Shown one piece after another: positions 1 through 64,000 of a stretch of 64,000 nucleotides of DNA. The position numbers and the translations under genes are program-made. The stretch covers positions 224,001 through 288,000 of the forward strand of contig CM000429.1 of assembly GCA_000165345.1 (NCBI GenBank). The letters run 5' to 3'. The notes beneath the pieces were generated by a model. The model had not been told where the DNA came from. It ran no database searches and worked only from the letters and a program-made list of their open reading frames with translations. Positions within the stretch are counted from its first letter, which is position 1. Each line of letters opens with the position of its first letter.

Positions 1-317
1 TAGTCTTCCAAAGTAATATGATCTTTGTAAACATTGTACCATTTCTGAATTCTTATTTTGTCCCATCTTGTACCTAATAAAATTTCAATAAGAATTAATA
101 TTTCATGTTAATATGTATAAAAATGATTCTAATATTGTAAGTTCCCAAATAAAAATTACCACATGAAAAAAATATAGGCAGAATCATTTTGCAATAACCA
201 GTCAAACTCACCTGTAACTTCAGCAACAAGCTTTTTCAAATCTCCAATTGTATCATCTGGGTTACACTTGACCCGAATCTTCTTCCCCAGCCGATCATTT
301 AAAACAACCTCGATCAT
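1..317 (-). CDS. UBL5: Ubiquitin-like protein 5 (UBL5/Hub1). Exon 1 is 212..317 and exon 2 is 1..73, which runs off the window start. The intron is 74..211.
   Basis: Manual minus-strand translation gives [35 protein letters not shown]|[25 protein letters not shown]..., a close match to UBL5. The donor is GTGAGT and the acceptor is TTATTAG. This gene is not in the ORF track because it is spliced and short. Confidence 0.8.
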
Positions 318-572
318 TAAAGAAAATCAGCTGAAAGTGGAAGAAGAATAGCTTTTTTTTCCCCTCCACTCAAAAAATAATTTTATCATTATTACGTGTC
401 TCCTGCAAATCGCCTATACCGGCATTCATGCAGAAATCTTTGCACATGCAAAAAAAAAAAGTTGCACATGTGGACAACAAAACACAAAAATATAATTATT
501 GGGGCTCGCCCATCATAATCTACGATAAACTAGTAATCTTAAAGAAATTTTCATTTTTATTTCTTAAAAAGA

Positions 573-1205
573 TTACAATTCCAGTTTGGCAGAAGGAGCA
601 GTACCAGAGTAATGAGAACAGGCAGTGACCTCAATACGCTTTGAAGTTCTTCCAGAGTAAGAACCAAGCTGCTCAATCTTAGTGAGTGTGAGCTTACTCT
701 CATCATCAACCAATTTTCCAAAAACTACGTGTCTTCCATCAAGATGAGGAGTGGGGGTGAAAGTGATGAAGAATTGGGATCCATTGGTATTAGGACCTCT
801 ATTAGCCATTGAGACTACATGAGATTCATGAACAAACTTAAAGTTTTCATCCTCAAAAGAATCACCATATATGCTTTTTCCACCAGTTCCATTACCATTA
901 GTGAAATCACCACCTTGAGCCATGAAACCTGGAATAACTCTATGGAAAATACTTCCAATATAACTCATTTCTTTACCATCTTTATCCTTCATTCCACCAA
1001 CACAAAGGGAGTAGAAGTTATTGGCAGTCTTTGGCACTTCTACACCAAAAAGACCAATTCTCAACTTGCTCTCTTCCTTATCAATGGAGACCGTGAGCTC
1101 AACAACTACTGAAGGGGTTACTGTACTTGGACGAACACCTTTCTCTGCAAAAACCGAGACAATTAGCCCAAGTAATAGTGAAATAAAAGCAAAGATAAAT
1201 CTCAT
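573..1205 (-). CDS. Cyclophilin-type peptidyl-prolyl cis-trans isomerase with an N-terminal signal peptide (ER/secretory cyclophilin B-like)
   Basis: It has a hydrophobic N-terminus ([20 protein letters not shown]). The cyclophilin core motifs [23 protein letters not shown] and [17 protein letters not shown] are present. The C-terminus is ...SAKLEL. Confidence 0.9.
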
Positions 1206-1807
1206 TTTTTTAAAAGAATACTATAAGCAGAATTGGACGATATTTATATTTATTTTCAAATTGTCTTTGAGTTAACCACAAAAATTGGATTAGAACTTAA
1301 AATAAATAATTCCAGTAAAAAAAATCACAGTATACTAAGATTTAACTATGATCTAAAATCCAACAAAGTTTTCGAGTAAATAATTCAATAAAGCAATTTG
1401 AAAATAAAGGCACCCCACAGAATTTTGAATAATTTACTATATATAATTTACAATACAAAATATATGGTAACTTAAGTTAGCGCAAAAAGTTTTAAGATCG
1501 AATTGATTTGATAAAGCAATATATGGTATTAATAATATTGTAAATATACTCAGCAACACCCCCATAAATAAAACAAGTAAAGCCGTTGCCTTTTTTAATG
1601 AGGGGAGTAGCTTCTAATATATATACATATATATAAATATATGTATTCAGTTCCCCTCTCCACCATTCATATTCATAATTAACAAGAAGAAGCCCTTTAC
1701 TGTTTTCTATATATTTCTACTTCCCCTCTTATCCTATTCATTTCTCACCCCCACTAAAATATATTAAATTCAACAGTTAATATATTTTGGTATCCTATAC
1801 GTGTCGC

Positions 1808-1820
1808 ATTTGGGCGGGTT
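1808..1820. promoter_or_regulatory. E2F-like site ATTTGGGCGGGTT in the divergent cyclophilin/eIF4A promoter region
   Basis: A GGCGGG core flanked by T-rich sequence. It sits in the 850-bp region between two divergently transcribed genes. Confidence 0.4.
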
Positions 1821-2055
1821 GTCTCGAAGTGCTGGAAAAATGGAGACAATTAAAGAGGTAATGGAGGAAAGTAAAGAAAATATAGAGTAAGGTCTTTTTT
1901 TTCCATTTTGCGTATTTAAGCGCAACGACAAGTTCTTTTAGCAGTGAAAAAACATAAAAAAGCGAGAGGTTTTTTTTTGAATAAAAACCCTGTTGGATAT
2001 TACAAGTTCAAGGTAATTTGTAATATTTTCTTCTTTTTAAAATCGATCAACTAAA

Positions 2056-3273
2056 ATGACAAATAGTGAGCAAAATCCTCCTTCAGAGGAGAACGTACAA
2101 GTAGCTTCAACTGGTGAAATTGAGAGTAATTATGATGAAATTGTGGAGTGTTTTGAAGCTTTAAATTTAGAGGGTGATTTATTGAGAGGTATTTTTGCTT
2201 ATGGTTTTGAAAAACCATCAGCAATTCAACAGAGAGGTATTAAACCGATTTTGGATGGATATGACACAATTGGGCAAGCTCAATCTGGTACTGGTAAGAC
2301 AGCAACATTCGTTATTGCAGCTCTTCAGAAAATTGATTATTCACTAAATGCTTGTCAAGTACTTTTACTTGCTCCAACTCGCGAATTAGCTCAACAGATT
2401 CAAAAGGTAGCTTTGGCATTGGGAGATTATTGTGAACTTAGATGCCATGCTTGCGTTGGTGGTACTTCAGTTAGAGATGATATGAATAAACTGAAGAGTG
2501 GCGTTCATATGGTTGTTGGTACTCCCGGTAGAGTTTTCGATATGCTTGACAAGGGTTATTTGAGAGTTGATAACCTCAAGCTTTTCATATTAGATGAAGC
2601 AGATGAGATGTTAAGCAGAGGTTTCAAGGTTCAAATTCACGATATCTTTAAGAAGCTCCCTCAAGATGTTCAGGTAGCTCTGTTCTCCGCCACAATGCCA
2701 AATGAGATTTTACACCTCACAACTCAGTTTATGAGAGATCCAAAGCGTATTTTAGTAAAACAAGAGGAGCTCACTTTGGAAGGTATTCGTCAGTTTTATG
2801 TTGGCGTTGAAAAGGATGAGTGGAAAATGGATACTTTGATCGACTTATACGAGACTCTTACAATTGTCCAAGCAATTATTTACTGTAACACAAGAAGACG
2901 AGTTGACCAACTCACAAAGCAAATGAGGGAGAGAGACTTTACATGTTCATCTATGCACGGAGATATGGACCAAAAGGACCGTGAAGTCATTATGAGACAA
3001 TTTAGATCAGGCTCATCTCGTGTTCTAATTACAACAGATTTACTAGCAAGAGGTATCGATGTTCAGCAAGTTTCTCTTGTAATTAATTATGATTTGCCTG
3101 TCTCACCAGAAACTTATATTCATAGAATTGGCAGATCCGGTCGTTTCGGTAAGAAAGGTGTTTCAATAAACTTTGTTACTGACGACGACATTGTCTGTTT
3201 GAGAGATATTGAGAGACATTATAATACTCAGATCGAGGAGATGCCAATGGGTATCACTGATATTCTCCAATAA
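2056..3273 (+). CDS. eIF4A: Translation initiation factor eIF4A (DEAD-box RNA helicase)
   Basis: Near-identity to eIF4A across the whole protein. Motifs present include [38 protein letters not shown] and the C-terminus NTQIEEMP. Confidence 0.96.
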
Positions 3274-3977
3274 GCCATTATTTACTTAAGTAGTAGTAAA
3301 CTTTACTTGCTTGATTTCTTTATTTCGCTTTAATCTTTCCTCCATATTCTTGATTTCTATATATTCATATAAACTTAAAGTTTAGACCGTCCCAAAACCT
3401 AAGCTTTAGGGAATCTTCAATCCGAAACAAGTGACCGTTTAGAATTCTAAAACCTTGTGAGCTTGCATTTATCCACCACTGCCGCTACCACCACCACCAC
3501 TTCATCTCTTGACTTCTATGCCTTTTCTAAACTCAAGCCGCCATAATTTCCCGCCCCACTAAAAGTACCATACACGTCATTTCTTTATTAATTGCATGTG
3601 GTTACATGCATCCACATAAAAAAGAAAAGCTTGTAATAATTAAGAGCACAGAAGAACAGTAGGTTAATTAATAAAGGTAACAGATCTTCTTTATCCTATT
3701 CTAAAAGCAAAATGTAATTCAAATAATGAGCGAACAAGTATATATTCAATGCATACAAAGAAAAAATCATAATCTACAAGTAGTATTAAATAATTAGAAT
3801 TAATATAAGTAGATAAATAATAAAAAAGTACAATTTAACTATATAAATATAAAGTTTGAATCCACTCTTGTTTGTACTTTGTCTTTCTAGAGAGAAACTG
3901 AGAGGGGATTCAGGTGTTTGCTTTTAACAGTTTGTCGGAAACTAATCAAGTTTTCATCTTCTCTCTGGATTTACCTT

Positions 3978-6900
3978 TTAAATAACCTTTTTCTTCTTAA
4001 TTAAATCTTTCACAATTCTGTACGTGTTTTCAGCTGATGGTCTGAATTCAGGGTCCTGATAAGTCATTGATCTAAGTAAAGGAATCCAAGCATCGTGATT
4101 CTTCATAATAGAAACAGGAACGACCCCTTTGCTTCTAAAACTATCTAGAACATGAATTCTTTCCATGGCTGTAGTGAATCTTGGGCAAAGGAGCTCGAGT
4201 AGGATAAGGGCTGCCGAATATATATCTGCCTTTTCATTACATAAAGCTCCTCCTTCTGGAGCAGTATATCCAGGAGTACCAATTACTTGACCGCGTACAC
4301 TCATTTGGGAGTCCAATCTCGAAAGAGGATTGTTCATCTGAGCTTCCATTTGGCTTTGTCTTCTTCTTTCGTCCATAAATCTATTCAAATCATTGTTAAC
4401 TGCAGCTCCATTTTTTTCAAGTTTGTAGGAAGGAGTAAAAGAGGAGGGTGGTTGAGACATTAATTGAGTATCACCACTAATCACATTACTATTACCATTA
4501 TTAGTCTTAGAGTCACCGTCAAACATTAATCTAGCAAGCCCAAAATCACCAATTTTGATCTGGAGGGAGTCTGGGTTCACAAAAATGTTTTCTGGTTTTA
4601 AATCACGATGAACTATTCCCTTCTCATGAATATCTCTGATACCCTTAATAATTTGTTTGAACATATTAAGCTCAACATCAGTTCCACCATATTCGGTACT
4701 TCTGCTTGCGTCTCCAAGCCAGGATCGTAAAGTTACTCCAATGCAGAGCTCCATTTGTATCATCATAATTACCTCATAAATTGGATCGTTATCTTTACGA
4801 TTTGCTGGAGAAAGATATACAAGAGATCTATGGTGGTGATTATGATTGTTATTATTGAGGCTTTTGCTATTGTCAGTAACGGAAGATATTGAACTGACTT
4901 GTGGGAAGTTTCCAGACGATAATACAAAGAGCTCGTGATTGTTTTGAGTATTAGTAGAAATAGTCTTAGTTCGGTACAATAATCCATTATCATTTGGTTG
5001 ATTGTGAACGTCGTCAATATATATATTTGGTATTTCTTCGATATGTTCTGGAGAAGACTCCTCAAGTTCAGACTTCTCAAGAACATGAGATTCATTCTCA
5101 AAAGCTATAAAGTTTAGATCATGAGAGTCGTTCTCAAACCCATCTTGTAAAGAAGAGTTTGAAGCTAAACTCAGATTTCCAAATCTCTCACTATATCCAA
5201 TACTTAATTTATCATCAGAATGTAAACCAAAACCCTCACTTCCATCAGCGTACCTATTTCCATTTATATGTGAGTCACCATTAAAAGCGGATTCTTCAAT
5301 ACCTTGGTAATTATCTTCGCCATCTAGGTCAAAAGGAGCCCTGCTAAAGCAGGAGTCAGAGTTACTAGACTGGGAACGTTCGTCTTCGTTATAAAAGCCA
5401 AATTCATCATTACGGCGTCCTTTTCGGTTCTTTTGTGTAAACTCTAATGAGAAACGTCCTATACTGTCATTAGAAGAGGTTTCCATTAGAAGATCCTCAT
5501 CTTCTTGTGATAATTCATCAATAATGAAACGTGCTTTGATTTTGTTTGGACCCCGATCCAAAGTCTCCGAGTTATCTGCAAGTTCTTTTTTCGAGTTTTT
5601 CTTTCGTCCTTTTAGACCACTAGAGTCAGATTTACGATTCTTATGCTTCTTTGTTGGTTTCCTAGTCTCAAGAACCTTCGGCTGAATAGAAGAGTGGGAT
5701 GCAGATTTGGAACAGCCGAGACTATCAATCCCATCTACATAATTCTGTAGGGCCTCTGGTTCTTCGCACCACCAAGTATAATATCTGACCACATGCTTAC
5801 TCAAAGTAGTACGGTTTGCAGTAATTTCCCTAAAATAACGAATTCTAGTAATGTCATCGTTTGCTCCAATCCCTAATCTTAGGAACTTGATTGCATAATA
5901 AGTTCCTCTTTCCAGTTTGTGCTCGACTTGATAAACCTGACCGAACCCGCCACTTCCTATAAGCTTCACAATCTCGAAGTTCTTAGAAAATCGGCCATTA
6001 TCAATACATCTTGCAAGCTCACAACGAGGAGGAATATTGTAGAGAGAGGATGACTTAGGTCCACTGGCAGCAGATTTTGGAGTGAATGCATTTTGGCTTT
6101 CCTGGAGATTTGTTGGGGTATTTGCATTGCTTGCATTAAGATTAGCTTGACCGCGCGTTGTGGAGGCTCCAAGATGGGCGGTAATACTTGAGTTGGGCAA
6201 GTCAATTGTGAGCTTGGAGTCATCTTCAAAGCTTGTTCTTGCTCCTAAGTTATCAAAGTGATTGTTGTAATTGGGGCTTTTAGATATAGAATCATTTTTA
6301 TTATTGAGTGCTTTGAAGAAGGCATTCTTTGAGATTCCAATGAAGTTCGTACGCATATCGACCATGGAATAGCTTTTAGAGAGGCGCATGTACTTGTCAC
6401 CTGAGCTACGGGAAGGAGGGAAGTCGGTTTCTGTTTCTTCAGAATTAAAAGTAGTGACATATGAGGAGCCGAGGAATGAATTCCGGAGGTTTCCGCTCTG
6501 TTGTTGATTGTTTACACTTGCAGTATGTTTTCGTTTAGAGAGTAGTACGAAGAGCAGGATTACGTTGACTATGAAAAGTATTATTCCAGTGGTCATTGCG
6601 AGGTGATTTCTGTGATACAGAATAGAAAGGGAAGATAGGATAGAATTGGAGCCATTCTCTGACTCTAACTCGGGTGGTTTAGGAGATTCTGAGTTGGTTC
6701 CTAAGCCTACAGCTTCCGTCTGGTTGTGTAAGTTTTGCAGAGTTACCTCTTCTTCAGAAGTTTCAGTCTTATTGCCTGGGAGAGGAAGCATAGGTCTGGG
6801 AACAGGCCTGTTTGAGTTAATAACCATAGGAGTAAGGCCTTTGAGCTTGCTACCAATAAGATGACTGATCTCAGAATTTACAGGCTTAGATTTGCTATGA

Positions 6901-7976
6901 GCAAAGTCATCTAGCAAAATGTTGTTGTTAGTTCCAATTAGAGGACCAACAGCAGAGTTGGAGTAGTTACGAAGACGGCTGACATGCACCTGCTCAATAT
7001 AGTAGAAGTTAGAAGGGAAATATGGGAGAGATAACCCCTCTTTAAGAATAAAGACTTTGGAAATAATACTGTTAAATCCCAATGAAATATTTTTCAAGTA
7101 TAGAGAATTTCGTGAAGAACCAAAGAAGATAGGTATTTCTCGATCTGCTTGACCAGACTCCAATAGATGAACATTCTGGAGGCTTTGAGAATATTTGTTA
7201 TAGTTAATTCCATTAACATCTGAGTATCTGATATCCCATTCTAACTTGTTTGTGGGGATGTTTAGGGCAAGAATCTTCCAAGTAGTAACTCCAATTGCAA
7301 TGCTAACTTGAATTTTTGGATTAAGGGATGCCTCTTGATCATAAGCTTCGCATTGTTGGGACGAGGCAGAGTTTGAAAGAATTCTTCCAGTAAATAGATC
7401 AATAGCTAGGACATCAGATGTTCTGGAACCAGTAAGATATAATCCAGGAAAGAGGGAGGAGTGGAACGGACACCTTTCGACTAGATCTCCGATACTGATA
7501 CCCTCTATTGGTATAACTCCTCCTGGTAAAACTGATTTTTCAGAAAAGATATTTTCATAGGTGTTTTGGGTATTATGGAAACCTTGAGTGCTTTCAGAAG
7601 ATGTTCCAAAAAAAATCTTTCCTTGAAAAGAACAGTATAAACGAGTTGATTTAATGCTTGATTCATCGTTCCCATGGTCATAAAAGACCCTACTAGGATA
7701 AAATGTACCTTCCTCAAGGATCTTCCTTTTCCACAAGATCTTTCCATTCTCTCCAATTGACCATAAAGTACCATCCACTGTCAATACAAAGTAGATTTCT
7801 GGTAGGCTAATTCTACTAGACTCACTATTTCTGCTTGGCAAATCCAGATCACCAGCCTTGACAAGCAAGGAAAAAAATAGCTGAAAAATTAGCACTACTA
7901 ATCCCCATTTAACTAGCATTCCCTTCGTTCCTGCATCTCTATATGAGACCTGCCAAATTCTCTTTCTACCTTTCAT
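3978..7976 (-). CDS. PERK-like (PEK) eIF2alpha protein kinase. It has a signal/anchor sequence, a lumenal beta-propeller-like domain, a TM helix, and a kinase domain with a very large low-complexity insert.
   Basis: The N-terminal hydrophobic segment is followed by VLTVDGTLWSIGENGKILWKRK, which resembles the PERK/IRE1 lumenal motif. There is an internal TM (GIILFIVNVILLFVLL). Kinase motifs are GSGGFGQVY...AIK, HRDLKPENIF, DFGLAR and GTPGYTAPE. An insert of about 450 aa between subdomains is typical of eIF2alpha kinases. There is no C-terminal KEN/RNase domain, so it is not IRE1. Confidence 0.75.
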   Translation of the reverse strand: MKGRKRIWQVSYRDAGTKGMLVKWGLVVLIFQLFFSLLVKAGDLDLPSRNSESSRISLPEIYFVLTVDGTLWSIGENGKILWKRKILEEGTFYPSRVFYDHGNDESSIKSTRLYCSFQGKIFFGTSSESTQGFHNTQNTYENIFSEKSVLPGGVIPIEGISIGDLVERCPFHSSLFPGLYLTGSRTSDVLAIDLFTGRILSNSASSQQCEAYDQEASLNPKIQVSIAIGVTTWKILALNIPTNKLEWDIRYSDVNGINYNKYSQSLQNVHLLESGQADREIPIFFGSSRNSLYLKNISLGFNSIISKVFILKEGLSLPYFPSNFYYIEQVHVSRLRNYSNSAVGPLIGTNNNILLDDFAHSKSKPVNSEISHLIGSKLKGLTPMVINSNRPVPRPMLPLPGNKTETSEEEVTLQNLHNQTEAVGLGTNSESPKPPELESENGSNSILSSLSILYHRNHLAMTTGIILFIVNVILLFVLLSKRKHTASVNNQQQSGNLRNSFLGSSYVTTFNSEETETDFPPSRSSGDKYMRLSKSYSMVDMRTNFIGISKNAFFKALNNKNDSISKSPNYNNHFDNLGARTSFEDDSKLTIDLPNSSITAHLGASTTRGQANLNASNANTPTNLQESQNAFTPKSAASGPKSSSLYNIPPRCELARCIDNGRFSKNFEIVKLIGSGGFGQVYQVEHKLERGTYYAIKFLRLGIGANDDITRIRYFREITANRTTLSKHVVRYYTWWCEEPEALQNYVDGIDSLGCSKSASHSSIQPKVLETRKPTKKHKNRKSDSSGLKGRKKNSKKELADNSETLDRGPNKIKARFIIDELSQEDEDLLMETSSNDSIGRFSLEFTQKNRKGRRNDEFGFYNEDERSQSSNSDSCFSRAPFDLDGEDNYQGIEESAFNGDSHINGNRYADGSEGFGLHSDDKLSIGYSERFGNLSLASNSSLQDGFENDSHDLNFIAFENESHVLEKSELEESSPEHIEEIPNIYIDDVHNQPNDNGLLYRTKTISTNTQNNHELFVLSSGNFPQVSSISSVTDNSKSLNNNNHNHHHRSLVYLSPANRKDNDPIYEVIMMIQMELCIGVTLRSWLGDASRSTEYGGTDVELNMFKQIIKGIRDIHEKGIVHRDLKPENIFVNPDSLQIKIGDFGLARLMFDGDSKTNNGNSNVISGDTQLMSQPPSSFTPSYKLEKNGAAVNNDLNRFMDERRRQSQMEAQMNNPLSRLDSQMSVRGQVIGTPGYTAPEGGALCNEKADIYSAALILLELLCPRFTTAMERIHVLDSFRSKGVVPVSIMKNHDAWIPLLRSMTYQDPEFRPSAENTYRIVKDLIKKKKVI

Positions 7977-9158
7977 AAAAAAAGTTGTCCCAAGAACGAT
8001 TTGTCAAATCAGTTCAGAGACTACATTAACTCTCTCATTCAACCGAACCTTATTTGAGCCTCTTTATCCATATACTATTATTTTTAAAGGCCCTCTGTAC
8101 CTTTAGCTATTTAGCTTCTTATTATCTTCCTACCTGACGAAAAAAATTCCGGCTGTAACTCTCTCAGAGAAAGTTCGCGCAATTATCTTCAATCTTCTAT
8201 TGTACTTTCAACTTATTTCGGAAATTTGTCTTTTCAATTCTTTATTTTCTTCTACTTTTCCGAAGTAACCTAGCTATTTCCTTGTAAATTAAACCTTTTC
8301 CACCATAATTTGCCCGCCTAAATGATCAATTTTTAAAAAATTTAATATTAAGCCACAGCTTTAAAACTTGAATGACTAGAGCCTGTTTTGACCTAAAGTA
8401 TAAAGTTTTTGCAAATTCTGTTAATTTGTGCTTTTTAATGGAATTTTACCTTTATTCGGTTCTAAGTTTTACTTTCAAAACACCATTTAGTATTATTGTC
8501 TTTATTCATGCAATAAACTTTATTGAGTGGTTTAAATTGGGGGAGCTATCAGTATTTGAAAGCTTATTTTATTTACCGGCATTTGCATGTTATCCACTCT
8601 GCATGGCTTGCATACTATTTCTGGCATTTGCATGCAAGCCGGTATTCAGACTATTACTCCCCAAATTGTTAATTATTACTTTTTTTTAGGCAATGCGAAA
8701 GCAAACTTTAGATTGGTTGATAAACTTGCTACTGTCTTATCATTATTATTATTACTATTATTATTGCTTCTATTAGTGAACTAGTTTGGCTAAATGCGAT
8801 AATAGAAATTCTATTATAATCAGGTTAGCTATTAAAAAAATAGTATCCCAAAAAATTCCAGGTAAAATTCAAACCTTTCTGGTTGAAATTCTAACACCTA
8901 TTTATTTCTAAAGGGTTCGTTAACTTGACAAAATTTTTCAAATATCGACTTTTTAATTAAACTGACGTAAAAATAAAACACACCCAAAAGTACCTTACTA
9001 AGGGTTACAAAATATCAAATTAGTACAAAATTTCTTAAAATGGCTTTCGTTTCGATATAGTTCATTATTTTCTTGTTCAAATATTAAAAAAATTTTCGCC
9101 ACAAATTAATATTTTACTTTAAGAATAACTTATAATTCAACCCTACCCACTCACGTGA

Positions 9159-9232
9159 GCTGTCTTAGCTCAGCACGGTAGAGCGCCAGCCTTTTAAGCT
9201 GGTGGTCATGGGTTCGATCCCCATAGACAGCG
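9159..9232 (+). tRNA. tRNA-Lys, anticodon UUU, 74 nt, no intron
   Basis: Manual cloverleaf. The acceptor stem GCTGTCT pairs perfectly with AGACAGC. The D-arm is GCTC/GAGC. The anticodon stem is CCAGC/GCTGG with loop CTTTTAA (anticodon TTT). The T-arm is ATGGG-TTCGATC-CCCAT. The discriminator is G. The CCA end is not encoded. Confidence 0.9.
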
Positions 9233-9237
9233 TTTTT
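9233..9237 (+). terminator. Pol III terminator (T5 run) immediately 3' of tRNA-Lys
   Basis: TTTTT directly follows the discriminator base. Confidence 0.7.
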
Positions 9238-9914
9238 GTCCAACAGATCGGTGTTTCCCGCCTTGTCTTTTGAAATCATTTTGTTAAATAGCAAATTAAT
9301 ATTAATAAGTTAGAGGTAATACAAATTAATAGTCTCTGTTGACAAACTGGAAAGCCAATTTTATTCAATTTTTTTTTTTTAAATATATTAATTTTCCCCT
9401 CTATAAATTTTTAGCTATTTAAGCTAAGAAAAAAATTTTGTATAAAAAGTTAAGTACATTAGTGTGAATAGTTTTAGGTTTTGGATTTTTTTTAGAACCT
9501 TCATAAAGTCTCTTATAAGGAAAATATCAGCAGGTTCTTGACAAAAAGAGAAAATAAGGACAGAAGTAGATAATTTTTTATTTGGGCAAAAAAGTGATTA
9601 TTGAAATTAGTATTGATGTTATTACATGTACTTTAACTTGCCCCCCTCATAAATAAAGTAGTTTGCAAAATAATTACACACTAAAATTAATAGTAAATTT
9701 GTGCGAGTGCAAATTATGGATTAAGTTCATACTTGCTATAGAAAATAATTTTTTTAAGTAAATAATTCAGTATTTGCTATAATATATTCCCATTTCATGG
9801 GAATTATTAAATATAAATTATTCATATATTTTTAAGTTTGTGAAAAATATTTACGTATATAATTATTTTTACCCTCGCAAGTTTCTCCACCTGCATGGCT
9901 TGTCGGGTTTGATA

Positions 9915-9923
9915 TTTAGGCGG
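9915..9923. promoter_or_regulatory. E2F-like TTTAGGCGG upstream of the A20/AN1 gene, followed by an (AAAATA)n tract at 9997..10035
   Basis: The motif is about 350 bp upstream of the ATG at 10269. Confidence 0.3.
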
Positions 9924-10268
9924 TACAATCCTCTCTGAATAAACGGAAGAAAAATATTCCCCTTTTTGGACTTTTCACATTTTCTGGAATTAGAGAGGAA
10001 AATAAAAATAAAAATAAAAATAAAAAAACAAAAATTAATTCAAAGACGATTGGAAATAGATTTATTAAATATCAACTTATTTGAAGCATTTTTTTCAAGT
10101 ATTTTAGAAACAGTTGGTATTAATTCAAGTATTTGCCAGACATTATATAACTTCAAAACTTGAATATAAAATAATATTCTCTTTTTATTTGATATAAAAT
10201 AAAAAAGACTTAAATTAATAGCAAATATAGATTTTTTTTTTTGAATACAGAAATTAATAATATTCATA

Positions 10269-10844
10269 ATGGATTCAAATACGCCTCCAGTCTCATCTAG
10301 TCCAGCCCATTCTCCTTCATTATGTTTAAATAACTGTGGCTTTTATGGAAATCCAACAACAAATAACCTCTGTAGCAAATGTTATAAAGATAGTATTTCA
10401 GGAAACAGTGTCAGTAATCAGAGCTCAGTAAGTCATCCTCAGAGTAGTGATTCAGTAGGCCCCTCAAAAGATTCTGAATGCGGTTTCTTAGAAACTTCAA
10501 AAGAATTTAAACAAGAATCAAGTAGCCCTACACTAATTGAACAAGAAATCACTTCTATAGAAACAACAAAAGAGAAAGACTCCCAAGATTTGACTACGGA
10601 ACCTGCATCTTCTTCGGCTTCATTATCCTCACCCACTGAAAAACCTTCAATCCCAGGAAGATGTTACCATTGTAATAAAAAGGTTGGGATTTATGGATTT
10701 AACTGCCGATGTGGCTTCAACTTCTGTAGTACTCACAGATATGCAGATGCTCATGATTGCACATTTGATTATAAGACATTTGAAAGGGAGCAGCTTAGAA
10801 AGACTAACCAAGCAGTTATTGCTGACAAAATCCAAAGAATTTGA
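10269..10844 (+). CDS. A20-type plus AN1-type zinc-finger protein (stress-associated protein family)
   Basis: The N-terminal A20 zinc finger is CLNNCGFYGNPTTNNLCSKCY. The C-terminal AN1 zinc finger is CYHCNKKVG...FNCRCGFNFCSTHRYADAHDCTFDYK. Confidence 0.8.
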   Translation: MDSNTPPVSSSPAHSPSLCLNNCGFYGNPTTNNLCSKCYKDSISGNSVSNQSSVSHPQSSDSVGPSKDSECGFLETSKEFKQESSSPTLIEQEITSIETTKEKDSQDLTTEPASSSASLSSPTEKPSIPGRCYHCNKKVGIYGFNCRCGFNFCSTHRYADAHDCTFDYKTFEREQLRKTNQAVIADKIQRI

Positions 10845-11245
10845 CTCTACTGTTTTCACTGGGGTATTATTTATAATCAAAATTATAATATAGAGAATAC
10901 CCGGAAGATTGACTTCTCTCAATTAGGAATTTGGAGAATTCATATAAGAAAAGCAATGCCTTTTTATTCAAATGTTTTTCCCCTCATATTTATTACTAGT
11001 TTTTCAACCTAATTTCCATTTAAATTAATTGTTATCTACTTTCTACTTGTTTTGACTATTTTTCTATTCTCGACAAATCTTTTGTATTTTCTAGTTTAAC
11101 AGACTACTTGCTTAACCTAAGAAGCTGTATTTATAGGTTTAATCAATAGCACCTCATATCTAGAGTTTTTGAGGATTGAAGCAAAGCTTTAATACAAAAT
11201 ATTCATATTAAAACAATCTCATTTCTTCCTATTATTTCCACTTAG

Positions 11246-11303
11246 TGCATGCAATAAATACAAAAATCATTTTAGGCGCCACCCGACGCCACGTGTGCAT
11301 GCA
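11246..11303. promoter_or_regulatory. Promoter motif cluster: GTGCATGCAA (x2), TTTAGGCGCC (E2F-like) and CACGTG (E/G-box), upstream of the actin-related gene
   Basis: Sites are at 11246..11255, 11271..11280, 11290..11295 and 11294..11303. They lie about 330-390 bp upstream of the ATG at 11635. Confidence 0.45.
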
Positions 11304-11634
11304 ATTATCTTGGTAAACTAGATGAGCTGGGTCAAGGGTTGACCTAGAAAAAGAGAGAAAAATTGAAATTCTGAAAATTAAGTAAATTAGAGCGATTTAA
11401 AGAGGAAAATTGGAAGGTTTAAGATAAGTAAAGGAAATTAGGATTCTTAATCCTTTCTTTAGTGTCGATTGTTAATTCAATAATTAAACAGAGGTGCTAA
11501 TTTACTAATTTAGGTAGAGAATAGACAACATAACATAATTCAAGTCCACTTTTTTTTTCAGAAATTCCAAAGAATTAATTAAAAATTAACAGTTTTAATT
11601 AAAACAGAATTGTGTAATCAAATTTTAACTTTAT

Positions 11635-12846
11635 TTGAAAAAAAAAATGTCGTCTTTCTCAGGAGATCAAGCTGCAAATGGAGAACAATGCATAGTAATT
11701 GACTGTGGATCAGCTTATATGAAGGCAGGAACTGACAGTGATAAAAGTCCAACATGCATTTTCCCTTCAATGGTAGGCCAGTATAGATCAAGATATGTTC
11801 CAGAAGATGAGGATAATAACCCTATTTTTGTAGGAGAGGAAGCAATTGCGCAAAGAAAGAAGTTATCTTTAACATTTCCAATTGATCATGGCCATATTGA
11901 TGACTGGACAAAGTTTGAAGAGTTATTAAATTATCTATTTTATAGAGGCTTGGATATTGATCCTATTGATAGCTCAGTAATTATCACAAAACCTCCTTTA
12001 TGTAGTAACAGGCATGAAGAAAAAATTACAGAGTTAATGTTTGAGATGTTTCAGACGCAAAGCTTAAATATAGCTTTACAGGGATTAATGGCATTATATA
12101 GTGCAGGTAGAACAACAGGAGTTGCTTGTGATATTGGAGAAGGAGTTACACAAGTTGTTCCAGTTTATGATGGTTATTGTGATTCCAGCTCTCTCAGAAG
12201 GGCAGATATTGGCGGACAAGAAATTACTATGTATCTACAAAAGCTTTTATCTGACAAGGGTTATATTGCAACAACTAGGGATGACTTAGAACATGTAAGA
12301 ATTATTAAAGAAACTTTATGTTATATTGCAAAAGACCCTGCAGCAGAAAATGAGCGTCCTGAAGAAGAGATTAATGAGGTATATACTTTACCTGACGGAC
12401 TAACACTTCATGATGAACATACAAATAAGATTGAAATTGACAAGGAAAGGTTCTATGCTCCTGAGGTTATTTTTGACCCAAAACTTATAATGAGAGATGT
12501 ACAGCCAGTTCACGAACTGATCATGGAATCCATTATGTCTTCTCCTATGGAAGTTAGGAAAACACTTATGGGTTCTATATTACTTAGTGGAGGTACATCT
12601 CTTACAACAGGTATTGAAGAGAGATTAGAAGAAGAGTTAATGTATATTTGCCCTTCCCAGGCTAAAAGTAATATTAGAGTTACTCCTGCTGACGATCGTA
12701 ACTATGCTATTTGGAAAGGAGCTCAGTTATTTAGTGCTTTAAGAGATTATCAGGAGAATCTTTGGATATCAAGAGATGAGTACTTAGAGGAAGGAGTTAA
12801 TATTTGTATCAAGAAACAGCCTTTCTTCAGTTCTATACCAAAGTAA
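11635..12846 (+). CDS. Actin-related protein (divergent actin-fold protein; subfamily not assignable by eye)
   Basis: Actin-fold phosphate-1 region IVIDCGSAYMKAGTDSDKSPTCIFPSMVG. The length of about 400 aa and further regions (LLSGGTSL, YAIWKGAQL) are conserved with actin. Confidence 0.65.
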   Translation: MKKKMSSFSGDQAANGEQCIVIDCGSAYMKAGTDSDKSPTCIFPSMVGQYRSRYVPEDEDNNPIFVGEEAIAQRKKLSLTFPIDHGHIDDWTKFEELLNYLFYRGLDIDPIDSSVIITKPPLCSNRHEEKITELMFEMFQTQSLNIALQGLMALYSAGRTTGVACDIGEGVTQVVPVYDGYCDSSSLRRADIGGQEITMYLQKLLSDKGYIATTRDDLEHVRIIKETLCYIAKDPAAENERPEEEINEVYTLPDGLTLHDEHTNKIEIDKERFYAPEVIFDPKLIMRDVQPVHELIMESIMSSPMEVRKTLMGSILLSGGTSLTTGIEERLEEELMYICPSQAKSNIRVTPADDRNYAIWKGAQLFSALRDYQENLWISRDEYLEEGVNICIKKQPFFSSIPK

Positions 12847-13057
12847 TTCATTGACAAGTACAATGTAAAGCAATATTACAGATTGTTGGGTTTGAAAGCC
12901 GTTTAATAGTTTCTGGCCCTAAAGTAAAAACACATATTTTACGCGGTTAGCTATCATAATCTCATTATACCCTCATCAAAATTACTTCATTTCTCTCTTC
13001 AACAATCTGTGATTTCAATGTTATTGCTTGTAAGTAATAAAGTAATTTATGTGTAAT

Positions 13058-13096
13058 ATTCCCGCCAAAACGGTTTAATTAGTTAATTGCATGCAT
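13058..13096. promoter_or_regulatory. E2F-like ATTCCCGCCAAAA (reverse orientation) plus TTGCATGCAT, upstream of ANP32
   Basis: Motifs at 13058..13070 and 13087..13096, about 620 bp upstream of the ATG at 13710. Confidence 0.4.
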
Positions 13097-13709
13097 ATAT
13101 GCAGAGCACAAAATTCTTTGAAAATATATACATATATGTATTAATATAGCGGCAGAGTATATATTTACAACTGGCAATTATTCAATATTTTCGTGATTAG
13201 ACACTAATATTGATAAGAAGTATTTAACTTGACAAATCGTGTCGGTATTGCGGCGATTCAGGGGGTCCTTCCTCGCTTTTCATTACAATCTATGTATAAT
13301 CCTTTCTCTTTCTATATAGTTGCTCTTTACACCAATTCCTTTCTTTTGCACTAATAGGCTAATACTATCTAGTAATAGGAGAGATACAAAGGATGGATAG
13401 GGAAATAATGAAATAAGAAGAATAATTAACAACCATATTTGGAGATATTTCAAACATACAGTAACTGCTTTCATTGATAATTGCTTAACCTAATTTCTAG
13501 ACCTTGGATACAAATAAGAATATTACCTACATTTTTTTTAAAAGTAAGGCGGCAGTGTGTGGGGAGTTGCCGCCCAAATTTTACTAGTTGGTAATATAAA
13601 TAAATTATATTACCAGAATATAGTAAAAGTATATGTAAATGTAGAATTAGTTGCGCGCCAACCCCCATAAGCTACATCCTAAATGGTGGGGCCAAGCTGG
13701 TAGAAGAAA

Positions 13710-14609
13710 ATGGAAGCTTCAATAAGGAATCGTCTTAGAAAGCAGGATTTGGTTTTACCAGACGAAGAAGTTCCAAATAGTCAGGACAGTAATATAAATA
13801 GCATAGATTACTCAGAGGTCAAAGAGTTGGTTTTAGACGGAGTAAAACTTAGAGAGCTAACACAGCAAGATAGTGAATTTCTTGGTAGATTTTCAGAGTT
13901 GCAATATTTAAGTTTGAACGCAACAGGTCTTCAAAGATTAGATAACTTTCCTTTACTAGAGAACTTGAAAGTTTTAGAGATTCAGGACAACCATATTTCT
14001 GGTGGGCTTGATATTTTACAGAATTATAAGAATCTTCGTTGTTTATTATTAGGAGGGAATAAGATTAAAGATTTTTCAGAACTAATAGTATTGAAGGAGC
14101 TTCCTAAGTTAGAGACACTTTCATTATTACTTAATCCAATAGCTGAGAAGAATTCAGAATCTTATAGATCAATCGTTTTTGAGACCTTACCAAACTTACA
14201 GATTTTAGACGAAATGAATAAAGAAGGAAAGGAAGTCGAAGATTACGGTTATGATGATGAGGAGGTTGAAATAATAGATGATGATACTGAGGGAGGTGAT
14301 GAGGAAGAAACTAGTGTTCATGCTGACAGTCATGGGTTGCCTGATGACGATGACGATGATGACTTTGACGATGACGATGACGAGGATGCAGGCCAAGTGG
14401 ATCTCAAGCAGTTCTATGAAAATGATCTCGAAGATGATGATGATGAGGATGAATTTGAGCCAGGAGATGTAGATATCGATGAAGCTGAAGATTTTGAGGA
14501 GGAGGAAGAGGAGGATGACGAGGAAGATGAGGAAGATGAGATTCAGGCCAGTAGCTCCAAGAAGCAAAGAATTGAACAGGATGACGATGATGACGATGAG
14601 GATGAGTAA
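13710..14609 (+). CDS. ANP32: Acidic leucine-rich nuclear phosphoprotein 32 (ANP32) homolog: LRR domain plus a long Asp/Glu tail
   Basis: The LRR/LRRcap region aligns well with ANP32 (ELVLDGVKL..., LKVLEIQDNHISGGLDIL, LGGNKIKDFSEL, LQILDEMNKEG). The C-terminal 130 aa are almost pure D/E, encoded by GAT/GAC/GAA/GAG repeats. Confidence 0.8.
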   Translation: MEASIRNRLRKQDLVLPDEEVPNSQDSNINSIDYSEVKELVLDGVKLRELTQQDSEFLGRFSELQYLSLNATGLQRLDNFPLLENLKVLEIQDNHISGGLDILQNYKNLRCLLLGGNKIKDFSELIVLKELPKLETLSLLLNPIAEKNSESYRSIVFETLPNLQILDEMNKEGKEVEDYGYDDEEVEIIDDDTEGGDEEETSVHADSHGLPDDDDDDDFDDDDDEDAGQVDLKQFYENDLEDDDDEDEFEPGDVDIDEAEDFEEEEEEDDEEDEEDEIQASSSKKQRIEQDDDDDDEDE

Positions 14610-14861
14610 CCGCCATCTCAGTAGTTTGAATTGAAATAGTTGAGAAATTAAGAAACTATAAGTACTATTTTGAAGTTTCTATTATATTCATAAAGTTAGT
14701 CAAATTTGAAAACGAATTATTTTTTCTTTTGTTTTTCTAAATCTCACAAAATCTATAGTTTAGTAAAGGAAATAATCCTTATTGATTATTTGGTTTTTTG
14801 ACTTTAATGTAATTGTCAGCGTAGAAAACTTATGCAAGTATTCATTCAAAGACTTCCTGAG

Positions 14862-15401
14862 TTACCAGAAGAAAATTAATGGTTTCAGTGAAATAGCCTC
14901 GAGTTTTGTTCTCTCTTTGTCAATCCACATCCAACAAAGAGTTCCCAAAACTAATTTGAGAATAAAGTTTATACTAGATCCCCAAATAATATATTGGTGT
15001 AGTTTGTATTCCCAATTCATCTGAAAGTCTTCAACAAAACAGACATCAGGGTTTTGGTTATTTGGACACAGCCATGCAGATACTGCAAAAGAGAGCCAAA
15101 TTGCCTCAATGGCTGTTGCAAGTATGATTAACATTAGAAATCTTCTTATACCTGTGATCTTCCTAATTAATCCATTTACATCCAGAGGAGGCATTTCCAC
15201 ACAAAATACTCCATATCCCAATAAATATAACGTAAAGTTATAGTCTGTTCTTCCAATACATAGAAAGAGCGAAATTACAAGCTGGGAATATATAACTAAT
15301 TCAATGATATACTCCAAATTTGAGGGACAGGACTCTTTTGATGTTGGGGAGTCTGAACCCAAATCTATATAGCTCATTGAAATGCTTCTGTCATTATCCA
15401 T
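14862..15401 (-). CDS. Hypothetical small multi-pass membrane protein
   Basis: 179-aa ORF with 3-4 hydrophobic helices. No family recognised. The start codon is uncertain. Confidence 0.4.
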   Translation of the reverse strand: MDNDRSISMSYIDLGSDSPTSKESCPSNLEYIIELVIYSQLVISLFLCIGRTDYNFTLYLLGYGVFCVEMPPLDVNGLIRKITGIRRFLMLIILATAIEAIWLSFAVSAWLCPNNQNPDVCFVEDFQMNWEYKLHQYIIWGSSINFILKLVLGTLCWMWIDKERTKLEAISLKPLIFFW

Positions 15402-15594
15402 TTCTTTACCTCTTTTCCTTCATTAATTCCGTATGCATTTAAATATGCCAGATTTATTAATTTCGTGAGTTTTTAAAACTTGGTTTGTTCTTTGCCGCTG
15501 TGTGGAAAATCCAGCTATTCTTACCCCCACTACAATTAAATTGTCTGGCTCAAAAATTGTGTTAGCAATAAAAACATATCAATTTTGTTTGATT

Positions 15595-15673
<79 letters not shown>

Positions 15674-15826
15674 TCTTAATAAAGTTTAACTTTTAACTTC
15701 CCTATTTCAGATTTTACCTGCTCATGCACTGTATTTACTTTTTATTGAAAAAAAAACACATCCTTTTCTCCCAAATCAAAATTCAAACATTTAATTAACC
15801 CAAAAAGTATTATCATTTTTGTCTAT

Positions 15827-15957
15827 TTGCATGCAATTTTATTATTGTTTATTTTGACACGTAATGCAAATAATAAAATAAATTTGTATTACGTGTCAAT
15901 CATAATATTGCATGCAATCTAATTACGTGGCAAAATTGACAGTGGAATTGCATGCAG
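15827..15957. promoter_or_regulatory. Three TTGCATGCAA/G sites (AP2-like) in a divergent promoter region
   Basis: Sites at 15827..15837, 15909..15918 and 15948..15957. Each is a self-palindromic TGCATGCA core. Confidence 0.45.
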
Positions 15958-16435
15958 ACGGCAGTTTAACACAACCGTTCGATTTAAATCTAATTAAATG
16001 AAAAAATTATTATAATTATTTTTTTCGCAAAAATAAACAGCAATTTCGAGTATTAAAGATAAAAGCTAGGTTCTAAAGTTATTAATTGATTATTGGAAGT
16101 AGTTAAGCAAGTGTTTTTACTCAAGTTTGAAAACAACATAGTTAATAAAGCTTCAGAATTTACTCAGAAAGTAAAATGGCAAAAAAAAGATATAAATTAT
16201 AATGGGTATAAAGTTAGTGTGCGCTTTGAAAAAAAAATGTGATTTTACATTTAAAAAGTTCACCCGAGGTAGTTTTTTTTTTCTCCAAATTGCTATGGGT
16301 GCAAAATTTTTAAGATTTTAGCTAAATAATTACACACTTCAAAAGAAAGCTAATTTTAAGCCAAACAAAGTTTATTACAATATATCACAAGGAAAATAAG
16401 TATTAATAGGGAAAAAAGTTCGTTATATGTAGATT

Positions 16436-17893
16436 TTGCCAGAAAAAATGGCATCTATCAAAATATTTAAAAGTTTACCATTCAACTTCTTGCTACTGTT
16501 TACATTACTGGTTTTTAGTATTGGAGTGGTATCGGTAAAATCCAATGATAACTCTGAAAAGCTTCCAGTTTTTGCATTAGTAGACATTTTTCATGTACCA
16601 CCAGAGTCCAGACAAAAATGTTCAACTATTTTAGGATGGCTTGCAACCAAATACCCAAACAATTATGTCCTAATGAGTGTTAGAAACATTATTTATCAAC
16701 TTGCACTTCCTCATAGTATGCTACAGGAAAATGCGGAAAAGGAGTTAATTGCAGCAATGGATAGTCTTCAAGGAACAATGTCGAATGTTTCTGGACTTGA
16801 ACCGGGTACTTATATAAGTATATTAACTTGTTCTGTGGATAATAAAGGAAGAACAATCCTTCAAAAAATGGTTGAGCATGGTCTAGTACAGGCTCTTTCT
16901 CACACTTTATCTCAAAAATTCTGGGTTGGAGCAAAACTGAACAAGTTATTAGATACAGAAGGAAATAATTTAGCACACTTGGCAGCAATGTCAGAAAATG
17001 ATGAACTGGTACATTATGTTCTTGGAATTATGTTTAAGTCAAATATTGTTGCTGAAATGTTGGAATCTCTTAATTCAAATGGTCAAAAGCCTATTGATAT
17101 TGCAATATTTCACAGAGACCAGCAAACTGTTGATACTATGAAGAATTTCTTCCGAGTAACTACTTTAGCAGAGAGGGAAGGATTTGTAGATGGTGTTGAG
17201 GTTATCGAGGATTCTGTAGCTTTAGCTGAGAAGGAAGCTGAGAATAAAAGGTTTAAAGAGTTTATTGAGAAAGAGGAAGATGCAGCAAGTAAAATCACTA
17301 ACGCTGAAATTACTAGGGATATTGAATATGCAAAACAAGATAATTATAAAGAAAGTATTAATGATGATATTTCAGACTCTCAAAGTCAGTCATTTGAGTC
17401 ATCTGCTGCTGAAGATTCGATGAATTCTAGCCAATTAACTCAAAGTCTTGAGGACGAGTTTAGTATTAAGCCTAGACTCAAAGATCAAGATATTCTACAA
17501 AACGAAAATAATCAGCAAGAACAAACATTCTCTGATGAAAACATTTATGATGAACAAATGGAAGATAGTATTATTAATGGAAATCAAAGATTTTCAGCGA
17601 TTAATAAGATAGAAAATACAGAGAAGGGAGATGAGCCTAGAGAAACTGAATTAAATTTCTCATCTCTAAGAGGAGCCGTTGAAAACAATATGGATCAAGA
17701 AACTCAACATCATCATTATCAAGATGACCAAGAAGAGATTAAACAAGTTAATAAAGAACCTCAAAGTAAATGGAATGCAACAGCTAAGGCTATTGTTGGT
17801 GCTTCTATTCTTGTAGGTACCTCTATACTTGCTGCAACCGTTGTGTTTATTGTCTGTAAAGGATATGGAAATAAGGAAGAAAATAGTTTTTAA
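16436..17893 (+). CDS. Hypothetical type I membrane protein: signal peptide, ankyrin-like segment, acidic Ser/Gln-rich region, C-terminal TM anchor
   Basis: The N-terminus FNFLLLFTLLVFSIGVVSV is hydrophobic. GNNLAHLAAMSENDELVHYVL is ankyrin-like. The C-terminal helix is AIVGASILVGTSILAATVVFIV, followed by a 12-aa tail. Confidence 0.55.
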   Translation: MPEKMASIKIFKSLPFNFLLLFTLLVFSIGVVSVKSNDNSEKLPVFALVDIFHVPPESRQKCSTILGWLATKYPNNYVLMSVRNIIYQLALPHSMLQENAEKELIAAMDSLQGTMSNVSGLEPGTYISILTCSVDNKGRTILQKMVEHGLVQALSHTLSQKFWVGAKLNKLLDTEGNNLAHLAAMSENDELVHYVLGIMFKSNIVAEMLESLNSNGQKPIDIAIFHRDQQTVDTMKNFFRVTTLAEREGFVDGVEVIEDSVALAEKEAENKRFKEFIEKEEDAASKITNAEITRDIEYAKQDNYKESINDDISDSQSQSFESSAAEDSMNSSQLTQSLEDEFSIKPRLKDQDILQNENNQQEQTFSDENIYDEQMEDSIINGNQRFSAINKIENTEKGDEPRETELNFSSLRGAVENNMDQETQHHHYQDDQEEIKQVNKEPQSKWNATAKAIVGASILVGTSILAATVVFIVCKGYGNKEENSF

Positions 17894-17925
17894 TTCACAT
17901 AGCTTGTTTTAATCCCAAATCTACC

Positions 17926-17944
17926 TGCATGCATGCATGCATGC
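17926..17944. repeat. (GCAT)n tandem array TGCATGCATGCATGCATGC in a convergent 3' intergenic region
   Basis: Direct read. It is 33 bp after the stop at 17893, between two convergent gene ends. Confidence 0.85.
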
Positions 17945-18136
17945 GGTACAAAGTAGTAATAATACTAGTTATTTAAGTTTACATTTAAAATTTTTGTAAA
18001 AAGTACAATAAGAAATAGTTTTGGTTTTTATTAACAAAACATTAAGCTAATATTAACATAAAAGAGTACTATTGGAAATGGTGGTAATAAGCAGAACTTC
18101 CATCTTTTCTCCAATTGAACAATTAGCACAAAGATC

Positions 18137-19594
18137 TCACACTGGAGGGTTAAGCAAACTTCTCCTCCAAGAGACAAAAATATCGGGATAAATGTTGTAG
18201 GTTCGCGCCCAAGCAACATTCTTATTGCTCTCGTAATCTCTTTTTCCTTCCTCATATTCTGTTTCTACTTCGTATTCCGTGGTTATTTCTTCTTCACTTT
18301 CTAAGGTACTTGAGACAGAAGTGTCAATATTAGCACAAATAGTTGTAGTATTGCATGAAGGAGCAGTAGTTGAGGCACTTGTATAGCTAATAGCATAAGA
18401 GTAATAATTTGGGTCTATATTAGCTTGGGAGTGAACTTCAAGCTTGCTTGTAATGCTGCTTCCACTGTTGCTATTGGAGCTGTTACCACTGTTATTGTAA
18501 TCTTTGATTGGCTTAAAAGGCTTAAACCCATCGTTTTTATTAGAGCCAGTTAAGTTCAAATTCTCAAGTTCTAGAGTTTTATTACAAGAATCCAAGCAAA
18601 ATTGTTCCACCCTTTCAGGCTTGAAGAACTTGTCATAAGAATCTAAGCCGTTTATAAGCTCTAAATAATGCCCAAAAAGAAACTGAGTTACTTTTGGTTT
18701 GACGGAAAAATCTATTTTATTTCCATATATGATGTACGAAGGAACTCCTTTAGGGAAAAAAGATTGAATTACTTGAAAAGCTTCCCCTTGTCTCTCCTCA
18801 GCATCACAGAGAGACATAAGTGGGAATTGTTTGGCCTCAAGAGATAAAACAATGTAAGGTTTCATCTTTGTCCAATCTAAAGAAATATGACAAAATGGAC
18901 ACTCAGCCCTACATTTATCCCAAATATCATTTTTTGCTGCCCAATATTCTACATGTAAAGCCTTTCTTAGACAATGGTAGCAACTTACGTGTTTGCATAC
19001 CTTAAATCTGGCCTTTGTACTTCTTGGTTTAAACTGATTACAAGAAAAGCAGAAAAAATGTCTTGGCCTCTTATTACCACTATTACAATTATTATTATTA
19101 TTATTGTTATTAATAGCACTAATATTTCCATTAATACTTTTAGTAAATCCATTTCCAGCTAACTCACACTCTTCTTCTATGTTACTAACAATATTTCCGT
19201 CATAGTGATTCTCTCCAAAGTAAGTGAATTTATTGGAAGTATTAATTGGATTCTGCTCAAATTCAGATTTTTTGTTTTGAATCATACCATAATTGTTATT
19301 GATCCATTCTGGTATTAGTGAATAAACTGTAGCAGTAATATTACCACCAATATTATTGATATGAAGCTCATCAACCTCAAATCTATCTGCAACAGAATCT
19401 TGAGCATTATTGGTATTTATATCGCTTTTTGCAGCTTTATAATTAAATGAATGAACTGAATTATATTGTTTCAAATTATTATTTGTGGTAAAGCTTTGCG
19501 AAAATTGTGTACCCTTTGAGTTATTTAATGCCGAAGATAATCCATTTCTTGGGTACGAAGGATATTTCGGTTTTTTTGGAATATAATAATTCAT
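18137..19594 (-). CDS. RING-finger (C3HC4-type) protein with Asn-rich low complexity. It is a paralog of the gene at 21793..24294.
   Basis: CFSCNQFKPRSTKARFKVCKHVSCYHCLRKAL...CPFCHISLDWTKMKPYIVL fits C-x2-C-x11-C-x-H-x2-C-x2-C-xn-C-x2-C. It shares clear similarity with the neighbouring gene on the opposite strand. Confidence 0.6.
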   Translation of the reverse strand: MNYYIPKKPKYPSYPRNGLSSALNNSKGTQFSQSFTTNNNLKQYNSVHSFNYKAAKSDINTNNAQDSVADRFEVDELHINNIGGNITATVYSLIPEWINNNYGMIQNKKSEFEQNPINTSNKFTYFGENHYDGNIVSNIEEECELAGNGFTKSINGNISAINNNNNNNNCNSGNKRPRHFFCFSCNQFKPRSTKARFKVCKHVSCYHCLRKALHVEYWAAKNDIWDKCRAECPFCHISLDWTKMKPYIVLSLEAKQFPLMSLCDAEERQGEAFQVIQSFFPKGVPSYIIYGNKIDFSVKPKVTQFLFGHYLELINGLDSYDKFFKPERVEQFCLDSCNKTLELENLNLTGSNKNDGFKPFKPIKDYNNSGNSSNSNSGSSITSKLEVHSQANIDPNYYSYAISYTSASTTAPSCNTTTICANIDTSVSSTLESEEEITTEYEVETEYEEGKRDYESNKNVAWARTYNIYPDIFVSWRRSLLNPPV

Positions 19595-20241
19595 TTGACC
19601 TTCTATTTGACCTGAATTCTATAATATATAAATATATATTTACATTTATACCAATGTTAATTTTCATGCAAATAACACATATATAAATGAAATCTTTCCT
19701 TATTTACCTGCTTTAGCTTTATTTTCTGAGTTAAATATTCTTTCTCTTCAAATTACTAGTTTCATTAAAAAATTATTAACCTGCGAAACTTCAATTCAAT
19801 ATATACCTTTCAAAATGATGATTAAAAATCTAATACAATTTCTTCATAACATTAAAAATTTTGTATTAAATCATTTCCAGATAGATTACATTTATTTATT
19901 GATTTTCTTCCAACTTATTAAATCCAATAATAAAAACCTTTGATAGCTAGGAAATATTTATATCCTTCAAGTAATACCTAGTTGATCAATTTAAATTCCT
20001 GGCCTTATTCCAATAAAATCAGCCTTAATAGTCTCTGAAAAATTTAGAGGTTTTTAAGAGTTAACTAGCATTCAGTTATTATTGATAATATTCTTTTTAT
20101 TGTTAAATTAATAGGAAAGCCTTTTTTGTAATGGTTAAAAGATCTACCACACAGATATCCTATACACCGCCAAGTTTCATGTTTTTTTAATCTTGTCTTA
20201 TCTTTAGATAGATAACTGATTTTATTTACTTCATGCTTTCA

Positions 20242-20256
20242 GATTTGGCGCCCAAA
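20242..20256. promoter_or_regulatory. Near-palindromic E2F-like site ATTTGGCGCCCAAAT inside the 2.2-kb gene-free gap
   Basis: Direct read. The adjacent sequence TCGGGATTTCCCC (20279..20292) resembles CGGGATTTCCCGCC at 48311..48324. Confidence 0.35.
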
Positions 20257-21792
20257 TCTTTATTATTTGTAATTATCCTCGGGATTTCCCCACATTAAGT
20301 ATCTTAATGATCTTGGCAGATGTTTTACCAGCTTAAATTAATTTCTTAAAAGTATAAATATTAAAGTAGCTTTAAACTTCATTTCATACGAGAAGCAAAA
20401 TATGACCAGCTGAATGCTCAATCTTAATAATATTTTTCTTTCTGAATAACTTACTTAGAGTATTTATTTTTTTTATATTTCTTTTTAAAAAAAACATGGA
20501 GGAAGGTTTTGTTTCTGATTTATCAATTGAAATACTATGTTGAAAATAATTTTATAATAATTAGAAAAAAATTTATAATTTATCCACATGAAAACGTTGA
20601 AATTTTTTCATCGCATGTAAAATTTTGTCCTCACTTGCAATGCCGGTATAGAATATTGCGTGCACACAAATTTTTAAATAAAATGAATAATAGACACGTG
20701 TACTAATAATAAATATCAATAAATTTATTGTAAATGTTAATTTTTATTAATAAAGTTTAGAATTCTTATTTATTTTTTTTTTAATAATATTTTATTGATG
20801 TAATGTGAATAATTGAAAACTATTATTTTTTTTCCGATAAAAAAATCCTGGTTTATTATAGAGAATATTATGATATATAATTTTCAATTATAAAATATAA
20901 AAAAGGATTGAATCAAATTTTTATTAATATTGTATTATTGCTCATTTTAGACGTGTTATTTCGATGAAATAAAATGGGGGATAGGCGTGGCAAGGCTCAA
21001 GAAAATGACTAGATAATAAGCATTAAATCTAATTTTATTAGAAATACTTTGTTTTTAAATACAACTTTAAATTAAATTCTTACCAAAACTCAAAAATTAT
21101 AGAACATTATTACTTCAATCTCAATTATTGTCATAAAATTAAAAAAAAAAAAAAAGAAAAAATAATAAATTGTCAGATTGCATGCAACTTCATTTTAATG
21201 TGGATAAATGCACACGCACTGCATGCATTTTGCAGATAATATTTTCGATAGCTAAGAATTAGATGAAATAAAAACAATTAAATAGATTTAAGAAATTAAA
21301 ATTTGATTAAAAAAATTAAAATTAACCATGGATAAAATATTTTTTTTAATTAATTTAACAAGTAATATACTTTTTTCAGAGGCTGTATAAGGTATATTTT
21401 TTGCATTAATTATGTACTTGTCTTCATACACACACGCTTTGTCTTCAGTTATTGACTGAAGATGCCCTTAATTGAGCATACTGCATTATCTGGTTATGAT
21501 GTTCGTTATACAGTAATTAGAGGTCGAAACAATAATTGTGAAAATAGAGGAATATACAAGATATCTAAAAGTAAAGATCGGAATTAAAGCATTGCAAAAG
21601 TATTAGATCAACGGTGAATGTGAATGGAGCTTTGAAAAATAAAAAGGAAGTAATTCAGCTCAATTTAAGTGATAAAAACGCGTCCTGTTGGGGTTAGTCA
21701 AAGTGATAACAATAGTAAAATATTTTGAAACATTCTAATAAAGAAAAAAAGGTTGAATACATTTTTTTAAATCTAAAAAATATTATAATAGA

Positions 21793-24294
<2,502 letters not shown>

Positions 24295-24848
24295 TAAATG
24301 ATATAAAAGATAATATAATTACTTTATTATTACAAAAGATTCAAAGGTAATGAAAATAATGTCATTAAATAAAGCATATTTATAGGATTAGTAATAGTTG
24401 TACTATGGTAAAGTAATCATATTATAATTTATTATTTTATGAGTAAATAAAGCATATGATGATTTTGGTAAGTGAGTGTGTATAATATCATAGAAGAATA
24501 TTTTGAAGAAAATCAGTTTTATTGTAAAAGATATAAATGAATATTGTCATTATTATTAATATAATAAAAACAAATAATTATATTATTACCAAATAACCAT
24601 ACAAATGAACTTATTTCTTTCCTATTTAACATTAATTTATTTATTTATTCAAAAACAAAAGGAAAAGAAAAAATAAATAATAAACAAATTTATTTAATAA
24701 ATTCCCTTATAATATACCTTTTCTCTATTTGGCAAGAAAAAAAGTGAGTTGAAATAATTATATTTTAATAATTTAAAGTTTGAAAGCAATCCCATATTCA
24801 AATATACGTGGTGCCGGTATATAAAAATTGACTAGGATGACATTTTTA

Positions 24849-24899
24849 TTTGGCGCATGTTAGTGCATGCACTTACACATGCACTGTTTTGGCGGGAAA
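24849..24899. promoter_or_regulatory. Promoter-type cluster: TTTGGCGC (24849..24856), GTGCATGCAC (24863..24872), TTTTGGCGGGAAA (24887..24899). It lies in a convergent 3' region.
   Basis: Direct read. The cluster is located between the stop of the + gene (24294) and the stop of the - gene (25453), so no annotated gene lies downstream. Confidence 0.4.
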
Positions 24900-25452
24900 T
24901 CTGGGACGGTAAGTGATTTGTTTATAGAAAATAAAATTATTAGAGTTATAGTCAAGAGGAAGTGATAGTGAATAAGTAGATGTAAATTTAAGAGAGAGAG
25001 AGAGAGAACGAGTGGATTCAGAGTAAATGAAGGTAAATTTTTCAAGAATTGATCAGAAAAAAAAAGAAACAAGTAAGAGTAAATCAATGGAAAATGAGGG
25101 GTGGTATGAAAGAACTAAGGTAGTGATAGAGAAGAGGTATGTTTAAGGAATTTATACAATAAATAGGCGAATAGGGAAAATGTTCGTGTATTCAAGGCGG
25201 CAAAGCCACACTTGTTTAGAATTGATTCTCTTAGACTTTTTGAGTTTATGTGAATAATTTTACTTCTGTATGACCTAAAATGATTATATTATTGTTTAAC
25301 AATATATAAAAAAAGTTTGTAAAAAAAAAGAATGACGTATTAAAATTATATAATTATTATAAAGGAAGCGAAAGAATCAAGTTAAGAATGTTTCTTGGCT
25401 TGTTTGTATTAAGGATTTGTGAGGTTTTTTCTTTTTTTTTTTCTCTTGATAT

Positions 25453-27309
25453 TTATTCCTCAAGGAGGAAATAATTTCCGGACATTTTTTGTTCTTTATC
25501 TTTGACAGAATCAAGTTTGTTAATTCTAGGTCTAAAGTTCATAGGATCTCTTCTGAAAGAGATTTCAAGGATTTTAAGGAATTTATTCATGCCAGTAACT
25601 AAATTCTCAGGTCTATGAGCAAAGCAATCAACACCAGGAGTACCGGTAAATAATATAACACGGTCAGCAAGATATGTAGCCATAATAAAGTCATGCTCAA
25701 CAACGAATGCAGTTTTTTGTGAGTGGAGAATAAATCTTTTAATGATTTTAGAGGCTGTAATTCTTTGCTCAGAGTCCAAGTAGGCCGATGGCTCATCAAT
25801 AAGATATATATCTGCTTTCTTACCAAGGGCAAGGATTAAAGCAACTCTTTGAAGCTCACCACCAGAAAGGAGCTTTACTTGTTGGTCAGAAATTCTCTCA
25901 ATATTGAATGGTTTTACAACTTCTGAGGTGAATTGAACATCCATAAATGAGTCTCTAATCTTCATCAAGAATAAATCTCGAACACTACCTTCAAATTTTG
26001 GTGATATAGTTTGTGGTTTGTATGATACATTAAATTCTGGCATTTGGTAATGATCTTTGTCAATTACATCAGAGTCATCAGGCTTGCTTACTCCTGCTAA
26101 AATCTTAATAAAGGTAGTTTTACCACATCCATTTTGTCCAAGCATAACAATAATCTCAGAATTTCCAAAATCTCCAGCTTCAGCTGAAAGCTTGAAAGAT
26201 CCCATTGTTTTTGTGAATCCTGGATACTTTACAAAATTAGATCTTTGCATCGCAATTTCATCTTGATCTACAATCTTGAAATTCAGTCCTTCTTCTCTAA
26301 ATCTCATATTTTCAGTAGGAACGAAACCATCCAGAAATATATTAATACCTTCTCTAACACTAAAAGGAGTAGTTACCACTCCATATACTCCAGGACTTCC
26401 CCATAAACAACAAACTAGATCTGATAAATAGTCTAATACTGAGAGATCATGCTCAACTACTATTACATAGTTTTCATGATTAAGTACATTTCTAATAACT
26501 TTAGCAGCATTAATTCTCTGCTTAATATCCAAATAGCTACTTGGCTCATCGTACATGTAAACCATACTAGCAACTGAAGTACTTACACATAAAGCAAATC
26601 TCTGTAGTTCTCCACCGCTTAATTCACCAACTTGTCTATCTAGTAAATGTCTTAGTTCAAGCTGATCTATTAGGGTTTCTGCAATAGACTTCTCATCTTT
26701 GGCATTAATAATATCACCAACTCTACCTTTAACTCTTTTTGGAATATGATCAACATATTGTGGTTTAATTACCGTCTTAAGCTCTCCATTCTGCATCTTG
26801 TTAAAGTATGTTTGCAATTCACTTCCTCTAAAATAAGCTATTACTTCTTTCCATTCTAACTCCTTTGTGTAATCTCCAAGATTTGGACGAAGCTTTCCAC
26901 TCAATATTTGCAAAGCTGTACTCTTTCCTATACCATTGGTACCAACTAATCCTAAAACTTGCCCTGGACGCGGTACAGGTAATCTATGTAATTTAAAGCT
27001 ATTCTTACCGTATCTATGTGTTGTGTCTTTACTCATATTCTTTGGCAAATTAATAATTGTAATTGCAGAATATGGACATTTCTTAACACAAATACCACAC
27101 CCAATACAGAGAGGTTCTGAAATGGAGGCAATTTTACTTGAAGAATCCACCTCTACACAAAGCTTTCCTGTTCTTACCACTGGACAGAACGATTTACATT
27201 CTTGTCGACAATTCTTAGGCTTACATCTATCCGCTTCCACAATAGCTATTCTCAAACGACTTTCATTTTCGTCCCCTCCGCCACTCTTTGTACTCTTTTT
27301 TGGTGGCAT
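25453..27309 (-). CDS. ABCE1: ABCE1 / RNase L inhibitor (Rli1): N-terminal Fe-S domain plus two ABC ATPase domains
   Basis: Ferredoxin-like cysteines ([11 protein letters not shown]...[12 protein letters not shown]). Two Walker A motifs ([18 protein letters not shown]). Two signature motifs LSGGELQR. 618 aa. Confidence 0.95.
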
Positions 27310-27574
27310 TCTTCCTTTATAAATAAATATATATTTTCAGCTATTTTAGCCCTATTTTCTTCCTTGTATTGATTTATTAGTACTTTGATTTTTAAGAGTT
27401 AACAATCAAAGTATTTAATTTATGTATCATGTATAATATTAAATGCTTGAATTAAATAATTATTTAATCAATTTTAATCAAATTGCTATTTATTAATTAT
27501 TAAATTTTTATTTTATTTAATATTATACATAATAAATATATTTAATTACCCTGCCAAATTCCAACAAACTTTAG

Positions 27575-27582
27575 GCGGGAAC
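27575..27582. promoter_or_regulatory. E2F-like GGCGGGAA in the ABCE1 upstream region
   Basis: About 265 bp upstream of the ABCE1 start codon (minus strand). Confidence 0.35.
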
Positions 27583-27924
27583 CATTGAAGTCTGACATTT
27601 TCTTTATAAATAAATAAATTAATCCTTTTATTAAAAATTTGTGGGCATTTTGGAATATAAATGCGAGGAAAAGCATAAATATTTCCAAAAATTTCTCTTT
27701 AAAATCTTTTTCTTGAGTTTCTTTTGGAATTTCACTCTGAAAGAATTGTATAAAACAAAATAGGGCCAATTAAAAAAAGGTAAGAACTGTAGCTGGAAGT
27801 AGTTATAACAGAAAGCAGAGACTATTTGTAAAGTTAACAAGAGAAAGGAGCTATTTAAGCACAAAATGTCCTTGCTCTGGTTTCTTCTGAGAACCCGCCT
27901 AATACTTTGATTTAAAAAAATCAA

Positions 27925-27961
27925 TGCATGCACAAAGGCTGAATGTGGATTTGGCGGGAAT
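27925..27961. promoter_or_regulatory. TGCATGCA (27925..27932) plus TTTGGCGGGAAT (27950..27961)
   Basis: Direct read. It lies between the transhydrogenase stop and the ABCE1 start. Confidence 0.4.
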
Positions 27962-28085
27962 CTCGAGTTTAGTCTGATTACTTGTAGTTCTTGAACAGTT
28001 ACTCTGAATATGAAATTACTGCTATTATTTTAATATATAAAGTTTGGGATGATTTGAGAATGCTATAAAGTTGAAAATAAATTAT

Positions 28086-31000
28086 TTAGGATGTAAAAAG
28101 AGTAAGCATTTTGTTTGTGACGTAGAATCCACCAAAAGTATTGATAGAGGCCAAAAATGTAGAGAACATGGACATTAAGGTAGTATATGTTACAGTTTGG
28201 TTCCCATATTGCATCATACTACCAATGATGATTACTCCAGAAAGAGCATTAGTTACTGACATTAAAGGTGTATGTAGTTTAGGATCCACATCCCATACAC
28301 AGTAATATCCCAACATGGTTGAAATGATAAAGGAAAAGATATTTTGGATCTGAATTGTAGTCATTGTGAGTCCTAATACTGTGAAGAAAAGAGTAGCAAG
28401 TATTACTCCAGCATAAAAGTTTACTCCTCCATTCAATTGCTTATCAAAGTTTTTAAATTCTTTCATGACTTTTTGTAAATACCCATCGATTTCAGTTTTT
28501 GAGCAAAAAACAGAAGTTTTACTTGTGGTTGTATCTTCATCCTTGATAGAAATGAGAGTTGACTGCTTTGAAATATTTTCAAGAAGACTCTTCTTTTCTA
28601 ACATTTCTTGGTTTTCGTGCTTCTCTTGATTTTGTTCAGTAAAAGGTCTCCAAAGCATCTTATTTTCATGAGCAACACACATTTTTGAAATGATTTCATT
28701 GTTCAAATCACATTTAAACCTATCAGATGTTGGCCCTAATTCACTAATTAAAGATAATAAGTTTCCAGAAAACAATTCACTGCTTTGTAATGGCATTGAA
28801 AATACATAGTTACATTTTCCAATAATTGTTGTTCCTGATTGAACATCAGAGAATGTTCTGTCTTTCTGGGTTAATTCACAGTTACCTCCAAATTCTGAGC
28901 AAAGATCTACAATAACTGATCCACTCTTCATCTTTCTTACAGCTTCTTTTGTAATCAAAATTGGGCATTCCTCACCAGGTTTACATGCTGATGTGATTAC
29001 AATATCTGAGATACACAAATACTTTTCAATTAAATCCCTCTGCTTTTTCAATATTTCCTCTTTTCTGAGAGATTCTCCCTCACTTGGGACTTGGATAAAC
29101 CTTGCTCCACAGCTTTCTGCTTCTTCCTTTGAAGTAGATCGTGAATCCATTGCAAACACTTTTGTTCCCATACTTTTTGCTGTAGCAATGGCCTGTAGAC
29201 CAGCAACACCTGCTCCTATGACTAATACTGTTGACTCTTCAACATTACCCGCTGCACTGGAAATTGATTTACTAATTCTTGGAAGATAATTAAAAGCATC
29301 AACTACTGCTCTATATCCAGAAATTGTGCTTGTTGTAGTTCTAATATCCATAGTTTGAGCACGAGAAGTTCTTGGAACTTCATCCAAAGCTATCACAGTT
29401 ACTCCATTCTTTGTTAAGCTTGCTAGTAGTTGATCTTGGCTGTTCTCCTTATCTTGGTACTGACTTATATGCATGTTACAAATTAAAAACTGTCCTTGTT
29501 TCATGCACTTTGCTTCCTTCTCACTTGGTCTAGCCATCTTGATCACTACATCACATTCCTTGATTAACTCCTCAATATTTTTATATACAAGAGCTCCACT
29601 TCTCATATATATCTCCTCTGAGAAATATTTGGACTGGAATGATGAAGTTAAAACATCTCTGGAAATTGCTACTTCATATCCCTTTTCTCTAAACTTATAC
29701 ACTTTAGAAGGAGGTATCGGGAATAATAAAGTTTTATCTTGTTCTGAAACTATTGGTAAAAGAGCAATTTTTTTTGAACCTTTGTTAGCACTCATAGATA
29801 CTTTCTCTGTCTCTGTTTCTGCTCCACCGGCTTTCTTGCTCCTAGAACTAACATTTCCTGAAGTCTTGGATGATTTTCTTTGCTTTGAAGAAAGTAAAGC
29901 TGTCGTAACCTCATCAGTATCTTCAACTTCTTCTATCTCTTCTGTTACCCTTGAATCTATATATTGCCTTGGAACAAATCCTGCACATCCTTTTAATATC
30001 TTATATACTTGTTGAAGAGTTTCTCTTGAATCACCAAGTAACATTCTGGTTCTTTCACATGTAAAGAGTTCATTTTCAATGCATGCATATCCATATGCTA
30101 AGGATCTTTTTGAAACTACGACTTGTTTTGCTTTCCAAACATTTATTACTGGCATTCCTGAAATCTTACTTTGAGGGTCCAAAGCTGCAGGATTAACTAT
30201 ATCATTAGCTCCTACCACTAATACCAAATCATACTCGTGCATGCAATTGTTCACAGCATCCATCTCTTTAACAATTCTGCTTGGTACTCCTGATTCAGCA
30301 AGTAAAACATTCATATGGCCTGGCATTCTTCCAGCCACTGGATGAATTCCAATTTCTACTATTGTACTTCTAGACTCTAATTCTTTAATTATATCAGAAA
30401 TTATATCTTGACATTTACTTACTGCCATACCATATCCTGGTACTATAAGTATCTTTGACGATTCAGCTAATATCTCAGCAGTTTCTTTTGAACTTGTAGT
30501 ATAACATTTTGTATCTCCTACCATCTTTTCTGTCTCTTCCTGATCAAATCCTCCAAGAAGAACTGAAACAAAGTCTCTATTCATTCCTTTACACATTATA
30601 TATGAAAGTATTGCACCACTTGAACCAATTAAAGCTCCACTTATAATTAAGAGACTATTGTCCAAAAGAAATCCTGTAATAGCCGTAGACCAACCACTGT
30701 AGCTATTTAACATACTTATTATTACTGGCATGTCAGCTCCTCCAATACTTATAATCATAAATATCCCAAATAAAGCTGAAAGAATCATTCCACAATGTAA
30801 GTTGGTTGTTATTACTAACTCGTTATTGGATACACAAAATGATAATCCTGTCATACATATTGAAAAAAGTAAAATTGAAAGTGATACATTCTTTAATGGT
30901 ATCTTTACACTCTTACTTGGAATAATATCATCCAACTTCAATGCTGCAATGACCGAACCAACAAAAGTTATCATACCCATAACACCTCCTACAAATAATT

Positions 31001-31529
31001 CCATTCTTCTTAAGACATAGATTCCTTCCTTCATCCCAATAGAAGAATAGAAATAAGAATATGATACAAATAATGCTGCCAATCCAACAAGACTGTGAAA
31101 TATCGCAACCAATTGTGGCATTTTTATTAATTGAGTTTTATCTGCAATATAAACACCAACAGCTCCTGATACTATTGTTGCCAAAAAGAATACAAAGTAG
31201 TGATTTCCAAAACCTTCTTCTGATAACGATACCAATATTGCTACCATCATTCCTACAAACCCTACTATATTACTTCTATATGCAGTCTTTTCAGATGATA
31301 ACCCTTTAATGCAATAAATAAAGCATAAAGCTGCAAAAAATTGGCCTGCCATTGTCAAAGACCCTGAATTACTTGTTTGATAAATCTCTGAGAGTCCCAA
31401 AAACAAGCTTTTACCACCTTCCTCCATTAACTTTCCTTGTAGTCTTGCATCCACACCATTAAGTGCAAAAATCACTAATAATACCACTGAAAATACTAAT
31501 AATCCTAATTTCATACTTAATTTCCTCAT
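28086..31529 (-). CDS. pntBA-like: Proton-translocating NAD(P) transhydrogenase, single-chain fusion in beta-then-alpha order (TM + dIII, then dI + TM)
   Basis: 1147 aa. The N-terminal half has multi-TM and NADP(H)-binding dIII motifs (GYGMAVSKCQ, VEIGIHPVAGRMPGHMNVLLAE, VVGANDIVNPAA). The C-terminal half has alanine-dehydrogenase-like dI (VLVIGAGVAGLQAIATAKSMG), followed by more TM helices. Confidence 0.9.
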   Translation of the reverse strand: MRKLSMKLGLLVFSVVLLVIFALNGVDARLQGKLMEEGGKSLFLGLSEIYQTSNSGSLTMAGQFFAALCFIYCIKGLSSEKTAYRSNIVGFVGMMVAILVSLSEEGFGNHYFVFFLATIVSGAVGVYIADKTQLIKMPQLVAIFHSLVGLAALFVSYSYFYSSIGMKEGIYVLRRMELFVGGVMGMITFVGSVIAALKLDDIIPSKSVKIPLKNVSLSILLFSICMTGLSFCVSNNELVITTNLHCGMILSALFGIFMIISIGGADMPVIISMLNSYSGWSTAITGFLLDNSLLIISGALIGSSGAILSYIMCKGMNRDFVSVLLGGFDQEETEKMVGDTKCYTTSSKETAEILAESSKILIVPGYGMAVSKCQDIISDIIKELESRSTIVEIGIHPVAGRMPGHMNVLLAESGVPSRIVKEMDAVNNCMHEYDLVLVVGANDIVNPAALDPQSKISGMPVINVWKAKQVVVSKRSLAYGYACIENELFTCERTRMLLGDSRETLQQVYKILKGCAGFVPRQYIDSRVTEEIEEVEDTDEVTTALLSSKQRKSSKTSGNVSSRSKKAGGAETETEKVSMSANKGSKKIALLPIVSEQDKTLLFPIPPSKVYKFREKGYEVAISRDVLTSSFQSKYFSEEIYMRSGALVYKNIEELIKECDVVIKMARPSEKEAKCMKQGQFLICNMHISQYQDKENSQDQLLASLTKNGVTVIALDEVPRTSRAQTMDIRTTTSTISGYRAVVDAFNYLPRISKSISSAAGNVEESTVLVIGAGVAGLQAIATAKSMGTKVFAMDSRSTSKEEAESCGARFIQVPSEGESLRKEEILKKQRDLIEKYLCISDIVITSACKPGEECPILITKEAVRKMKSGSVIVDLCSEFGGNCELTQKDRTFSDVQSGTTIIGKCNYVFSMPLQSSELFSGNLLSLISELGPTSDRFKCDLNNEIISKMCVAHENKMLWRPFTEQNQEKHENQEMLEKKSLLENISKQSTLISIKDEDTTTSKTSVFCSKTEIDGYLQKVMKEFKNFDKQLNGGVNFYAGVILATLFFTVLGLTMTTIQIQNIFSFIISTMLGYYCVWDVDPKLHTPLMSVTNALSGVIIIGSMMQYGNQTVTYTTLMSMFSTFLASINTFGGFYVTNKMLTLFTS

Positions 31530-31653
31530 TTTTACCCTTTACAATAATTTTTAATAATTTTTGTAAATTATTACTTTTTTTTTCTCTATTACAGAGATGA
31601 CGCTCTATTGTGCATATCCACATGCAATGACGAATTTCATGCAATTTTGAAAA

Positions 31654-31666
31654 ATGCATGCATGCA
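31654..31666. promoter_or_regulatory. ATGCATGCATGCA, an overlapping double AP2-like site in the transhydrogenase upstream region
   Basis: About 130 bp upstream of the start at 31529 (minus strand). Additional CATGCAAT half-sites are at 31621..31645. Confidence 0.45.
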
Positions 31667-31808
31667 AAAACATTCCGGTATATAAACTAATAATTATTTG
31701 AAAGAGAGGAAATAAAGTTAAAATTGAGAGTTGTTAATATATATATTAACAATAAAAAGAAAGAATTGAGATAATTATTATATAATCCTTTTAGTAATAA
31801 TTAAAAGT

Positions 31809-32726
31809 TTAAAATGATATAAACCACCAATAAGAATCAGGCGAAGTTTCAACTTGGACCATTGTATTTATTCCAGAACCAAGATTACACCATTCAGTTG
31901 GATCAAACCCTTGAAAATTGGTTTCTGAAAATACTTCCTCATTCTGAATAGAAGTAATATCTGTTTTATTTAAATTCTCACATTGCTGTTTCCAAAAATC
32001 AATATCTTTACAAGCATTTAACAAATCTTCTTGCAAGGACTTGATTTGGGATGTATATGCAACTGAAACAAGCTTAGAGCTATTTTGTGAATCTTGTATT
32101 GTCTTATGAAGATTTTGAACAGCTTCTTGTGTAGCATTTAGCTCCTCATTTAATGACTCAATTCTTTGTTCTTGTGATATGTTATTTAAACTTAGTTCTA
32201 CAAATGATCGAAAAATGAGTCTATAAGCATCCTCAATATCTCCAGAAGATTCAAGCTTGGATACAAATTCATCTCCATCATCCAATATTTGAGTTTCTTC
32301 TAATGCAATATTAATAAATTCTTCAAAAATGTAATCCTCAGGAGACTTTGATATTTTTGATGTAGAATCACTATTAACAACAGCTTTATTACTATCAATT
32401 TTTGACTCAAACGGCCCTTTAAGTAAATTGCAATTTCGATTATACTCTTTTTGCATCTCTAGTTGATTTCTTTCAATTAGTAACTTCTTCAAGCTTTCAA
32501 TTTCTGAGTTTTTCTCCTCAATCTCAAGCTTTGCAGCATGAAAAGCTGCTTCCCATACCTTTTTCTCACTAACTAAAACCTCAATTGCATTATCAAGTTC
32601 TTCTTCATCTTCTTCTTGAGGAATATTTGCTTGATCTTTATTCGTTTGTAGTTGAGAAATGCTTTCTTCATCAAACAGATTTTTCTCCTGATCATAATCT
32701 AGCATTTCTATCTGCTTTTGGAGCAA
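31809..32726 (-). CDS. Hypothetical coiled-coil protein
   Basis: 305-aa ORF rich in E/K/Q/L heptad-like sequence. No recognisable domain. Confidence 0.45.
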   Translation of the reverse strand: MLQKQIEMLDYDQEKNLFDEESISQLQTNKDQANIPQEEDEEELDNAIEVLVSEKKVWEAAFHAAKLEIEEKNSEIESLKKLLIERNQLEMQKEYNRNCNLLKGPFESKIDSNKAVVNSDSTSKISKSPEDYIFEEFINIALEETQILDDGDEFVSKLESSGDIEDAYRLIFRSFVELSLNNISQEQRIESLNEELNATQEAVQNLHKTIQDSQNSSKLVSVAYTSQIKSLQEDLLNACKDIDFWKQQCENLNKTDITSIQNEEVFSETNFQGFDPTEWCNLGSGINTMVQVETSPDSYWWFISF

Positions 32727-33184
32727 TAATCTACCTTTTATTCATGTTCTGAGAGTTTTTTGTTGATTAATATGGCCTTTTTACTTAACTGAATTTTGTT
32801 TTTTAAATATATATTTATGGATTAAGTAATTCGGCGCGTAATTCCACTTGGTCATGAAATTATACATGGGGCGTTTAGATTAATATTAGAATAGTGATAA
32901 TCATTAGAATTAAAAAAAAAAAAATAAAAAATAAAAAGTATTTTAATAAAGATACACAAATGCAAGTCTTACAACTAAATTTATTATTTCCTAAAAATAA
33001 TAGTATTTATTGAACTTAATTATCAAACTTGAAATGTGTTATTATCGTTGTAAAAATTTTCCTAGTAAATCATATATAATAATAAGAAGCTACAAATAAT
33101 AGTTAATTCTTAAATATGTATCTTATTTATTAATTAAAAAAAAAAAAAATAATATGAACATTTTTTTAAAAACTATTTAATCAA

Positions 33185-33221
33185 TTGCATGCATTTTCTA
33201 TCCACATAAAAATGCATGCAT
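33185..33221. promoter_or_regulatory. TTGCATGCA (33185..33193) plus ATGCATGCAT (33212..33221) in a divergent promoter region
   Basis: Direct read. It lies between divergent genes starting at 32726 (-) and 33659 (+). Confidence 0.45.
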
Positions 33222-33658
33222 TTACTCACGTGTATTATTCTGAAAAAAAATACATGCGTAAGTTTGTACATTAAAAAAATTTATATAAATATGGCTTAAA
33301 TAACTGATTAAATAACAATAATTCAGTAATTAATGTAAAAATAATTTTAATTAGATAAAATATAACTCAAACTTTTAAATATAATTTATTTAAAAAAAAT
33401 AAATAAATAATAGCGGCAAAACACACTATTAATAATATTACGTATGAAATCGTCAGTGTGGCTATAAAGGCAAAGAAAAATTATTAATATAAAGATTAAA
33501 AGAGAACTAGAGTAAAAAGAATATAATTATAAATAATAAATAGAATATATACATAAATTTATTTATTTATAAGTCGGCTTGTAATAAATTAGACAATATA
33601 TATCATATATTTATATATATGGAGTAAAGAAGTAGATTATCTAAAGGATAATCATTTT

Positions 33659-34372
33659 TTGGAAAATTCAGAAAGAATGAACGATCTGGATGATTCAACT
33701 TTTAGATTCTATACGAGTCCAGAAGATAGAAATGAGTTGGTAAATTATAGGTCTTCTCTATCAAAATTTGACCATGACGAATTTATGCTTCAATCTACAG
33801 CAAGACAGTCTGGATATGTAGTCAATTCATATATACATGGAAGAGCAGCTTCAGAATATAGTTGCAGTAGTGGCAGTTTTCGTGATTTAAATTCAAGTGC
33901 GGAACAGACAACTTTTGAGAGGTCACTATCTCCAGTTAACCGTACATTAGACACTACTACATCTGAAGTTTCTACAATTCCTTCGGCAAGATCTATTGTT
34001 GAATGTAATAGGAGGGGTAGATCTCCAAGTCTATCATATACAGTAACTACTTTGCAAGCTCAAAGAGGCGCAAATCAAGCATTTAAAGGGTTAACAAATA
34101 CTAACAATAATATAGGCTGGAATAACAACCAATTAATAAGTTCAAATGATAGAAATCCACTATGCACTCTTACAATGAAAAGCATTGATTTAAATCCTCC
34201 ATGTTTAAGTGAAGATAATTTAAGCACTACCAGAGTAATTAATAATGGTATGCTAACTGGTTCTGTGAAAAATAAAAATTATACTGACAAAACTGCAAGA
34301 TCTTCTCTTTGCACATTCTTCGACTTTTGTAATTGTTTTGGTCCCAGGGTCAAAGATATCCATAATTTATAG
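33659..34372 (+). CDS. Hypothetical Ser/Thr/Asn-rich protein
   Basis: 237-aa ORF in gene-dense context. No domain recognised. The start codon is uncertain. Confidence 0.4.
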   Translation: MENSERMNDLDDSTFRFYTSPEDRNELVNYRSSLSKFDHDEFMLQSTARQSGYVVNSYIHGRAASEYSCSSGSFRDLNSSAEQTTFERSLSPVNRTLDTTTSEVSTIPSARSIVECNRRGRSPSLSYTVTTLQAQRGANQAFKGLTNTNNNIGWNNNQLISSNDRNPLCTLTMKSIDLNPPCLSEDNLSTTRVINNGMLTGSVKNKNYTDKTARSSLCTFFDFCNCFGPRVKDIHNL

Positions 34373-34726
34373 TATAATCTACAAGAATAGATTTCATAAT
34401 TTTATCATGACTATCATTTTCTTTTTTTTCCTTTAAATTCATTTTCTAAAAGCTAAGTTTCATTTGCTATTTTTTATATATATAATATTTATTATTTTAT
34501 GCATGTAGAAAAATAATCTAGTATACAAAAAGAGTCAATCTAAGCTTACTTAAACTTCCTACGTGCTTATCTTTGATATTCAAAAGACTGTGGGATCTCT
34601 ATTTTTCAACTAATTTCGCTTGTAGTATACGTTTCTTAATTACTCTGGATTCCTATAAATCCTTCTTTATTATATTGTATTGACTATATCAAAAGTAATC
34701 TTCTATAGTAATAAATAAAATAACAC

Positions 34727-34738
34727 TTTGGCGCCAAA
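34727..34738. promoter_or_regulatory. Perfect palindromic E2F site TTTGGCGCCAAA, 62 bp upstream of the ATG at 34800
   Basis: Direct read. It is a 12-bp perfect palindrome matching the TTTSGCGC consensus on both strands. Confidence 0.55.
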
Positions 34739-34799
34739 TGTTTAAATTATAACTAGCTAAAAAAGTAAAAATATAAATGTCGGTAATAAAAAATTAATA

Positions 34800-35847
34800 A
34801 TGGAATACAAAAACAAAAAGTTTGTAGTATTTCCAGATACAAATACTGGCTTGGAAAGAAACTTAACTATAATTACTTTACCTCATCCTAGTGTTAGCAC
34901 ACTCTGCGAATATTTGTTTGACACAGTTAATAATGAGGTATATGAAATTTTTGAATTGTCAGAGAGATCTAGTGGGATAAAGCCATCTGCATTTTTTGGA
35001 AATGATTGTATTTCAAAATTAGAACTTTGTGGAGCAGTAAATGTCGACACTTTTTTCTTTTTAATTTCAGCTTTAGTTTTTGCCAGAAATAAAAAGTATG
35101 TAAATAAAGAACTTTCTCAAGTTGTTATATATTATATTAGTAATCTAAAGCTAGAATTGGAACAGAGTGATTTTGACTTATTTGATGAGGTTAAGGATGG
35201 CATTTTAGAACTGTTTCAGAAATTTCTTTTAGATACCAAATTAATTGAAAAGATTGAAAAAGTTTGTGATATTTCATTAGGTAAGTTATAATTTTAATAA
35301 TATTCTTCTTTTACTCATTTTTTTTATGTGTTTAGAAGGAAAAAATTCAACAAATAGTGAAAACCAACCTAAAAAATTCACTCTAAACGATGAAAAACTT
35401 TTAAATTATCTCTCTGAAAGAGTTATTAAAACTGCAAAAATTTCTACTGAAAGAGGTCTTATACTTAATGATTATTATAGCGAACAAGGAACAAATTCTC
35501 CACATACATCACTTTCCCAAGTTCCCGCCCAGGAAATTGCATGCGATATGTTATTTGCATGTATTCCAAAATCTCTGACAAATGTCGGAGAGAGACTAAA
35601 GAGAAGATTTGGAGAGTATAAGACAACAAATGACTCAGGAAACACTGATAAAAATAATGCTTCTTTAAATAAAAACCCAAAGAATCAATATATTGGAGTT
35701 AAAAGAGGTATTAATAAGAGAGCTCCTCCTATTATTACAAAGTCTACACCATCCAAAAGAGCGCCACCACACAAATCATTAAAACTAAATGTAAATAATG
35801 ACGTGTCAAATGGTAATATATTAGAATTCTTAAAAAAAAAAAAATAG
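34800..35847 (+). CDS. Hypothetical protein encoded by two exons (34800..35280 and 35336..35847) joined across a 55-nt intron
   Basis: GTAAGT is at 35281 and the acceptor TTTAG ends at 35335. The reading frame is preserved across the junction (...CDISL-E-GKNSTNSEN...). The ORF track lists this as two separate ORFs (34800..35291 and 35326..35847). Confidence 0.6.
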
Positions 35848-35906
35848 AATAAATATTTGAATTAAAATAAAATATTATATTAACTTATGAATTAAAAATA
35901 AAACTG

Positions 35907-37670
35907 TTATAAATGCTGATTGTCAAACATTTCTATTAAATTTGGTAAAGGCTTCTCGAGTTCTTTCTCTAAATAATCAATAATGTTTTCTCTGACTCCT
36001 ACTACAGTAATGGGTGTCGTAATTTCGCAAATTCGACTGTAACATTTTGCAATATTTGTCAAGCCTAAGCTTTCATCTAATCCTTTTTCGGGATTAGTTA
36101 CTACTTCAATATTTGATACTGGTATACTCTTTACGTGCCTATTTTTCAATCTTATATATCTTCCCCATTTATTTTTTTCAAAAATTTGAGAGTCATTTTC
36201 ATTCTGTTTATTATTTGGTTCCAAATTTACTTTAGCTTGATACTTTTTACTTTCATTCCTGAGATCTTCTTCCCATTTATATGGCGGTATATATTTTTTT
36301 TTTGGCTTTTCTTGGACTTTCTCAATATTATTACTAATATTTGGTTCTTTTTTATTTTGTTTTAGTTTCTGTCTAATTTCTCTATCATAGATTGGTCCTT
36401 GTTCACGATTCTCCCAGTCGTATTTGATTCGGCTTTTGGAATTGTTTTTCAACGTACTTGTGCTTTTTGTTGAATCCTTCATTTCATCATCAATTAATTC
36501 AGCACTATCAAATTTATCTGTAATTGGAATCAAATTTGAATAGACCTTACTAGAATCAAAATTAAAAACTATATTCATTGAATCGTTCCATACTTCTTTA
36601 AATATTCTGTTAATTACCTTTGTTCTCTCCTTTTGTATTCTTTCATTATCCAAATTGTTCTCAGCCTCCTCTCTACCAAAAAATACCATTTCTGATTTAT
36701 TTGTACTCTCAATTTCTTTTACTTCCTCTTTACTTTCCTTCTTTATTTTTGAATAATATTCCTTAGGTACTCCCTTTTTTATAAATTTCTCAATATTTGG
36801 TTGAAATGTACATTCTTGGAGAGATTTAAAATATGATTCCACCTTTTCATCCTTGTCATTATTATCCAATAATAAATACTTCTTTATCATTTGCATACAC
36901 TCATCATTCTTTGTAATGGAGTTAATTCCCAACTCATTTCTATACTTTTCAAAAAGTGTCTTACGTAAATTTGGTTGAAAAGTACACTCTGGATCAATTT
37001 CTGTTTTATATATTCCATCTCCTCCATTGTTACTTCTTTCGTTAATCAATTGCCTCCTTTTAAGGTATTCATTAATAGCTTTCTCCATTTGGGGTCCTAC
37101 TTGACTTTTTGTTAATTTTATTAATTTATTTCTTTCCTTATTTTTTTTATCCAAATTATCATTCTTGTCTTCTCCTTTACAATCTTTTGGAATTCCTTTC
37201 TTATCAAATCTTATTGGTATTGGAAACTTTTTACCATTTGGTAGTTTTAAATAAGATTGCATACTTTCAAGAAATGAATCTCTTGTCACAAATAAATGCA
37301 TTTCCTCATCAAAGTCTACCATAATAGGAGTAGTATTATACTTCATCTTAACTAAGTACTCTGTCTTTTCAATATTATCTGGAATTTCATCATCTTCCAA
37401 CTTATATGAATGTTTTATTACATATGGAACAAAATACTGAATTGCCAATATTTGATGTTTTGTCATCTTTTTTTGATTCTCTATTGATGTTGGTTGAAAA
37501 TTCATTAAATCATATACTTCAGATCCATTTGCAATTAAATCATACAATTCTAAAATTGATCTCTTTCTTAGATTCTCTGCAATTTGTCTGCTATTTTCAT
37601 TAATCTCCGGTTGGAAACTGGGAGTGGATTTTTGTTCCATCTCATCATCTTTCAAATTATTATCTTCCAT
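35907..37670 (-). CDS. Hypothetical protein with duplicated ECTFQPN motif
   Basis: 587-aa ORF. DPECTFQPNLRK and LQECTFQPNIEK occur about 60 aa apart. The rest is Lys/Glu-rich. No confident family assignment. Confidence 0.5.
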   Translation of the reverse strand: MEDNNLKDDEMEQKSTPSFQPEINENSRQIAENLRKRSILELYDLIANGSEVYDLMNFQPTSIENQKKMTKHQILAIQYFVPYVIKHSYKLEDDEIPDNIEKTEYLVKMKYNTTPIMVDFDEEMHLFVTRDSFLESMQSYLKLPNGKKFPIPIRFDKKGIPKDCKGEDKNDNLDKKNKERNKLIKLTKSQVGPQMEKAINEYLKRRQLINERSNNGGDGIYKTEIDPECTFQPNLRKTLFEKYRNELGINSITKNDECMQMIKKYLLLDNNDKDEKVESYFKSLQECTFQPNIEKFIKKGVPKEYYSKIKKESKEEVKEIESTNKSEMVFFGREEAENNLDNERIQKERTKVINRIFKEVWNDSMNIVFNFDSSKVYSNLIPITDKFDSAELIDDEMKDSTKSTSTLKNNSKSRIKYDWENREQGPIYDREIRQKLKQNKKEPNISNNIEKVQEKPKKKYIPPYKWEEDLRNESKKYQAKVNLEPNNKQNENDSQIFEKNKWGRYIRLKNRHVKSIPVSNIEVVTNPEKGLDESLGLTNIAKCYSRICEITTPITVVGVRENIIDYLEKELEKPLPNLIEMFDNQHL

Positions 37671-38331
37671 TTTGCTTAATTTATCTGGCTCTACTCCTCG
37701 CCTTCTTTCTACAGAACTTATATTTTAATATTCTTATTCTTACTAAAATAGCTATTTCTATTATACATACAGCTGAATTTGCATGCAAATTGGCGGTCTT
37801 TTTTTTTTTTTTTAAATTTATTATTAGAGAATTGAAGTATTTAATATTGTGGATTTAATTCCATTTTTTTGATTAAAATACAAGCAAAATTATTTAAAGA
37901 TGAGAATAATGAAAATAGCCTACTAATTCATTTTTATTCTCTTTTATTATTGTTACTTTCAAAGTTTTATTTAAATTTACCACATATTCATCATTTTCCC
38001 TATTCCATTTTCACACTCTTTAGACATGTAACATAACACGTGCCCACACATGTCTATATATGATTAATTAAATTTTTCGATACCATCAATTTTACATTTT
38101 CGAAGTATTTTCTGCCTTAAATATACATATATTTTAATGGAATATTATCTTAATATAATTATTTATTAAAATAATTATCTCTATTAGCATACCTTCTTAC
38201 TTAAAAAAAAAATTTCTTAATAAACCAAAAATCATAATTATTCTTTTCATTTCTGTCTTTTTTTATTTAATTATTTTATAAGGATTTTTAATAAAATAAT
38301 TAAATATTTTTTTCCACATTAATTCATAATG

Positions 38332-38394
38332 TTGCATGCATTTAAAAATGCATGCAACTCCCCACACTTGACTATTGATTATTTTGGCGGGCAC
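38332..38394. promoter_or_regulatory. Paired inverted TGCATGCA sites (TTGCATGCATTTAAAAATGCATGCAA, 38332..38357) plus E2F-like TTTTGGCGGGCA (38383..38394) in a bidirectional promoter
   Basis: Direct read. It lies between divergent genes starting at 37670 (-) and 39068 (+). Confidence 0.5.
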
Positions 38395-39067
38395 GCGATA
38401 TAATAGGCAATAATAACAAATAAATAACAGAAAGAAAAAAAAACATCTAAGCTATGATTGAGAATTAGTTACTAGCCCTAAATTTTCTCTATAATAGATC
38501 TATTTATACCATTTAATGTAATTATTAAATAAAATTATTACTTGCAGGCTTCTCTTGCATTTATATAGATTCTAGTCTATTTTCCATTAGTAGTGACTCA
38601 TTAAATCTGTATCTTATTCATTACATTTATACTATTTTAAGAAGTACAAATCCACAACAAATTCAGATTAGAACCAAAAAAAAATATAGGAAATATATGG
38701 GACCTCCTTTCTTCAGAATGGCCATATTAAAATGTGCCATCCAGAATAACATGCTGAACCCCAAACTTGAGATTAAAAAAAACACACACACAAAACTTAA
38801 ACAAAAAGTTATTATACAAAACAATACAATACATTAATACAAATAAAAACTAATTTATTTAGTGGGGGAGGTTGCATAAATAACAATAATATAGTATAAA
38901 TTTAAAACCATAATATATATTTAATATTTATTTACTTAAATGGGCGGGAACTCTAATTAATTTACATGATGGATATTCCTCTTATTTCAATGAAAATTGT
39001 TTAAGAATACGAATAATTAAATGAACTTTCTCTTTTAATATATGGGACTGAGAAATAATTAAAGAAG

Positions 39068-39505
39068 ATGACATTTTCAATTATTCCTTTTCCAAAAATA
39101 ATAAGCTTTATGCTCCAGTACCTTTATCCATTAGTAGGAACTGCAAATGTAACGTTTGATTTTGGTAAAAAAGATATCCCAGTTTTTGAGCTGACTAATC
39201 TCTTATTCTATTGGATTATTTGTGGGGTAATCTTTATGATTGAGAGCATTGTTGGAATAGTTACTAAAATACCATTCTATTACGATTTGAAAATTATGGT
39301 ACTCCTGTGGCTCATCCTTCCTGTGTTCTCTGGATCTGGGTATATCTATTATATGTATATCCATGAATTGATTAACAATGGCTTAGAAAGTCACTTTTCT
39401 AAAGTTTCCCATAAATTAAAAGCTTTTAAATCTAGTTTGTTGGAATTCTCCAATAGTCCTAAGGCTAGAAAGTCTTACAAAAATAGAAAATACTTCAAAA
39501 GATGA
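39068..39505 (+). CDS. Yop1/DP1/HVA22/REEP-family ER-shaping membrane protein
   Basis: LYPLVGTA...LFYWIICGVIFMIESIV...IPFYYDLKIMVLLWLILPVFSGSGYIY matches the hallmark pattern YPAY..A...WL.YW...E...PFYY.LK..FL.WL.LP...GA..IY. Confidence 0.7.
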   Translation: MTFSIIPFPKIISFMLQYLYPLVGTANVTFDFGKKDIPVFELTNLLFYWIICGVIFMIESIVGIVTKIPFYYDLKIMVLLWLILPVFSGSGYIYYMYIHELINNGLESHFSKVSHKLKAFKSSLLEFSNSPKARKSYKNRKYFKR

Positions 39506-39518
39506 TACATCGGAAATC

Positions 39519-42500
39519 TTAAAGGCTTCTGTTAATTATAGATGAGGATACCCACCTGAGTTTAAGTTTTAGAGATGGGTCATTAAAATTTAGTACAAAT
39601 TCTAACGATAAGTTTTTAAAGTCTTTCAACAGTTGAGTTATATACTCTTCTTGAGTTGATTCAAGTTCTGATCTAGGAGTAACTTCTGTTCCAGTTAGAA
39701 CTGATCCAAATCTCAGAAAAATCTCAACTGTTGAATCCTCCATAAACTTTTGAATCTTTTCGTCCACTTGTCTATAGCTACATGTCTTTGAGCCAGTTTT
39801 GAATATATAAATTAAAGCTAAAACACACTTTTTCAAACCATTATTGCTTAATTCACCTGATTGATGTTCCCTATCATTCATCTCTGATTCTTTTGAATCT
39901 TCTGGTACTGGATCTTCAGAGACTGACTCTCGAGCCTTCATTCCCTCAAGAATCTCAAGAATAAGCTCAAATAAATCTAAAAATATCTGGTACCTACTCA
40001 TATTTAAAGAAATATCCAAACATACTGGAGACTGGATACAAGTTAAAATACATGCCAAGCTAATAGATGCTAGACCAGGATTTATTATTCCTTCTCCTAT
40101 GGCAACTGTTATCAAATTCTTAAGCTTTTGAAAGTTGAATCCCAAACAAATACCAGAATTCTCGTCTAAAAGTCCTCCCCAAATTGTCAAAATAATAGAC
40201 AAAAGTCTAATTTCCGTCTTGATATTGGGATTATTAATTATGTTGAAGTTTTTTTCAATAGATGAACTATCATCATCATTGGAAATGAGCTGTTCAACCG
40301 AGCTCCTAAACAAGTCATAATTTAATATACCATTTGATATTTGGCTGACTTGGTCTGAAAAGTAGTGTTGACCAAAATCTATGGTTGTAATATTGAAATC
40401 ACTTTCACTTGATTCTGTAAGATTATTCTTCTCGTCTTCATACCATTCCAAAATGGATGTTTTATAATTAGCGAAAAGACGCCTAATATGGCTCGGACTC
40501 TTGCTTCCCTGATCTACAATGGATATGAATAACAGGTCAAATAAGCTATCTTTTGTCCAAGTAAACTGGTCTTGTGGATGAGTGCTATTCATTCGTCTTT
40601 TTTTTGAACTTTTAAATGTATCTTTAAGAGAACTTTTATCTTGATCTTCATGATTATGGCTGATATCTTCGTCTTTTGACTCTTCTTTGTGGAATTGTCT
40701 TTCCTCATACCGTTTCGATACCTGCAGATCTTCATCAAGATCATCTTTATTTTCCTCCTGATCATTTAGTTTACCAAGCTTAGATTTAAGAAAATGCTTG
40801 ATTTGGCTATTCTTTTCCGTAATTTCATCCTTTGTAGTGAATTTAAAGACCAAAATCTCCTTTAGATAGTTGAGTTCTTTAAGCTTGAGGAAATTTGTGG
40901 GCAAGATAACTTTGGATGATTCTTTTCTTAGAAATGGGAACTTGTTAATTCTGAGACTTAAATTTTCATTTGGAATAGATAAAAGCATTTGAGGGAGCAT
41001 TATCCTAGACATTCCTGTTAGTATAGAATCCAAAAGACCGTTTAGAAACTGATCATGGATTTCAGTCTTGAATAGAAACTCGGTTTTATTGTTATTCCAG
41101 AAGGATTCTTTCAAAAAAGCACTTTGAAAAATGTCATTACTGGACAAAACACATATAATGTGTTTCTTAAGCCTAAATAACATTCCCATAGAAAAAGTTC
41201 TAATATGGGGGAATATCAGATGGTTAATCATCTCTCCAATCATAGGATTATTGGAATCTTCAATTGTACAATTTTGTTTTTGGGATTCATTTCCTGGTTC
41301 AAGTTCAGAATCAACCATTTCTCGAGATCTTGGAGAGTTCTCATTAATTAAATCCTTACAAGGCTGCATATTAAGTATAAATATGGGGGTCCAAATGGTA
41401 ACAAAAAATGAGCTTTGAAGCTTAACCAAGTTAATTACAAGACTATTAATAAAACTGATATGACATACATAGAAAGGATTAAGTAAATAGTTCCAAATTG
41501 TAATGGATAAACATAAATCATAAGAAGAAGAAGTGACCGGTAACTTTAATAATTGTCTTGCCGTCTCATAAGGTGATTGTACAAAGATTTCGTTAATACT
41601 GTCCATAGTTCTAAGGAGTATAAATTCTCCGATCTCTAATGTGTTGATTGAAGGAAATCTGACTAATTGCTTTGATAAATATTCATTGATTTCTCCAAGT
41701 TCTAGATTACTTAAAGCTTCTTCAAAGTTAAAGTCTTTTGGAGGGGAAAGGATTTCAGAAAGATAGTCAGAAATAGAGGATGATCTATAGAATCTTAATA
41801 TGGTCATAATTCTTGGAGATTGTTGTTCTCTCCAGCGAAGAAAACTATTCCAGTATTTGATGAAAGGATTCTCAAGAGATTGAATTTCTTTTAAATCTTT
41901 TCCAACAAGATTTAACAATACCTTTTGTGTCTCATTACAATATTCAACTATATATGTATCGTAGAACAATGTAACATCTTTAAGAATCTCATGATAAAGA
42001 GCTTGATTCTGGTTTTCTGATTCTGAATTCCTCATTTCTTCTCTAATTAAAGGTAAAGCATATGCAATTAAAGTAAATAGTATGAAAGAATGATGATCGG
42101 AAACAAGATACTTTTGGGAAGAATTAGATCTTGATTTTTTCAGAGACAAAGATGTATTGAGAATAACTCTATATATAGAGACAAGCTGGCTCAAGTCAAT
42201 TATGTAGAAATTGGCCATTTCAGTGAAGAAATTTAAAATGAGTTGACAAGAGTAGTAGTTTGACTTACTGAGGTCAGAAGTAAACCTCTTAATTGAGAGC
42301 TCAAGAATCCTAGTAGTTAAGTTTGAGTGAGTTGATAATGGAGAGTCATTAGTTAAAGATGTTGAGAATAGAGCAGTAACTCCTGCAAAAATACCAGTTT
42401 TAAAAGGCTGTGTAGCAATAAACTCCACAAGAATACGAGTAATAGACTCATATACTAAGTCTGCCTCAACTTGAGACAACCCCTGAAATAAGCTGAGAAA

Positions 42501-42698
42501 CTCTTTAACTATCTGGATCATTCTTTCTCCAACTCCCTCATAAGACTCAGTATTTTTGATTAATATACTTTTGATCTTGTCTTCAACAGAATTGCCGGAT
42601 GAATTTCCTTTATAGGACTGCCTCCTTGCATATTGGTCCAGACCAGTTATCTCCTTTGATTCGTGTCTATTTTGTGCTTCAAACATCTTTGTGAACAC
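39519..42698 (-). CDS. Large alpha-helical protein, possibly nuclear cap-binding protein subunit 1 (CBP80/NCBP1, MIF4G-like)
   Basis: 1059 aa. The N-terminal region (GLSQVEADLVYESITRIL...NYYSCQLILNFFTEMANFYIIDLSQLVSIYRV) resembles the first MIF4G repeat of CBP80. The rest is helical repeats. The assignment is tentative. Confidence 0.4.
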   Translation of the reverse strand: MFTKMFEAQNRHESKEITGLDQYARRQSYKGNSSGNSVEDKIKSILIKNTESYEGVGERMIQIVKEFLSLFQGLSQVEADLVYESITRILVEFIATQPFKTGIFAGVTALFSTSLTNDSPLSTHSNLTTRILELSIKRFTSDLSKSNYYSCQLILNFFTEMANFYIIDLSQLVSIYRVILNTSLSLKKSRSNSSQKYLVSDHHSFILFTLIAYALPLIREEMRNSESENQNQALYHEILKDVTLFYDTYIVEYCNETQKVLLNLVGKDLKEIQSLENPFIKYWNSFLRWREQQSPRIMTILRFYRSSSISDYLSEILSPPKDFNFEEALSNLELGEINEYLSKQLVRFPSINTLEIGEFILLRTMDSINEIFVQSPYETARQLLKLPVTSSSYDLCLSITIWNYLLNPFYVCHISFINSLVINLVKLQSSFFVTIWTPIFILNMQPCKDLINENSPRSREMVDSELEPGNESQKQNCTIEDSNNPMIGEMINHLIFPHIRTFSMGMLFRLKKHIICVLSSNDIFQSAFLKESFWNNNKTEFLFKTEIHDQFLNGLLDSILTGMSRIMLPQMLLSIPNENLSLRINKFPFLRKESSKVILPTNFLKLKELNYLKEILVFKFTTKDEITEKNSQIKHFLKSKLGKLNDQEENKDDLDEDLQVSKRYEERQFHKEESKDEDISHNHEDQDKSSLKDTFKSSKKRRMNSTHPQDQFTWTKDSLFDLLFISIVDQGSKSPSHIRRLFANYKTSILEWYEDEKNNLTESSESDFNITTIDFGQHYFSDQVSQISNGILNYDLFRSSVEQLISNDDDSSSIEKNFNIINNPNIKTEIRLLSIILTIWGGLLDENSGICLGFNFQKLKNLITVAIGEGIINPGLASISLACILTCIQSPVCLDISLNMSRYQIFLDLFELILEILEGMKARESVSEDPVPEDSKESEMNDREHQSGELSNNGLKKCVLALIYIFKTGSKTCSYRQVDEKIQKFMEDSTVEIFLRFGSVLTGTEVTPRSELESTQEEYITQLLKDFKNLSLEFVLNFNDPSLKLKLRWVSSSIINRSL

Positions 42699-42738
42699 GA
42701 TTTTATTTTAACTTCCAATTCAGATGCCATTTGAAACA

Positions 42739-42798
42739 TTTGGCGCCTTTCTTGAATTGGCAATTAATATTACTTATATAATTGAATTTTAGGCGGGA
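42739..42798. promoter_or_regulatory. Two E2F-like sites, TTTGGCGCC (42739..42747) and TTTTAGGCGGGAG (42786..42798), immediately upstream of the start at 42698 (minus strand)
   Basis: Direct read. They are 41-100 bp upstream of the start codon. Confidence 0.45.
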
Positions 42799-43264
42799 GC
42801 TTCGATCATAATAAAAGAGCATGTAAGGATAGTAACAGGAAATTATTGATTTTGTTAGGTTTTAAAGAATTTCAGAATGCTTATGTAGGCGGATAATCGG
42901 TATTTAGTTTTTTTTGAAAGTTAAAACTCAAAAGTCGATTATTTTAACATAAGAAATTATTGTTAAGCCTGTAAGTATTTTTTTTGGGAGAGATTATAAG
43001 ACTAAAAGAGCGTCGTATAGATGAGATTAAAAGATATTATTTAGCTTGTAATGAGATAAATTAATTTACAGTATCTTGTTTATAATTTTCAAAAGCTTTA
43101 TCTTTTAATATTCCGACTTTTTTAACTTTAATAAAAATATTGACTTTAAATCAAAAGGCGGGTATTCCAACCTGTACTAAATATATATTTAGATAGAGAA
43201 AAAATCAAGAAAAAAAAGTATTGAAAAAGAAAGTCAAATAAATAAAGAAATTAATGAGTTCCAA

Positions 43265-43534
43265 ATGACTAAAATAACTAGAGAAGAACGGGAGAGAAGA
43301 GAGAAAGTGAATAGAGAAATTACAAGGCTTGCTCAACAGGAGAAATGGCTGGAATCATTTAGACCTAAGAGAGAAGAGAAAAACCGAGTAAAGGTTCAAA
43401 TCAAGAAAAAAGCTATCAAGATAGTAAAAGAAAAGGTTTCAAAAAAGAAAAAGAAGCTAAATCCAAAACTCCTTCAGGAACTTAATAACGAGATTCAAAG
43501 AACAATGACTTTATATAAAAATAAGGCTAAATAA
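43265..43534 (+). CDS. Small Lys/Glu/Arg-rich coiled-coil protein (hypothetical)
   Basis: 89-aa ORF preceded by an E2F-like site AAAGGCGGGTA at 43154..43164. Highly charged. Could be a genuine small nucleolar or ribosome-associated protein. Confidence 0.4.
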   Translation: MTKITREERERREKVNREITRLAQQEKWLESFRPKREEKNRVKVQIKKKAIKIVKEKVSKKKKKLNPKLLQELNNEIQRTMTLYKNKAK

Positions 43535-43614
43535 ATTGACATTTGATAGATTAACAGCATAAATAGACATGTAAATAATTAATTAAAACTTTTAAACAAA
43601 ACAATATATTTTGC

Positions 43615-44106
43615 CTATCTTTGAAATTTATCTGAATATTTTCTCTTTTTGTATTCCTTTTGGTAGTCTTGAACAAGAGCATTTGCCGATTCATTTCGTC
43701 TTGTCATTTCGTCAAATCTTTTATTTTTGTCAGAATCAATTTCTCTATCTTTCCATTTAGATCTCTTTAGAGTAATTGGTCTGCTTCCCACATATTTCCT
43801 ATTCATTTCCTTCATTGCATTCAACATATCATTTGGGTTAGTGAATGAAACAAATCCATAGCCTCTACTCTTTCCTGTATGTTTATTTCTAATTACTTTA
43901 CATTTTTCAAAAGAAGCATACTTTTTGAAGGCATTTGCTAATATCTCCTCAGTAACATCATTTCCTAAATCTCCACAAAATAGCCTGAAGTCATTTTCTG
44001 GCCATTCATCCAAAGTATTGTCCACCCAAACTTGGCCTGCTGCCTTTCTAAAACGCTTCTTTGAATGACTATCTAGTATTGATTTATCTTCCTTCTCTAT
44101 ATTCAT
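43615..44106 (-). CDS. RBM42: RBM42-like single-RRM RNA-binding protein
   Basis: DFRLFCGDLGNDVTEEILANAFKKYASFEKCKVIRNKHTGKSRGYGFVSFTNPNDMLNAMKEMNRKYVGSRPITLKRSKWKDR aligns almost position-for-position with the RBM42 RRM. Confidence 0.8.
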   Translation of the reverse strand: MNIEKEDKSILDSHSKKRFRKAAGQVWVDNTLDEWPENDFRLFCGDLGNDVTEEILANAFKKYASFEKCKVIRNKHTGKSRGYGFVSFTNPNDMLNAMKEMNRKYVGSRPITLKRSKWKDREIDSDKNKRFDEMTRRNESANALVQDYQKEYKKRKYSDKFQR

Positions 44107-44198
44107 TTCTTAGAATAATCAAACTAAACCAAAAACTCCATTATTCTACCATTTAATGCCTTTCTCCTTTTACTAAATTCTCTAACTTTTTATCTATA

Positions 44199-44289
<91 letters not shown>

Positions 44290-44505
44290 ATATTAACATG
44301 TAAGTTTAATTAGAATAAACGCGAGTTAATATTGGGGATATTTACAAAGGTGAAACGAAATTTATTAAAAAAATGCAACAGGGAAATTACTGGGACTTTT
44401 GTAAGGACACAGAGTAAGTTTCTATTTGTAGAAATTCATGTTGTGAGTTGAAGTTCATTATCTACTTATAGGGGTAAATTTTTTATTGAAAGTGGTAAAA
44501 ACCAT

Positions 44506-45314
44506 TTGCTCTCTGCAGTATCTACAATACACGATTATGAGAGTCCCCAAACTGCTATAATTTGTCATGGTTTATTTTCAAGTAAAGAAAATCGTCTCTG
44601 TCAGACTATTGCAAAACATCTCAGTATTAATGTTGTTCGTTTTGATTTTCATGGTAATGGAGAGTCTCAAGGAGCAGACTCTTGGAGCTTTGGGGATTAT
44701 CATGGGGAAGTTAATGATGACCTAAGAAAAGTGGTTGAATTTTTAAGAAATAAAGGTCTTGAAATAAAGGCTATTATTGGCCATTCTAGAGGTGGAGTTG
44801 AGACTTTAATGTATTCATGGATGTATGATGATGTTGACATTATTATTAGTATCTCAGCTAGATTTGACTTAGCTAATTCAATTATAACTAGATTTATATC
44901 GGATGAACAGTATGAAAAATTAAAGAATAATGAGCTTGAATCTGTTGAAATTATTCCAAGAGATAATATTCCAAGAAAGATTACTCTTGAATGTATAAAT
45001 AAAAGAAATTTGGTGGATTATAATATGCTTAAAACAGTAAAGAACACAAAGTATTTCCTACTAATACATGGCACAAAAGATGATATTGTCCCAGTACAAG
45101 TAAGTTCTATTTAAGACTTAACTTAAACTAAGTAATTTGACATTATTTTTAGGATTCTAGTGAAATTGCAAGATTTATTCCTCCACAAATTCCTCATGAA
45201 ATTGTTTTAATTGAAGATGGTTCTCACTCACTCACAGAGAATAGTGAAATTAGATCCCTAGTGAATCATCATATAAATCGAGTTATTAGTTCTCTATTAA
45301 ATAAAAAGACTTAG
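44506..45314 (+). CDS. Alpha/beta-hydrolase fold protein (serine hydrolase) encoded by two exons (44506..45099 and 45153..45314) across a 53-nt intron
   Basis: HG oxyanion-hole motif (ICHGLFS). Nucleophile elbow GHSRGG. GTAAGT is at 45100 and the acceptor TTTTTAG ends at 45152, in phase 0. Exon 2 encodes ...IEDGSHSLTEN... which holds the putative catalytic His. The ORF track shows only exon 1. Confidence 0.65.
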
Positions 45315-45661
45315 AAAGTAGATTAAAAACATTAATAGTACTTTAAGCTGAAATATGATAATTAATATACTAATAATAAATTTTAATTTAGAGGCCATTT
45401 TTTAAGCCTGCCATATTATATGGCGTGCAATACGTATATCTAAGAATATGTCTATCACCCACAAAGTAAATTATGACAATAACTAAAAATTCTATTAATC
45501 ATAAATTAGTATTAAAATAGATGAGTAGTGGGACTTATCATGTAATTAGTGAGGCCAAAAACATTTGAGATTCAGTTAGATTTCTGCAATGTATTGATTT
45601 TCAAATGAAATAAAAGGGTGATGACAATTATAAACGTTATAATTTAGTAATACAGGAAAAC

Positions 45662-47962
45662 ATGGGAAATGATGATATAAAATATATTTGTATCAGATTA
45701 ATTTCAGGTCTAAAGTTTTTAGAATTTGATGATATAGAGACAGGAAAACCGTCCTTAAAGACTTCTCAAGGATTCAAAGGATGCAAACTTTTTTTGTCAA
45801 ATATTGAAATAGTGAATGAGATTCTGGAAATTGAGGCCTCAGATAGAATCTATAGAAGTTCCTTTACAAATAATTATAAGGCATTATTTCCATATCCTAA
45901 AAAAAGATTTTATCGTGTGGATGTTTTAGAAGCTTCAATAGAAGGTTATACATCAATATGGGTGAATGGAGAAAGATTTGAATTCAATTCAAATGTGATT
46001 CAAACAGGTAAAGATCTTCATGAAAGTTGGATTTGTTTGGTAACATTGATTTTTCAGATGAAAGATCTAATAGAAGAAAGGATTAAGAAAGAAAAGGAAT
46101 TAAAGATATTTGATTTTGAGAATGAGTTATGGAAGGCAAATGTAATTAATGTTCTAAAAAGATTTGATCAATCTTGGGTAGAATTTGAGAGGGAATATAT
46201 TACAGAACTGATTGCCATAGAAAATATTGCTAGAAGATTTATAATAAATTTACATAAATATATGTTAGAAAATGAAATTCTAAGTAATAATAGCGTTGGC
46301 GCCAAAATGGGTGTGAATATTGATAATAATATTGATATTTTTGTACATGAAATGCACAAGAAGGAAGAATCTGAAAATAACGGTAGCGACGGGAGTAGAT
46401 TAAAAAGTGAAATTAAGTGTAATAGTCTGGATCTAGTATTTTTTGAGCTAATAAAAAGCCTTTTTCGAGTTTTGAATCTAAATAATAAGCACAGCATTAC
46501 AGAAAACATTAATTTATCAACATGGGAACAAATAGTGCAAATTAACGAATTGGCGGCAAGCTCCCCACATTCTAGTTTTTCTGTAGTTGGCGCCTTGGGC
46601 ATGCATTGCGTGTCAGAAATGACAATATTGTTAGAAAAAGTCGCAGAAATATGCGAGATTCCAGAAAAGATAGACCCCCATATTTGTAATAATTTGAGCT
46701 TACAACAGCAAATTTTAAAGGTAGATGAGACATGGGGTATAGCAAAAAAACAATTTAATAAATTGGTATCAATGGAGAAAGAGGATGTTGATAAATTATC
46801 ACTTGTACAGCTTGTAAAATTGCTTCAAAAAGTGTTTTCAATTCAGTTTCAAATTAGAAGAAGAATTAAGGGGTTAGAAATTGGAGAATTAATCACTGAA
46901 ATAGGATCTGTGAATAATTTTGAAGAAATATGTTTATGGGAAAATATATTTGTTGAGAAATTAGAAGAATGTGATGTTATTGCATTATTGGCTCTTCCAA
47001 AGATTTGCTGTATTTTGTTTTTGGTAAATCCGGGAGTTTGTTCGGATATGATAAGTCAGTTTCTAAATAATGATACTACAATGGAATATCACTGGGTTCA
47101 ACAAGAAACTGAAAATATTGAAGATAAGTTAATAAAAAGTCAAATTTTCAGATCTATTCAATTGAATAATGCTTTACCCAATAATAAAAAGATTGAGAGT
47201 AAAAATTGCTCAGTTAAAAATTCTTTTTTAAATATGGTAACTCTTTGGAATTCATTCACAGAAGCTGTTTTATGTTGTGAAGATTATATGAATTTCTCAA
47301 CAAATTTACTAGCTTTAGAAACTAGTAAAAAAGCTTTCAATAAAGAAGAGATACTTTTTGTATATATTTTTTCACTATTAACAGGGACCTGTTTATGTGG
47401 AGAAAACCAAATAAATAATTGTAAAATCTGTAATAAAGAGACAAAGATCATTCAGGAAAATGAATTCATTAAAAAATCAGAAAAATTATTAAATTCTTTG
47501 TTAATTTCAATAGAGGAGGTGAGTATATTATTACAGAGAGTATCCGTTTCTGAATGGAATGAATTTATTCAAACTGCAGTAATTTGCATTACAAAATCAC
47601 CAATTATATTGGAAGAAATAATTAATGTTGATACTGATCAAACAGAAATTGAAATTGAACAAAATAATTTCCTTCTTAAATTGGAAGATAATACTACTAG
47701 TACTCAAACTAGTAGTAGCAATTCAGCATATATAGTGAGTCAAGCTAAAAATACTGATTCTTCTTCTTTTGTCATTAATAACACAAAAATTCAAAGTTTT
47801 TTAAGCAACATTGGCTCAATTATATATGAAAATGTTAAGAGTTATGGAAAATTTACCACTACTAGCAGAAGTTCAGTAACTCCAAAGCCTTCTGAAAGCT
47901 CTACAATGATTATGTATAGTAATTCTAATTCTAATTTCGATAATGCAACACATATATTATAA
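45662..47962 (+). CDS. Hypothetical 766-aa protein
   Basis: Long ORF of ordinary composition in gene-dense context. No recognisable domain. Confidence 0.5.
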   Translation: MGNDDIKYICIRLISGLKFLEFDDIETGKPSLKTSQGFKGCKLFLSNIEIVNEILEIEASDRIYRSSFTNNYKALFPYPKKRFYRVDVLEASIEGYTSIWVNGERFEFNSNVIQTGKDLHESWICLVTLIFQMKDLIEERIKKEKELKIFDFENELWKANVINVLKRFDQSWVEFEREYITELIAIENIARRFIINLHKYMLENEILSNNSVGAKMGVNIDNNIDIFVHEMHKKEESENNGSDGSRLKSEIKCNSLDLVFFELIKSLFRVLNLNNKHSITENINLSTWEQIVQINELAASSPHSSFSVVGALGMHCVSEMTILLEKVAEICEIPEKIDPHICNNLSLQQQILKVDETWGIAKKQFNKLVSMEKEDVDKLSLVQLVKLLQKVFSIQFQIRRRIKGLEIGELITEIGSVNNFEEICLWENIFVEKLEECDVIALLALPKICCILFLVNPGVCSDMISQFLNNDTTMEYHWVQQETENIEDKLIKSQIFRSIQLNNALPNNKKIESKNCSVKNSFLNMVTLWNSFTEAVLCCEDYMNFSTNLLALETSKKAFNKEEILFVYIFSLLTGTCLCGENQINNCKICNKETKIIQENEFIKKSEKLLNSLLISIEEVSILLQRVSVSEWNEFIQTAVICITKSPIILEEIINVDTDQTEIEIEQNNFLLKLEDNTTSTQTSSSNSAYIVSQAKNTDSSSFVINNTKIQSFLSNIGSIIYENVKSYGKFTTTSRSSVTPKPSESSTMIMYSNSNSNFDNATHIL

Positions 47963-48314
47963 GAAACTTAGTTTTTTAATCTGTCTATTTTTATTTTTCT
48001 AAATACTATACTTTGGTGTAAAACATTTTGATTAATCATTTATTTTTATTGCGATTTTTTGTTGTGTTGTTAAAAATAATCCAAATATACATATTACGTG
48101 TCAAATATTGAAATAAAGCTCTAAATAAAATTTAAAAAGAAAAAACAGAGTTAGTTCGAAATTATATTTAAAAGTTTAATACAATAATAAAAGTTGAAAC
48201 ATTTAAAAAATATTATGAAAAAAAAATGAGAAATTCTCTACTATTCCAAAACCTAAAGCTATCTGTTTCTAATTTATTGCATGTATTGTAATAAGTGGCC
48301 GCTAATCGTCCGGG

Positions 48315-48382
48315 ATTTCCCGCCAATTGCTTTGGCTGCATGCATTTTTTATATATGCAAAATTGCATGCAACGCATGCAGA
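48315..48382. promoter_or_regulatory. Motif cluster: ATTTCCCGCC (48315..48323), CTGCATGCAT (48337..48346), TTGCATGCAA (48363..48372) and CGCATGCAG (48374..48382)
   Basis: Direct read, 220-290 bp upstream of the ATG at 48604. Confidence 0.5.
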
Positions 48383-48603
48383 TTTTACATTAAATTTATC
48401 AATATTCTTAGGAATGGGGTACTGAAAGAAATTATTTAAGCAAATTAATAAATAATTCAGGTAAAAGTTGAAAAACCAAAAAAAAAAAAAATAATTTTAT
48501 TTGAAAGAAAACAAGAGGGACTTTAATGAAAGGTTAGAGGGATAGTCCATAAAACTCTCCATATAAGAGAAGGAGTAAATCAAGGCCAATTAAGTTTAAA
48601 GCG

Positions 48604-51600
48604 GTGCAGATAAATACGGGTCTGTGTGTAAGTGTGGGGATAAGGAGTCCGATGTCAAAGGCTTCACAGCTGGAGAAAGTGGAGCAACAAGAGGAAAATA
48701 TCTCAGAACTCATTAATGGTAGGGAAACTGTCAAAGGAGTAAGGAAAGATGTGCTGGAATATATGCAAGGAAGCTGGGAAGATCAATCGCTGCAAACGCC
48801 TCAGTCTGCAATGTTTAAAGCAAACAAAGAAAATGAGTCGGATATAATGGACACATATTGTGAAAGTGGGCCTGAGACTCCTGAAGAATGTTTAGATAAT
48901 TCTGAAGGGGGACTATCACCAATTAACTCAGCTGAGAGCGAGGGATTAAATGGAAGTATTGGAGATGTAAATCAATGCAAGATATGGGAGGAAGAAACTA
49001 TCAAAAAGTTTGAAAAGTTGTTAAGAAATATACAGCTTTTTAGCAGAGCTATTACAGTCTACATAATATATCATATCACAGTTTTGAACCTTTACCCATC
49101 AATATATACTGTTAATAAGGAAATGAATACTGATGAGATTTTTGAATATTATTATGCTCAACATATCATTCCAAAAAGCCTTCCAACTAGTATTATGGAT
49201 TCATGCTTTTTAGGTTGCATCATATTCATATTAACATATGTTGCCTCAAGAGCTCTGAGGGCAAATTTGAAGGAAATTAAAAGAAATAAGCTGAATAACT
49301 ATCAGATTAAGAAAGCTAGAAGTACTTATGGAAAGAAGATGATGATATGTGGGGTAGCAGGAAGAGTGTTTGGTATTTCCTGTCTATTGATTATTTTAGT
49401 TGGTTTGACACAATACGTTGCTCATGAAAGTTTAAACACTAAAGGATTACTGGTTCCAGATATTTGGTTCTCATTAGCCAAAGATAAATACAAATATGAT
49501 GATTATAAGGGATTTACAAGTTTGTTAGCCCATATAATATTATACTGGACAGGATTATCTGTTGACTTTTTTGGCTTCATTACTGCATTAAGAATGGTTT
49601 TTGCCTATGTTCACTTATTTGATGGAGTTATTCTTGGTATTTACTTATGTATGGTTGTAGGAATTGGTTTACCTTTAATGCAAGAAGGTCTTTTGGGACC
49701 AAAGAATTCATGCAATGCAAATGATCACCATTGGTATAAATTTGATACTCATGAGATCACATTCTTCAGGGATGAGTCAGGAAAGATTCGAACTGGAGAT
49801 TTCAGAGGTCCAACAAGTACTAATTACCCACCTCTATTTTACAGTGAATACATTACAATGGATGATGGAGTTAAAATTGCTGTAGATGTATATTTACCTA
49901 GAATCAGATTTGGGTACAAAACCTTGCCAACTGTAGTAGATATTACAAGATATAATAGAAGAATGGATGTTCATTGGCCATTCACTTTATTCTCTCTCTG
50001 GGGAGAACCCAAATCTGTATCAATGAATATTTGGTCTTGGCAAATTACTCAAACTTTTATTCCTAACTTTTATGCTGTTGTTGTAGTTGATACCAGGGGA
50101 ACAGGTGCAAGTACCGGGCATAGAATTGTGGATTTTTCAGAAAACGAGGTTGATGATTTTAGACAAATTATTGGATGGATAAAGAATCAGCCTTGGAGTA
50201 ATGGAAAGGTAGGAGTAGGAGGAATCAGTTATGATGGAATGGCTGCAATCAAAACAGCTGCATTATCTGGAAATAATGAATCTGAAAGCAGCTCAGAAGG
50301 TTTTAGAAGTGATAACAATCTAGTTGATGCAGTTTTTGCTCTTTCATCGCCAATGAATGTAATTAAAGAGTTAATTGAGCCAGGGGGTTTGATTTGTAAA
50401 CCTCTAGTGGAAGACTATTATAGTATAACATATTCGTTTGAACAATATGGATCTCCATTACTTCATTTCTTAAAAACGGTTGCATATTATCCTTTTAAAT
50501 TGGTGGTAGCCTTCTTATTAGTAATAGGAAATGTTTCTCCTGTTCAAGGGTATTCAAGTATTAAGAAGCAAGCATTGGAAATGCATCAAAAGAATTGGGA
50601 TATGTCAAAGACTATTAAGAAGTACAAGTACTTGGATGAACAGGTTGAGTTAGATGATGGAACTTTGATATACGCAGAAAGGCTTGGGAATACTGAAGAT
50701 GTTGCAACAATTCTCGGAAATAAGGGAGTAAATGTCTATTTAACTTCAGGATATTGTGATTCTGCTAACTCTAGAGGAGTAATTCAATTCTATGATGCTT
50801 TAGTAGAGTCAGCATCTAAGGCATATGAGCAGTATTTACTAGAAGCTGGAAATATGGCATCTAAAGAAAAACCTATATATAAGTTGGTCCTTGGTCCTTG
50901 GACTCACTCCGGCAGAGCAAGTTGCTCTCCATTTGGAAAAAGTATTTCTTGTTTTGAGCCAGCCTTATATTACGACTTGGTTAGATTTATGGACTGTGCT
51001 TTGAAAGGAATTTGCTGGGAAAACCAAGATAAGAACATTCATTTCTTCCAAGTTGGAGAAGAAAAATGGTATACTACAGACAAATTCCCTCCTCCAGATA
51101 CCAAGTATCTTCAGTTTTCTTTTGAAAAGCATGGAGAGAATGAAAAAAGTTCAATTCAAGAATTCTCATCAATATTAGGAACTAGATTTGTTCCACTTGT
51201 ATTCCAATCAAAAAAGAAGGAAACAAGAACAAATTTAAATCAAAGTCAAAACAATCCTTCAGGATCTTCCTCAAGCTACATTCAACTCAAAGTTGGTGAT
51301 AACTATTTCTCAGAATATAGATCCAGATGGATGATTGCAATGCATCCTTTTAGAGTTACAGTATCTTATAATGAGAAAGGAAAACAATTATGGCATGCTG
51401 GTGAAAGACTTCACCAAAAAAGAAAAAGTAGACAGCATATAAGATTTGCAACTGCACCATTTAAGGCAGATATACGACTTGTAGGGAGTGTTTGGTTACA
51501 TTTCTCAGTTCAACTTCTTGATGGTTATGATGCTCCAATCTATGTATACTTGGAGGATATTTCTCCAGAAAACGAAATTATGTATATAACAGAAGGATTG

Positions 51601-51963
51601 GCACAAATTGGACACAGACATGTTAATATGACAAAAAGTGCTCTTGAGAACATACCACATGGATCAGCAAGGAAGGTTATTAGGCCTCTTACAAGGAGTT
51701 ATTACCAGCCTTTAAGAAGAATTGGGGATGAATCTCCAATGCAAATCACTTTGGAACCAATTACTTGGACCTTCTTTAAAGATCACAGACTGGCCATCTC
51801 AATTACAGGTGCAGATACAAAGAACTTTAAACTACATCATATTTCTCAGAACATTAAAATAGCCAAAACCATTAATATTAAGCTGGACAACTCGTTTATG
51901 GTCAAACTTCCAGTTAATAGAGAGGACTACAATACTTGGATTGAGTTAAATCCTGAAGTTTAA
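48604..51963 (+). CDS. Membrane-anchored CocE/NonD-family (peptidase S15, X-Pro dipeptidyl-peptidase-like) alpha/beta hydrolase
   Basis: Residues of about 150-380 form four or more hydrophobic helices. The C-terminal 700 aa carry CocE/NonD hallmarks: ITMDDGVKIAVDVYLP, VVVDTRGTGASTGH, SENEVDDFRQIIGWIKNQPWSNGKVGVGGISYDGMAA (GxSYxG nucleophile). Confidence 0.75.
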   Translation: MQINTGLCVSVGIRSPMSKASQLEKVEQQEENISELINGRETVKGVRKDVLEYMQGSWEDQSLQTPQSAMFKANKENESDIMDTYCESGPETPEECLDNSEGGLSPINSAESEGLNGSIGDVNQCKIWEEETIKKFEKLLRNIQLFSRAITVYIIYHITVLNLYPSIYTVNKEMNTDEIFEYYYAQHIIPKSLPTSIMDSCFLGCIIFILTYVASRALRANLKEIKRNKLNNYQIKKARSTYGKKMMICGVAGRVFGISCLLIILVGLTQYVAHESLNTKGLLVPDIWFSLAKDKYKYDDYKGFTSLLAHIILYWTGLSVDFFGFITALRMVFAYVHLFDGVILGIYLCMVVGIGLPLMQEGLLGPKNSCNANDHHWYKFDTHEITFFRDESGKIRTGDFRGPTSTNYPPLFYSEYITMDDGVKIAVDVYLPRIRFGYKTLPTVVDITRYNRRMDVHWPFTLFSLWGEPKSVSMNIWSWQITQTFIPNFYAVVVVDTRGTGASTGHRIVDFSENEVDDFRQIIGWIKNQPWSNGKVGVGGISYDGMAAIKTAALSGNNESESSSEGFRSDNNLVDAVFALSSPMNVIKELIEPGGLICKPLVEDYYSITYSFEQYGSPLLHFLKTVAYYPFKLVVAFLLVIGNVSPVQGYSSIKKQALEMHQKNWDMSKTIKKYKYLDEQVELDDGTLIYAERLGNTEDVATILGNKGVNVYLTSGYCDSANSRGVIQFYDALVESASKAYEQYLLEAGNMASKEKPIYKLVLGPWTHSGRASCSPFGKSISCFEPALYYDLVRFMDCALKGICWENQDKNIHFFQVGEEKWYTTDKFPPPDTKYLQFSFEKHGENEKSSIQEFSSILGTRFVPLVFQSKKKETRTNLNQSQNNPSGSSSSYIQLKVGDNYFSEYRSRWMIAMHPFRVTVSYNEKGKQLWHAGERLHQKRKSRQHIRFATAPFKADIRLVGSVWLHFSVQLLDGYDAPIYVYLEDISPENEIMYITEGLAQIGHRHVNMTKSALENIPHGSARKVIRPLTRSYYQPLRRIGDESPMQITLEPITWTFFKDHRLAISITGADTKNFKLHHISQNIKIAKTINIKLDNSFMVKLPVNREDYNTWIELNPEV

Positions 51964-52453
51964 CAAAGTCCAACAAAGACTGACTCAATTAGGCGTAATT
52001 AATAATAATTTGGCTAAGATATAAGGGTATTAATATGTCCGTTAGGAGGTTAAATAATCGGGAAAAAGAAGCAATAAGAAAGAAACGACCAGAAATAAAC
52101 AATAATCTCACCAAGAAACAGGCTAAATTGTCAAAGGAGAAATTCCTTCCCACATTTCAAGGTTTTTTCTCTTGGTGTCTTGAAGCAGCAAAATATGAAT
52201 GTGGGAAGCCCGCCTAATTTTGTTATTAAATGCTTGAACATTAATACATTTTGAGTAATAACAAAAAATTGTGAGCTTTTCCTGTGAAAAAGACTCCGTA
52301 CAGTTCTTGAAGGGGTTAGGCATTGGAAGGCTGCAAAAGGTTCTTAATTGGTGGTTTGCAGGCTCCGTGCTGGGTTAGGTAAAAAGAACAGATTGGTTGA
52401 AAATAACCAAGAGATTGTGAGATAAAGTGGATTTTTACAATTGTTGAATTCTG

Positions 52454-53839
52454 GTGGCTTTTGGCAGAATTATGAGTGTTTTAAGGAATAGATATATTCC
52501 CAGAATGGAAGAGTACAATTCTTCAAAATCAACAGGATATATGGGTTTTTGGGCATCTATTCTTTTGTCAATACCAGTAATTATACTTTGGGTATTTTCT
52601 GAGCTCTTTTCAAGAGGTTTGCTTTTCGAAAGTTTAAGAATGTCTTCAAATATGAGAGTAGCATATGGGGTCATGGCAGTAGTTGCTATTACTATGGTAA
52701 TGTCAATACATTTTCTCCCAAGTGGAACTTTTAGATGGCCTTGTTATGCTTTTTGGAAGATTATAATGGGCATGAATATTCTATATTTTATGCTTTTAAC
52801 ATTTTTACTCTTTCAGGACACAGAGCATATCAGAAATACTTTGGTTTATATTGACCCAAAGTTAATTGAAAAGGTCCCGGAGGTGAATTATGCAGGAAAT
52901 TCGTGTTCGATAATTGATGGATCAAATGGATGGTTTTCAAACATTCTTCCAAAGATAGATATGTTTGTTATTGCTCACTTCCTTGGTTGGATGGTCAAAG
53001 CATTAATCTTAAGGAATAATTTTCTTGTTTGGTTTAATTCAATATTGTTTGAATGGCTTGAAATTACCCTTAGACACATTTTACCAAACTTTTATGAATG
53101 CTGGTGGGACCATATAATTTTGGATATTTTTGGATGCAACATGATAGGTATATTCTTGGGGAATTATATAATTAAAAGATTCAACATGACTCGTTTTAAT
53201 TGGCATACTTGCCGTAATGGACTTGGAGGCCAAGAATATGATCATAAAGCAGGTGATTCAATTTCAAATTCAAAACAGAGTATAAAAGCTTCAAAAGAGG
53301 TAGGCTCTAGTTCTGTAAATAAGAAAAAACAAAAATCCACATCAAAACCAAGATTATTAAAAGTAAAGAATTTCATGTATTCATTGTTTAAATGGCCAAA
53401 AATTCTCACAACATTACGTGGTCTTGGATCTTTTTTGATTTTGACAGCAATTGTTCAGTTGATTGACTTGAATTACTTTTTTTTCAAAGCTGAGTTCAAT
53501 ATGCCAGTTTCTCACTGGATTTTTGGTTTAAGAACAGCTCTTTTGGCAATTAGTGGTGCTTCAGCAGTCAGAGAATTATATGAAACAATCGCAAGGGATT
53601 CATCAATTCACTTTGGTAAAGTGAGCTTTCAATGTTGGCTCATCGTGGTAGTAATCTTTACAGAATCACTGCTTTGTTGGAGATTTAGTGGAAATCTTCG
53701 TGTTGATTCTTTCATACCCTCGAATTTTATTATATATATTTGGACTTTTATCTTTTTCATTCTTGTTGTTTTGTATTTATTTTTAACTTTGAAAAGTTTT
53801 TTTCAAAATTTTGGTCCAAGCGACAAAAAAAATAAATAA
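52454..53839 (+). CDS. PSS: Phosphatidylserine synthase, base-exchange type (PTDSS1/2-like)
   Basis: IAHFLGWMVKALILRNNFLVWFNSILFEWLEITLRHILPNFYECWWDHIILDIFGCNMIGIFLG closely matches the conserved PTDSS core (AHFIGWAMKALLIR...LPNFAECWWDQVILDIL). It is a multi-pass TM protein of 461 aa. Confidence 0.75.
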   Translation: MAFGRIMSVLRNRYIPRMEEYNSSKSTGYMGFWASILLSIPVIILWVFSELFSRGLLFESLRMSSNMRVAYGVMAVVAITMVMSIHFLPSGTFRWPCYAFWKIIMGMNILYFMLLTFLLFQDTEHIRNTLVYIDPKLIEKVPEVNYAGNSCSIIDGSNGWFSNILPKIDMFVIAHFLGWMVKALILRNNFLVWFNSILFEWLEITLRHILPNFYECWWDHIILDIFGCNMIGIFLGNYIIKRFNMTRFNWHTCRNGLGGQEYDHKAGDSISNSKQSIKASKEVGSSSVNKKKQKSTSKPRLLKVKNFMYSLFKWPKILTTLRGLGSFLILTAIVQLIDLNYFFFKAEFNMPVSHWIFGLRTALLAISGASAVRELYETIARDSSIHFGKVSFQCWLIVVVIFTESLLCWRFSGNLRVDSFIPSNFIIYIWTFIFFILVVLYLFLTLKSFFQNFGPSDKKNK

Positions 53840-54129
53840 CTTTTGAAGTCGTCAATTATAATAGTTTAAACATATTTTCCTTTCTTGTATTGCAGATAGC
53901 ATGTCAGGGCATTCGTTAATTGTTTACCGGAATTTGTATCTTTTTAGACTATTTCCTAAACTAATAGTATATTCATTAGTTAATTCATATTGGCTATATA
54001 ATTACTTTGAATACTAAAATATATTTCTCTTTTTGCGAGGAATTTTTTGCCGTATTTTAATGATTGGGAAATGTTCATCTTTGCATGTGGTCGAACACCG
54101 GTATTGAATTTTCTCAAATTACGAATATG

Positions 54130-54150
54130 CTTGCCCGCCAATTGCATGCA
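54130..54150. promoter_or_regulatory. TTGCCCGCCAA (E2F-like) directly abutting TTGCATGCAA
   Basis: Direct read, about 410 bp upstream of the ATG at 54558. A further TTGGCGCGC is at 54472..54480. Confidence 0.45.
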
Positions 54151-54557
54151 ACCACTAAGATGTAATTGTTGTAAATATGCACACAAAAAGAATAGTTTAA
54201 AAATTAATATATTTACTATTTAATTGACAGATAATAAAGTAATTAGCAAGTCAGCTAATATGATTTTTTCGGTAAAATTCATAGCGTGTAAGAGACATTG
54301 AGTTAGCAATATAAAAAAGAGAGCTCACAAACATCTCTTTCAACATAAACAATGAACATCAAATCTCCATATTTTAAAAATTTTAAATAGTATTGAAGGT
54401 ATTCACATTTTAAAAAAAAAAAAAAAAGAAATACATTCCTCGATAAGGCTAAATTAGTGGGGAACACGTAGTTGGCGCGCATGCTGTATATTAACTCAAG
54501 GAACGAATTTATGTAAAGGAGTAGAGGAATAGCAATAGTGACAAAAGAAGTAAGGAA

Positions 54558-56279
54558 ATGTTGGATAGAGGACTTCTTCAGTCAATATTTGGTTCTGATT
54601 CAGCCTCAGCTCCTTCAGGATATCAATTAAATGAGGTAACTAATTTGAGTTATATTCAGGAAGGTAGTTGTAATTATTTGGAGGACTATTTAATCAAAAA
54701 ATTAAAAAGAAATGATCCGAAAGTAAAGTTTAAGGCATTAAGATTGATAAAACACCTCTGTGAGAATGGTAATCCAACTTTTAAGATGCTGGTACAACGT
54801 CATGCGAATCAAATAAGAGTTTGTCAAAGCTATAAGGGCACATTTGATCCTGTATATGGAGATACTTTATCGGAATTAGTTAGAGAAGAAGCAATTCAAT
54901 GTTTAAAGTCAATATTTAGCAGCAACAATAGGAGTGACGAGAGTATCAAAGTTGGGAACCAAAGTAAAGGGTCTGGACTTAAAGCTAATGGATCTGCGAA
55001 TAATAGTTACAAAGATAGAATTCATGGATTTGGAAATCCAAACTTTATTGATAAAATAGAGCCAGATAATGACTCAATGGATATTTCTCAAATTGGGAAT
55101 TCTATTGTATACAATGCAAAAATCGGACAATATAATCAAGTAGTTGATGACCTTTCTGAGTTAGTGTTGAAAGTACTTCCAAACAAGTTAATTAATGGTA
55201 TTTCGAACTATTATGGGAACTCCAGAAGCGGAGCAAAACCTGCAAATTTTAGTTATCAGAGCAATCCTGAGCCTCGCAGAGACTTCAGAGATGGCTTCTT
55301 TAACAGTGAAATCTCAAGAGGAGTTACCAATATTCAAAATTATCAGATTCCAACATATAAACAAAAAGATTTCCCTGAGTGTAAAATCGAGGAAAATAAG
55401 CTTCAATATTCAAAACCTACTATTACAATAAACAGCCAAAATATTTCCAGTGGCAATACACTAGAAACCCATTTTGTTGAAAGCTATTGCTCATCAACAG
55501 GACTAATTATGAATCCTTCCAATGAAATTCTTCAAAATAGCATCAAAGAGATTCAAAAATTAGATATACCTATTGTTATTAAGTTGCTACATAACAAACT
55601 AATCGATCTAAGCGATACAGATACTAACTTTGGTAAGAAAGATAATGAAACCCATAGCAATGGCAATGATGAACAAACTGATAGTTATTATATTGATAAA
55701 AATGAACAACATAAATCTCCTTACACTTCGAATCAAACATTAAAATCAGAAAGTAACTTCAAAGTTATTTATAAAATTTTGTGCCTCATTCTTTCTATGC
55801 TTGAAACAAATCAAAACACTAAAAAAAGTCTCATTGAGTATTCAAATGACGATTTCATACACTTCCTGAATACAATTTCAACCAGTAACATTCACTGTAG
55901 GAGAAAGGTCAAACAAATTATCGAAGTATTAGGTGCCAGCACCAGCACCTCGCATGCAGTTGCGCATGCCCCACAATGCCCGCCCGACGTTGAGTTAACT
56001 AATAATTTAATAGACTTGAGTACGGAAAGTACAGATTTTAAGGCTGATAAAGAATTAAATTCAGTAACTGATCTGACAGATTCATTATTAATACTATCAA
56101 ATCAGACGCAGGAGAATTCCTATAAGAAAAATAATTTATTTAAGAATTTATCAATAAAAAATCATTCAAATAAAGCAGGAGCTATAAATTCGAGGAGGCA
56201 ACAACAGGACAAGCAAACTAAAGGTTTTGGATCAAATGAAAACGTAGGAAAGTCTCTAGTCGATTTGGGAATATTATAG
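54558..56279 (+). CDS. Tepsin-like protein (AP-4 accessory) with an N-terminal ENTH/VHS-like (tENTH) domain and a low-complexity C-terminal half
   Basis: The N-terminal 120 aa (SGYQLNEVTNLSYIQEGSCNYLEDYLIKKL...KVKFKALRLIKHLCENGNPTFKMLVQRHANQIRVCQSYKGTFDPVYGDTLSELVREEAIQCLKSIF) align well with the tepsin tENTH domain. Confidence 0.55.
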   Translation: MLDRGLLQSIFGSDSASAPSGYQLNEVTNLSYIQEGSCNYLEDYLIKKLKRNDPKVKFKALRLIKHLCENGNPTFKMLVQRHANQIRVCQSYKGTFDPVYGDTLSELVREEAIQCLKSIFSSNNRSDESIKVGNQSKGSGLKANGSANNSYKDRIHGFGNPNFIDKIEPDNDSMDISQIGNSIVYNAKIGQYNQVVDDLSELVLKVLPNKLINGISNYYGNSRSGAKPANFSYQSNPEPRRDFRDGFFNSEISRGVTNIQNYQIPTYKQKDFPECKIEENKLQYSKPTITINSQNISSGNTLETHFVESYCSSTGLIMNPSNEILQNSIKEIQKLDIPIVIKLLHNKLIDLSDTDTNFGKKDNETHSNGNDEQTDSYYIDKNEQHKSPYTSNQTLKSESNFKVIYKILCLILSMLETNQNTKKSLIEYSNDDFIHFLNTISTSNIHCRRKVKQIIEVLGASTSTSHAVAHAPQCPPDVELTNNLIDLSTESTDFKADKELNSVTDLTDSLLILSNQTQENSYKKNNLFKNLSIKNHSNKAGAINSRRQQQDKQTKGFGSNENVGKSLVDLGIL

Positions 56280-56423
56280 TTATTTTCTAGCCACTAATTG
56301 TTCGAATGTTTTCTTTCCCCCTCCTTTTTTTTTGTATATTTTATACTCATTTTCTTAAGTTTACTCATTAATTCAAATTATTATGAATTTGTAGTGCTTC
56401 TGGTGAATATGACTTCTTAAGAG

Positions 56424-56433
56424 TTGGCGCCAA
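56424..56433. promoter_or_regulatory. Palindromic E2F-like site TTGGCGCCAA, about 210 bp upstream of the ATG at 56646
   Basis: Direct read. Confidence 0.4.
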
Positions 56434-56645
56434 ATTGTGCAAAATTATTGGTGGAATTTCTGGATCAAAATAAAATTTCAATAAGAAAAGAACAATATTT
56501 TGTGTATTTGATTGAAATTAATTCTTTGTATCAAAATTCGATTCATTACTTATGCCTCTATTGTATTTAGAATACAAGAAAATATTTTTATAAGGTAATA
56601 CTTATTTGCAAAACGAATAAAGTGAGGGGAAGCTAGAAGTTAGTA

Positions 56646-57359
56646 ATGATCGAAAATCAGCTATCCTGCAGTTCTGCAGGCAAAATGAAAGAAATTATAA
56701 AGATACAAGAACAACTCAGGGATGAAGTTTTGGAATGCATACAAAGTCGAAAAAGTAAGATGGCTGAATTACAAAGTGAAACTGAGGAACTTGGAAACCA
56801 AATGATACAAGAAGTAACAATGAAGGTTTTACATCGAATTGAGCTTATTATGAATACTTTAGAAAGTATTCTTTGTAGATGTGAGAAAGTTGAAGCCAAG
56901 TTTATTAGTTATAAGAGAGATTCAAATTCAAAAAGTCAACAAGTTGGAGAACTTGCAGAAAGATTTGAATCTGTCAAGCATGAACTTAAACATTACTTTG
57001 TTATAATTGAAAGAATAGCAGGAATTTTCTCAGAAACTAATCATCTCAATAATCAGATGATTAAAACAATCAATGATAAACTTTCTAGACTGTCATGCAA
57101 TAATTCGCATATTCCAATTCAAGAACAAATACAAAAATTCCACGAAAATTTTGAAAATAATTCAAAACTTAATGTTTTTAACCCTAATAATCAATTCAGT
57201 AATTTTGTTCTTCAAGAATTCAAAAGCATTCAGAACGCTATAAATTCCACTTCAAAACTCAGACAAGAAGCTGATGACAGCATTGCCAATGCAATGAAGG
57301 AATTTACTGATACACTCCAAAACGGACTTAAAATCGCTGTTAGTCACTCAAAATACTAA
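56646..57359 (+). CDS. Hypothetical coiled-coil protein
   Basis: 237-aa ORF with heptad-rich Q/E/L composition. No TM segment. No domain recognised. Confidence 0.45.
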   Translation: MIENQLSCSSAGKMKEIIKIQEQLRDEVLECIQSRKSKMAELQSETEELGNQMIQEVTMKVLHRIELIMNTLESILCRCEKVEAKFISYKRDSNSKSQQVGELAERFESVKHELKHYFVIIERIAGIFSETNHLNNQMIKTINDKLSRLSCNNSHIPIQEQIQKFHENFENNSKLNVFNPNNQFSNFVLQEFKSIQNAINSTSKLRQEADDSIANAMKEFTDTLQNGLKIAVSHSKY

Positions 57360-57491
57360 TTATGTTGAACCTAATTATATTTTTATTAACATTCCGCCGC
57401 AAACCAAATGTACTATTTTCTTATTTAATTTTTTGCATGTAGCTACCGCTAAAACTTTCTTCCTACTAAATTTGTTCCACATTCTCACAAG

Positions 57492-57533
57492 TTTTGGCGG
57501 CACATTCCTTATGGAATTCGGTATTTTGGCGGT
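57492..57533. promoter_or_regulatory. Two direct TTTTGGCGG(C/T)A E2F-like sites (57492..57502 and 57523..57533) upstream of the ACBP gene. A G10 homopolymer follows at 57574..57583.
   Basis: Direct read. Confidence 0.45.
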
Positions 57534-57744
57534 AAGAGCCTAGTTATTTGAGCAGATTACTCCGGACGATAGAGGGGGGGGGGTTGGGAACCAGAGAAAA
57601 ACAAATCTCTCCCCCACCTTTGTATAGTTTCTTTGCTTTCTCGAGTGGAGTTTATCTGAGTTTTTTACTTTCTTTTAGAAAGCATTTTATTTAGTAATAT
57701 ATTTATTGGGTAACCAAATCAATTGAGAGTCTCTGTTTTCAAGA

Positions 57745-58551
57745 ATGACTGATATCTTATCCACGAACAAAAAGTTTGCCTCAGCTGCTGATTACTGTGC
57801 AAATAATGTGTCTTCATTTAGCAATGAGGAGCTTTTGGATTTATATGGATTCTATAAACAGGCAACTGTGGGCGATGCACCAGAAAAATCTGGCTCATTT
57901 TTTTCTGCATTTAGCATGAAAGACCAAGCTAAATCAAAGTCTTGGGCTTCAAGAAAAGGAATGAATCCAGAGGATGCCGCCAATGAATATATTAAACTTA
58001 TAGAGAAGAAAAATCCTCAATGGGAGGAAACTATTGGTAAGAATTCGTGTATGTCACTTTCCAATTCAACTTCTCGTCCTTTATTAGAATCAAACCTGGA
58101 TGAAGAGAAACTTGAAGTAGAATTGAAAGGTGTATTGGATCAGGTTCTGCTTGATCCAAACTTTTCCGAAAAGAATTGCTCACTTTCTGTTTTTGATGCA
58201 TTTTGCTCGCAGGTAAATAAAAATGAGGTTGAATTTTTAAAGAAAATTCTTGAAAGATATCCATTTTTGTCTAATTCCCGAAGTTCAGAAGGATCTTATG
58301 CTCTTCATCTAGCATGCGACAAAGGTTATAGTGAAATTGCTCTGCTACTTTTAAAGAATGGAGCAAATCCAAATGTTAAAGATAACTTTGGGGACTCCCC
58401 TCTTCATGTTTCTGTAATTTCTGAGCAGGAAAGCTGCGTTAAAGTTCTTCTCAAGCATGGAGCTGACCTAAAATTAACAAATGATGATGGTTTGACTCCT
58501 ATCCAACTGTCAGAAAATGATCAACTCAAAAGAATTCTCGAAAGCAGTTAA
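57745..58551 (+). CDS. ACBP: Acyl-CoA-binding protein fused to ankyrin repeats (ACBD6-like)
   Basis: The N-terminal ACBP domain is ELLDLYGFYKQATVGDAPEK...KSWASRKGMNPEDAANEYIKLIEKK. Two or more ankyrin repeats follow (GSYALHLACDKGYSEIALLLLKNGANPNVKD, GDSPLHVSV...LLKHGADLKLTNDDGLTPI). 268 aa. Confidence 0.85.
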   Translation: MTDILSTNKKFASAADYCANNVSSFSNEELLDLYGFYKQATVGDAPEKSGSFFSAFSMKDQAKSKSWASRKGMNPEDAANEYIKLIEKKNPQWEETIGKNSCMSLSNSTSRPLLESNLDEEKLEVELKGVLDQVLLDPNFSEKNCSLSVFDAFCSQVNKNEVEFLKKILERYPFLSNSRSSEGSYALHLACDKGYSEIALLLLKNGANPNVKDNFGDSPLHVSVISEQESCVKVLLKHGADLKLTNDDGLTPIQLSENDQLKRILESS

Positions 58552-58860
58552 ATCCTCAACTCTGAATGAAAATATAGAGGAAAGACTTGGGATAATTAGA
58601 ACTTTATGCGTATAGCTCATGCTAAATAGAAAATCAAGGTAGGAATGGAAGCTAGAGGACGTTTGATTCACTTATGGCTTGAAGGTCCTTACTTTGACTA
58701 CATTAACTCCTCCTATCATAAGTATAATAAATTGTGTTTCTTAAGTTGCTATTTCTTATTTTTTTATTCCAACTATTTTTTCCAAATCAACATTATTTCT
58801 GTCTGTTCATTTGGAAAATCATCTTTTTGAGCTAGAACTGAATTGCTACCTCACGTATCC

Positions 58861-59313
58861 TTAACGACCACAGAAAACTATACAACATTCACCGCATCTG
58901 CATCCTCCAGTTGGATTCTTCTGAATTGGCCCCTGGTTATGTGAACATGATTGATTATGCTCGCATTTATCTAAAACTTCGGGCTTCTGAGACTGTATTG
59001 GCGCAGTGCCCGCCTTTTGTCCGCATGCAGAACATTCAAAGCATGTGTTTCTATTCTGCAAAGCTGGCATTCTATTTACTCTGGGGATACAAATTCTGCA
59101 TATGTATCTATGAACGACAGGCCTTCTATTTGTACACATAAGCTGTTGAGAACATCCTCTTCTTAGATCAAAGCAACAGCAAGAGCATCTTCTATTATTT
59201 GCTGGGTAACTTTCAAAGCAAAAAAAATTGTTATTACACATTTTTAAAAATAAAATATTACCAGTAATTTTCAACCTTTCTAAAAATATGAATTCAATAA
59301 AAGAGAGTGCCAA
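58861..59313 (-). CDS. Hypothetical Cys-rich (zinc-finger-like) small protein. The gene model is uncertain.
   Basis: 150-aa ORF with about 25 Cys in CxxC or CxC spacing (CSCCC, CRICIP, CFECSAC, CRCGECC). The ORF may be spliced or have a different start. Confidence 0.35.
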   Translation of the reverse strand: MALSFIEFIFLERLKITGNILFLKMCNNNFFCFESYPANNRRCSCCCFDLRRGCSQQLMCTNRRPVVHRYICRICIPRVNRMPALQNRNTCFECSACGQKAGTAPIQSQKPEVLDKCEHNQSCSHNQGPIQKNPTGGCRCGECCIVFCGR

Positions 59314-59574
59314 TAGGGACAGAGATATGATAATTTACTATTTTATTTTTTTGTAAAAAAGTCAAAATTGAATGGTATCTCCTTATTCTGGACGTCTGGA
59401 ACATTTCCATTTTTAATCTTTTCAACCCTCACCATAGGGCATTCTTTTTTCTTTTTTTCATGATTCTATTTAAATTTAATTTATGTAAATACATGCATTA
59501 ATCTATTTTTTTTTTTATTACCTGTGCTTATGCAATACAATCGCCAAATTTTTTTATGTGGACGTCCACAATAA

Positions 59575-59598
59575 TGCATGCATGCATGCATGCATGCA
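59575..59598. repeat. (GCAT)6 tandem array TGCATGCATGCATGCATGCATGCA in a divergent promoter
   Basis: Direct read, 87 bp upstream of the ATG at 59685. Confidence 0.9.
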
Positions 59599-59684
59599 AA
59601 AAAGGTGCAAAAAAAAATTTAGGAATAAAATTAGGCAATATAAATAATAAATTTGAATTTGAATGATAGTAATGAGAAAATTAA

Positions 59685-60578
59685 ATGAGGATTACTTTTT
59701 TGGCTTTTTTAGTTGTGATTTTTTTCTTTTTAGTAAAAACGTCAAAAGGAGAAGAAAATGAGAAATTGATGAAAACAAGTAGACGGTTTTTGGTTCAAAT
59801 ATGCAAGAGCTTACAGATAAGTAAAAATCCAGAAGATTTAGTAAACTGTTATAAATCCTCAATATACTTTTGTGAATATCTTTGGGTTATAGCATACATA
59901 ATAGAGGAAAAGAAATCTTTTAAGACCCAAATGATTTTGCCTAAAGGAGTAATTGACGATAAAAATTGCATGGAGATTAATTTTCAACAATGTATTACAA
60001 TAGCTAATTTTTTAATTAATGAAAGTTCTATTTCCGTGGAATATAATGCAATTAATAGTATGGTTAGTCCAGTCATTGAAGAATGCAATTTTGAAAATAC
60101 CAATTTATTATTAAGCTTAAATGCATTATGGTTGAAAAATTCGAATAAGATTTCAGATCTTACTCAAGGCGTTATAATAGGGAGGGGATACCAAGAACTG
60201 GTACAGTTTACTAATCCTTTTCTTGATTTATCAACAATAATTTGTCAAGATGTAAAAATGTATTTATTTACTGAAAAGTATAAAATGAAACTTAAAGCAG
60301 TCATGAAGGATCTTATACAATACAAGAACCTATCCTTAACCATTCCAGATCCTGTTTATGTTAGATTACCACTTAAATACGATGAAGAATTAGATTTAAA
60401 TTGGCTCTACTGCCAAGATCTGCCAAAATATTTAAATAAATTGGATGAAGTGTCTGATCAAATTAAGCTAGATTTACGTGGTAAAAGTTTAATAATTAAC
60501 AAGGATATTATTACAAAATGTACACTAAAGAATAATAATAAAGTAATGAAGATAATTACGTGGAAAATTATCAACTAA
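59685..60578 (+). CDS. Hypothetical secreted protein (N-terminal signal peptide)
   Basis: MRITFLAFLVVIFFFLVKTSKG is followed by a hydrophilic mature region with several Cys. No family recognised. Confidence 0.5.
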   Translation: MRITFLAFLVVIFFFLVKTSKGEENEKLMKTSRRFLVQICKSLQISKNPEDLVNCYKSSIYFCEYLWVIAYIIEEKKSFKTQMILPKGVIDDKNCMEINFQQCITIANFLINESSISVEYNAINSMVSPVIEECNFENTNLLLSLNALWLKNSNKISDLTQGVIIGRGYQELVQFTNPFLDLSTIICQDVKMYLFTEKYKMKLKAVMKDLIQYKNLSLTIPDPVYVRLPLKYDEELDLNWLYCQDLPKYLNKLDEVSDQIKLDLRGKSLIINKDIITKCTLKNNNKVMKIITWKIIN

Positions 60579-60737
60579 ATTTTGGATTTAAATCTAGAAA
60601 ATATATAAACTTTGAATTAAATGAATGAACAAAATACTGGACTCTGCTGAATAAAAATCATTTAGTAGCAAAATAAAGCATTCAAATATTTTTTCATATA
60701 CTGGATATATCATGTTCTCTCTTGTTTTCGAATCCAA

Positions 60738-61877
60738 TTACTGTAACTGAGAAAGTTTCTTCATTAATAGACCTTTTTTCGATGCATGCCTTAAAAGAGT
60801 AAGAACAAAAGGAAGAAAATCATGCCTTCTTCTCTCGTTCTCTTTCTTCCATATTTCACGATTATACTTTTCGTTCTGAATTATCGAGAGATTTTCAGAT
60901 ATTTCATGGGTGATCTTAGTAATTTCTTTTTGAATTAAAGCGATATCATTTGGAATGGAAGATAATATAGAATCAAGCTCATCAGATTCAATTTCTTCTT
61001 CAGAAAGACTTTCCAAATCAGTACTTAAGTCCCCTCCCAAACTTAGAAGCTTTGCAATATGAGCTTGCCTGGAAATTTTGAGATATTTGACTTTTTTTTC
61101 GGTAACAGAAATTTTATCTGGAACAACGGCTAATAAACTGAATCTTATTTCACCATGAGATGAATCCTCATTTTGTAGCTCAATCCTTCTTTTAACTTCC
61201 TCCATTACTCTTGATACCCAAAGATTTGGTTTATCATATAATGCTGATATTTCATTATCTAATGAGAAATTCTCAGAATCATTAACTTTAGGACTTCCTA
61301 AATCTACAACTCCAGTAGTAAGTCCATCAAGCTCATAAACATTTTTTCCAAATGGAATATAACAAATATAATGAAATGCATCTCCCTTGGAGTCATTTGA
61401 GTCTGGATCAGAAACTTCCAAAGAAGAGATTGGCCTAAAAGAATTGTGTGCGGTTCTCAATACTTCACTATTACCAATTACAAGTCCTTTTGTCATTGGA
61501 TCAAAGCTACTTGAAAACTTTTTAAATTCTTCAAGATGGGATCCAATATCAATATCTAATCTATTCAAGATAATTGAAAGTATCGCCTGAGTTGCACATG
61601 CATTGTTTATTACCTGGTTTGCATAAAACATTCCTGGAGGAGCCTCAATTGGCTGTGAAAAGTGATTTCCCTTGAACTTTTCTGTAAATTTAAAGAGGAA
61701 AATTATTCCATAAATATTCCCATATTCATTAGCTATGAATTCCATCCCACTCTCACTATAGTCATATATTTCAGCAAATTGTATTCCCTTAACTCCATAT
61801 CTCTCCACTAACTCTGTAAAAACTCCTGGGTCGCTTTCTATTGTACACCAATCCCCTGACATGATTTCAAATATCAA
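60738..61877 (-). CDS. UCHL5: Ubiquitin C-terminal hydrolase, UCH37/UCHL5-type (peptidase C12) with C-terminal coiled-coil extension
   Basis: WCTIESDPGVFTELV...QVINNACATQAILSIILN (catalytic Cys). The His region is DAFHYICYIPFG. The C-terminal tail is about 130 aa. Confidence 0.85.
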   Translation of the reverse strand: MIFEIMSGDWCTIESDPGVFTELVERYGVKGIQFAEIYDYSESGMEFIANEYGNIYGIIFLFKFTEKFKGNHFSQPIEAPPGMFYANQVINNACATQAILSIILNRLDIDIGSHLEEFKKFSSSFDPMTKGLVIGNSEVLRTAHNSFRPISSLEVSDPDSNDSKGDAFHYICYIPFGKNVYELDGLTTGVVDLGSPKVNDSENFSLDNEISALYDKPNLWVSRVMEEVKRRIELQNEDSSHGEIRFSLLAVVPDKISVTEKKVKYLKISRQAHIAKLLSLGGDLSTDLESLSEEEIESDELDSILSSIPNDIALIQKEITKITHEISENLSIIQNEKYNREIWKKENERRRHDFLPFVLTLLRHASKKGLLMKKLSQLQ

Positions 61878-62015
61878 ATTAACCAGTTTATTTGCATATA
61901 AATATATATGTATGTATATATATTTATATTTATATTAACTTGCCTTCTTCTCAATGGTGGCAAATATTATTTTTTCTTTCTTTCTCGCCAAATTCCTCAC
62001 TTATGGGGGAATTTT

Positions 62016-62045
62016 AACTATTTCCATTTGGCGCCACATTTCGAA
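62016..62045. promoter_or_regulatory. TTTGGCGCC (62016..62024) plus TTGCATGCAG (62036..62045) in the 190-bp interval upstream of UCH37
   Basis: Direct read. It lies between the Rad54-like stop (62071) and the UCH37 start (61877), both on the minus strand. Confidence 0.45.
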
Positions 62046-62070
62046 ATTGCATGCAGAAAAAAGGATAAAA

Positions 62071-64000
62071 TTACTCCATACCACTATCTGAGGATGAGTA
62101 ATATTCCATTTCTTCATCCATATCAAATTCACTAGCATAATCATCCTCAGAACCATTTGAATCCTTAATTCTTTTTGCATCTGGTGAAACATGACCGCCA
62201 AATATATTTATTACAGGATTAACAGGACTGATTGAATTATCTGTACGGGTATCATCTATATTGCAAATAGTATTATCTTTGTTATAGTTTTCTTTGTCAA
62301 CTTCCATTGGCTTTTCCCCATTAGACTCTTTGGTTTGCTCATCTTCCTGGTCTTGAAGTTCGATTCTACAGGCCATTACAAATGAAACTGGTTGAAAATC
62401 AGAAGGTAACTCTAAGGGATGAGGTTTCTCGCCTTCCATATCAACAGCCATCTTGTTTGTTTCATTTGAACATTCATTTAGAGTTAGTGATAAGATTTCA
62501 TCGGGTATTTCAGAAAAAGAGTGATAATGCCCCCATGTATTGAGATCATCTTCTAAACCTGTAGTTTGTGGAACCATATCAAGAGGCTGACCATTGGAAT
62601 CATGGCACCGGTTGCATTGTATCATATCATGAGTATCTGAAATGGTATCTTCTTTTAGAGTAAATAAATCTCGAACAAGATCAGCTGAAATTGAATCTTT
62701 AAGTTCATTATTGCCTCCGGAAGTTACAAGCATAGCACTCAGGCCGTCTTTACAAAGTTGTCTTTGGTATATCTTTTCCTCAATTGTTCCTGTAGAAAAT
62801 AGTCTATAAATGTAGCAGTTCTTTTTCTGGCCATCTCTCCAAACCCTTGCTAATGCTTGTTTGTCATTTGCAGGGTTCCAGTCTGGGTCAAACATGACAA
62901 GCCGATTTGCTCCAATTAAGTTGATCCCACATCCTCCTGCTTTGGAAGAAAGTAAAAATGCAAAGCTATTGGAATTCGGATCGTTGAATGTTTTAACTAA
63001 GTTATGCCTTCTTGTAATACTTGTCGAGCCATCCAATCTTACGCATGGTACTTGGAGATCTCTGCAAAGACACTCGAATACATCCAATGTCTGGGTATAG
63101 TTACTTACTAGTACAACTCTGTCTTTTGTATTACTTCTAATATGAAAAAGTAATCTGGAAAGAAGATATAACTTTCCACTTAAATTTGGTTTAGAGCTGA
63201 ATCCTGTTCTGTTGCTATTCCTTATAGAGCTTCCAATTGTAACTCTTTTCTTATATTCTCCACCAGATTCGCCTGAAACACTTCTCCCATGAATCATTTC
63301 CAAGTACTTTTCAGATCCCTCAAAGCCCTTTCCATATCCTCCCGAAGTCTTTGGTCTAATCAAAGTAGGATGATTACAAAGCTTCATTAGCGATTGGATT
63401 GAAGAAAGAACCTGTCCTGTCAAGCCAGTAGGATTTCCCGTAGAATCAGAGTCTAATAACTTTTTGCATGCCGAAGAACGTAGAAATCTTCTGTAGAGAT
63501 AATTTTGTATTGGAGTCAAGTTACAAAAAATATTTAGAATTATTTTTGGTGGTAACACTTTTGCCAACAATGTATTTGCACGCCTTAATATAAAATGATT
63601 TGTAATATTCGAAAGCTCTTGTAATCTCTGAGTGGCAAGCTCCTGTTGATATTCCGAGGCATCTGGCTCTCTTCCTTCCAATATTGGATTGGCATAAATC
63701 TTTTTAAATTGAGAAACATCCCCTAATACTTGAGGATTAGCCAACGAAACCAATGAGTAAAATTCGACCAAATCATTTTGAATAGGAGTACCACTCAATA
63801 AAAGCCTTTTCTTTGCTGGGAGATTATTGATTGCCATTGCTGTCTTAGTTTTGTCATTTTTTAGCCTGTGAGCTTCATCACATATTACTAAGTCTATCGG
63901 AACTCCATCAAGTTGCTCTACATGCATCCTAAAAGTTTCATATGATGCAATCAAAATTCTTGACATCGTGTCATATTTGAATCCTGCAAACGCGGAAACT
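62071..64000 (-). CDS. SNF2-family DNA-dependent ATPase, Rad54-like. This is the C-terminal part; the N-terminus lies beyond the window end.
   Basis: DEAH box ([12 protein letters not shown]). [12 protein letters not shown]. Helicase-C motifs ([53 protein letters not shown]). The reading frame stays open upstream of the first Met to position 64000. Confidence 0.8.

What the first reader, a model, noticed from the sequence alone, without database searches (positions are those of the whole stretch)
24849..25300. Promoter-type motif cluster in a convergent 3' region followed by a purine-rich ORF-free stretch: candidate lncRNA
TTTGGCGC, GTGCATGCAC and TTTTGGCGGGAAA lie within 50 bp at 24849..24899, in a region that is downstream of both flanking genes (stops at 24294 and 25453). 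The next 350 bp on the + strand are strongly GA-rich, with (AG)8 at 24991..25006 and GTGATAGTG repeats, and have no ORF. A compact promoter with no protein gene to serve suggests a non-coding or antisense transcript, possibly antisense to the ABCE1 3' end.
Basis: inference. Interest (0 to 1): 0.5.

Follow-up and report, generated by a model that had tools for sequence, protein, structure and literature searches.

The report
Conserved lncRNA promoter between convergent genes
This is a conserved cluster of known Cryptosporidium parvum promoter motifs in the gap between two convergent genes, most likely starting non-coding antisense transcripts of a kind already catalogued at this locus, so it is real but fairly ordinary.

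Summary
The window is Cryptosporidium parvum chromosome 1.

**Motifs.** They are the two known C. parvum promoter words, E2F/DP1 and ApiAP2 GCATGC. Both are far commoner here than chance predicts and are concentrated in non-coding DNA. The GGCGGGAA core is invariant in five species and as well conserved as the E2F sites in ABCE1's own promoter.

**Purine-rich stretch.** It is real (75% purine, 4% C at 24942-25141). It is non-coding: stops in all frames, frameshifting indels, and no homologues of its 39-aa ORF. Its composition, not its sequence, is kept in six species. It has no Rfam match, and the adjacent conserved block shows no conserved fold.

**Splice-like signals.** GTAAGT, GTATGT and TTTAG are conserved on the + strand.

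**Literature.** Li et al. 2021 list lncRNAs antisense to ABCE1 (Cp_lnc_383) and to CPATCC_0003240, inferred to be the 833-aa gene (Cp_lnc_384).

**Verdict.** Most likely a promoter, probably bidirectional, for these lncRNAs. The start site, direction and splicing could not be checked. None of the three motif sequences I searched for is in Li et al.'s upstream-motif table. Known kind, low novelty.

The parts
24807..24827 (.). Conserved block CGTGGTGCCGGTATATAAAAA, combining a CCGGTATA word with a TATA-like box.
   Evidence: It is near-identical in chipmunk genotype I and differs at 3 positions in C. meleagridis; it is partly kept in C. ubiquitum. GTGCCGGTATA with up to 2 mismatches occurs 12 times against 3.6 expected, and several of those sites are intergenic. 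It shares the 9-mer TATACCGGC with one instance of Li et al.'s lncRNA-upstream motif 4.
24849..24856 (.). TTTGGCGC, an E2F/DP1-like word.
   Evidence: The position is confirmed. The word occurs 8 times against 0.5 expected. It is kept and expanded in C. meleagridis but lost in chipmunk genotype I and C. ubiquitum.
24863..24872 (.). GTGCATGCAC, which matches the ApiAP2_1 motif BGCATGCAH.
   Evidence: The position is confirmed. TGCATGCA occurs 33 times against 1.05 expected, and 30 of the 33 are non-coding. GCATGC is present at about the same place in 4 of 5 species.
24887..24899 (.). TTTTGGCGGGAAA, which reads TTCCCGCCAAA on the minus strand. This equals the best-scoring E2F/DP1 instance in Li et al.'s table.
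   Evidence: The GGCGGGAA core is invariant in C. parvum, C. meleagridis, chipmunk genotype I, C. ubiquitum and C. canis. It is the strongest conservation peak of the whole gap (3.1-3.35 of 4), equal to the E2F sites in ABCE1's own promoter. TTGGCGGGAA occurs 5 times against 0.04 expected.
24900..24920 (+). Conserved TCTGGGACGGTAAGTGATTTG containing GTAAGT (24909-24914), a candidate 5' splice site.
   Evidence: GGACGGTAAGTGATTTG is identical in three species, and GGACGGTAAGTGA is also kept in C. ubiquitum. C. canis has GCAAGA instead. [quoted passage not shown] Actual splicing was not tested.
24942..25141 (+). Purine-rich, C-poor, ORF-free tract that includes (AG)8 at 24991-25006.
   Evidence: It is 75% purine with 4% C. 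The same composition (69-73% purine, 4-9% C) is found in four other species, and 80% in C. felis, while length varies from 96 to 216 nt. Sequence identity to C. meleagridis is 85%, with indels of 5, 1, 5, 5, 2 and 5 nt. Stops occur in all frames.
25135..25167 (+). Conserved AGGTATGTTTAAGGAATTTATACAATAAATAGG, holding a second candidate 5' splice site (GTATGT, 25137-25142) and an AATAAA.
   Evidence: It is a conservation peak of 3.05 of 4. The larger block 25135-25260 is 96% identical to C. meleagridis, against 89% for the gap as a whole. It forms the right arm of the longest inverted repeat in the gap.
25211..25236 (+). Conserved CTTGTTTAG|AATTGATTCTCTTAGAC, a candidate 3' splice site with AG at 25218-25219.
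   Evidence: TTTAG is invariant in all five aligned species and is also present in C. felis. It has the same form as the 3' end of a real 55-nt intron in this window, GTGTTTAG|A at 35281-35335.
25331..25360 (.). Conserved AATGACGTATTAAAATTATATAATTATTAT, about 95-120 nt beyond the ABCE1 stop.
   Evidence: It is a conservation peak of 3.0-3.15 of 4. Its role is undecided: an ABCE1 3'-end signal, a poly(A) signal (ATTAAA) for the plus-strand RNA, or a TATA-like start element for Cp_lnc_383.
24688..24724 (-). Left arm of an inverted repeat. On the minus strand it reads AGAAAAGGTATATTATAAGGGAATTTATTAAATAAAT, mirroring 25128-25164.
   Evidence: It is the longest inverted repeat in the gap, at 37 nt and 73% complementary. 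Its GGAATTTATTA core is shared with C. meleagridis and chipmunk genotype I, with a degraded version in C. ubiquitum. Similar matches are common in AT-rich DNA, so this is weak evidence.
25453..27309 (-). ABCE1 / RNase L inhibitor coding sequence (CPATCC_000323), the sense gene of the published lncRNA Cp_lnc_383.
   Evidence: identical to the C. parvum Iowa II protein.
21793..24294 (+). Gene for an 833-aa low-complexity protein, inferred to be CPATCC_000324, the sense gene of the published lncRNA Cp_lnc_384.
   Evidence: The identity is inferred from its neighbours CPATCC_000323 and CPATCC_000325. Its C-terminus and stop codon are conserved as far as C. felis.

Best explanation
The block at 24807-24920 is a conserved RNA polymerase II promoter module of the usual C. 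parvum type. It combines a CCGGTATA/TATA-like box, an E2F/DP1 site, an ApiAP2 GCATGC site and a second, invariant E2F/DP1 site. It lies midway between two convergent protein genes and serves no protein gene. It most likely starts non-coding transcription, probably in both directions.

Rightward, it would give a purine-rich, probably spliced, non-coding RNA that runs into the 3' end of ABCE1 in antisense. This would be the catalogued Cp_lnc_383, or its unrecorded 5' part. Leftward, it would give an RNA antisense to the 833-aa gene, the catalogued Cp_lnc_384.

**Shown:** motif identity, over-representation, conservation, lack of coding capacity, and the published existence of both antisense lncRNAs.

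**Inferred:** that transcription starts at this module, its direction, the splicing, and any regulatory effect on ABCE1 or the 833-aa gene.
For: - The motifs are at the stated coordinates.
- The words are 8- to 125-fold over-represented and concentrated in non-coding DNA.
- They equal the E2F/DP1 and ApiAP2_1 motifs that Li et al. found upstream of lncRNAs; TTCCCGCCAAA is their best-scoring instance.
- The same composite, TGCATGCA followed 12-22 nt later by TTGGCGGGAA, recurs at three other intergenic sites in the window.
- The GGCGGGAA core is invariant in five species and as conserved as ABCE1's own promoter E2F sites.
- GTAAGT, GTATGT and TTTAG are conserved on the plus strand. GTAAGT begins 84% of Cryptosporidium introns, and a real in-window intron has the same ends.
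- The purine-rich composition is conserved in six species while the sequence drifts.
- In coding genes of this window the purine-rich strand is always the sense strand.
- Li et al. list Cp_lnc_383 antisense to CPATCC_0003230, which is ABCE1. They also list Cp_lnc_384 antisense to CPATCC_0003240, which I infer to be the 833-aa gene.
- Other convergent gaps in the window also carry these motifs: 3548 and 17926-17941.
Against: - I had no RNA data, so no start site was seen.
- None of the three cluster-derived 11-mers I searched for is in Li et al.'s table of motifs within 100 bp upstream of lncRNA 5' ends. No 2021 transcript model is therefore tied to the cluster by that table.
- Cp_lnc_383 correlates at r = 0.78 with the same-strand upstream gene, so it may partly be read-through.
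- A search of 5.8 billion predicted proteins for the ORF that the 25137-25219 splice would create found only the unspliced 39-aa form. This is weak negative evidence.
- C. canis and C. felis lack the GTAAGT donor.
- No such motifs are seen in C. bovis, C. andersoni or C. muris.
- Motif orientation alone favours the minus strand.
- The 'upstream/downstream gene' columns for Cp_lnc_384 do not fit the strand I infer for it.
Confidence: 0.55

Rival explanations
1. The module is a one-directional, minus-strand promoter. In this reading E2F and AP2 sites are followed by the TATA-like box (24827 down to 24818) and a start near 24790, giving only the RNA antisense to the 833-aa gene (Cp_lnc_384). The plus-strand purine-rich stretch would not be an independent transcript. 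Its splice-like signals would belong to a long 3' UTR or read-through of the 833-aa gene, or would be conserved for other reasons.
For: - In the four other TTGGCGGGAA sites the nearest protein gene sees TTCCCGCCAA, then TGCATGCA where present, on its sense strand. Applied here, that points to the minus strand.
- The conserved TATA-like block lies on that side.
- Cp_lnc_384 is the more abundant RNA (8.5-9.0 in oocysts and sporozoites) and peaks when E2F motifs dominate open chromatin.
- Cp_lnc_383 correlates with the same-strand 833-aa gene at r = 0.78.
Against: - The orientation rule rests on four sites with ambiguous gene assignment.
- Li et al. report TTCCCGCC sites in both orientations relative to lncRNAs.
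- The best-conserved sequence continues rightward from the E2F site into GTAAGT.
- The composition and splice-like signals on the plus strand would need a separate explanation.
- No cluster-derived motif sequence appears in Li's upstream table for any lncRNA, on this strand either.
Confidence: 0.2
2. The conserved E2F site and the polypurine/polypyrimidine tract form a non-promoter chromatin or 3'-end element between convergent genes. This could be a factor-bound boundary, or a pause or termination region that keeps the two converging polymerases apart, or part of the ABCE1 3' UTR. It would have no dedicated transcript.
For: - In C. felis the gap is only 189 bp yet keeps an E2F-like word, an 80% purine tract and TTTAG, so there the tract must overlap the 3' ends of the two mRNAs.
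- Composition rather than sequence is conserved.
- (AG)n and mirror purine tracts can form non-B DNA (general knowledge, not tested here).
Against: - The motif combination is the one seen at ordinary promoters in this window.
- Antisense lncRNAs to both flanking genes are published.
- The conserved GTAAGT and TTTAG have no role in this model.
Confidence: 0.12
3. The gap holds a missed small or multi-exon protein-coding gene, served by the promoter.
For: - There is a promoter-like module with splice-like signals on the same strand.
- A 39-aa ORF (25027-25146) is called as a gene in some public assemblies.
Against: - The 39-aa ORF has no homologue among 5.8 billion proteins except itself.
- Candidate start codons in the first exon run into stops in C. 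meleagridis and chipmunk genotype I (alignment).
- The tract has stops in all frames in most species.
- Indels against C. meleagridis are 5, 1, 5, 5, 2 and 5 nt, and substitutions show no three-base periodicity.
- The joined exons end in a stop after 10 codons.
Confidence: 0.03
4. The gap holds a small structured RNA gene (snRNA, snoRNA, RNase MRP or telomerase RNA), or the whole feature is a chance motif cluster.
For: The gap is unusually long for C. parvum: 1158 bp against a mean of 504 bp. It also contains conserved islands.
Against: - There is no Rfam match at gathering score in the window apart from a tRNA. Nothing appears in the gap at E up to 10 except a chance microRNA-like hit across the ABCE1 stop codon.
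- No tRNA is present.
- The consensus fold of the conserved 25130-25262 block has -0.7 kcal/mol and no compensatory pairs.
- A C-poor purine tract cannot form G-C helices.
- Chance is excluded by the shuffles and the cross-species conservation.
Confidence: 0.03

Closest known systems
C. parvum stage-specific antisense lncRNAs with E2F/DP1 and ApiAP2_1 upstream motifs (Li, Baptista, Sateriale, Striepen, Kissinger 2021, PMC7840661), specifically Cp_lnc_383 (CPATCC_0003233) and Cp_lnc_384 (CPATCC_0003243)
   Same: - It uses the same two motif types.
- It lies beyond the 3' end of the sense gene.
- It has no coding potential.
- The lncRNAs listed are antisense to exactly these two flanking genes.
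- A possible bidirectional promoter fits their proposal.
   Different: - The cluster lies 554-555 bp from each stop codon, not at the end of the coding sequence.
- None of the three cluster-derived motif sequences I searched for is in their upstream-motif table.
- The plus-strand RNA would carry one or two introns, whereas only 5 of their 396 lncRNAs are spliced.
- Their transcript coordinates could not be retrieved, because the stored FASTA file is cut.
E2F-centred open-chromatin promoters of C. parvum sporozoites, more than half annotated as bidirectional (bioRxiv 10.1101/2025.01.17.633476)
   Same: An E2F motif is the dominant element, and bidirectional use is plausible.
   Different: That study found no AP2 motifs in sporozoite ATAC-seq peaks, whereas this module has a GCATGC site. 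I do not know whether this gap is accessible.
Ordinary C. parvum protein-gene promoters in this window that carry the composite TGCATGCA, a 12-22 nt spacer, then TTGGCGGGAA (13059-13095, 27925-27960, 48317-48344)
   Same: The word pair, its order and its spacing match. The 48317 site even shares GGCGGGAAATC..GGACG with this one.
   Different: Those sites have a protein-coding start codon 280-650 bp away on one side. This one has only gene 3' ends on both sides.
Divergent or antisense non-coding transcription from compact-genome promoters, such as the Giardia bidirectional promoters cited by Li et al., and the 5'-splice-site (U1) effect on promoter directionality in animals
   Same: A promoter fires into neighbouring genes in antisense, and a strong 5' splice site lies just downstream of the likely start on one side.
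   Different: This comparison rests on my general knowledge. Nothing about U1-dependent directionality is known for Cryptosporidium, and none of it was tested here.

Membership tests
C. parvum E2F/DP1 promoter motif ([C/G]GCGC[G/C]; Li et al. motif 1, TTSSCGCCWAA) | Sequence match to the motif | tested here: met
   TTTCCCGCCAAAA on the minus strand (24899 down to 24887) contains TTCCCGCCAAA, their best-scoring instance. TTTGGCGC at 24849 is a second, weaker match.
C. parvum E2F/DP1 promoter motif ([C/G]GCGC[G/C]; Li et al. motif 1, TTSSCGCCWAA) | Non-random occurrence, concentrated in non-coding upstream DNA | tested here: met
   5 observed against 0.04 expected, and 8 against 0.5. Density is 0.28 per kb in coding DNA against 0.7-2.6 per kb in intergenic DNA.
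C. parvum E2F/DP1 promoter motif ([C/G]GCGC[G/C]; Li et al. motif 1, TTSSCGCCWAA) | Conservation at the orthologous position | tested here: met
   GGCGGGAA is invariant in 5 species. The conservation score equals that of the ABCE1-promoter E2F sites. It is absent in C. bovis, C. andersoni and C. muris.
C. parvum E2F/DP1 promoter motif ([C/G]GCGC[G/C]; Li et al. motif 1, TTSSCGCCWAA) | Lies within about 100 bp upstream of a mapped transcript 5' end, in open chromatin, bound by E2F/DP | not testable with these tools
   No RNA-seq, ATAC-seq or ChIP data were reachable. The three cluster-derived 11-mers I searched for are not among the upstream motifs listed for the 396 lncRNAs of 2021.
ApiAP2_1 motif (BGCATGCAH) | Sequence match and non-random, intergenic distribution | tested here: met
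   GTGCATGCAC fits the pattern B-GCATGCA-H. TGCATGCA occurs 33 times against 1.05 expected, and 30 of the 33 are non-coding. GCATGC is kept in 4 of 5 species.
C. parvum antisense lncRNA (as defined by Li et al. 2021) | Transcript longer than 200 nt on the strand opposite an annotated mRNA | not testable with these tools
   The published table lists Cp_lnc_383 antisense to CPATCC_0003230, which is ABCE1. Its coordinates were not retrievable, so I could not show that it includes 24900-25300.
C. parvum antisense lncRNA (as defined by Li et al. 2021) | Low coding potential | tested here: met
   The longest plus-strand ORF is 39 aa and has no homologues. Indels shift the frame and stops occur in all frames.
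C. parvum antisense lncRNA (as defined by Li et al. 2021) | Independent of the upstream same-strand mRNA (not read-through) | tested here: inconclusive
   A promoter-like module lies 555 bp downstream of the 833-aa gene's stop. However, Cp_lnc_383 correlates at r = 0.78 with that gene.
Spliceosomal intron (Cryptosporidium type) | GTAAGT-type 5' end and a YAG 3' end at a plausible distance | tested here: met
   GTAAGT is at 24909, GTATGT at 25137 and TTTAG at 25215-25219. Candidate introns are 37, 83 or 311 nt long. 84% of Cryptosporidium introns start with GTAAGT. A real 55-nt intron at 35281-35335 has the same ends.
Spliceosomal intron (Cryptosporidium type) | Both ends conserved in orthologues | tested here: inconclusive
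   The donors are kept in 4 of 5 aligned species, and TTTAG in 5 of 5 plus C. felis. C. canis and C. felis lack GTAAGT.
Spliceosomal intron (Cryptosporidium type) | Spliced junction seen in RNA | not testable with these tools
   The only proxy found nothing. This was a search for the junction-spanning ORF among proteins predicted from public assemblies, which include assemblies of public sequencing runs.
Known structured RNA families (Rfam) or a conserved RNA fold | Covariance-model match or a conserved secondary structure | tested here: not met
   Searches found nothing. The consensus fold has -0.7 kcal/mol with 0 compensatory pairs.
Protein-coding gene | A conserved open reading frame or homologues | tested here: not met

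The most novel reading that the evidence does not exclude
The plus-strand product is an independent, E2F-driven, spliced intergenic lncRNA kept across the intestinal Cryptosporidium clade (C. parvum to C. canis and C. felis). Its working part would be a purine-rich, almost C-free exon conserved in composition rather than sequence. Such an exon could act as an unstructured protein- or nucleic-acid-binding platform, for example by forming a triplex or pairing with the CT-rich antisense RNAs. It would come from a bidirectional promoter that also launches the antisense RNA of the neighbouring gene, coupling the regulation of ABCE1 and the 833-aa gene.
Probability: 0.2. Interest if true: 0.45.

Novelty: already known. 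Interest (0 to 1): 0.22.

Why it matters
How Cryptosporidium regulates its genes is poorly understood. E2F and AP2 motifs and widespread antisense lncRNAs are the main leads. This locus is a clean, conserved example of a promoter placed between two convergent genes. It offers concrete sites to mutate: the invariant GGCGGGAA, the GTAAGT, and the purine tract. Mutating them would test whether such lncRNAs regulate their sense genes, one of which, ABCE1, encodes the ribosome-recycling factor. It does not change what is known about the organism. At most it adds conservation and possible splicing to a lncRNA that is already catalogued.

Tried and rejected
1. **Rfam and tRNA scans.** Rfam at gathering score on the whole window, Rfam at E up to 10 on 24200-25600, and a tRNA scan found nothing relevant.

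2. **Li et al. lncRNA sequences.** I searched their lncRNA FASTA, in both the journal and bioRxiv versions, for sequences from the gap and from ABCE1 antisense. Both stored files are cut before Cp_lnc_383, so its coordinates stayed unknown.

3. **Using their upstream-motif table by lncRNA ID.** I rejected this because IDs differ between sheets. Cp_lnc_132 and Cp_lnc_378 change type between sheets, and the motif listed for Cp_lnc_386 is not in the window. Searching the table by motif sequence gave no hit.

4. **RNA-derived contigs.** Looking for them through the 39-aa ORF returned only genomic contigs. A homology search with it found only the unspliced form.

5. **Other supplements.** None were held for the small-RNA paper, the telomere-to-telomere assembly paper or the ATAC-seq/polycistron preprint. 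No paper mentions the gene IDs.

6. **Conserved RNA fold at 25130-25262.** None was found.

7. **Bacterial-type promoter and terminator scan.** It is not meaningful for a eukaryote and gave results close to the shuffles.

8. **The word AAGGAATTTAT, shared by the inverted-repeat arms.** It is not over-represented.

9. **Telomerase template, C/D-box and H/ACA features.** I looked by eye and found nothing convincing.

10. **Reading the lncRNA strands from the 'upstream/downstream gene' columns.** They fit Cp_lnc_383 on the plus strand but are inconsistent for Cp_lnc_384 and Cp_lnc_386, so I did not rely on them.
Full report
**Where we are.** The 618-aa ORF at 25453-27309 (-) is ABCE1/RNase L inhibitor. 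It is identical to the Cryptosporidium parvum Iowa II / IOWA-ATCC protein CPATCC_000323. The window matches C. parvum chromosome 1; window position x corresponds to CP029780.1 position x + 229477.
- The neighbouring genes are NAD(P) transhydrogenase (28086-31529 -, CPATCC_000322), a RING protein (18137-19594 -, CPATCC_000325) and a 481-aa protein (16448-17893 +, CPATCC_000326).
- The 833-aa low-complexity gene at 21793-24294 (+) is therefore inferred to be CPATCC_000324.
- IOWA-ATCC gene numbers run opposite to window coordinates. This fits the published remark that this assembly is not oriented like the 2004 reference.
- The gap between the two convergent stop codons is 1158 bp, more than twice the C. 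parvum mean of 504 bp.

- All three motifs and (AG)8 are at the stated coordinates.
- TTGGCGGGAA occurs 5 times in the window against 0.04 expected, TGCATGCA 33 against 1.05, and TTTGGCGC 8 against 0.5. No shuffle reached the observed counts.
- The words are concentrated in non-coding DNA. TGCATGCA runs at 0.07 per kb in coding sequence against about 1.4 per kb in intergenic sequence.
- They are the E2F/DP1 and ApiAP2_1 motifs of C. parvum. TTCCCGCCAAA, the minus-strand reading of 24888-24898, is the best-scoring E2F instance in Li et al.'s lncRNA-upstream table.
- The plus strand is 63% purine over 24900-25300. Over 24942-25141 it is 75% purine with 4% C, one of only two such intergenic tracts in the 64 kb.
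- The longest plus-strand ORF is 39 aa.
- Minor correction: GTGATAGTG occurs once, and only GTGATAG recurs.

**Conservation.** I fetched the syntenic ABCE1 loci of chipmunk genotype I and eight named Cryptosporidium species: C. meleagridis, C. ubiquitum, C. canis, C. felis, C. bovis, C. andersoni and C. muris. Gene order and the convergent arrangement are kept in all of them.
- In an alignment of C. parvum with C. meleagridis, chipmunk genotype I, C. ubiquitum and C. canis, GGCGGGAA is invariant. The block 24885-24924 is the best-conserved stretch of the whole gap, scoring 3.1-3.35 of 4 against about 2 for the AT-rich background.
- As a positive control, I applied the same measure to ABCE1's real upstream region. 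Its two E2F sites score 3.15-3.3.
- The other conserved islands are:
  - CGTGGTGCCGGTATATAAAAA (24807-24827)
  - AGGTATGTTTAAGGAATTTATACAATAAATAGG (25135-25167)
  - CTTGTTTAG|AATTG... (25211-25236)
  - AATGACGTATTAAAATTATATAATTATTAT (25331-25360)
  - a block at 24575-24606
- The upstream TTTGGCGC is lineage-specific.
- C. bovis, C. andersoni and C. muris show none of these words.

**Not coding and not a structured RNA.**
- Candidate start codons near the motifs hit stops in C. meleagridis and chipmunk genotype I.
- The purine tract has stops in all frames in most species and varies from 96 to 216 nt.
- Against C. meleagridis it is 85% identical, below the 90% seen at ABCE1 third codon positions. 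Its indels are 5, 1, 5, 5, 2 and 5 nt, and substitutions show no three-base periodicity.
- The 39-aa ORF has no relative among 5.8 billion proteins apart from itself.
- Rfam finds nothing in the gap.
- The conserved 25130-25262 block has no conserved fold.
- The composition, however, is kept: 69-73% purine and 4-9% C in five species. In C. felis the tract is 80% purine, even though the whole gap there has shrunk to 189 bp.

**Splice-like signals on the plus strand.**
- GTAAGT lies 10 nt after the invariant E2F core. It is identical, with its flanks, in C. parvum, C. meleagridis and chipmunk genotype I, and nearly so in C. ubiquitum.
- GTATGT at 25137 is kept in four species, and TTTAG at 25215-25219 in all five plus C. 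felis.
- A real 55-nt intron in this window (35281-35335) joins two ORFs in frame and has the ends AG|GTAAGT ... GTGTTTAG|A.
- Candidate introns here are 24909-24945 (37 nt), 25137-25219 (83 nt) or 24909-25219 (311 nt). None could be checked against RNA.

**What is published.** Li et al. 2021 (PMC7840661) catalogued 396 C. parvum lncRNAs, 92% of them antisense.
- These typically start near the 3' end of the sense gene. E2F/DP1 and ApiAP2_1 are the top upstream motifs, and the authors propose bidirectional promoters.
- Their expression table lists Cp_lnc_383 (CPATCC_0003233), antisense to CPATCC_0003230, which is ABCE1. Its normalised expression rises from about 5.3 in oocysts and sporozoites to 6.3 at 24 h and 7.8 at 48 h. 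Its upstream gene is CPATCC_0003240 and its downstream gene CPATCC_0003220, which fits the window's plus strand.
- The table also lists Cp_lnc_384 (CPATCC_0003243), antisense to CPATCC_0003240. It scores 8.5-9.0 in oocysts and sporozoites and falls later.
- So both flanking genes of this gap already have a catalogued antisense lncRNA.
- The next convergent gap to the left (17894-18136) carries (TGCA)n, and both of its genes also have listed antisense lncRNAs, Cp_lnc_385 and Cp_lnc_386.
- A later annotation counts 766 lncRNA genes.

**What I could not establish.**
- The stored lncRNA FASTA is cut before Cp_lnc_383, so its ends are unknown.
- The IDs in Li et al.'s motif sheet disagree with those in their expression sheet. 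I therefore searched that sheet by sequence. None of the three 11-mers I tried (AAGTGCATGCA, TAGTGCATGCA, CATGCGCCAAA) is listed. So no 2021 transcript model is tied to the cluster by that table.
- Cp_lnc_383 also correlates at r = 0.78 with the same-strand 833-aa gene, so read-through is possible.

**Direction.** The other four TTGGCGGGAA sites in the window are all intergenic. Three of them share the composite of TGCATGCA, a 12-22 nt spacer, then TTGGCGGGAA. The site at 48317 even shares GGCGGGAAATC..GGACG with this one.
- In each, the nearest protein gene reads TTCCCGCCAA, then TGCATGCA where present, on its own sense strand. By that analogy, the main direction here would be the minus strand, with the TATA-like box at 24827 down to 24818 and a start near 24790. 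That would be the Cp_lnc_384 side.
- The plus strand is supported instead by the conserved GTAAGT, GTATGT and TTTAG, by the conserved purine-rich composition, and by Cp_lnc_383. In this window's coding genes the purine-rich strand is always the sense strand.
- A bidirectional promoter reconciles both lines of evidence, and that is my preferred reading. Neither direction is demonstrated.

**Verdict.** Both the kind and, very probably, the transcripts themselves are already described. The modest additions here are conservation of the module across five aligned taxa of the intestinal clade (with the purine tract and TTTAG also in C. felis), the possible introns, and the composition-conserved purine tract.

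Noticed in passing
window 13059-13095, 27925-27960, 48317-48344 (also 24864-24898): A recurring composite promoter module: TGCATGCA, a 12-22 nt spacer, then TTGGCGGGAA, always intergenic. The 48317 copy shares the extended GGCGGGAAATC..GGACG with the finding. In every case the TGCATGCA-to-TTGGCGGGAA direction points at the 3' end of a neighbouring gene, and a protein-coding start lies on the other side.
   Followed up: partly
window 17926-17941: (TGCA)n, read as TGCATGCATGCATGCA, sits in the 243-bp gap between the convergent 481-aa and RING genes. Li et al. list antisense lncRNAs for both genes (Cp_lnc_385 and Cp_lnc_386). This parallels the finding. A similar (GCAT)n run lies at 59575-59598.
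   Followed up: partly
window 19595-21792: A 2.2-kb ORF-free gap lies between the divergent RING and 833-aa genes. It holds E2F words (20167, 20245), ATGCCGGTATA (20640) and TGCATGCA (21179, 21220). That is unusually long for this genome and may hold unannotated non-coding genes or long 5' UTRs.
   Followed up: no
window 43128-43394: The only other strongly purine-rich intergenic tract in the window (76% purine on the plus strand). It lies between two minus-strand genes and so is antisense to both. It may be another non-coding transcript.
   Followed up: no
window 44279-44306: A second case of TTGGCGGGAA followed within 11 nt by GTAAGT (TTGGCGGGAAcatattaacatGTAAGT), in a 1.55-kb divergent gap. 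The same pairing of an E2F site and a 5' splice site occurs at the finding.
   Followed up: no
window 34800-35847: Two adjacent ORFs of 163 and 173 aa are called as separate genes in public assemblies; the first has a weak Ydr279_N Pfam hit. A 55-nt GTAAGT...TTTAG intron (35281-35335) joins them in frame, so they are probably one gene.
   Followed up: partly
window 415-425, 20640-20650, 24811-24821, 31672-31682: The word (A/G)TGCCGGTATA or CCGGTATA recurs in non-coding DNA (12 matches with up to 2 mismatches, against 3.6 expected). One copy lies next to TGCATGCATGCA in the transhydrogenase promoter. It resembles Li et al.'s lncRNA-upstream motif 4 and may be a core-promoter element.
   Followed up: partly
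window 24688-24724 and 25128-25164: The longest inverted repeat of the gap flanks the motif cluster. Each outward-facing strand reads AG(A/G)AAAGGTAT.T..AAGG(G)AATTTAT..AATAAAT. Its significance in AT-rich DNA is doubtful.
   Followed up: partly
L010 (C. felis) 7855-8043: In C. felis the convergent gap has shrunk to 189 bp at 61% G+C. It still starts with TTTCCGCC, continues with an 80% purine tract, and contains CATTTTAG.
   Followed up: partly
Li et al. 2021 supplementary tables (PMC7840661): The lncRNA IDs in the upstream-motif sheet do not match those in the expression/context sheet. Cp_lnc_132 and Cp_lnc_378 change between antisense and intergenic, and the motif listed for Cp_lnc_386 is absent from its locus. 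The 'upstream/downstream gene' columns are also inconsistent with strand for Cp_lnc_384 and Cp_lnc_386.
   Followed up: partly
between window 31530 and 31808 (CPATCC_000321): Gene number CPATCC_000321 / 0003210 is missing both from the GenBank protein names and from Li et al.'s mRNA list. It would fall between the transhydrogenase and the 298-aa gene, and is possibly a non-coding or withdrawn model. Some assemblies call a 66-aa ORF there.
   Followed up: no

What the first reader, a model, noticed from the sequence alone, without database searches (positions are those of the whole stretch)
48604..51963. Bacterial-type CocE/NonD (peptidase S15) hydrolase fused to a multi-pass membrane N-terminal region
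CocE/NonD / X-Pro dipeptidyl-peptidase family enzymes are overwhelmingly bacterial and normally soluble. Here the catalytic module (VVVDTRGTGASTGH ... GISYDGMAA) sits behind a region of about 380 aa with four or more TM helices, in a single uninterrupted eukaryotic ORF with its own E2F/AP2-type promoter cluster. This is a plausible ancient horizontal acquisition that has been given a membrane anchor. Its function is unknown.
Basis: partly seen in the sequence, partly recalled or inferred. Interest (0 to 1): 0.6.

Follow-up and report, generated by a model that had tools for sequence, protein, structure and literature searches.

The report
Membrane-anchored CocE/NonD hydrolase of Cryptosporidium
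This is an already annotated Cryptosporidium parvum gene for a five-pass membrane protein carrying a cocaine-esterase-type serine hydrolase; it is an old gene shared with Toxoplasma, Eimeria, gregarines and Chromera, not a Cryptosporidium-specific bacterial import, and its substrate is still unknown.

Summary
It is not new: the protein is identical to GenBank EAK88473.1, C. parvum Iowa II, named "alpha beta hydrolase with 5 transmembrane domains". Orthologues with the same TM block occur in Toxoplasma, Besnoitia, Cyclospora, Eimeria, Rhytidocystis, the gregarine Lankesteria and Chromera. They share an invariant intramembrane Asp in TM4 and a D.HW..F motif after TM5, and *Chromera* lacks only the Pro of the FPDIW motif. 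The fusion therefore predates Apicomplexa. The next-closest relatives are eukaryotic (Amoebozoa, stramenopile, cryptophyte, Euglenozoa, Rhizaria), not bacterial. A very ancient bacterial origin of this eukaryotic subfamily can be neither shown nor excluded. The enzyme is CocE-like and is not a PepX orthologue. The positive-inside rule places the catalytic domain in the lumen or outside the cell. The most likely function is an active exoplasmic ester/amide hydrolase held on a membrane by a conserved, probably functional, TM module. The substrate is unknown. Interest is low to moderate.

The parts
48310..48380 (+). Upstream promoter-motif cluster: E2F-like TTCCCGCC (48317-48324) and GCATGC cores at 48338, 48365 and 48374
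   Evidence: Read directly. Both motifs are generic in this window's intergenic regions.
48604..48651 (+). In-frame upstream extension from a GTG; not part of the CDS
   Evidence: The first ATG is at 48652. The product starting at that ATG is identical to EAK88473.1.
48652..51963 (+). Complete intron-free CDS, 1103 aa plus TAA: C. parvum 'alpha beta hydrolase with 5 transmembrane domains' (EAK88473.1 / CPATCC_000310)
48652..48960 (+). N-terminal tail, aa 1-103: acidic, Ser/Thr-rich, predicted disordered, conserved only within the genus; inferred to be cytosolic
   Evidence: pLDDT 30-42. 26 D/E against 11 K/R. Aligns only among Cryptosporidium species.
49030..49092 (+). TM1 (aa 127-147), containing conserved Tyr137, His141 and Leu145
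   Evidence: Hydropathy and AF2 helix. Invariant columns between Cryptosporidium and Rhytidocystis.
49183..49251 (+). TM2 (aa 178-200)
49252..49335 (+). Loop 2-3 (aa 201-228), 9 K/R against 1 D/E: the cytosolic loop that sets the topology
   Evidence: applying the positive-inside rule (inference).
49336..49404 (+). TM3 (aa 229-251), with conserved Arg238 and Gly241
49456..49467 (+). PDIW motif (aa 269-272) in the exoplasmic loop 3-4; the PD pair is near-invariant in orthologues
49522..49590 (+). TM4 (aa 291-313), carrying the invariant intramembrane Asp305 (49564-49566) in the [IVL]D..G motif
   Evidence: the Asp is present in all 15 orthologues that cover TM4, including Chromera. Also.
49615..49683 (+). 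TM5 (aa 322-344)
49711..49734 (+). CNANDHHW motif (aa 354-361) just after TM5; D.HW..F is conserved in all apicomplexan and chromerid orthologues
49828..51036 (+). Alpha/beta-hydrolase domain plus helical cap (aa 393-795). Contains DTRGTGAS (50089-50112), nucleophile Ser526 (50227-50229), Asp703 (50758-50760), His752 (50905-50907) and the candidate oxyanion Tyr434 (49951-49953)
   Evidence: Pfam and NCBIfam. Alignment to CocE Ser117/Asp259/His287. Conservation across 113 family members. Fold match to CocE.
50467..50550 (+). Hydrophobic insert in the cap (aa 606-633, FLKTVAYYPFKLVVAFLLVIGNVSPVQG); present in Cryptosporidium and Rhytidocystis, absent from the ~620-aa relatives
   Evidence: Modelled as a helix plus strand at pLDDT 82-93, not as a TM helix.
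51037..51915 (+). C-terminal beta (jelly-roll) domain, aa 796-1088 (Pfam PepX_C), with a low-complexity insert at about aa 830-875

Best explanation
The locus is the C. parvum chromosome-1 gene for EAK88473.1, a polytopic membrane serine hydrolase. It was inherited vertically from at least the common ancestor of apicomplexans and chromerids.

Anatomy:
- a disordered acidic N-tail, inferred to be cytosolic;
- a five-helix membrane module with an invariant buried Asp (Asp305, TM4), a PD.W loop motif and a D.HW..F motif at the membrane exit;
- a three-domain CocE-type hydrolase (alpha/beta fold, helical cap, C-terminal jelly-roll).

Mechanism:
- Ser526, activated by His752 and Asp703, attacks an ester or amide carbonyl to form an acyl-enzyme, which water then resolves. 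A conserved Tyr and the backbone after the nucleophile stabilise the oxyanion, as in cocaine esterase.
- With five TM helices and a strongly basic loop 2-3, the catalytic domain faces the lumen of the secretory or endolysosomal system, or the outside of the cell. That is the same side of the membrane as the signal-peptide or lipoprotein forms of its bacterial relatives.
- The enzyme therefore works on a luminal or extracellular substrate (small ester, peptide N-terminus or lipid-linked group; not resolved) while held against the membrane.
- The TM module is conserved well beyond what an anchor needs. It probably contributes to substrate access, partner binding or sorting.

Shown: identity, domain family, triad conservation, fold, homology of the TM block across Apicomplexa and Chromera, and eukaryotic nearest neighbours.

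Inferred: topology, catalytic activity, and any role for the TM module.

Unknown: substrate and compartment.
For: - Identity: exact match to EAK88473.1, 'alpha beta hydrolase with 5 transmembrane domains'.
- Family: TIGR00976 169 bits against cutoff 66; Peptidase_S15 and PepX_C above their cutoffs.
- Triad: Ser526, Asp703 and His752 align with CocE Ser117, Asp259 and His287. Each is at least 90% conserved in 113 family members and invariant in the orthologues.
- Fold: the AF2 model (pLDDT 77, pTM 0.75) matches CocE at TM-score 0.72-0.76 normalised to the target.
- TM module: five helices. The block aligns across Cryptosporidium, Rhytidocystis, GHVT, Toxoplasma, Besnoitia, Cyclospora, Eimeria, Lankesteria and Chromera, with invariant Asp305 and the D.HW..F motif; the PD pair is near-invariant (Chromera keeps only the D).
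- Phylogeny: Apicomplexa form a clade at bootstrap 90, and bootstrap 89 with Chromera.
- Nearest outgroups are eukaryotic: Flabellula, Rhizamoeba, Ochromonas, Rhodomonas, Lacrimia, Papus, Paulinella, and contigs with eukaryote-like gene structure.
- Topology: loop 2-3 has 9 K/R against 1 D/E. All seven Cys of the catalytic region are invariant between Cryptosporidium and Rhytidocystis, which fits an oxidising compartment. The ~620-aa relatives have signal-peptide or lipoprotein-like N-termini.
Against: - No experimental data on activity, localisation or essentiality were found. The literature yielded only a transcript change for a Toxoplasma CocE/NonD gene and an oocyst-stage marker in Eimeria.
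- Topology rests on the positive-inside rule and hydropathy alone. TM1 and TM4 are only moderately hydrophobic, so a four-TM reading would put the catalytic domain in the cytosol.
- The tree is a distance (NJ) tree, and support for a single eukaryotic cluster is only bootstrap 36. Most sequences carry no taxon label.
- The oxyanion Tyr assignment is ambiguous: the multiple alignment gives Tyr434, whereas HMMER aligns CocE position 44 to the WPF444 motif.
- Some TM-bearing relatives lack the nucleophile (Papus has GIGYDG), so the scaffold can persist without catalysis.
Confidence: 0.65

Rival explanations
1. One reading: a bacterial CocE/NonD gene was transferred horizontally into the Cryptosporidium lineage, or into a recent ancestor, and then acquired a membrane anchor.
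For: The family is overwhelmingly prokaryotic in numbers: 7908 profile hits, with the named ones mostly bacterial. Cryptosporidium has documented bacterial acquisitions.
Against: Orthologues with the same TM block and motifs exist in coccidia, Rhytidocystis, Lankesteria and Chromera, forming a clade at bootstrap 89-90. The best bacterial matches are only 24-27% identical, against 34-45% to other apicomplexans. The gene is absent from the Huang et al. 2004 HGT list.
Confidence: 0.03
2. The weak form: the whole eukaryotic, often TM-anchored, CocE/NonD subfamily descends from one very ancient bacterial gene, acquired by endosymbiotic or horizontal transfer. It then either spread between eukaryotes or was inherited from an early eukaryotic ancestor. 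This is compatible with the best explanation for everything after that event.
For: All 20 labelled eukaryotic sequences fall on one side of a bipartition that excludes all five named bacteria. The multi-TM form is not matched in reference bacterial genomes. The family is numerically dominated by bacteria. Distribution among eukaryotes is patchy, and no Plasmodium, Babesia or Theileria hits were seen.
Against: That bipartition has only bootstrap 36. The tree is unrooted NJ, and most leaves are unlabelled metagenome proteins. A patchy distribution is equally explained by loss. No donor lineage stands out: Nitrospirota, Acidobacteriota and Bacteroidota are all similarly distant.
Confidence: 0.4
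3. It is a true X-prolyl dipeptidyl aminopeptidase (PepX, MEROPS S15 in the strict sense), as several database names say. It would trim X-Pro dipeptides from secretory proteins, by analogy with membrane-bound Ste13/DPP4.
For: Product names such as 'X-Pro dipeptidyl-peptidase (S15 family)'. Pfam domain names. A family member, 4pf1, is described as an aminopeptidase.
Against: The NCBIfam Xaa-Pro dipeptidyl-peptidase model NF003780 scores 30 bits against a cutoff of 642. In the PDB profile search PepX has E 6.5e-07, against 2e-43 for CocE. Structural TM-score to PepX is 0.47-0.49, against 0.72-0.76 for CocE. The residues after the catalytic Asp are S-A-N, not the acidic pair that, from memory, binds the substrate amino group in alpha-amino-acid ester hydrolases.
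Confidence: 0.1
4. The apparent fusion is a gene-model or assembly artefact that joins a small membrane-protein gene to a soluble hydrolase gene.
For: None beyond the general possibility. The linker at aa 345-392 is modelled with low confidence.
Against: There is one uninterrupted frame with no stop. The architecture is identical in independent assemblies of at least eight Cryptosporidium species, and in transcriptome-derived ORFs of Rhytidocystis and Lankesteria. The conserved D.HW..F motif bridges the two parts.
Confidence: 0.01

Closest known systems
Rhodococcus cocaine esterase CocE (PDB 1ju3, 3i2j and others)
   Same: Best sequence-profile match (E 2e-43) and best fold match (TMt 0.72-0.76). 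Same three-domain layout. The Ser/Asp/His triad aligns residue for residue, with GxSYxG and GPWxHS motifs.
   Different: CocE is a soluble cytoplasmic bacterial enzyme of 574 aa. This protein has about 390 extra N-terminal residues with five TM helices, a hydrophobic cap insert and a low-complexity insert in the beta domain. Identity is only about 15% in the structural alignment. There is no reason to expect cocaine or benzoyl-ester specificity.
Toxoplasma gondii 'hydrolase CocE/NonD family protein' (XP_002366380.2; probably TGME49/TGGT1_227370) and its coccidian orthologues
   Same: Orthologous. They share the TM3-TM5 block with FPDIY, [IVL]D..G and CN..D.HW motifs, are about 42% identical in the catalytic region, and fall in the same clade.
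   Different: They are longer (1260-1689 aa) with lineage-specific inserts, and TM1-2 are poorly alignable or missing from some gene models. They are equally uncharacterised. The only report found is a 1.75 log2 up-regulation in a phosphate-transporter knockout. The equation of that gene ID with P0028 was not verified here.
Chromera velia Cvel_13261 (996 aa)
   Same: Sister to the apicomplexan clade (bootstrap 89). It has a TM N-terminus with the TM4 Asp and the D.HW.NF motif.
   Different: It comes from a free-living phototroph. TM1-3 are divergent, and the PD motif is replaced by LD.
Alpha-amino-acid ester hydrolases (PDB 1mpx, 2b9v) and the S. aureus SACOL2612 CocE/NonD hydrolase (3ib3)
   Same: Same family and fold.
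   Different: More distant than CocE. They are soluble. The acidic cluster next to the catalytic Asp that defines the ester hydrolases (recalled from memory) is not present here (GYCD-SAN).
Membrane-anchored serine exopeptidases DPP4/FAP and yeast Ste13 (family S9). This is a functional analogy recalled from memory, not homology beyond the alpha/beta-hydrolase fold.
   Same: An alpha/beta-hydrolase catalytic domain displayed on the exoplasmic face of a membrane.
   Different: Those have a single-pass type II anchor and a beta-propeller. The Pfam Peptidase_S9 match here is insignificant. This protein's anchor is a conserved five-helix module.

Membership tests
CocE/NonD hydrolase family (TIGR00976; Pfam Peptidase_S15 + PepX_C; MEROPS S15 in the broad sense) | Whole-protein score above the curated cutoff of the family models | tested here: met
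   TIGR00976 169.3 bits against 66.3. PF02129 99.8 against 23. PF08530 44 against 22.5.
CocE/NonD hydrolase family | Ser-Asp-His catalytic triad in the GxSYxG, (G/A)(W/Y)xD and GPWxH motifs | tested here: met
   Ser526, Asp703 and His752 align with CocE Ser117, Asp259 and His287. Conserved in at least 90% of 113 members.
CocE/NonD hydrolase family | Three-domain fold: alpha/beta hydrolase, helical cap, C-terminal jelly-roll | tested here: met
   AF2 model with pLDDT above 90 over most of aa 400-1100. Foldseek against CocE gives E 2e-27 and TMt 0.72-0.76 over about 740 columns.
CocE/NonD hydrolase family | Tyr side chain contributing to the oxyanion hole (CocE Tyr44) | tested here: inconclusive
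   Invariant Tyr434 (TRY) aligns with the family TPY motif in the multiple alignment. HMMER instead aligns CocE position 44 with the WPF444 motif.
CocE/NonD hydrolase family | Hydrolytic activity | not testable with these tools
   No biochemical data were found.
Xaa-Pro dipeptidyl-peptidase PepX (NF003780/PRK05371) | Score above the subfamily cutoff, and closest structural relative is PepX | tested here: not met
   30.2 bits against a cutoff of 642. PepX 6nff has E 6.5e-07 against 2e-43 for CocE. TMt is 0.47-0.49.
Prolyl oligopeptidase / DPP4 family (S9, PF00326) | Significant match to Peptidase_S9 | tested here: not met
   No S9 hit for the query at E<=0.01. The orthologues score only E 0.14-0.2.
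Alpha-amino-acid ester hydrolases | Acidic cluster, including two acidic residues two and three positions after the catalytic Asp (definition recalled from memory) | tested here: not met
   The sequence after Asp703 is S-A-N (GYCDSAN). These enzymes score weaker than CocE in the PDB searches.
Apicomplexan/chromerid five-TM CocE/NonD orthologue group (defined here) | N-terminal TM block with FPD(I/V)(W/Y) after TM3, [IVL]D..G in TM4 and P.CN..D.HW..F after TM5, followed by the hydrolase | tested here: met
   All three motifs are present in C. parvum (aa 268-272, 304-308, 352-364) and shared with the orthologues.
Horizontally acquired bacterial genes of Cryptosporidium | Nearest phylogenetic neighbours are bacterial, and orthologues are absent from other apicomplexans or eukaryotes | tested here: not met
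   The nearest neighbours are apicomplexan, chromerid and other eukaryotic sequences. The gene is not on the published list.

The most novel reading that the evidence does not exclude
The five-helix module is not a mere anchor. With its invariant intramembrane Asp305, the PD.W loop and the D.HW..F exit motif, it would be a functional partner of the hydrolase, for example a gate or groove that presents a membrane-embedded or lipid-linked substrate to the exoplasmic active site, or a sensor coupling. That would define an undescribed class of polytopic membrane hydrolases conserved in Cryptosporidium, coccidia, gregarines and chromerids, and apparently missing from Plasmodium and piroplasms. If mammals lack the family (my recollection, not tested here), it would be a parasite-selective target.
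Probability: 0.2. Interest if true: 0.55.

Novelty: already known. Interest (0 to 1): 0.28.

Why it matters
As a finding it adds little. GenBank has described this protein as an alpha/beta hydrolase with five transmembrane domains since the 2004 genome, and other Cryptosporidium records already call it a CocE/NonD hydrolase.

This analysis adds four things:
- The fusion is ancestral to apicomplexans and chromerids and belongs to a eukaryote-wide, often membrane-anchored CocE/NonD subfamily. It should not be counted among Cryptosporidium's bacterial acquisitions.
- The 'X-Pro dipeptidyl-peptidase' name is a Pfam-derived label and does not indicate orthology.
- The membrane module carries invariant polar residues, which suggests it is functional.
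- The catalytic domain most likely faces the lumen or the exterior.

The protein remains a conserved, catalytically intact and completely uncharacterised serine hydrolase in several important parasites. That makes it a reasonable candidate for activity-based profiling or knockout, but not a surprise.

Tried and rejected
- **TM block alone as query:** I searched the indexed protein database with alignment A4 and got zero hits. The search did not recover even the source proteins, so the negative is uninformative. I relied on the exhaustive profile search instead.
- **Pfam on the N-terminal 393 aa:** no family matched even at E<=1.
- **First AF2 run:** with only eight sequences it gave pLDDT 44. 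I discarded it except for the helix positions. The second run with 113 sequences was usable.
- **AFDB fold search:** the library was unavailable.
- **Literature:** searches for the product names, the CocE/NonD plus Apicomplexa combination, and the Toxoplasma gene ID gave no functional study. The 'anywhere' search for 227370 returned mostly noise.
- **Sixth TM helix?** I considered the hydrophobic segment at aa 606-633 and rejected it. It is modelled confidently inside the cap domain and lies between conserved catalytic-domain elements.
- **Bacterial TM-bearing family members?** I tested whether P0070, P0083, P0156, P0077 and P0079, which sit in the 'bacterial' part of the tree, show that bacteria also make multi-pass forms. 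The reference-genome scan matched only their catalytic domains, so their origin stays unknown.
- **Taxonomy correction:** I had assumed from memory that Papus was a rhizarian. The taxonomy lookup shows it is a kinetoplastid.


Full report
**What is at the coordinates**

The window is AT-rich (about 30% GC) and packed with long intron-free ORFs. The interval 48604..51963 (+) is one open frame of 1119 codons counted from a GTG. The first ATG is at 48652. The 1103-aa product from that ATG is an exact match to GenBank EAK88473.1 and QOY43517.1 (CPATCC_000310) of Cryptosporidium parvum. Its product name is "alpha beta hydrolase with 5 transmembrane domains". C. hominis copies are named "hydrolase CocE/NonD family protein" or "X-Pro dipeptidyl-peptidase".

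**Checking the observation**

- **Domains.** Pfam gives Peptidase_S15 at 99.8 bits and PepX_C at 44 bits, both above cutoff. NCBIfam gives TIGR00976 CocE_NonD at 169 bits against a cutoff of 66.
- **Membrane region.** Hydropathy and the second AlphaFold model (113-sequence alignment, pLDDT 77, pTM 0.75) give five long helices between aa 104 and 346.
- **Sixth hydrophobic stretch.** The segment at aa 606-633 lies inside the catalytic domain. It is modelled with confidence as a helix plus strand of the cap, not as a TM helix.
- **Promoter.** Upstream there is one E2F-like TTCCCGCC and three GCATGC cores within 48317-48379. Both motifs are strongly enriched all over the window (46 against 5.8 expected; 14 against 1.7), so this is an ordinary Cryptosporidium promoter.
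- **Artefact?** The fusion is colinear in at least eight Cryptosporidium species and in transcriptome ORFs of other apicomplexans, so it is not an assembly or intron artefact.

**Catalytic machinery and family placement**

Ser526 (GISYDG), Asp703 (GYCDSA) and His752 (GPWTHS) align with Ser117, Asp259 and His287 of Rhodococcus cocaine esterase. They are invariant in the orthologues and at least 90% conserved in 113 family members.

A profile of the subfamily hits CocE best (E 2e-43). The S. aureus CocE/NonD hydrolase 3ib3 follows at 1.6e-34, and the archaeal aminopeptidase 4pf1 and the alpha-amino-acid ester hydrolases at about 1e-21 to 1e-23. True PepX scores only 6.5e-07. Foldseek gives the same order: TM-score to CocE 0.72-0.76 and to PepX 0.47-0.49. 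The NCBIfam PepX model scores 30 bits against a cutoff of 642. The protein is therefore a CocE-branch member. The "X-Pro dipeptidyl-peptidase" names are inherited from the Pfam domain name. It is also not an S9 prolyl-oligopeptidase or DPP4 enzyme.

The identity of the oxyanion Tyr is unresolved. The multiple alignment gives Tyr434, while HMMER gives the WPF444 position.

**How old is the fusion?**

The first protein search found orthologues across Cryptosporidium at 60-98% identity, and then two long proteins at 36-40% identity. The literature and EukProt accessions identify these as Rhytidocystis pertsovi and Rhytidocystis sp., which are Marosporida, Apicomplexa.

An exhaustive profile search of 1.84 billion representatives found 7908 family members. 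The best of these, once named through cluster look-ups and a third indexed search, are Toxoplasma/Hammondia, Besnoitia, Cystoisospora, Cyclospora, Eimeria (three species), the gregarine Lankesteria, a further EukProt apicomplexan-like transcript (GHVT) and Chromera velia.

Alignment of their N-terminal parts shows that the membrane block is homologous. Three motifs recur: FPD(I/V)(W/Y) after TM3, an [IVL]D..G motif with an invariant intramembrane Asp in TM4 (Asp305 in C. parvum), and P.CN..D.HW..F directly after TM5.

In an NJ tree of 235 catalytic domains (570 columns, 100 bootstraps), Apicomplexa are monophyletic at bootstrap 90, and at bootstrap 89 together with Chromera and three unlabelled sequences.

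No Plasmodium, Babesia or Theileria protein appeared among named or top-scoring hits. This suggests loss in Hematozoa, but I could not test it directly.

**Bacterial or eukaryotic neighbours?**

The next-best sequences come from these organisms:
- Flabellula and Rhizamoeba (Amoebozoa)
- Ochromonas (stramenopile)
- Rhodomonas (cryptophyte)
- Lacrimia (diplonemid)
- Papus (kinetoplastid)
- Paulinella (Rhizaria)

About 30 of the 150 best family members carry 3-5 hydrophobic segments ahead of the catalytic domain.

All 20 labelled eukaryotic sequences fall on one side of a bipartition that excludes all five named bacteria, but support is only bootstrap 36. The unlabelled members of that side have eukaryote-labelled best hits. 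Two that lie on megabase-scale contigs sit in eukaryote-like contexts, with fragmented ORF calls and an RPN6 proteasome-lid fragment next door.

A scan of one genome for each of about 185,000 bacterial and archaeal species, using TM-bearing family members as query, matched only the catalytic domain at no more than 47% identity. The multi-pass form is therefore not a normal bacterial architecture. The ~620-aa relatives have signal-peptide or lipoprotein-like N-termini.

EAK88473 is not among the transfer candidates of Huang et al. 2004.

Taken together, a transfer into Cryptosporidium is effectively excluded. A very deep bacterial origin of the eukaryotic subfamily is possible but unresolved.

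**Topology and mechanism**

Loop 2-3 carries 9 K/R against 1 D/E, while the other loops are neutral or acidic. With five helices, the positive-inside rule places the N-tail in the cytosol and the catalytic domain on the exoplasmic side. All seven Cys of the catalytic region are invariant between Cryptosporidium and Rhytidocystis, which agrees with an oxidising compartment. The secreted or lipoprotein nature of the short relatives points the same way.

I therefore propose an active Ser-His-Asp hydrolase that works by an acyl-enzyme mechanism on a luminal or extracellular ester or amide. It is held at the membrane by a module whose invariant buried Asp and flanking motifs suggest a role beyond anchoring.

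The sequence after the catalytic Asp (S-A-N) lacks the acidic pair that, from my memory of the ester-hydrolase structures, binds a substrate alpha-amino group. That weakly favours an esterase or amidase over an aminopeptidase-like activity.

Substrate and compartment are unknown. The only functional hints found are a 1.75 log2 up-regulation of a Toxoplasma CocE/NonD gene in a phosphate-transporter knockout with a swollen lysosome-like compartment, and high expression of an Eimeria maxima homologue in immature oocysts.

**Verdict**

The protein is a conserved, uncharacterised membrane hydrolase of apicomplexans and chromerids. It is of modest interest as a target for functional work and is not a surprising discovery.

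Noticed in passing
window 52454..53839 (+): The next gene downstream on the same strand is a phosphatidylserine synthase (PF03034, 268 bits), another polytopic membrane enzyme. I did not test whether the adjacency to the hydrolase is conserved.
   Followed up: no
window 45662..47962 (+): The upstream 766-aa ORF has no Pfam match at E<=0.01. It is an uncharacterised Cryptosporidium protein.
   Followed up: no
window 17927-17944, 31656-31665, 59574-59598: Short tandem (ATGC)n arrays made of overlapping GCATGC cores. Overall, GCATGC occurs 46 times in the window against 5.8 expected.
   Followed up: partly
P0014 (Papus ankaliazontas); also P0043, P0045 and P0066: Some TM-bearing eukaryotic relatives lack the nucleophile Ser (Papus has GIGYDG). 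They look like pseudoenzymes that kept the scaffold and the membrane anchor.
   Followed up: partly
A4 query (TM block, aa 118-398 of the protein): The indexed protein search with the TM-block alignment returned no hits at all, not even the source proteins. This is a failed positive control and should not be read as absence.
   Followed up: yes
window 23344-23431, inside ORF 21793..24294: A (TAG)n / AGTAATAGT repeat array lies inside a long ORF. It encodes a low-complexity Ser/Asn-type tract, which is typical for this genome.
   Followed up: no
Huang et al. 2004 table (PMC545779): Two chromosome-I genes on the published bacterial-origin list (AAA ATPase EAK88388 and glutamine cyclotransferase EAK88499) have accession numbers close to EAK88473. 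They may lie near or inside this window.
   Followed up: no
L001 (P0188) and L002 (P0186), metagenome contigs of 1.14 Mb and 0.85 Mb: Intact intron-free CocE/NonD genes (797 aa with 4 TM; 638 aa) sit in contexts that look eukaryotic: fragmented short ORF calls and an RPN6 fragment. The source organisms are unidentified.
   Followed up: partly
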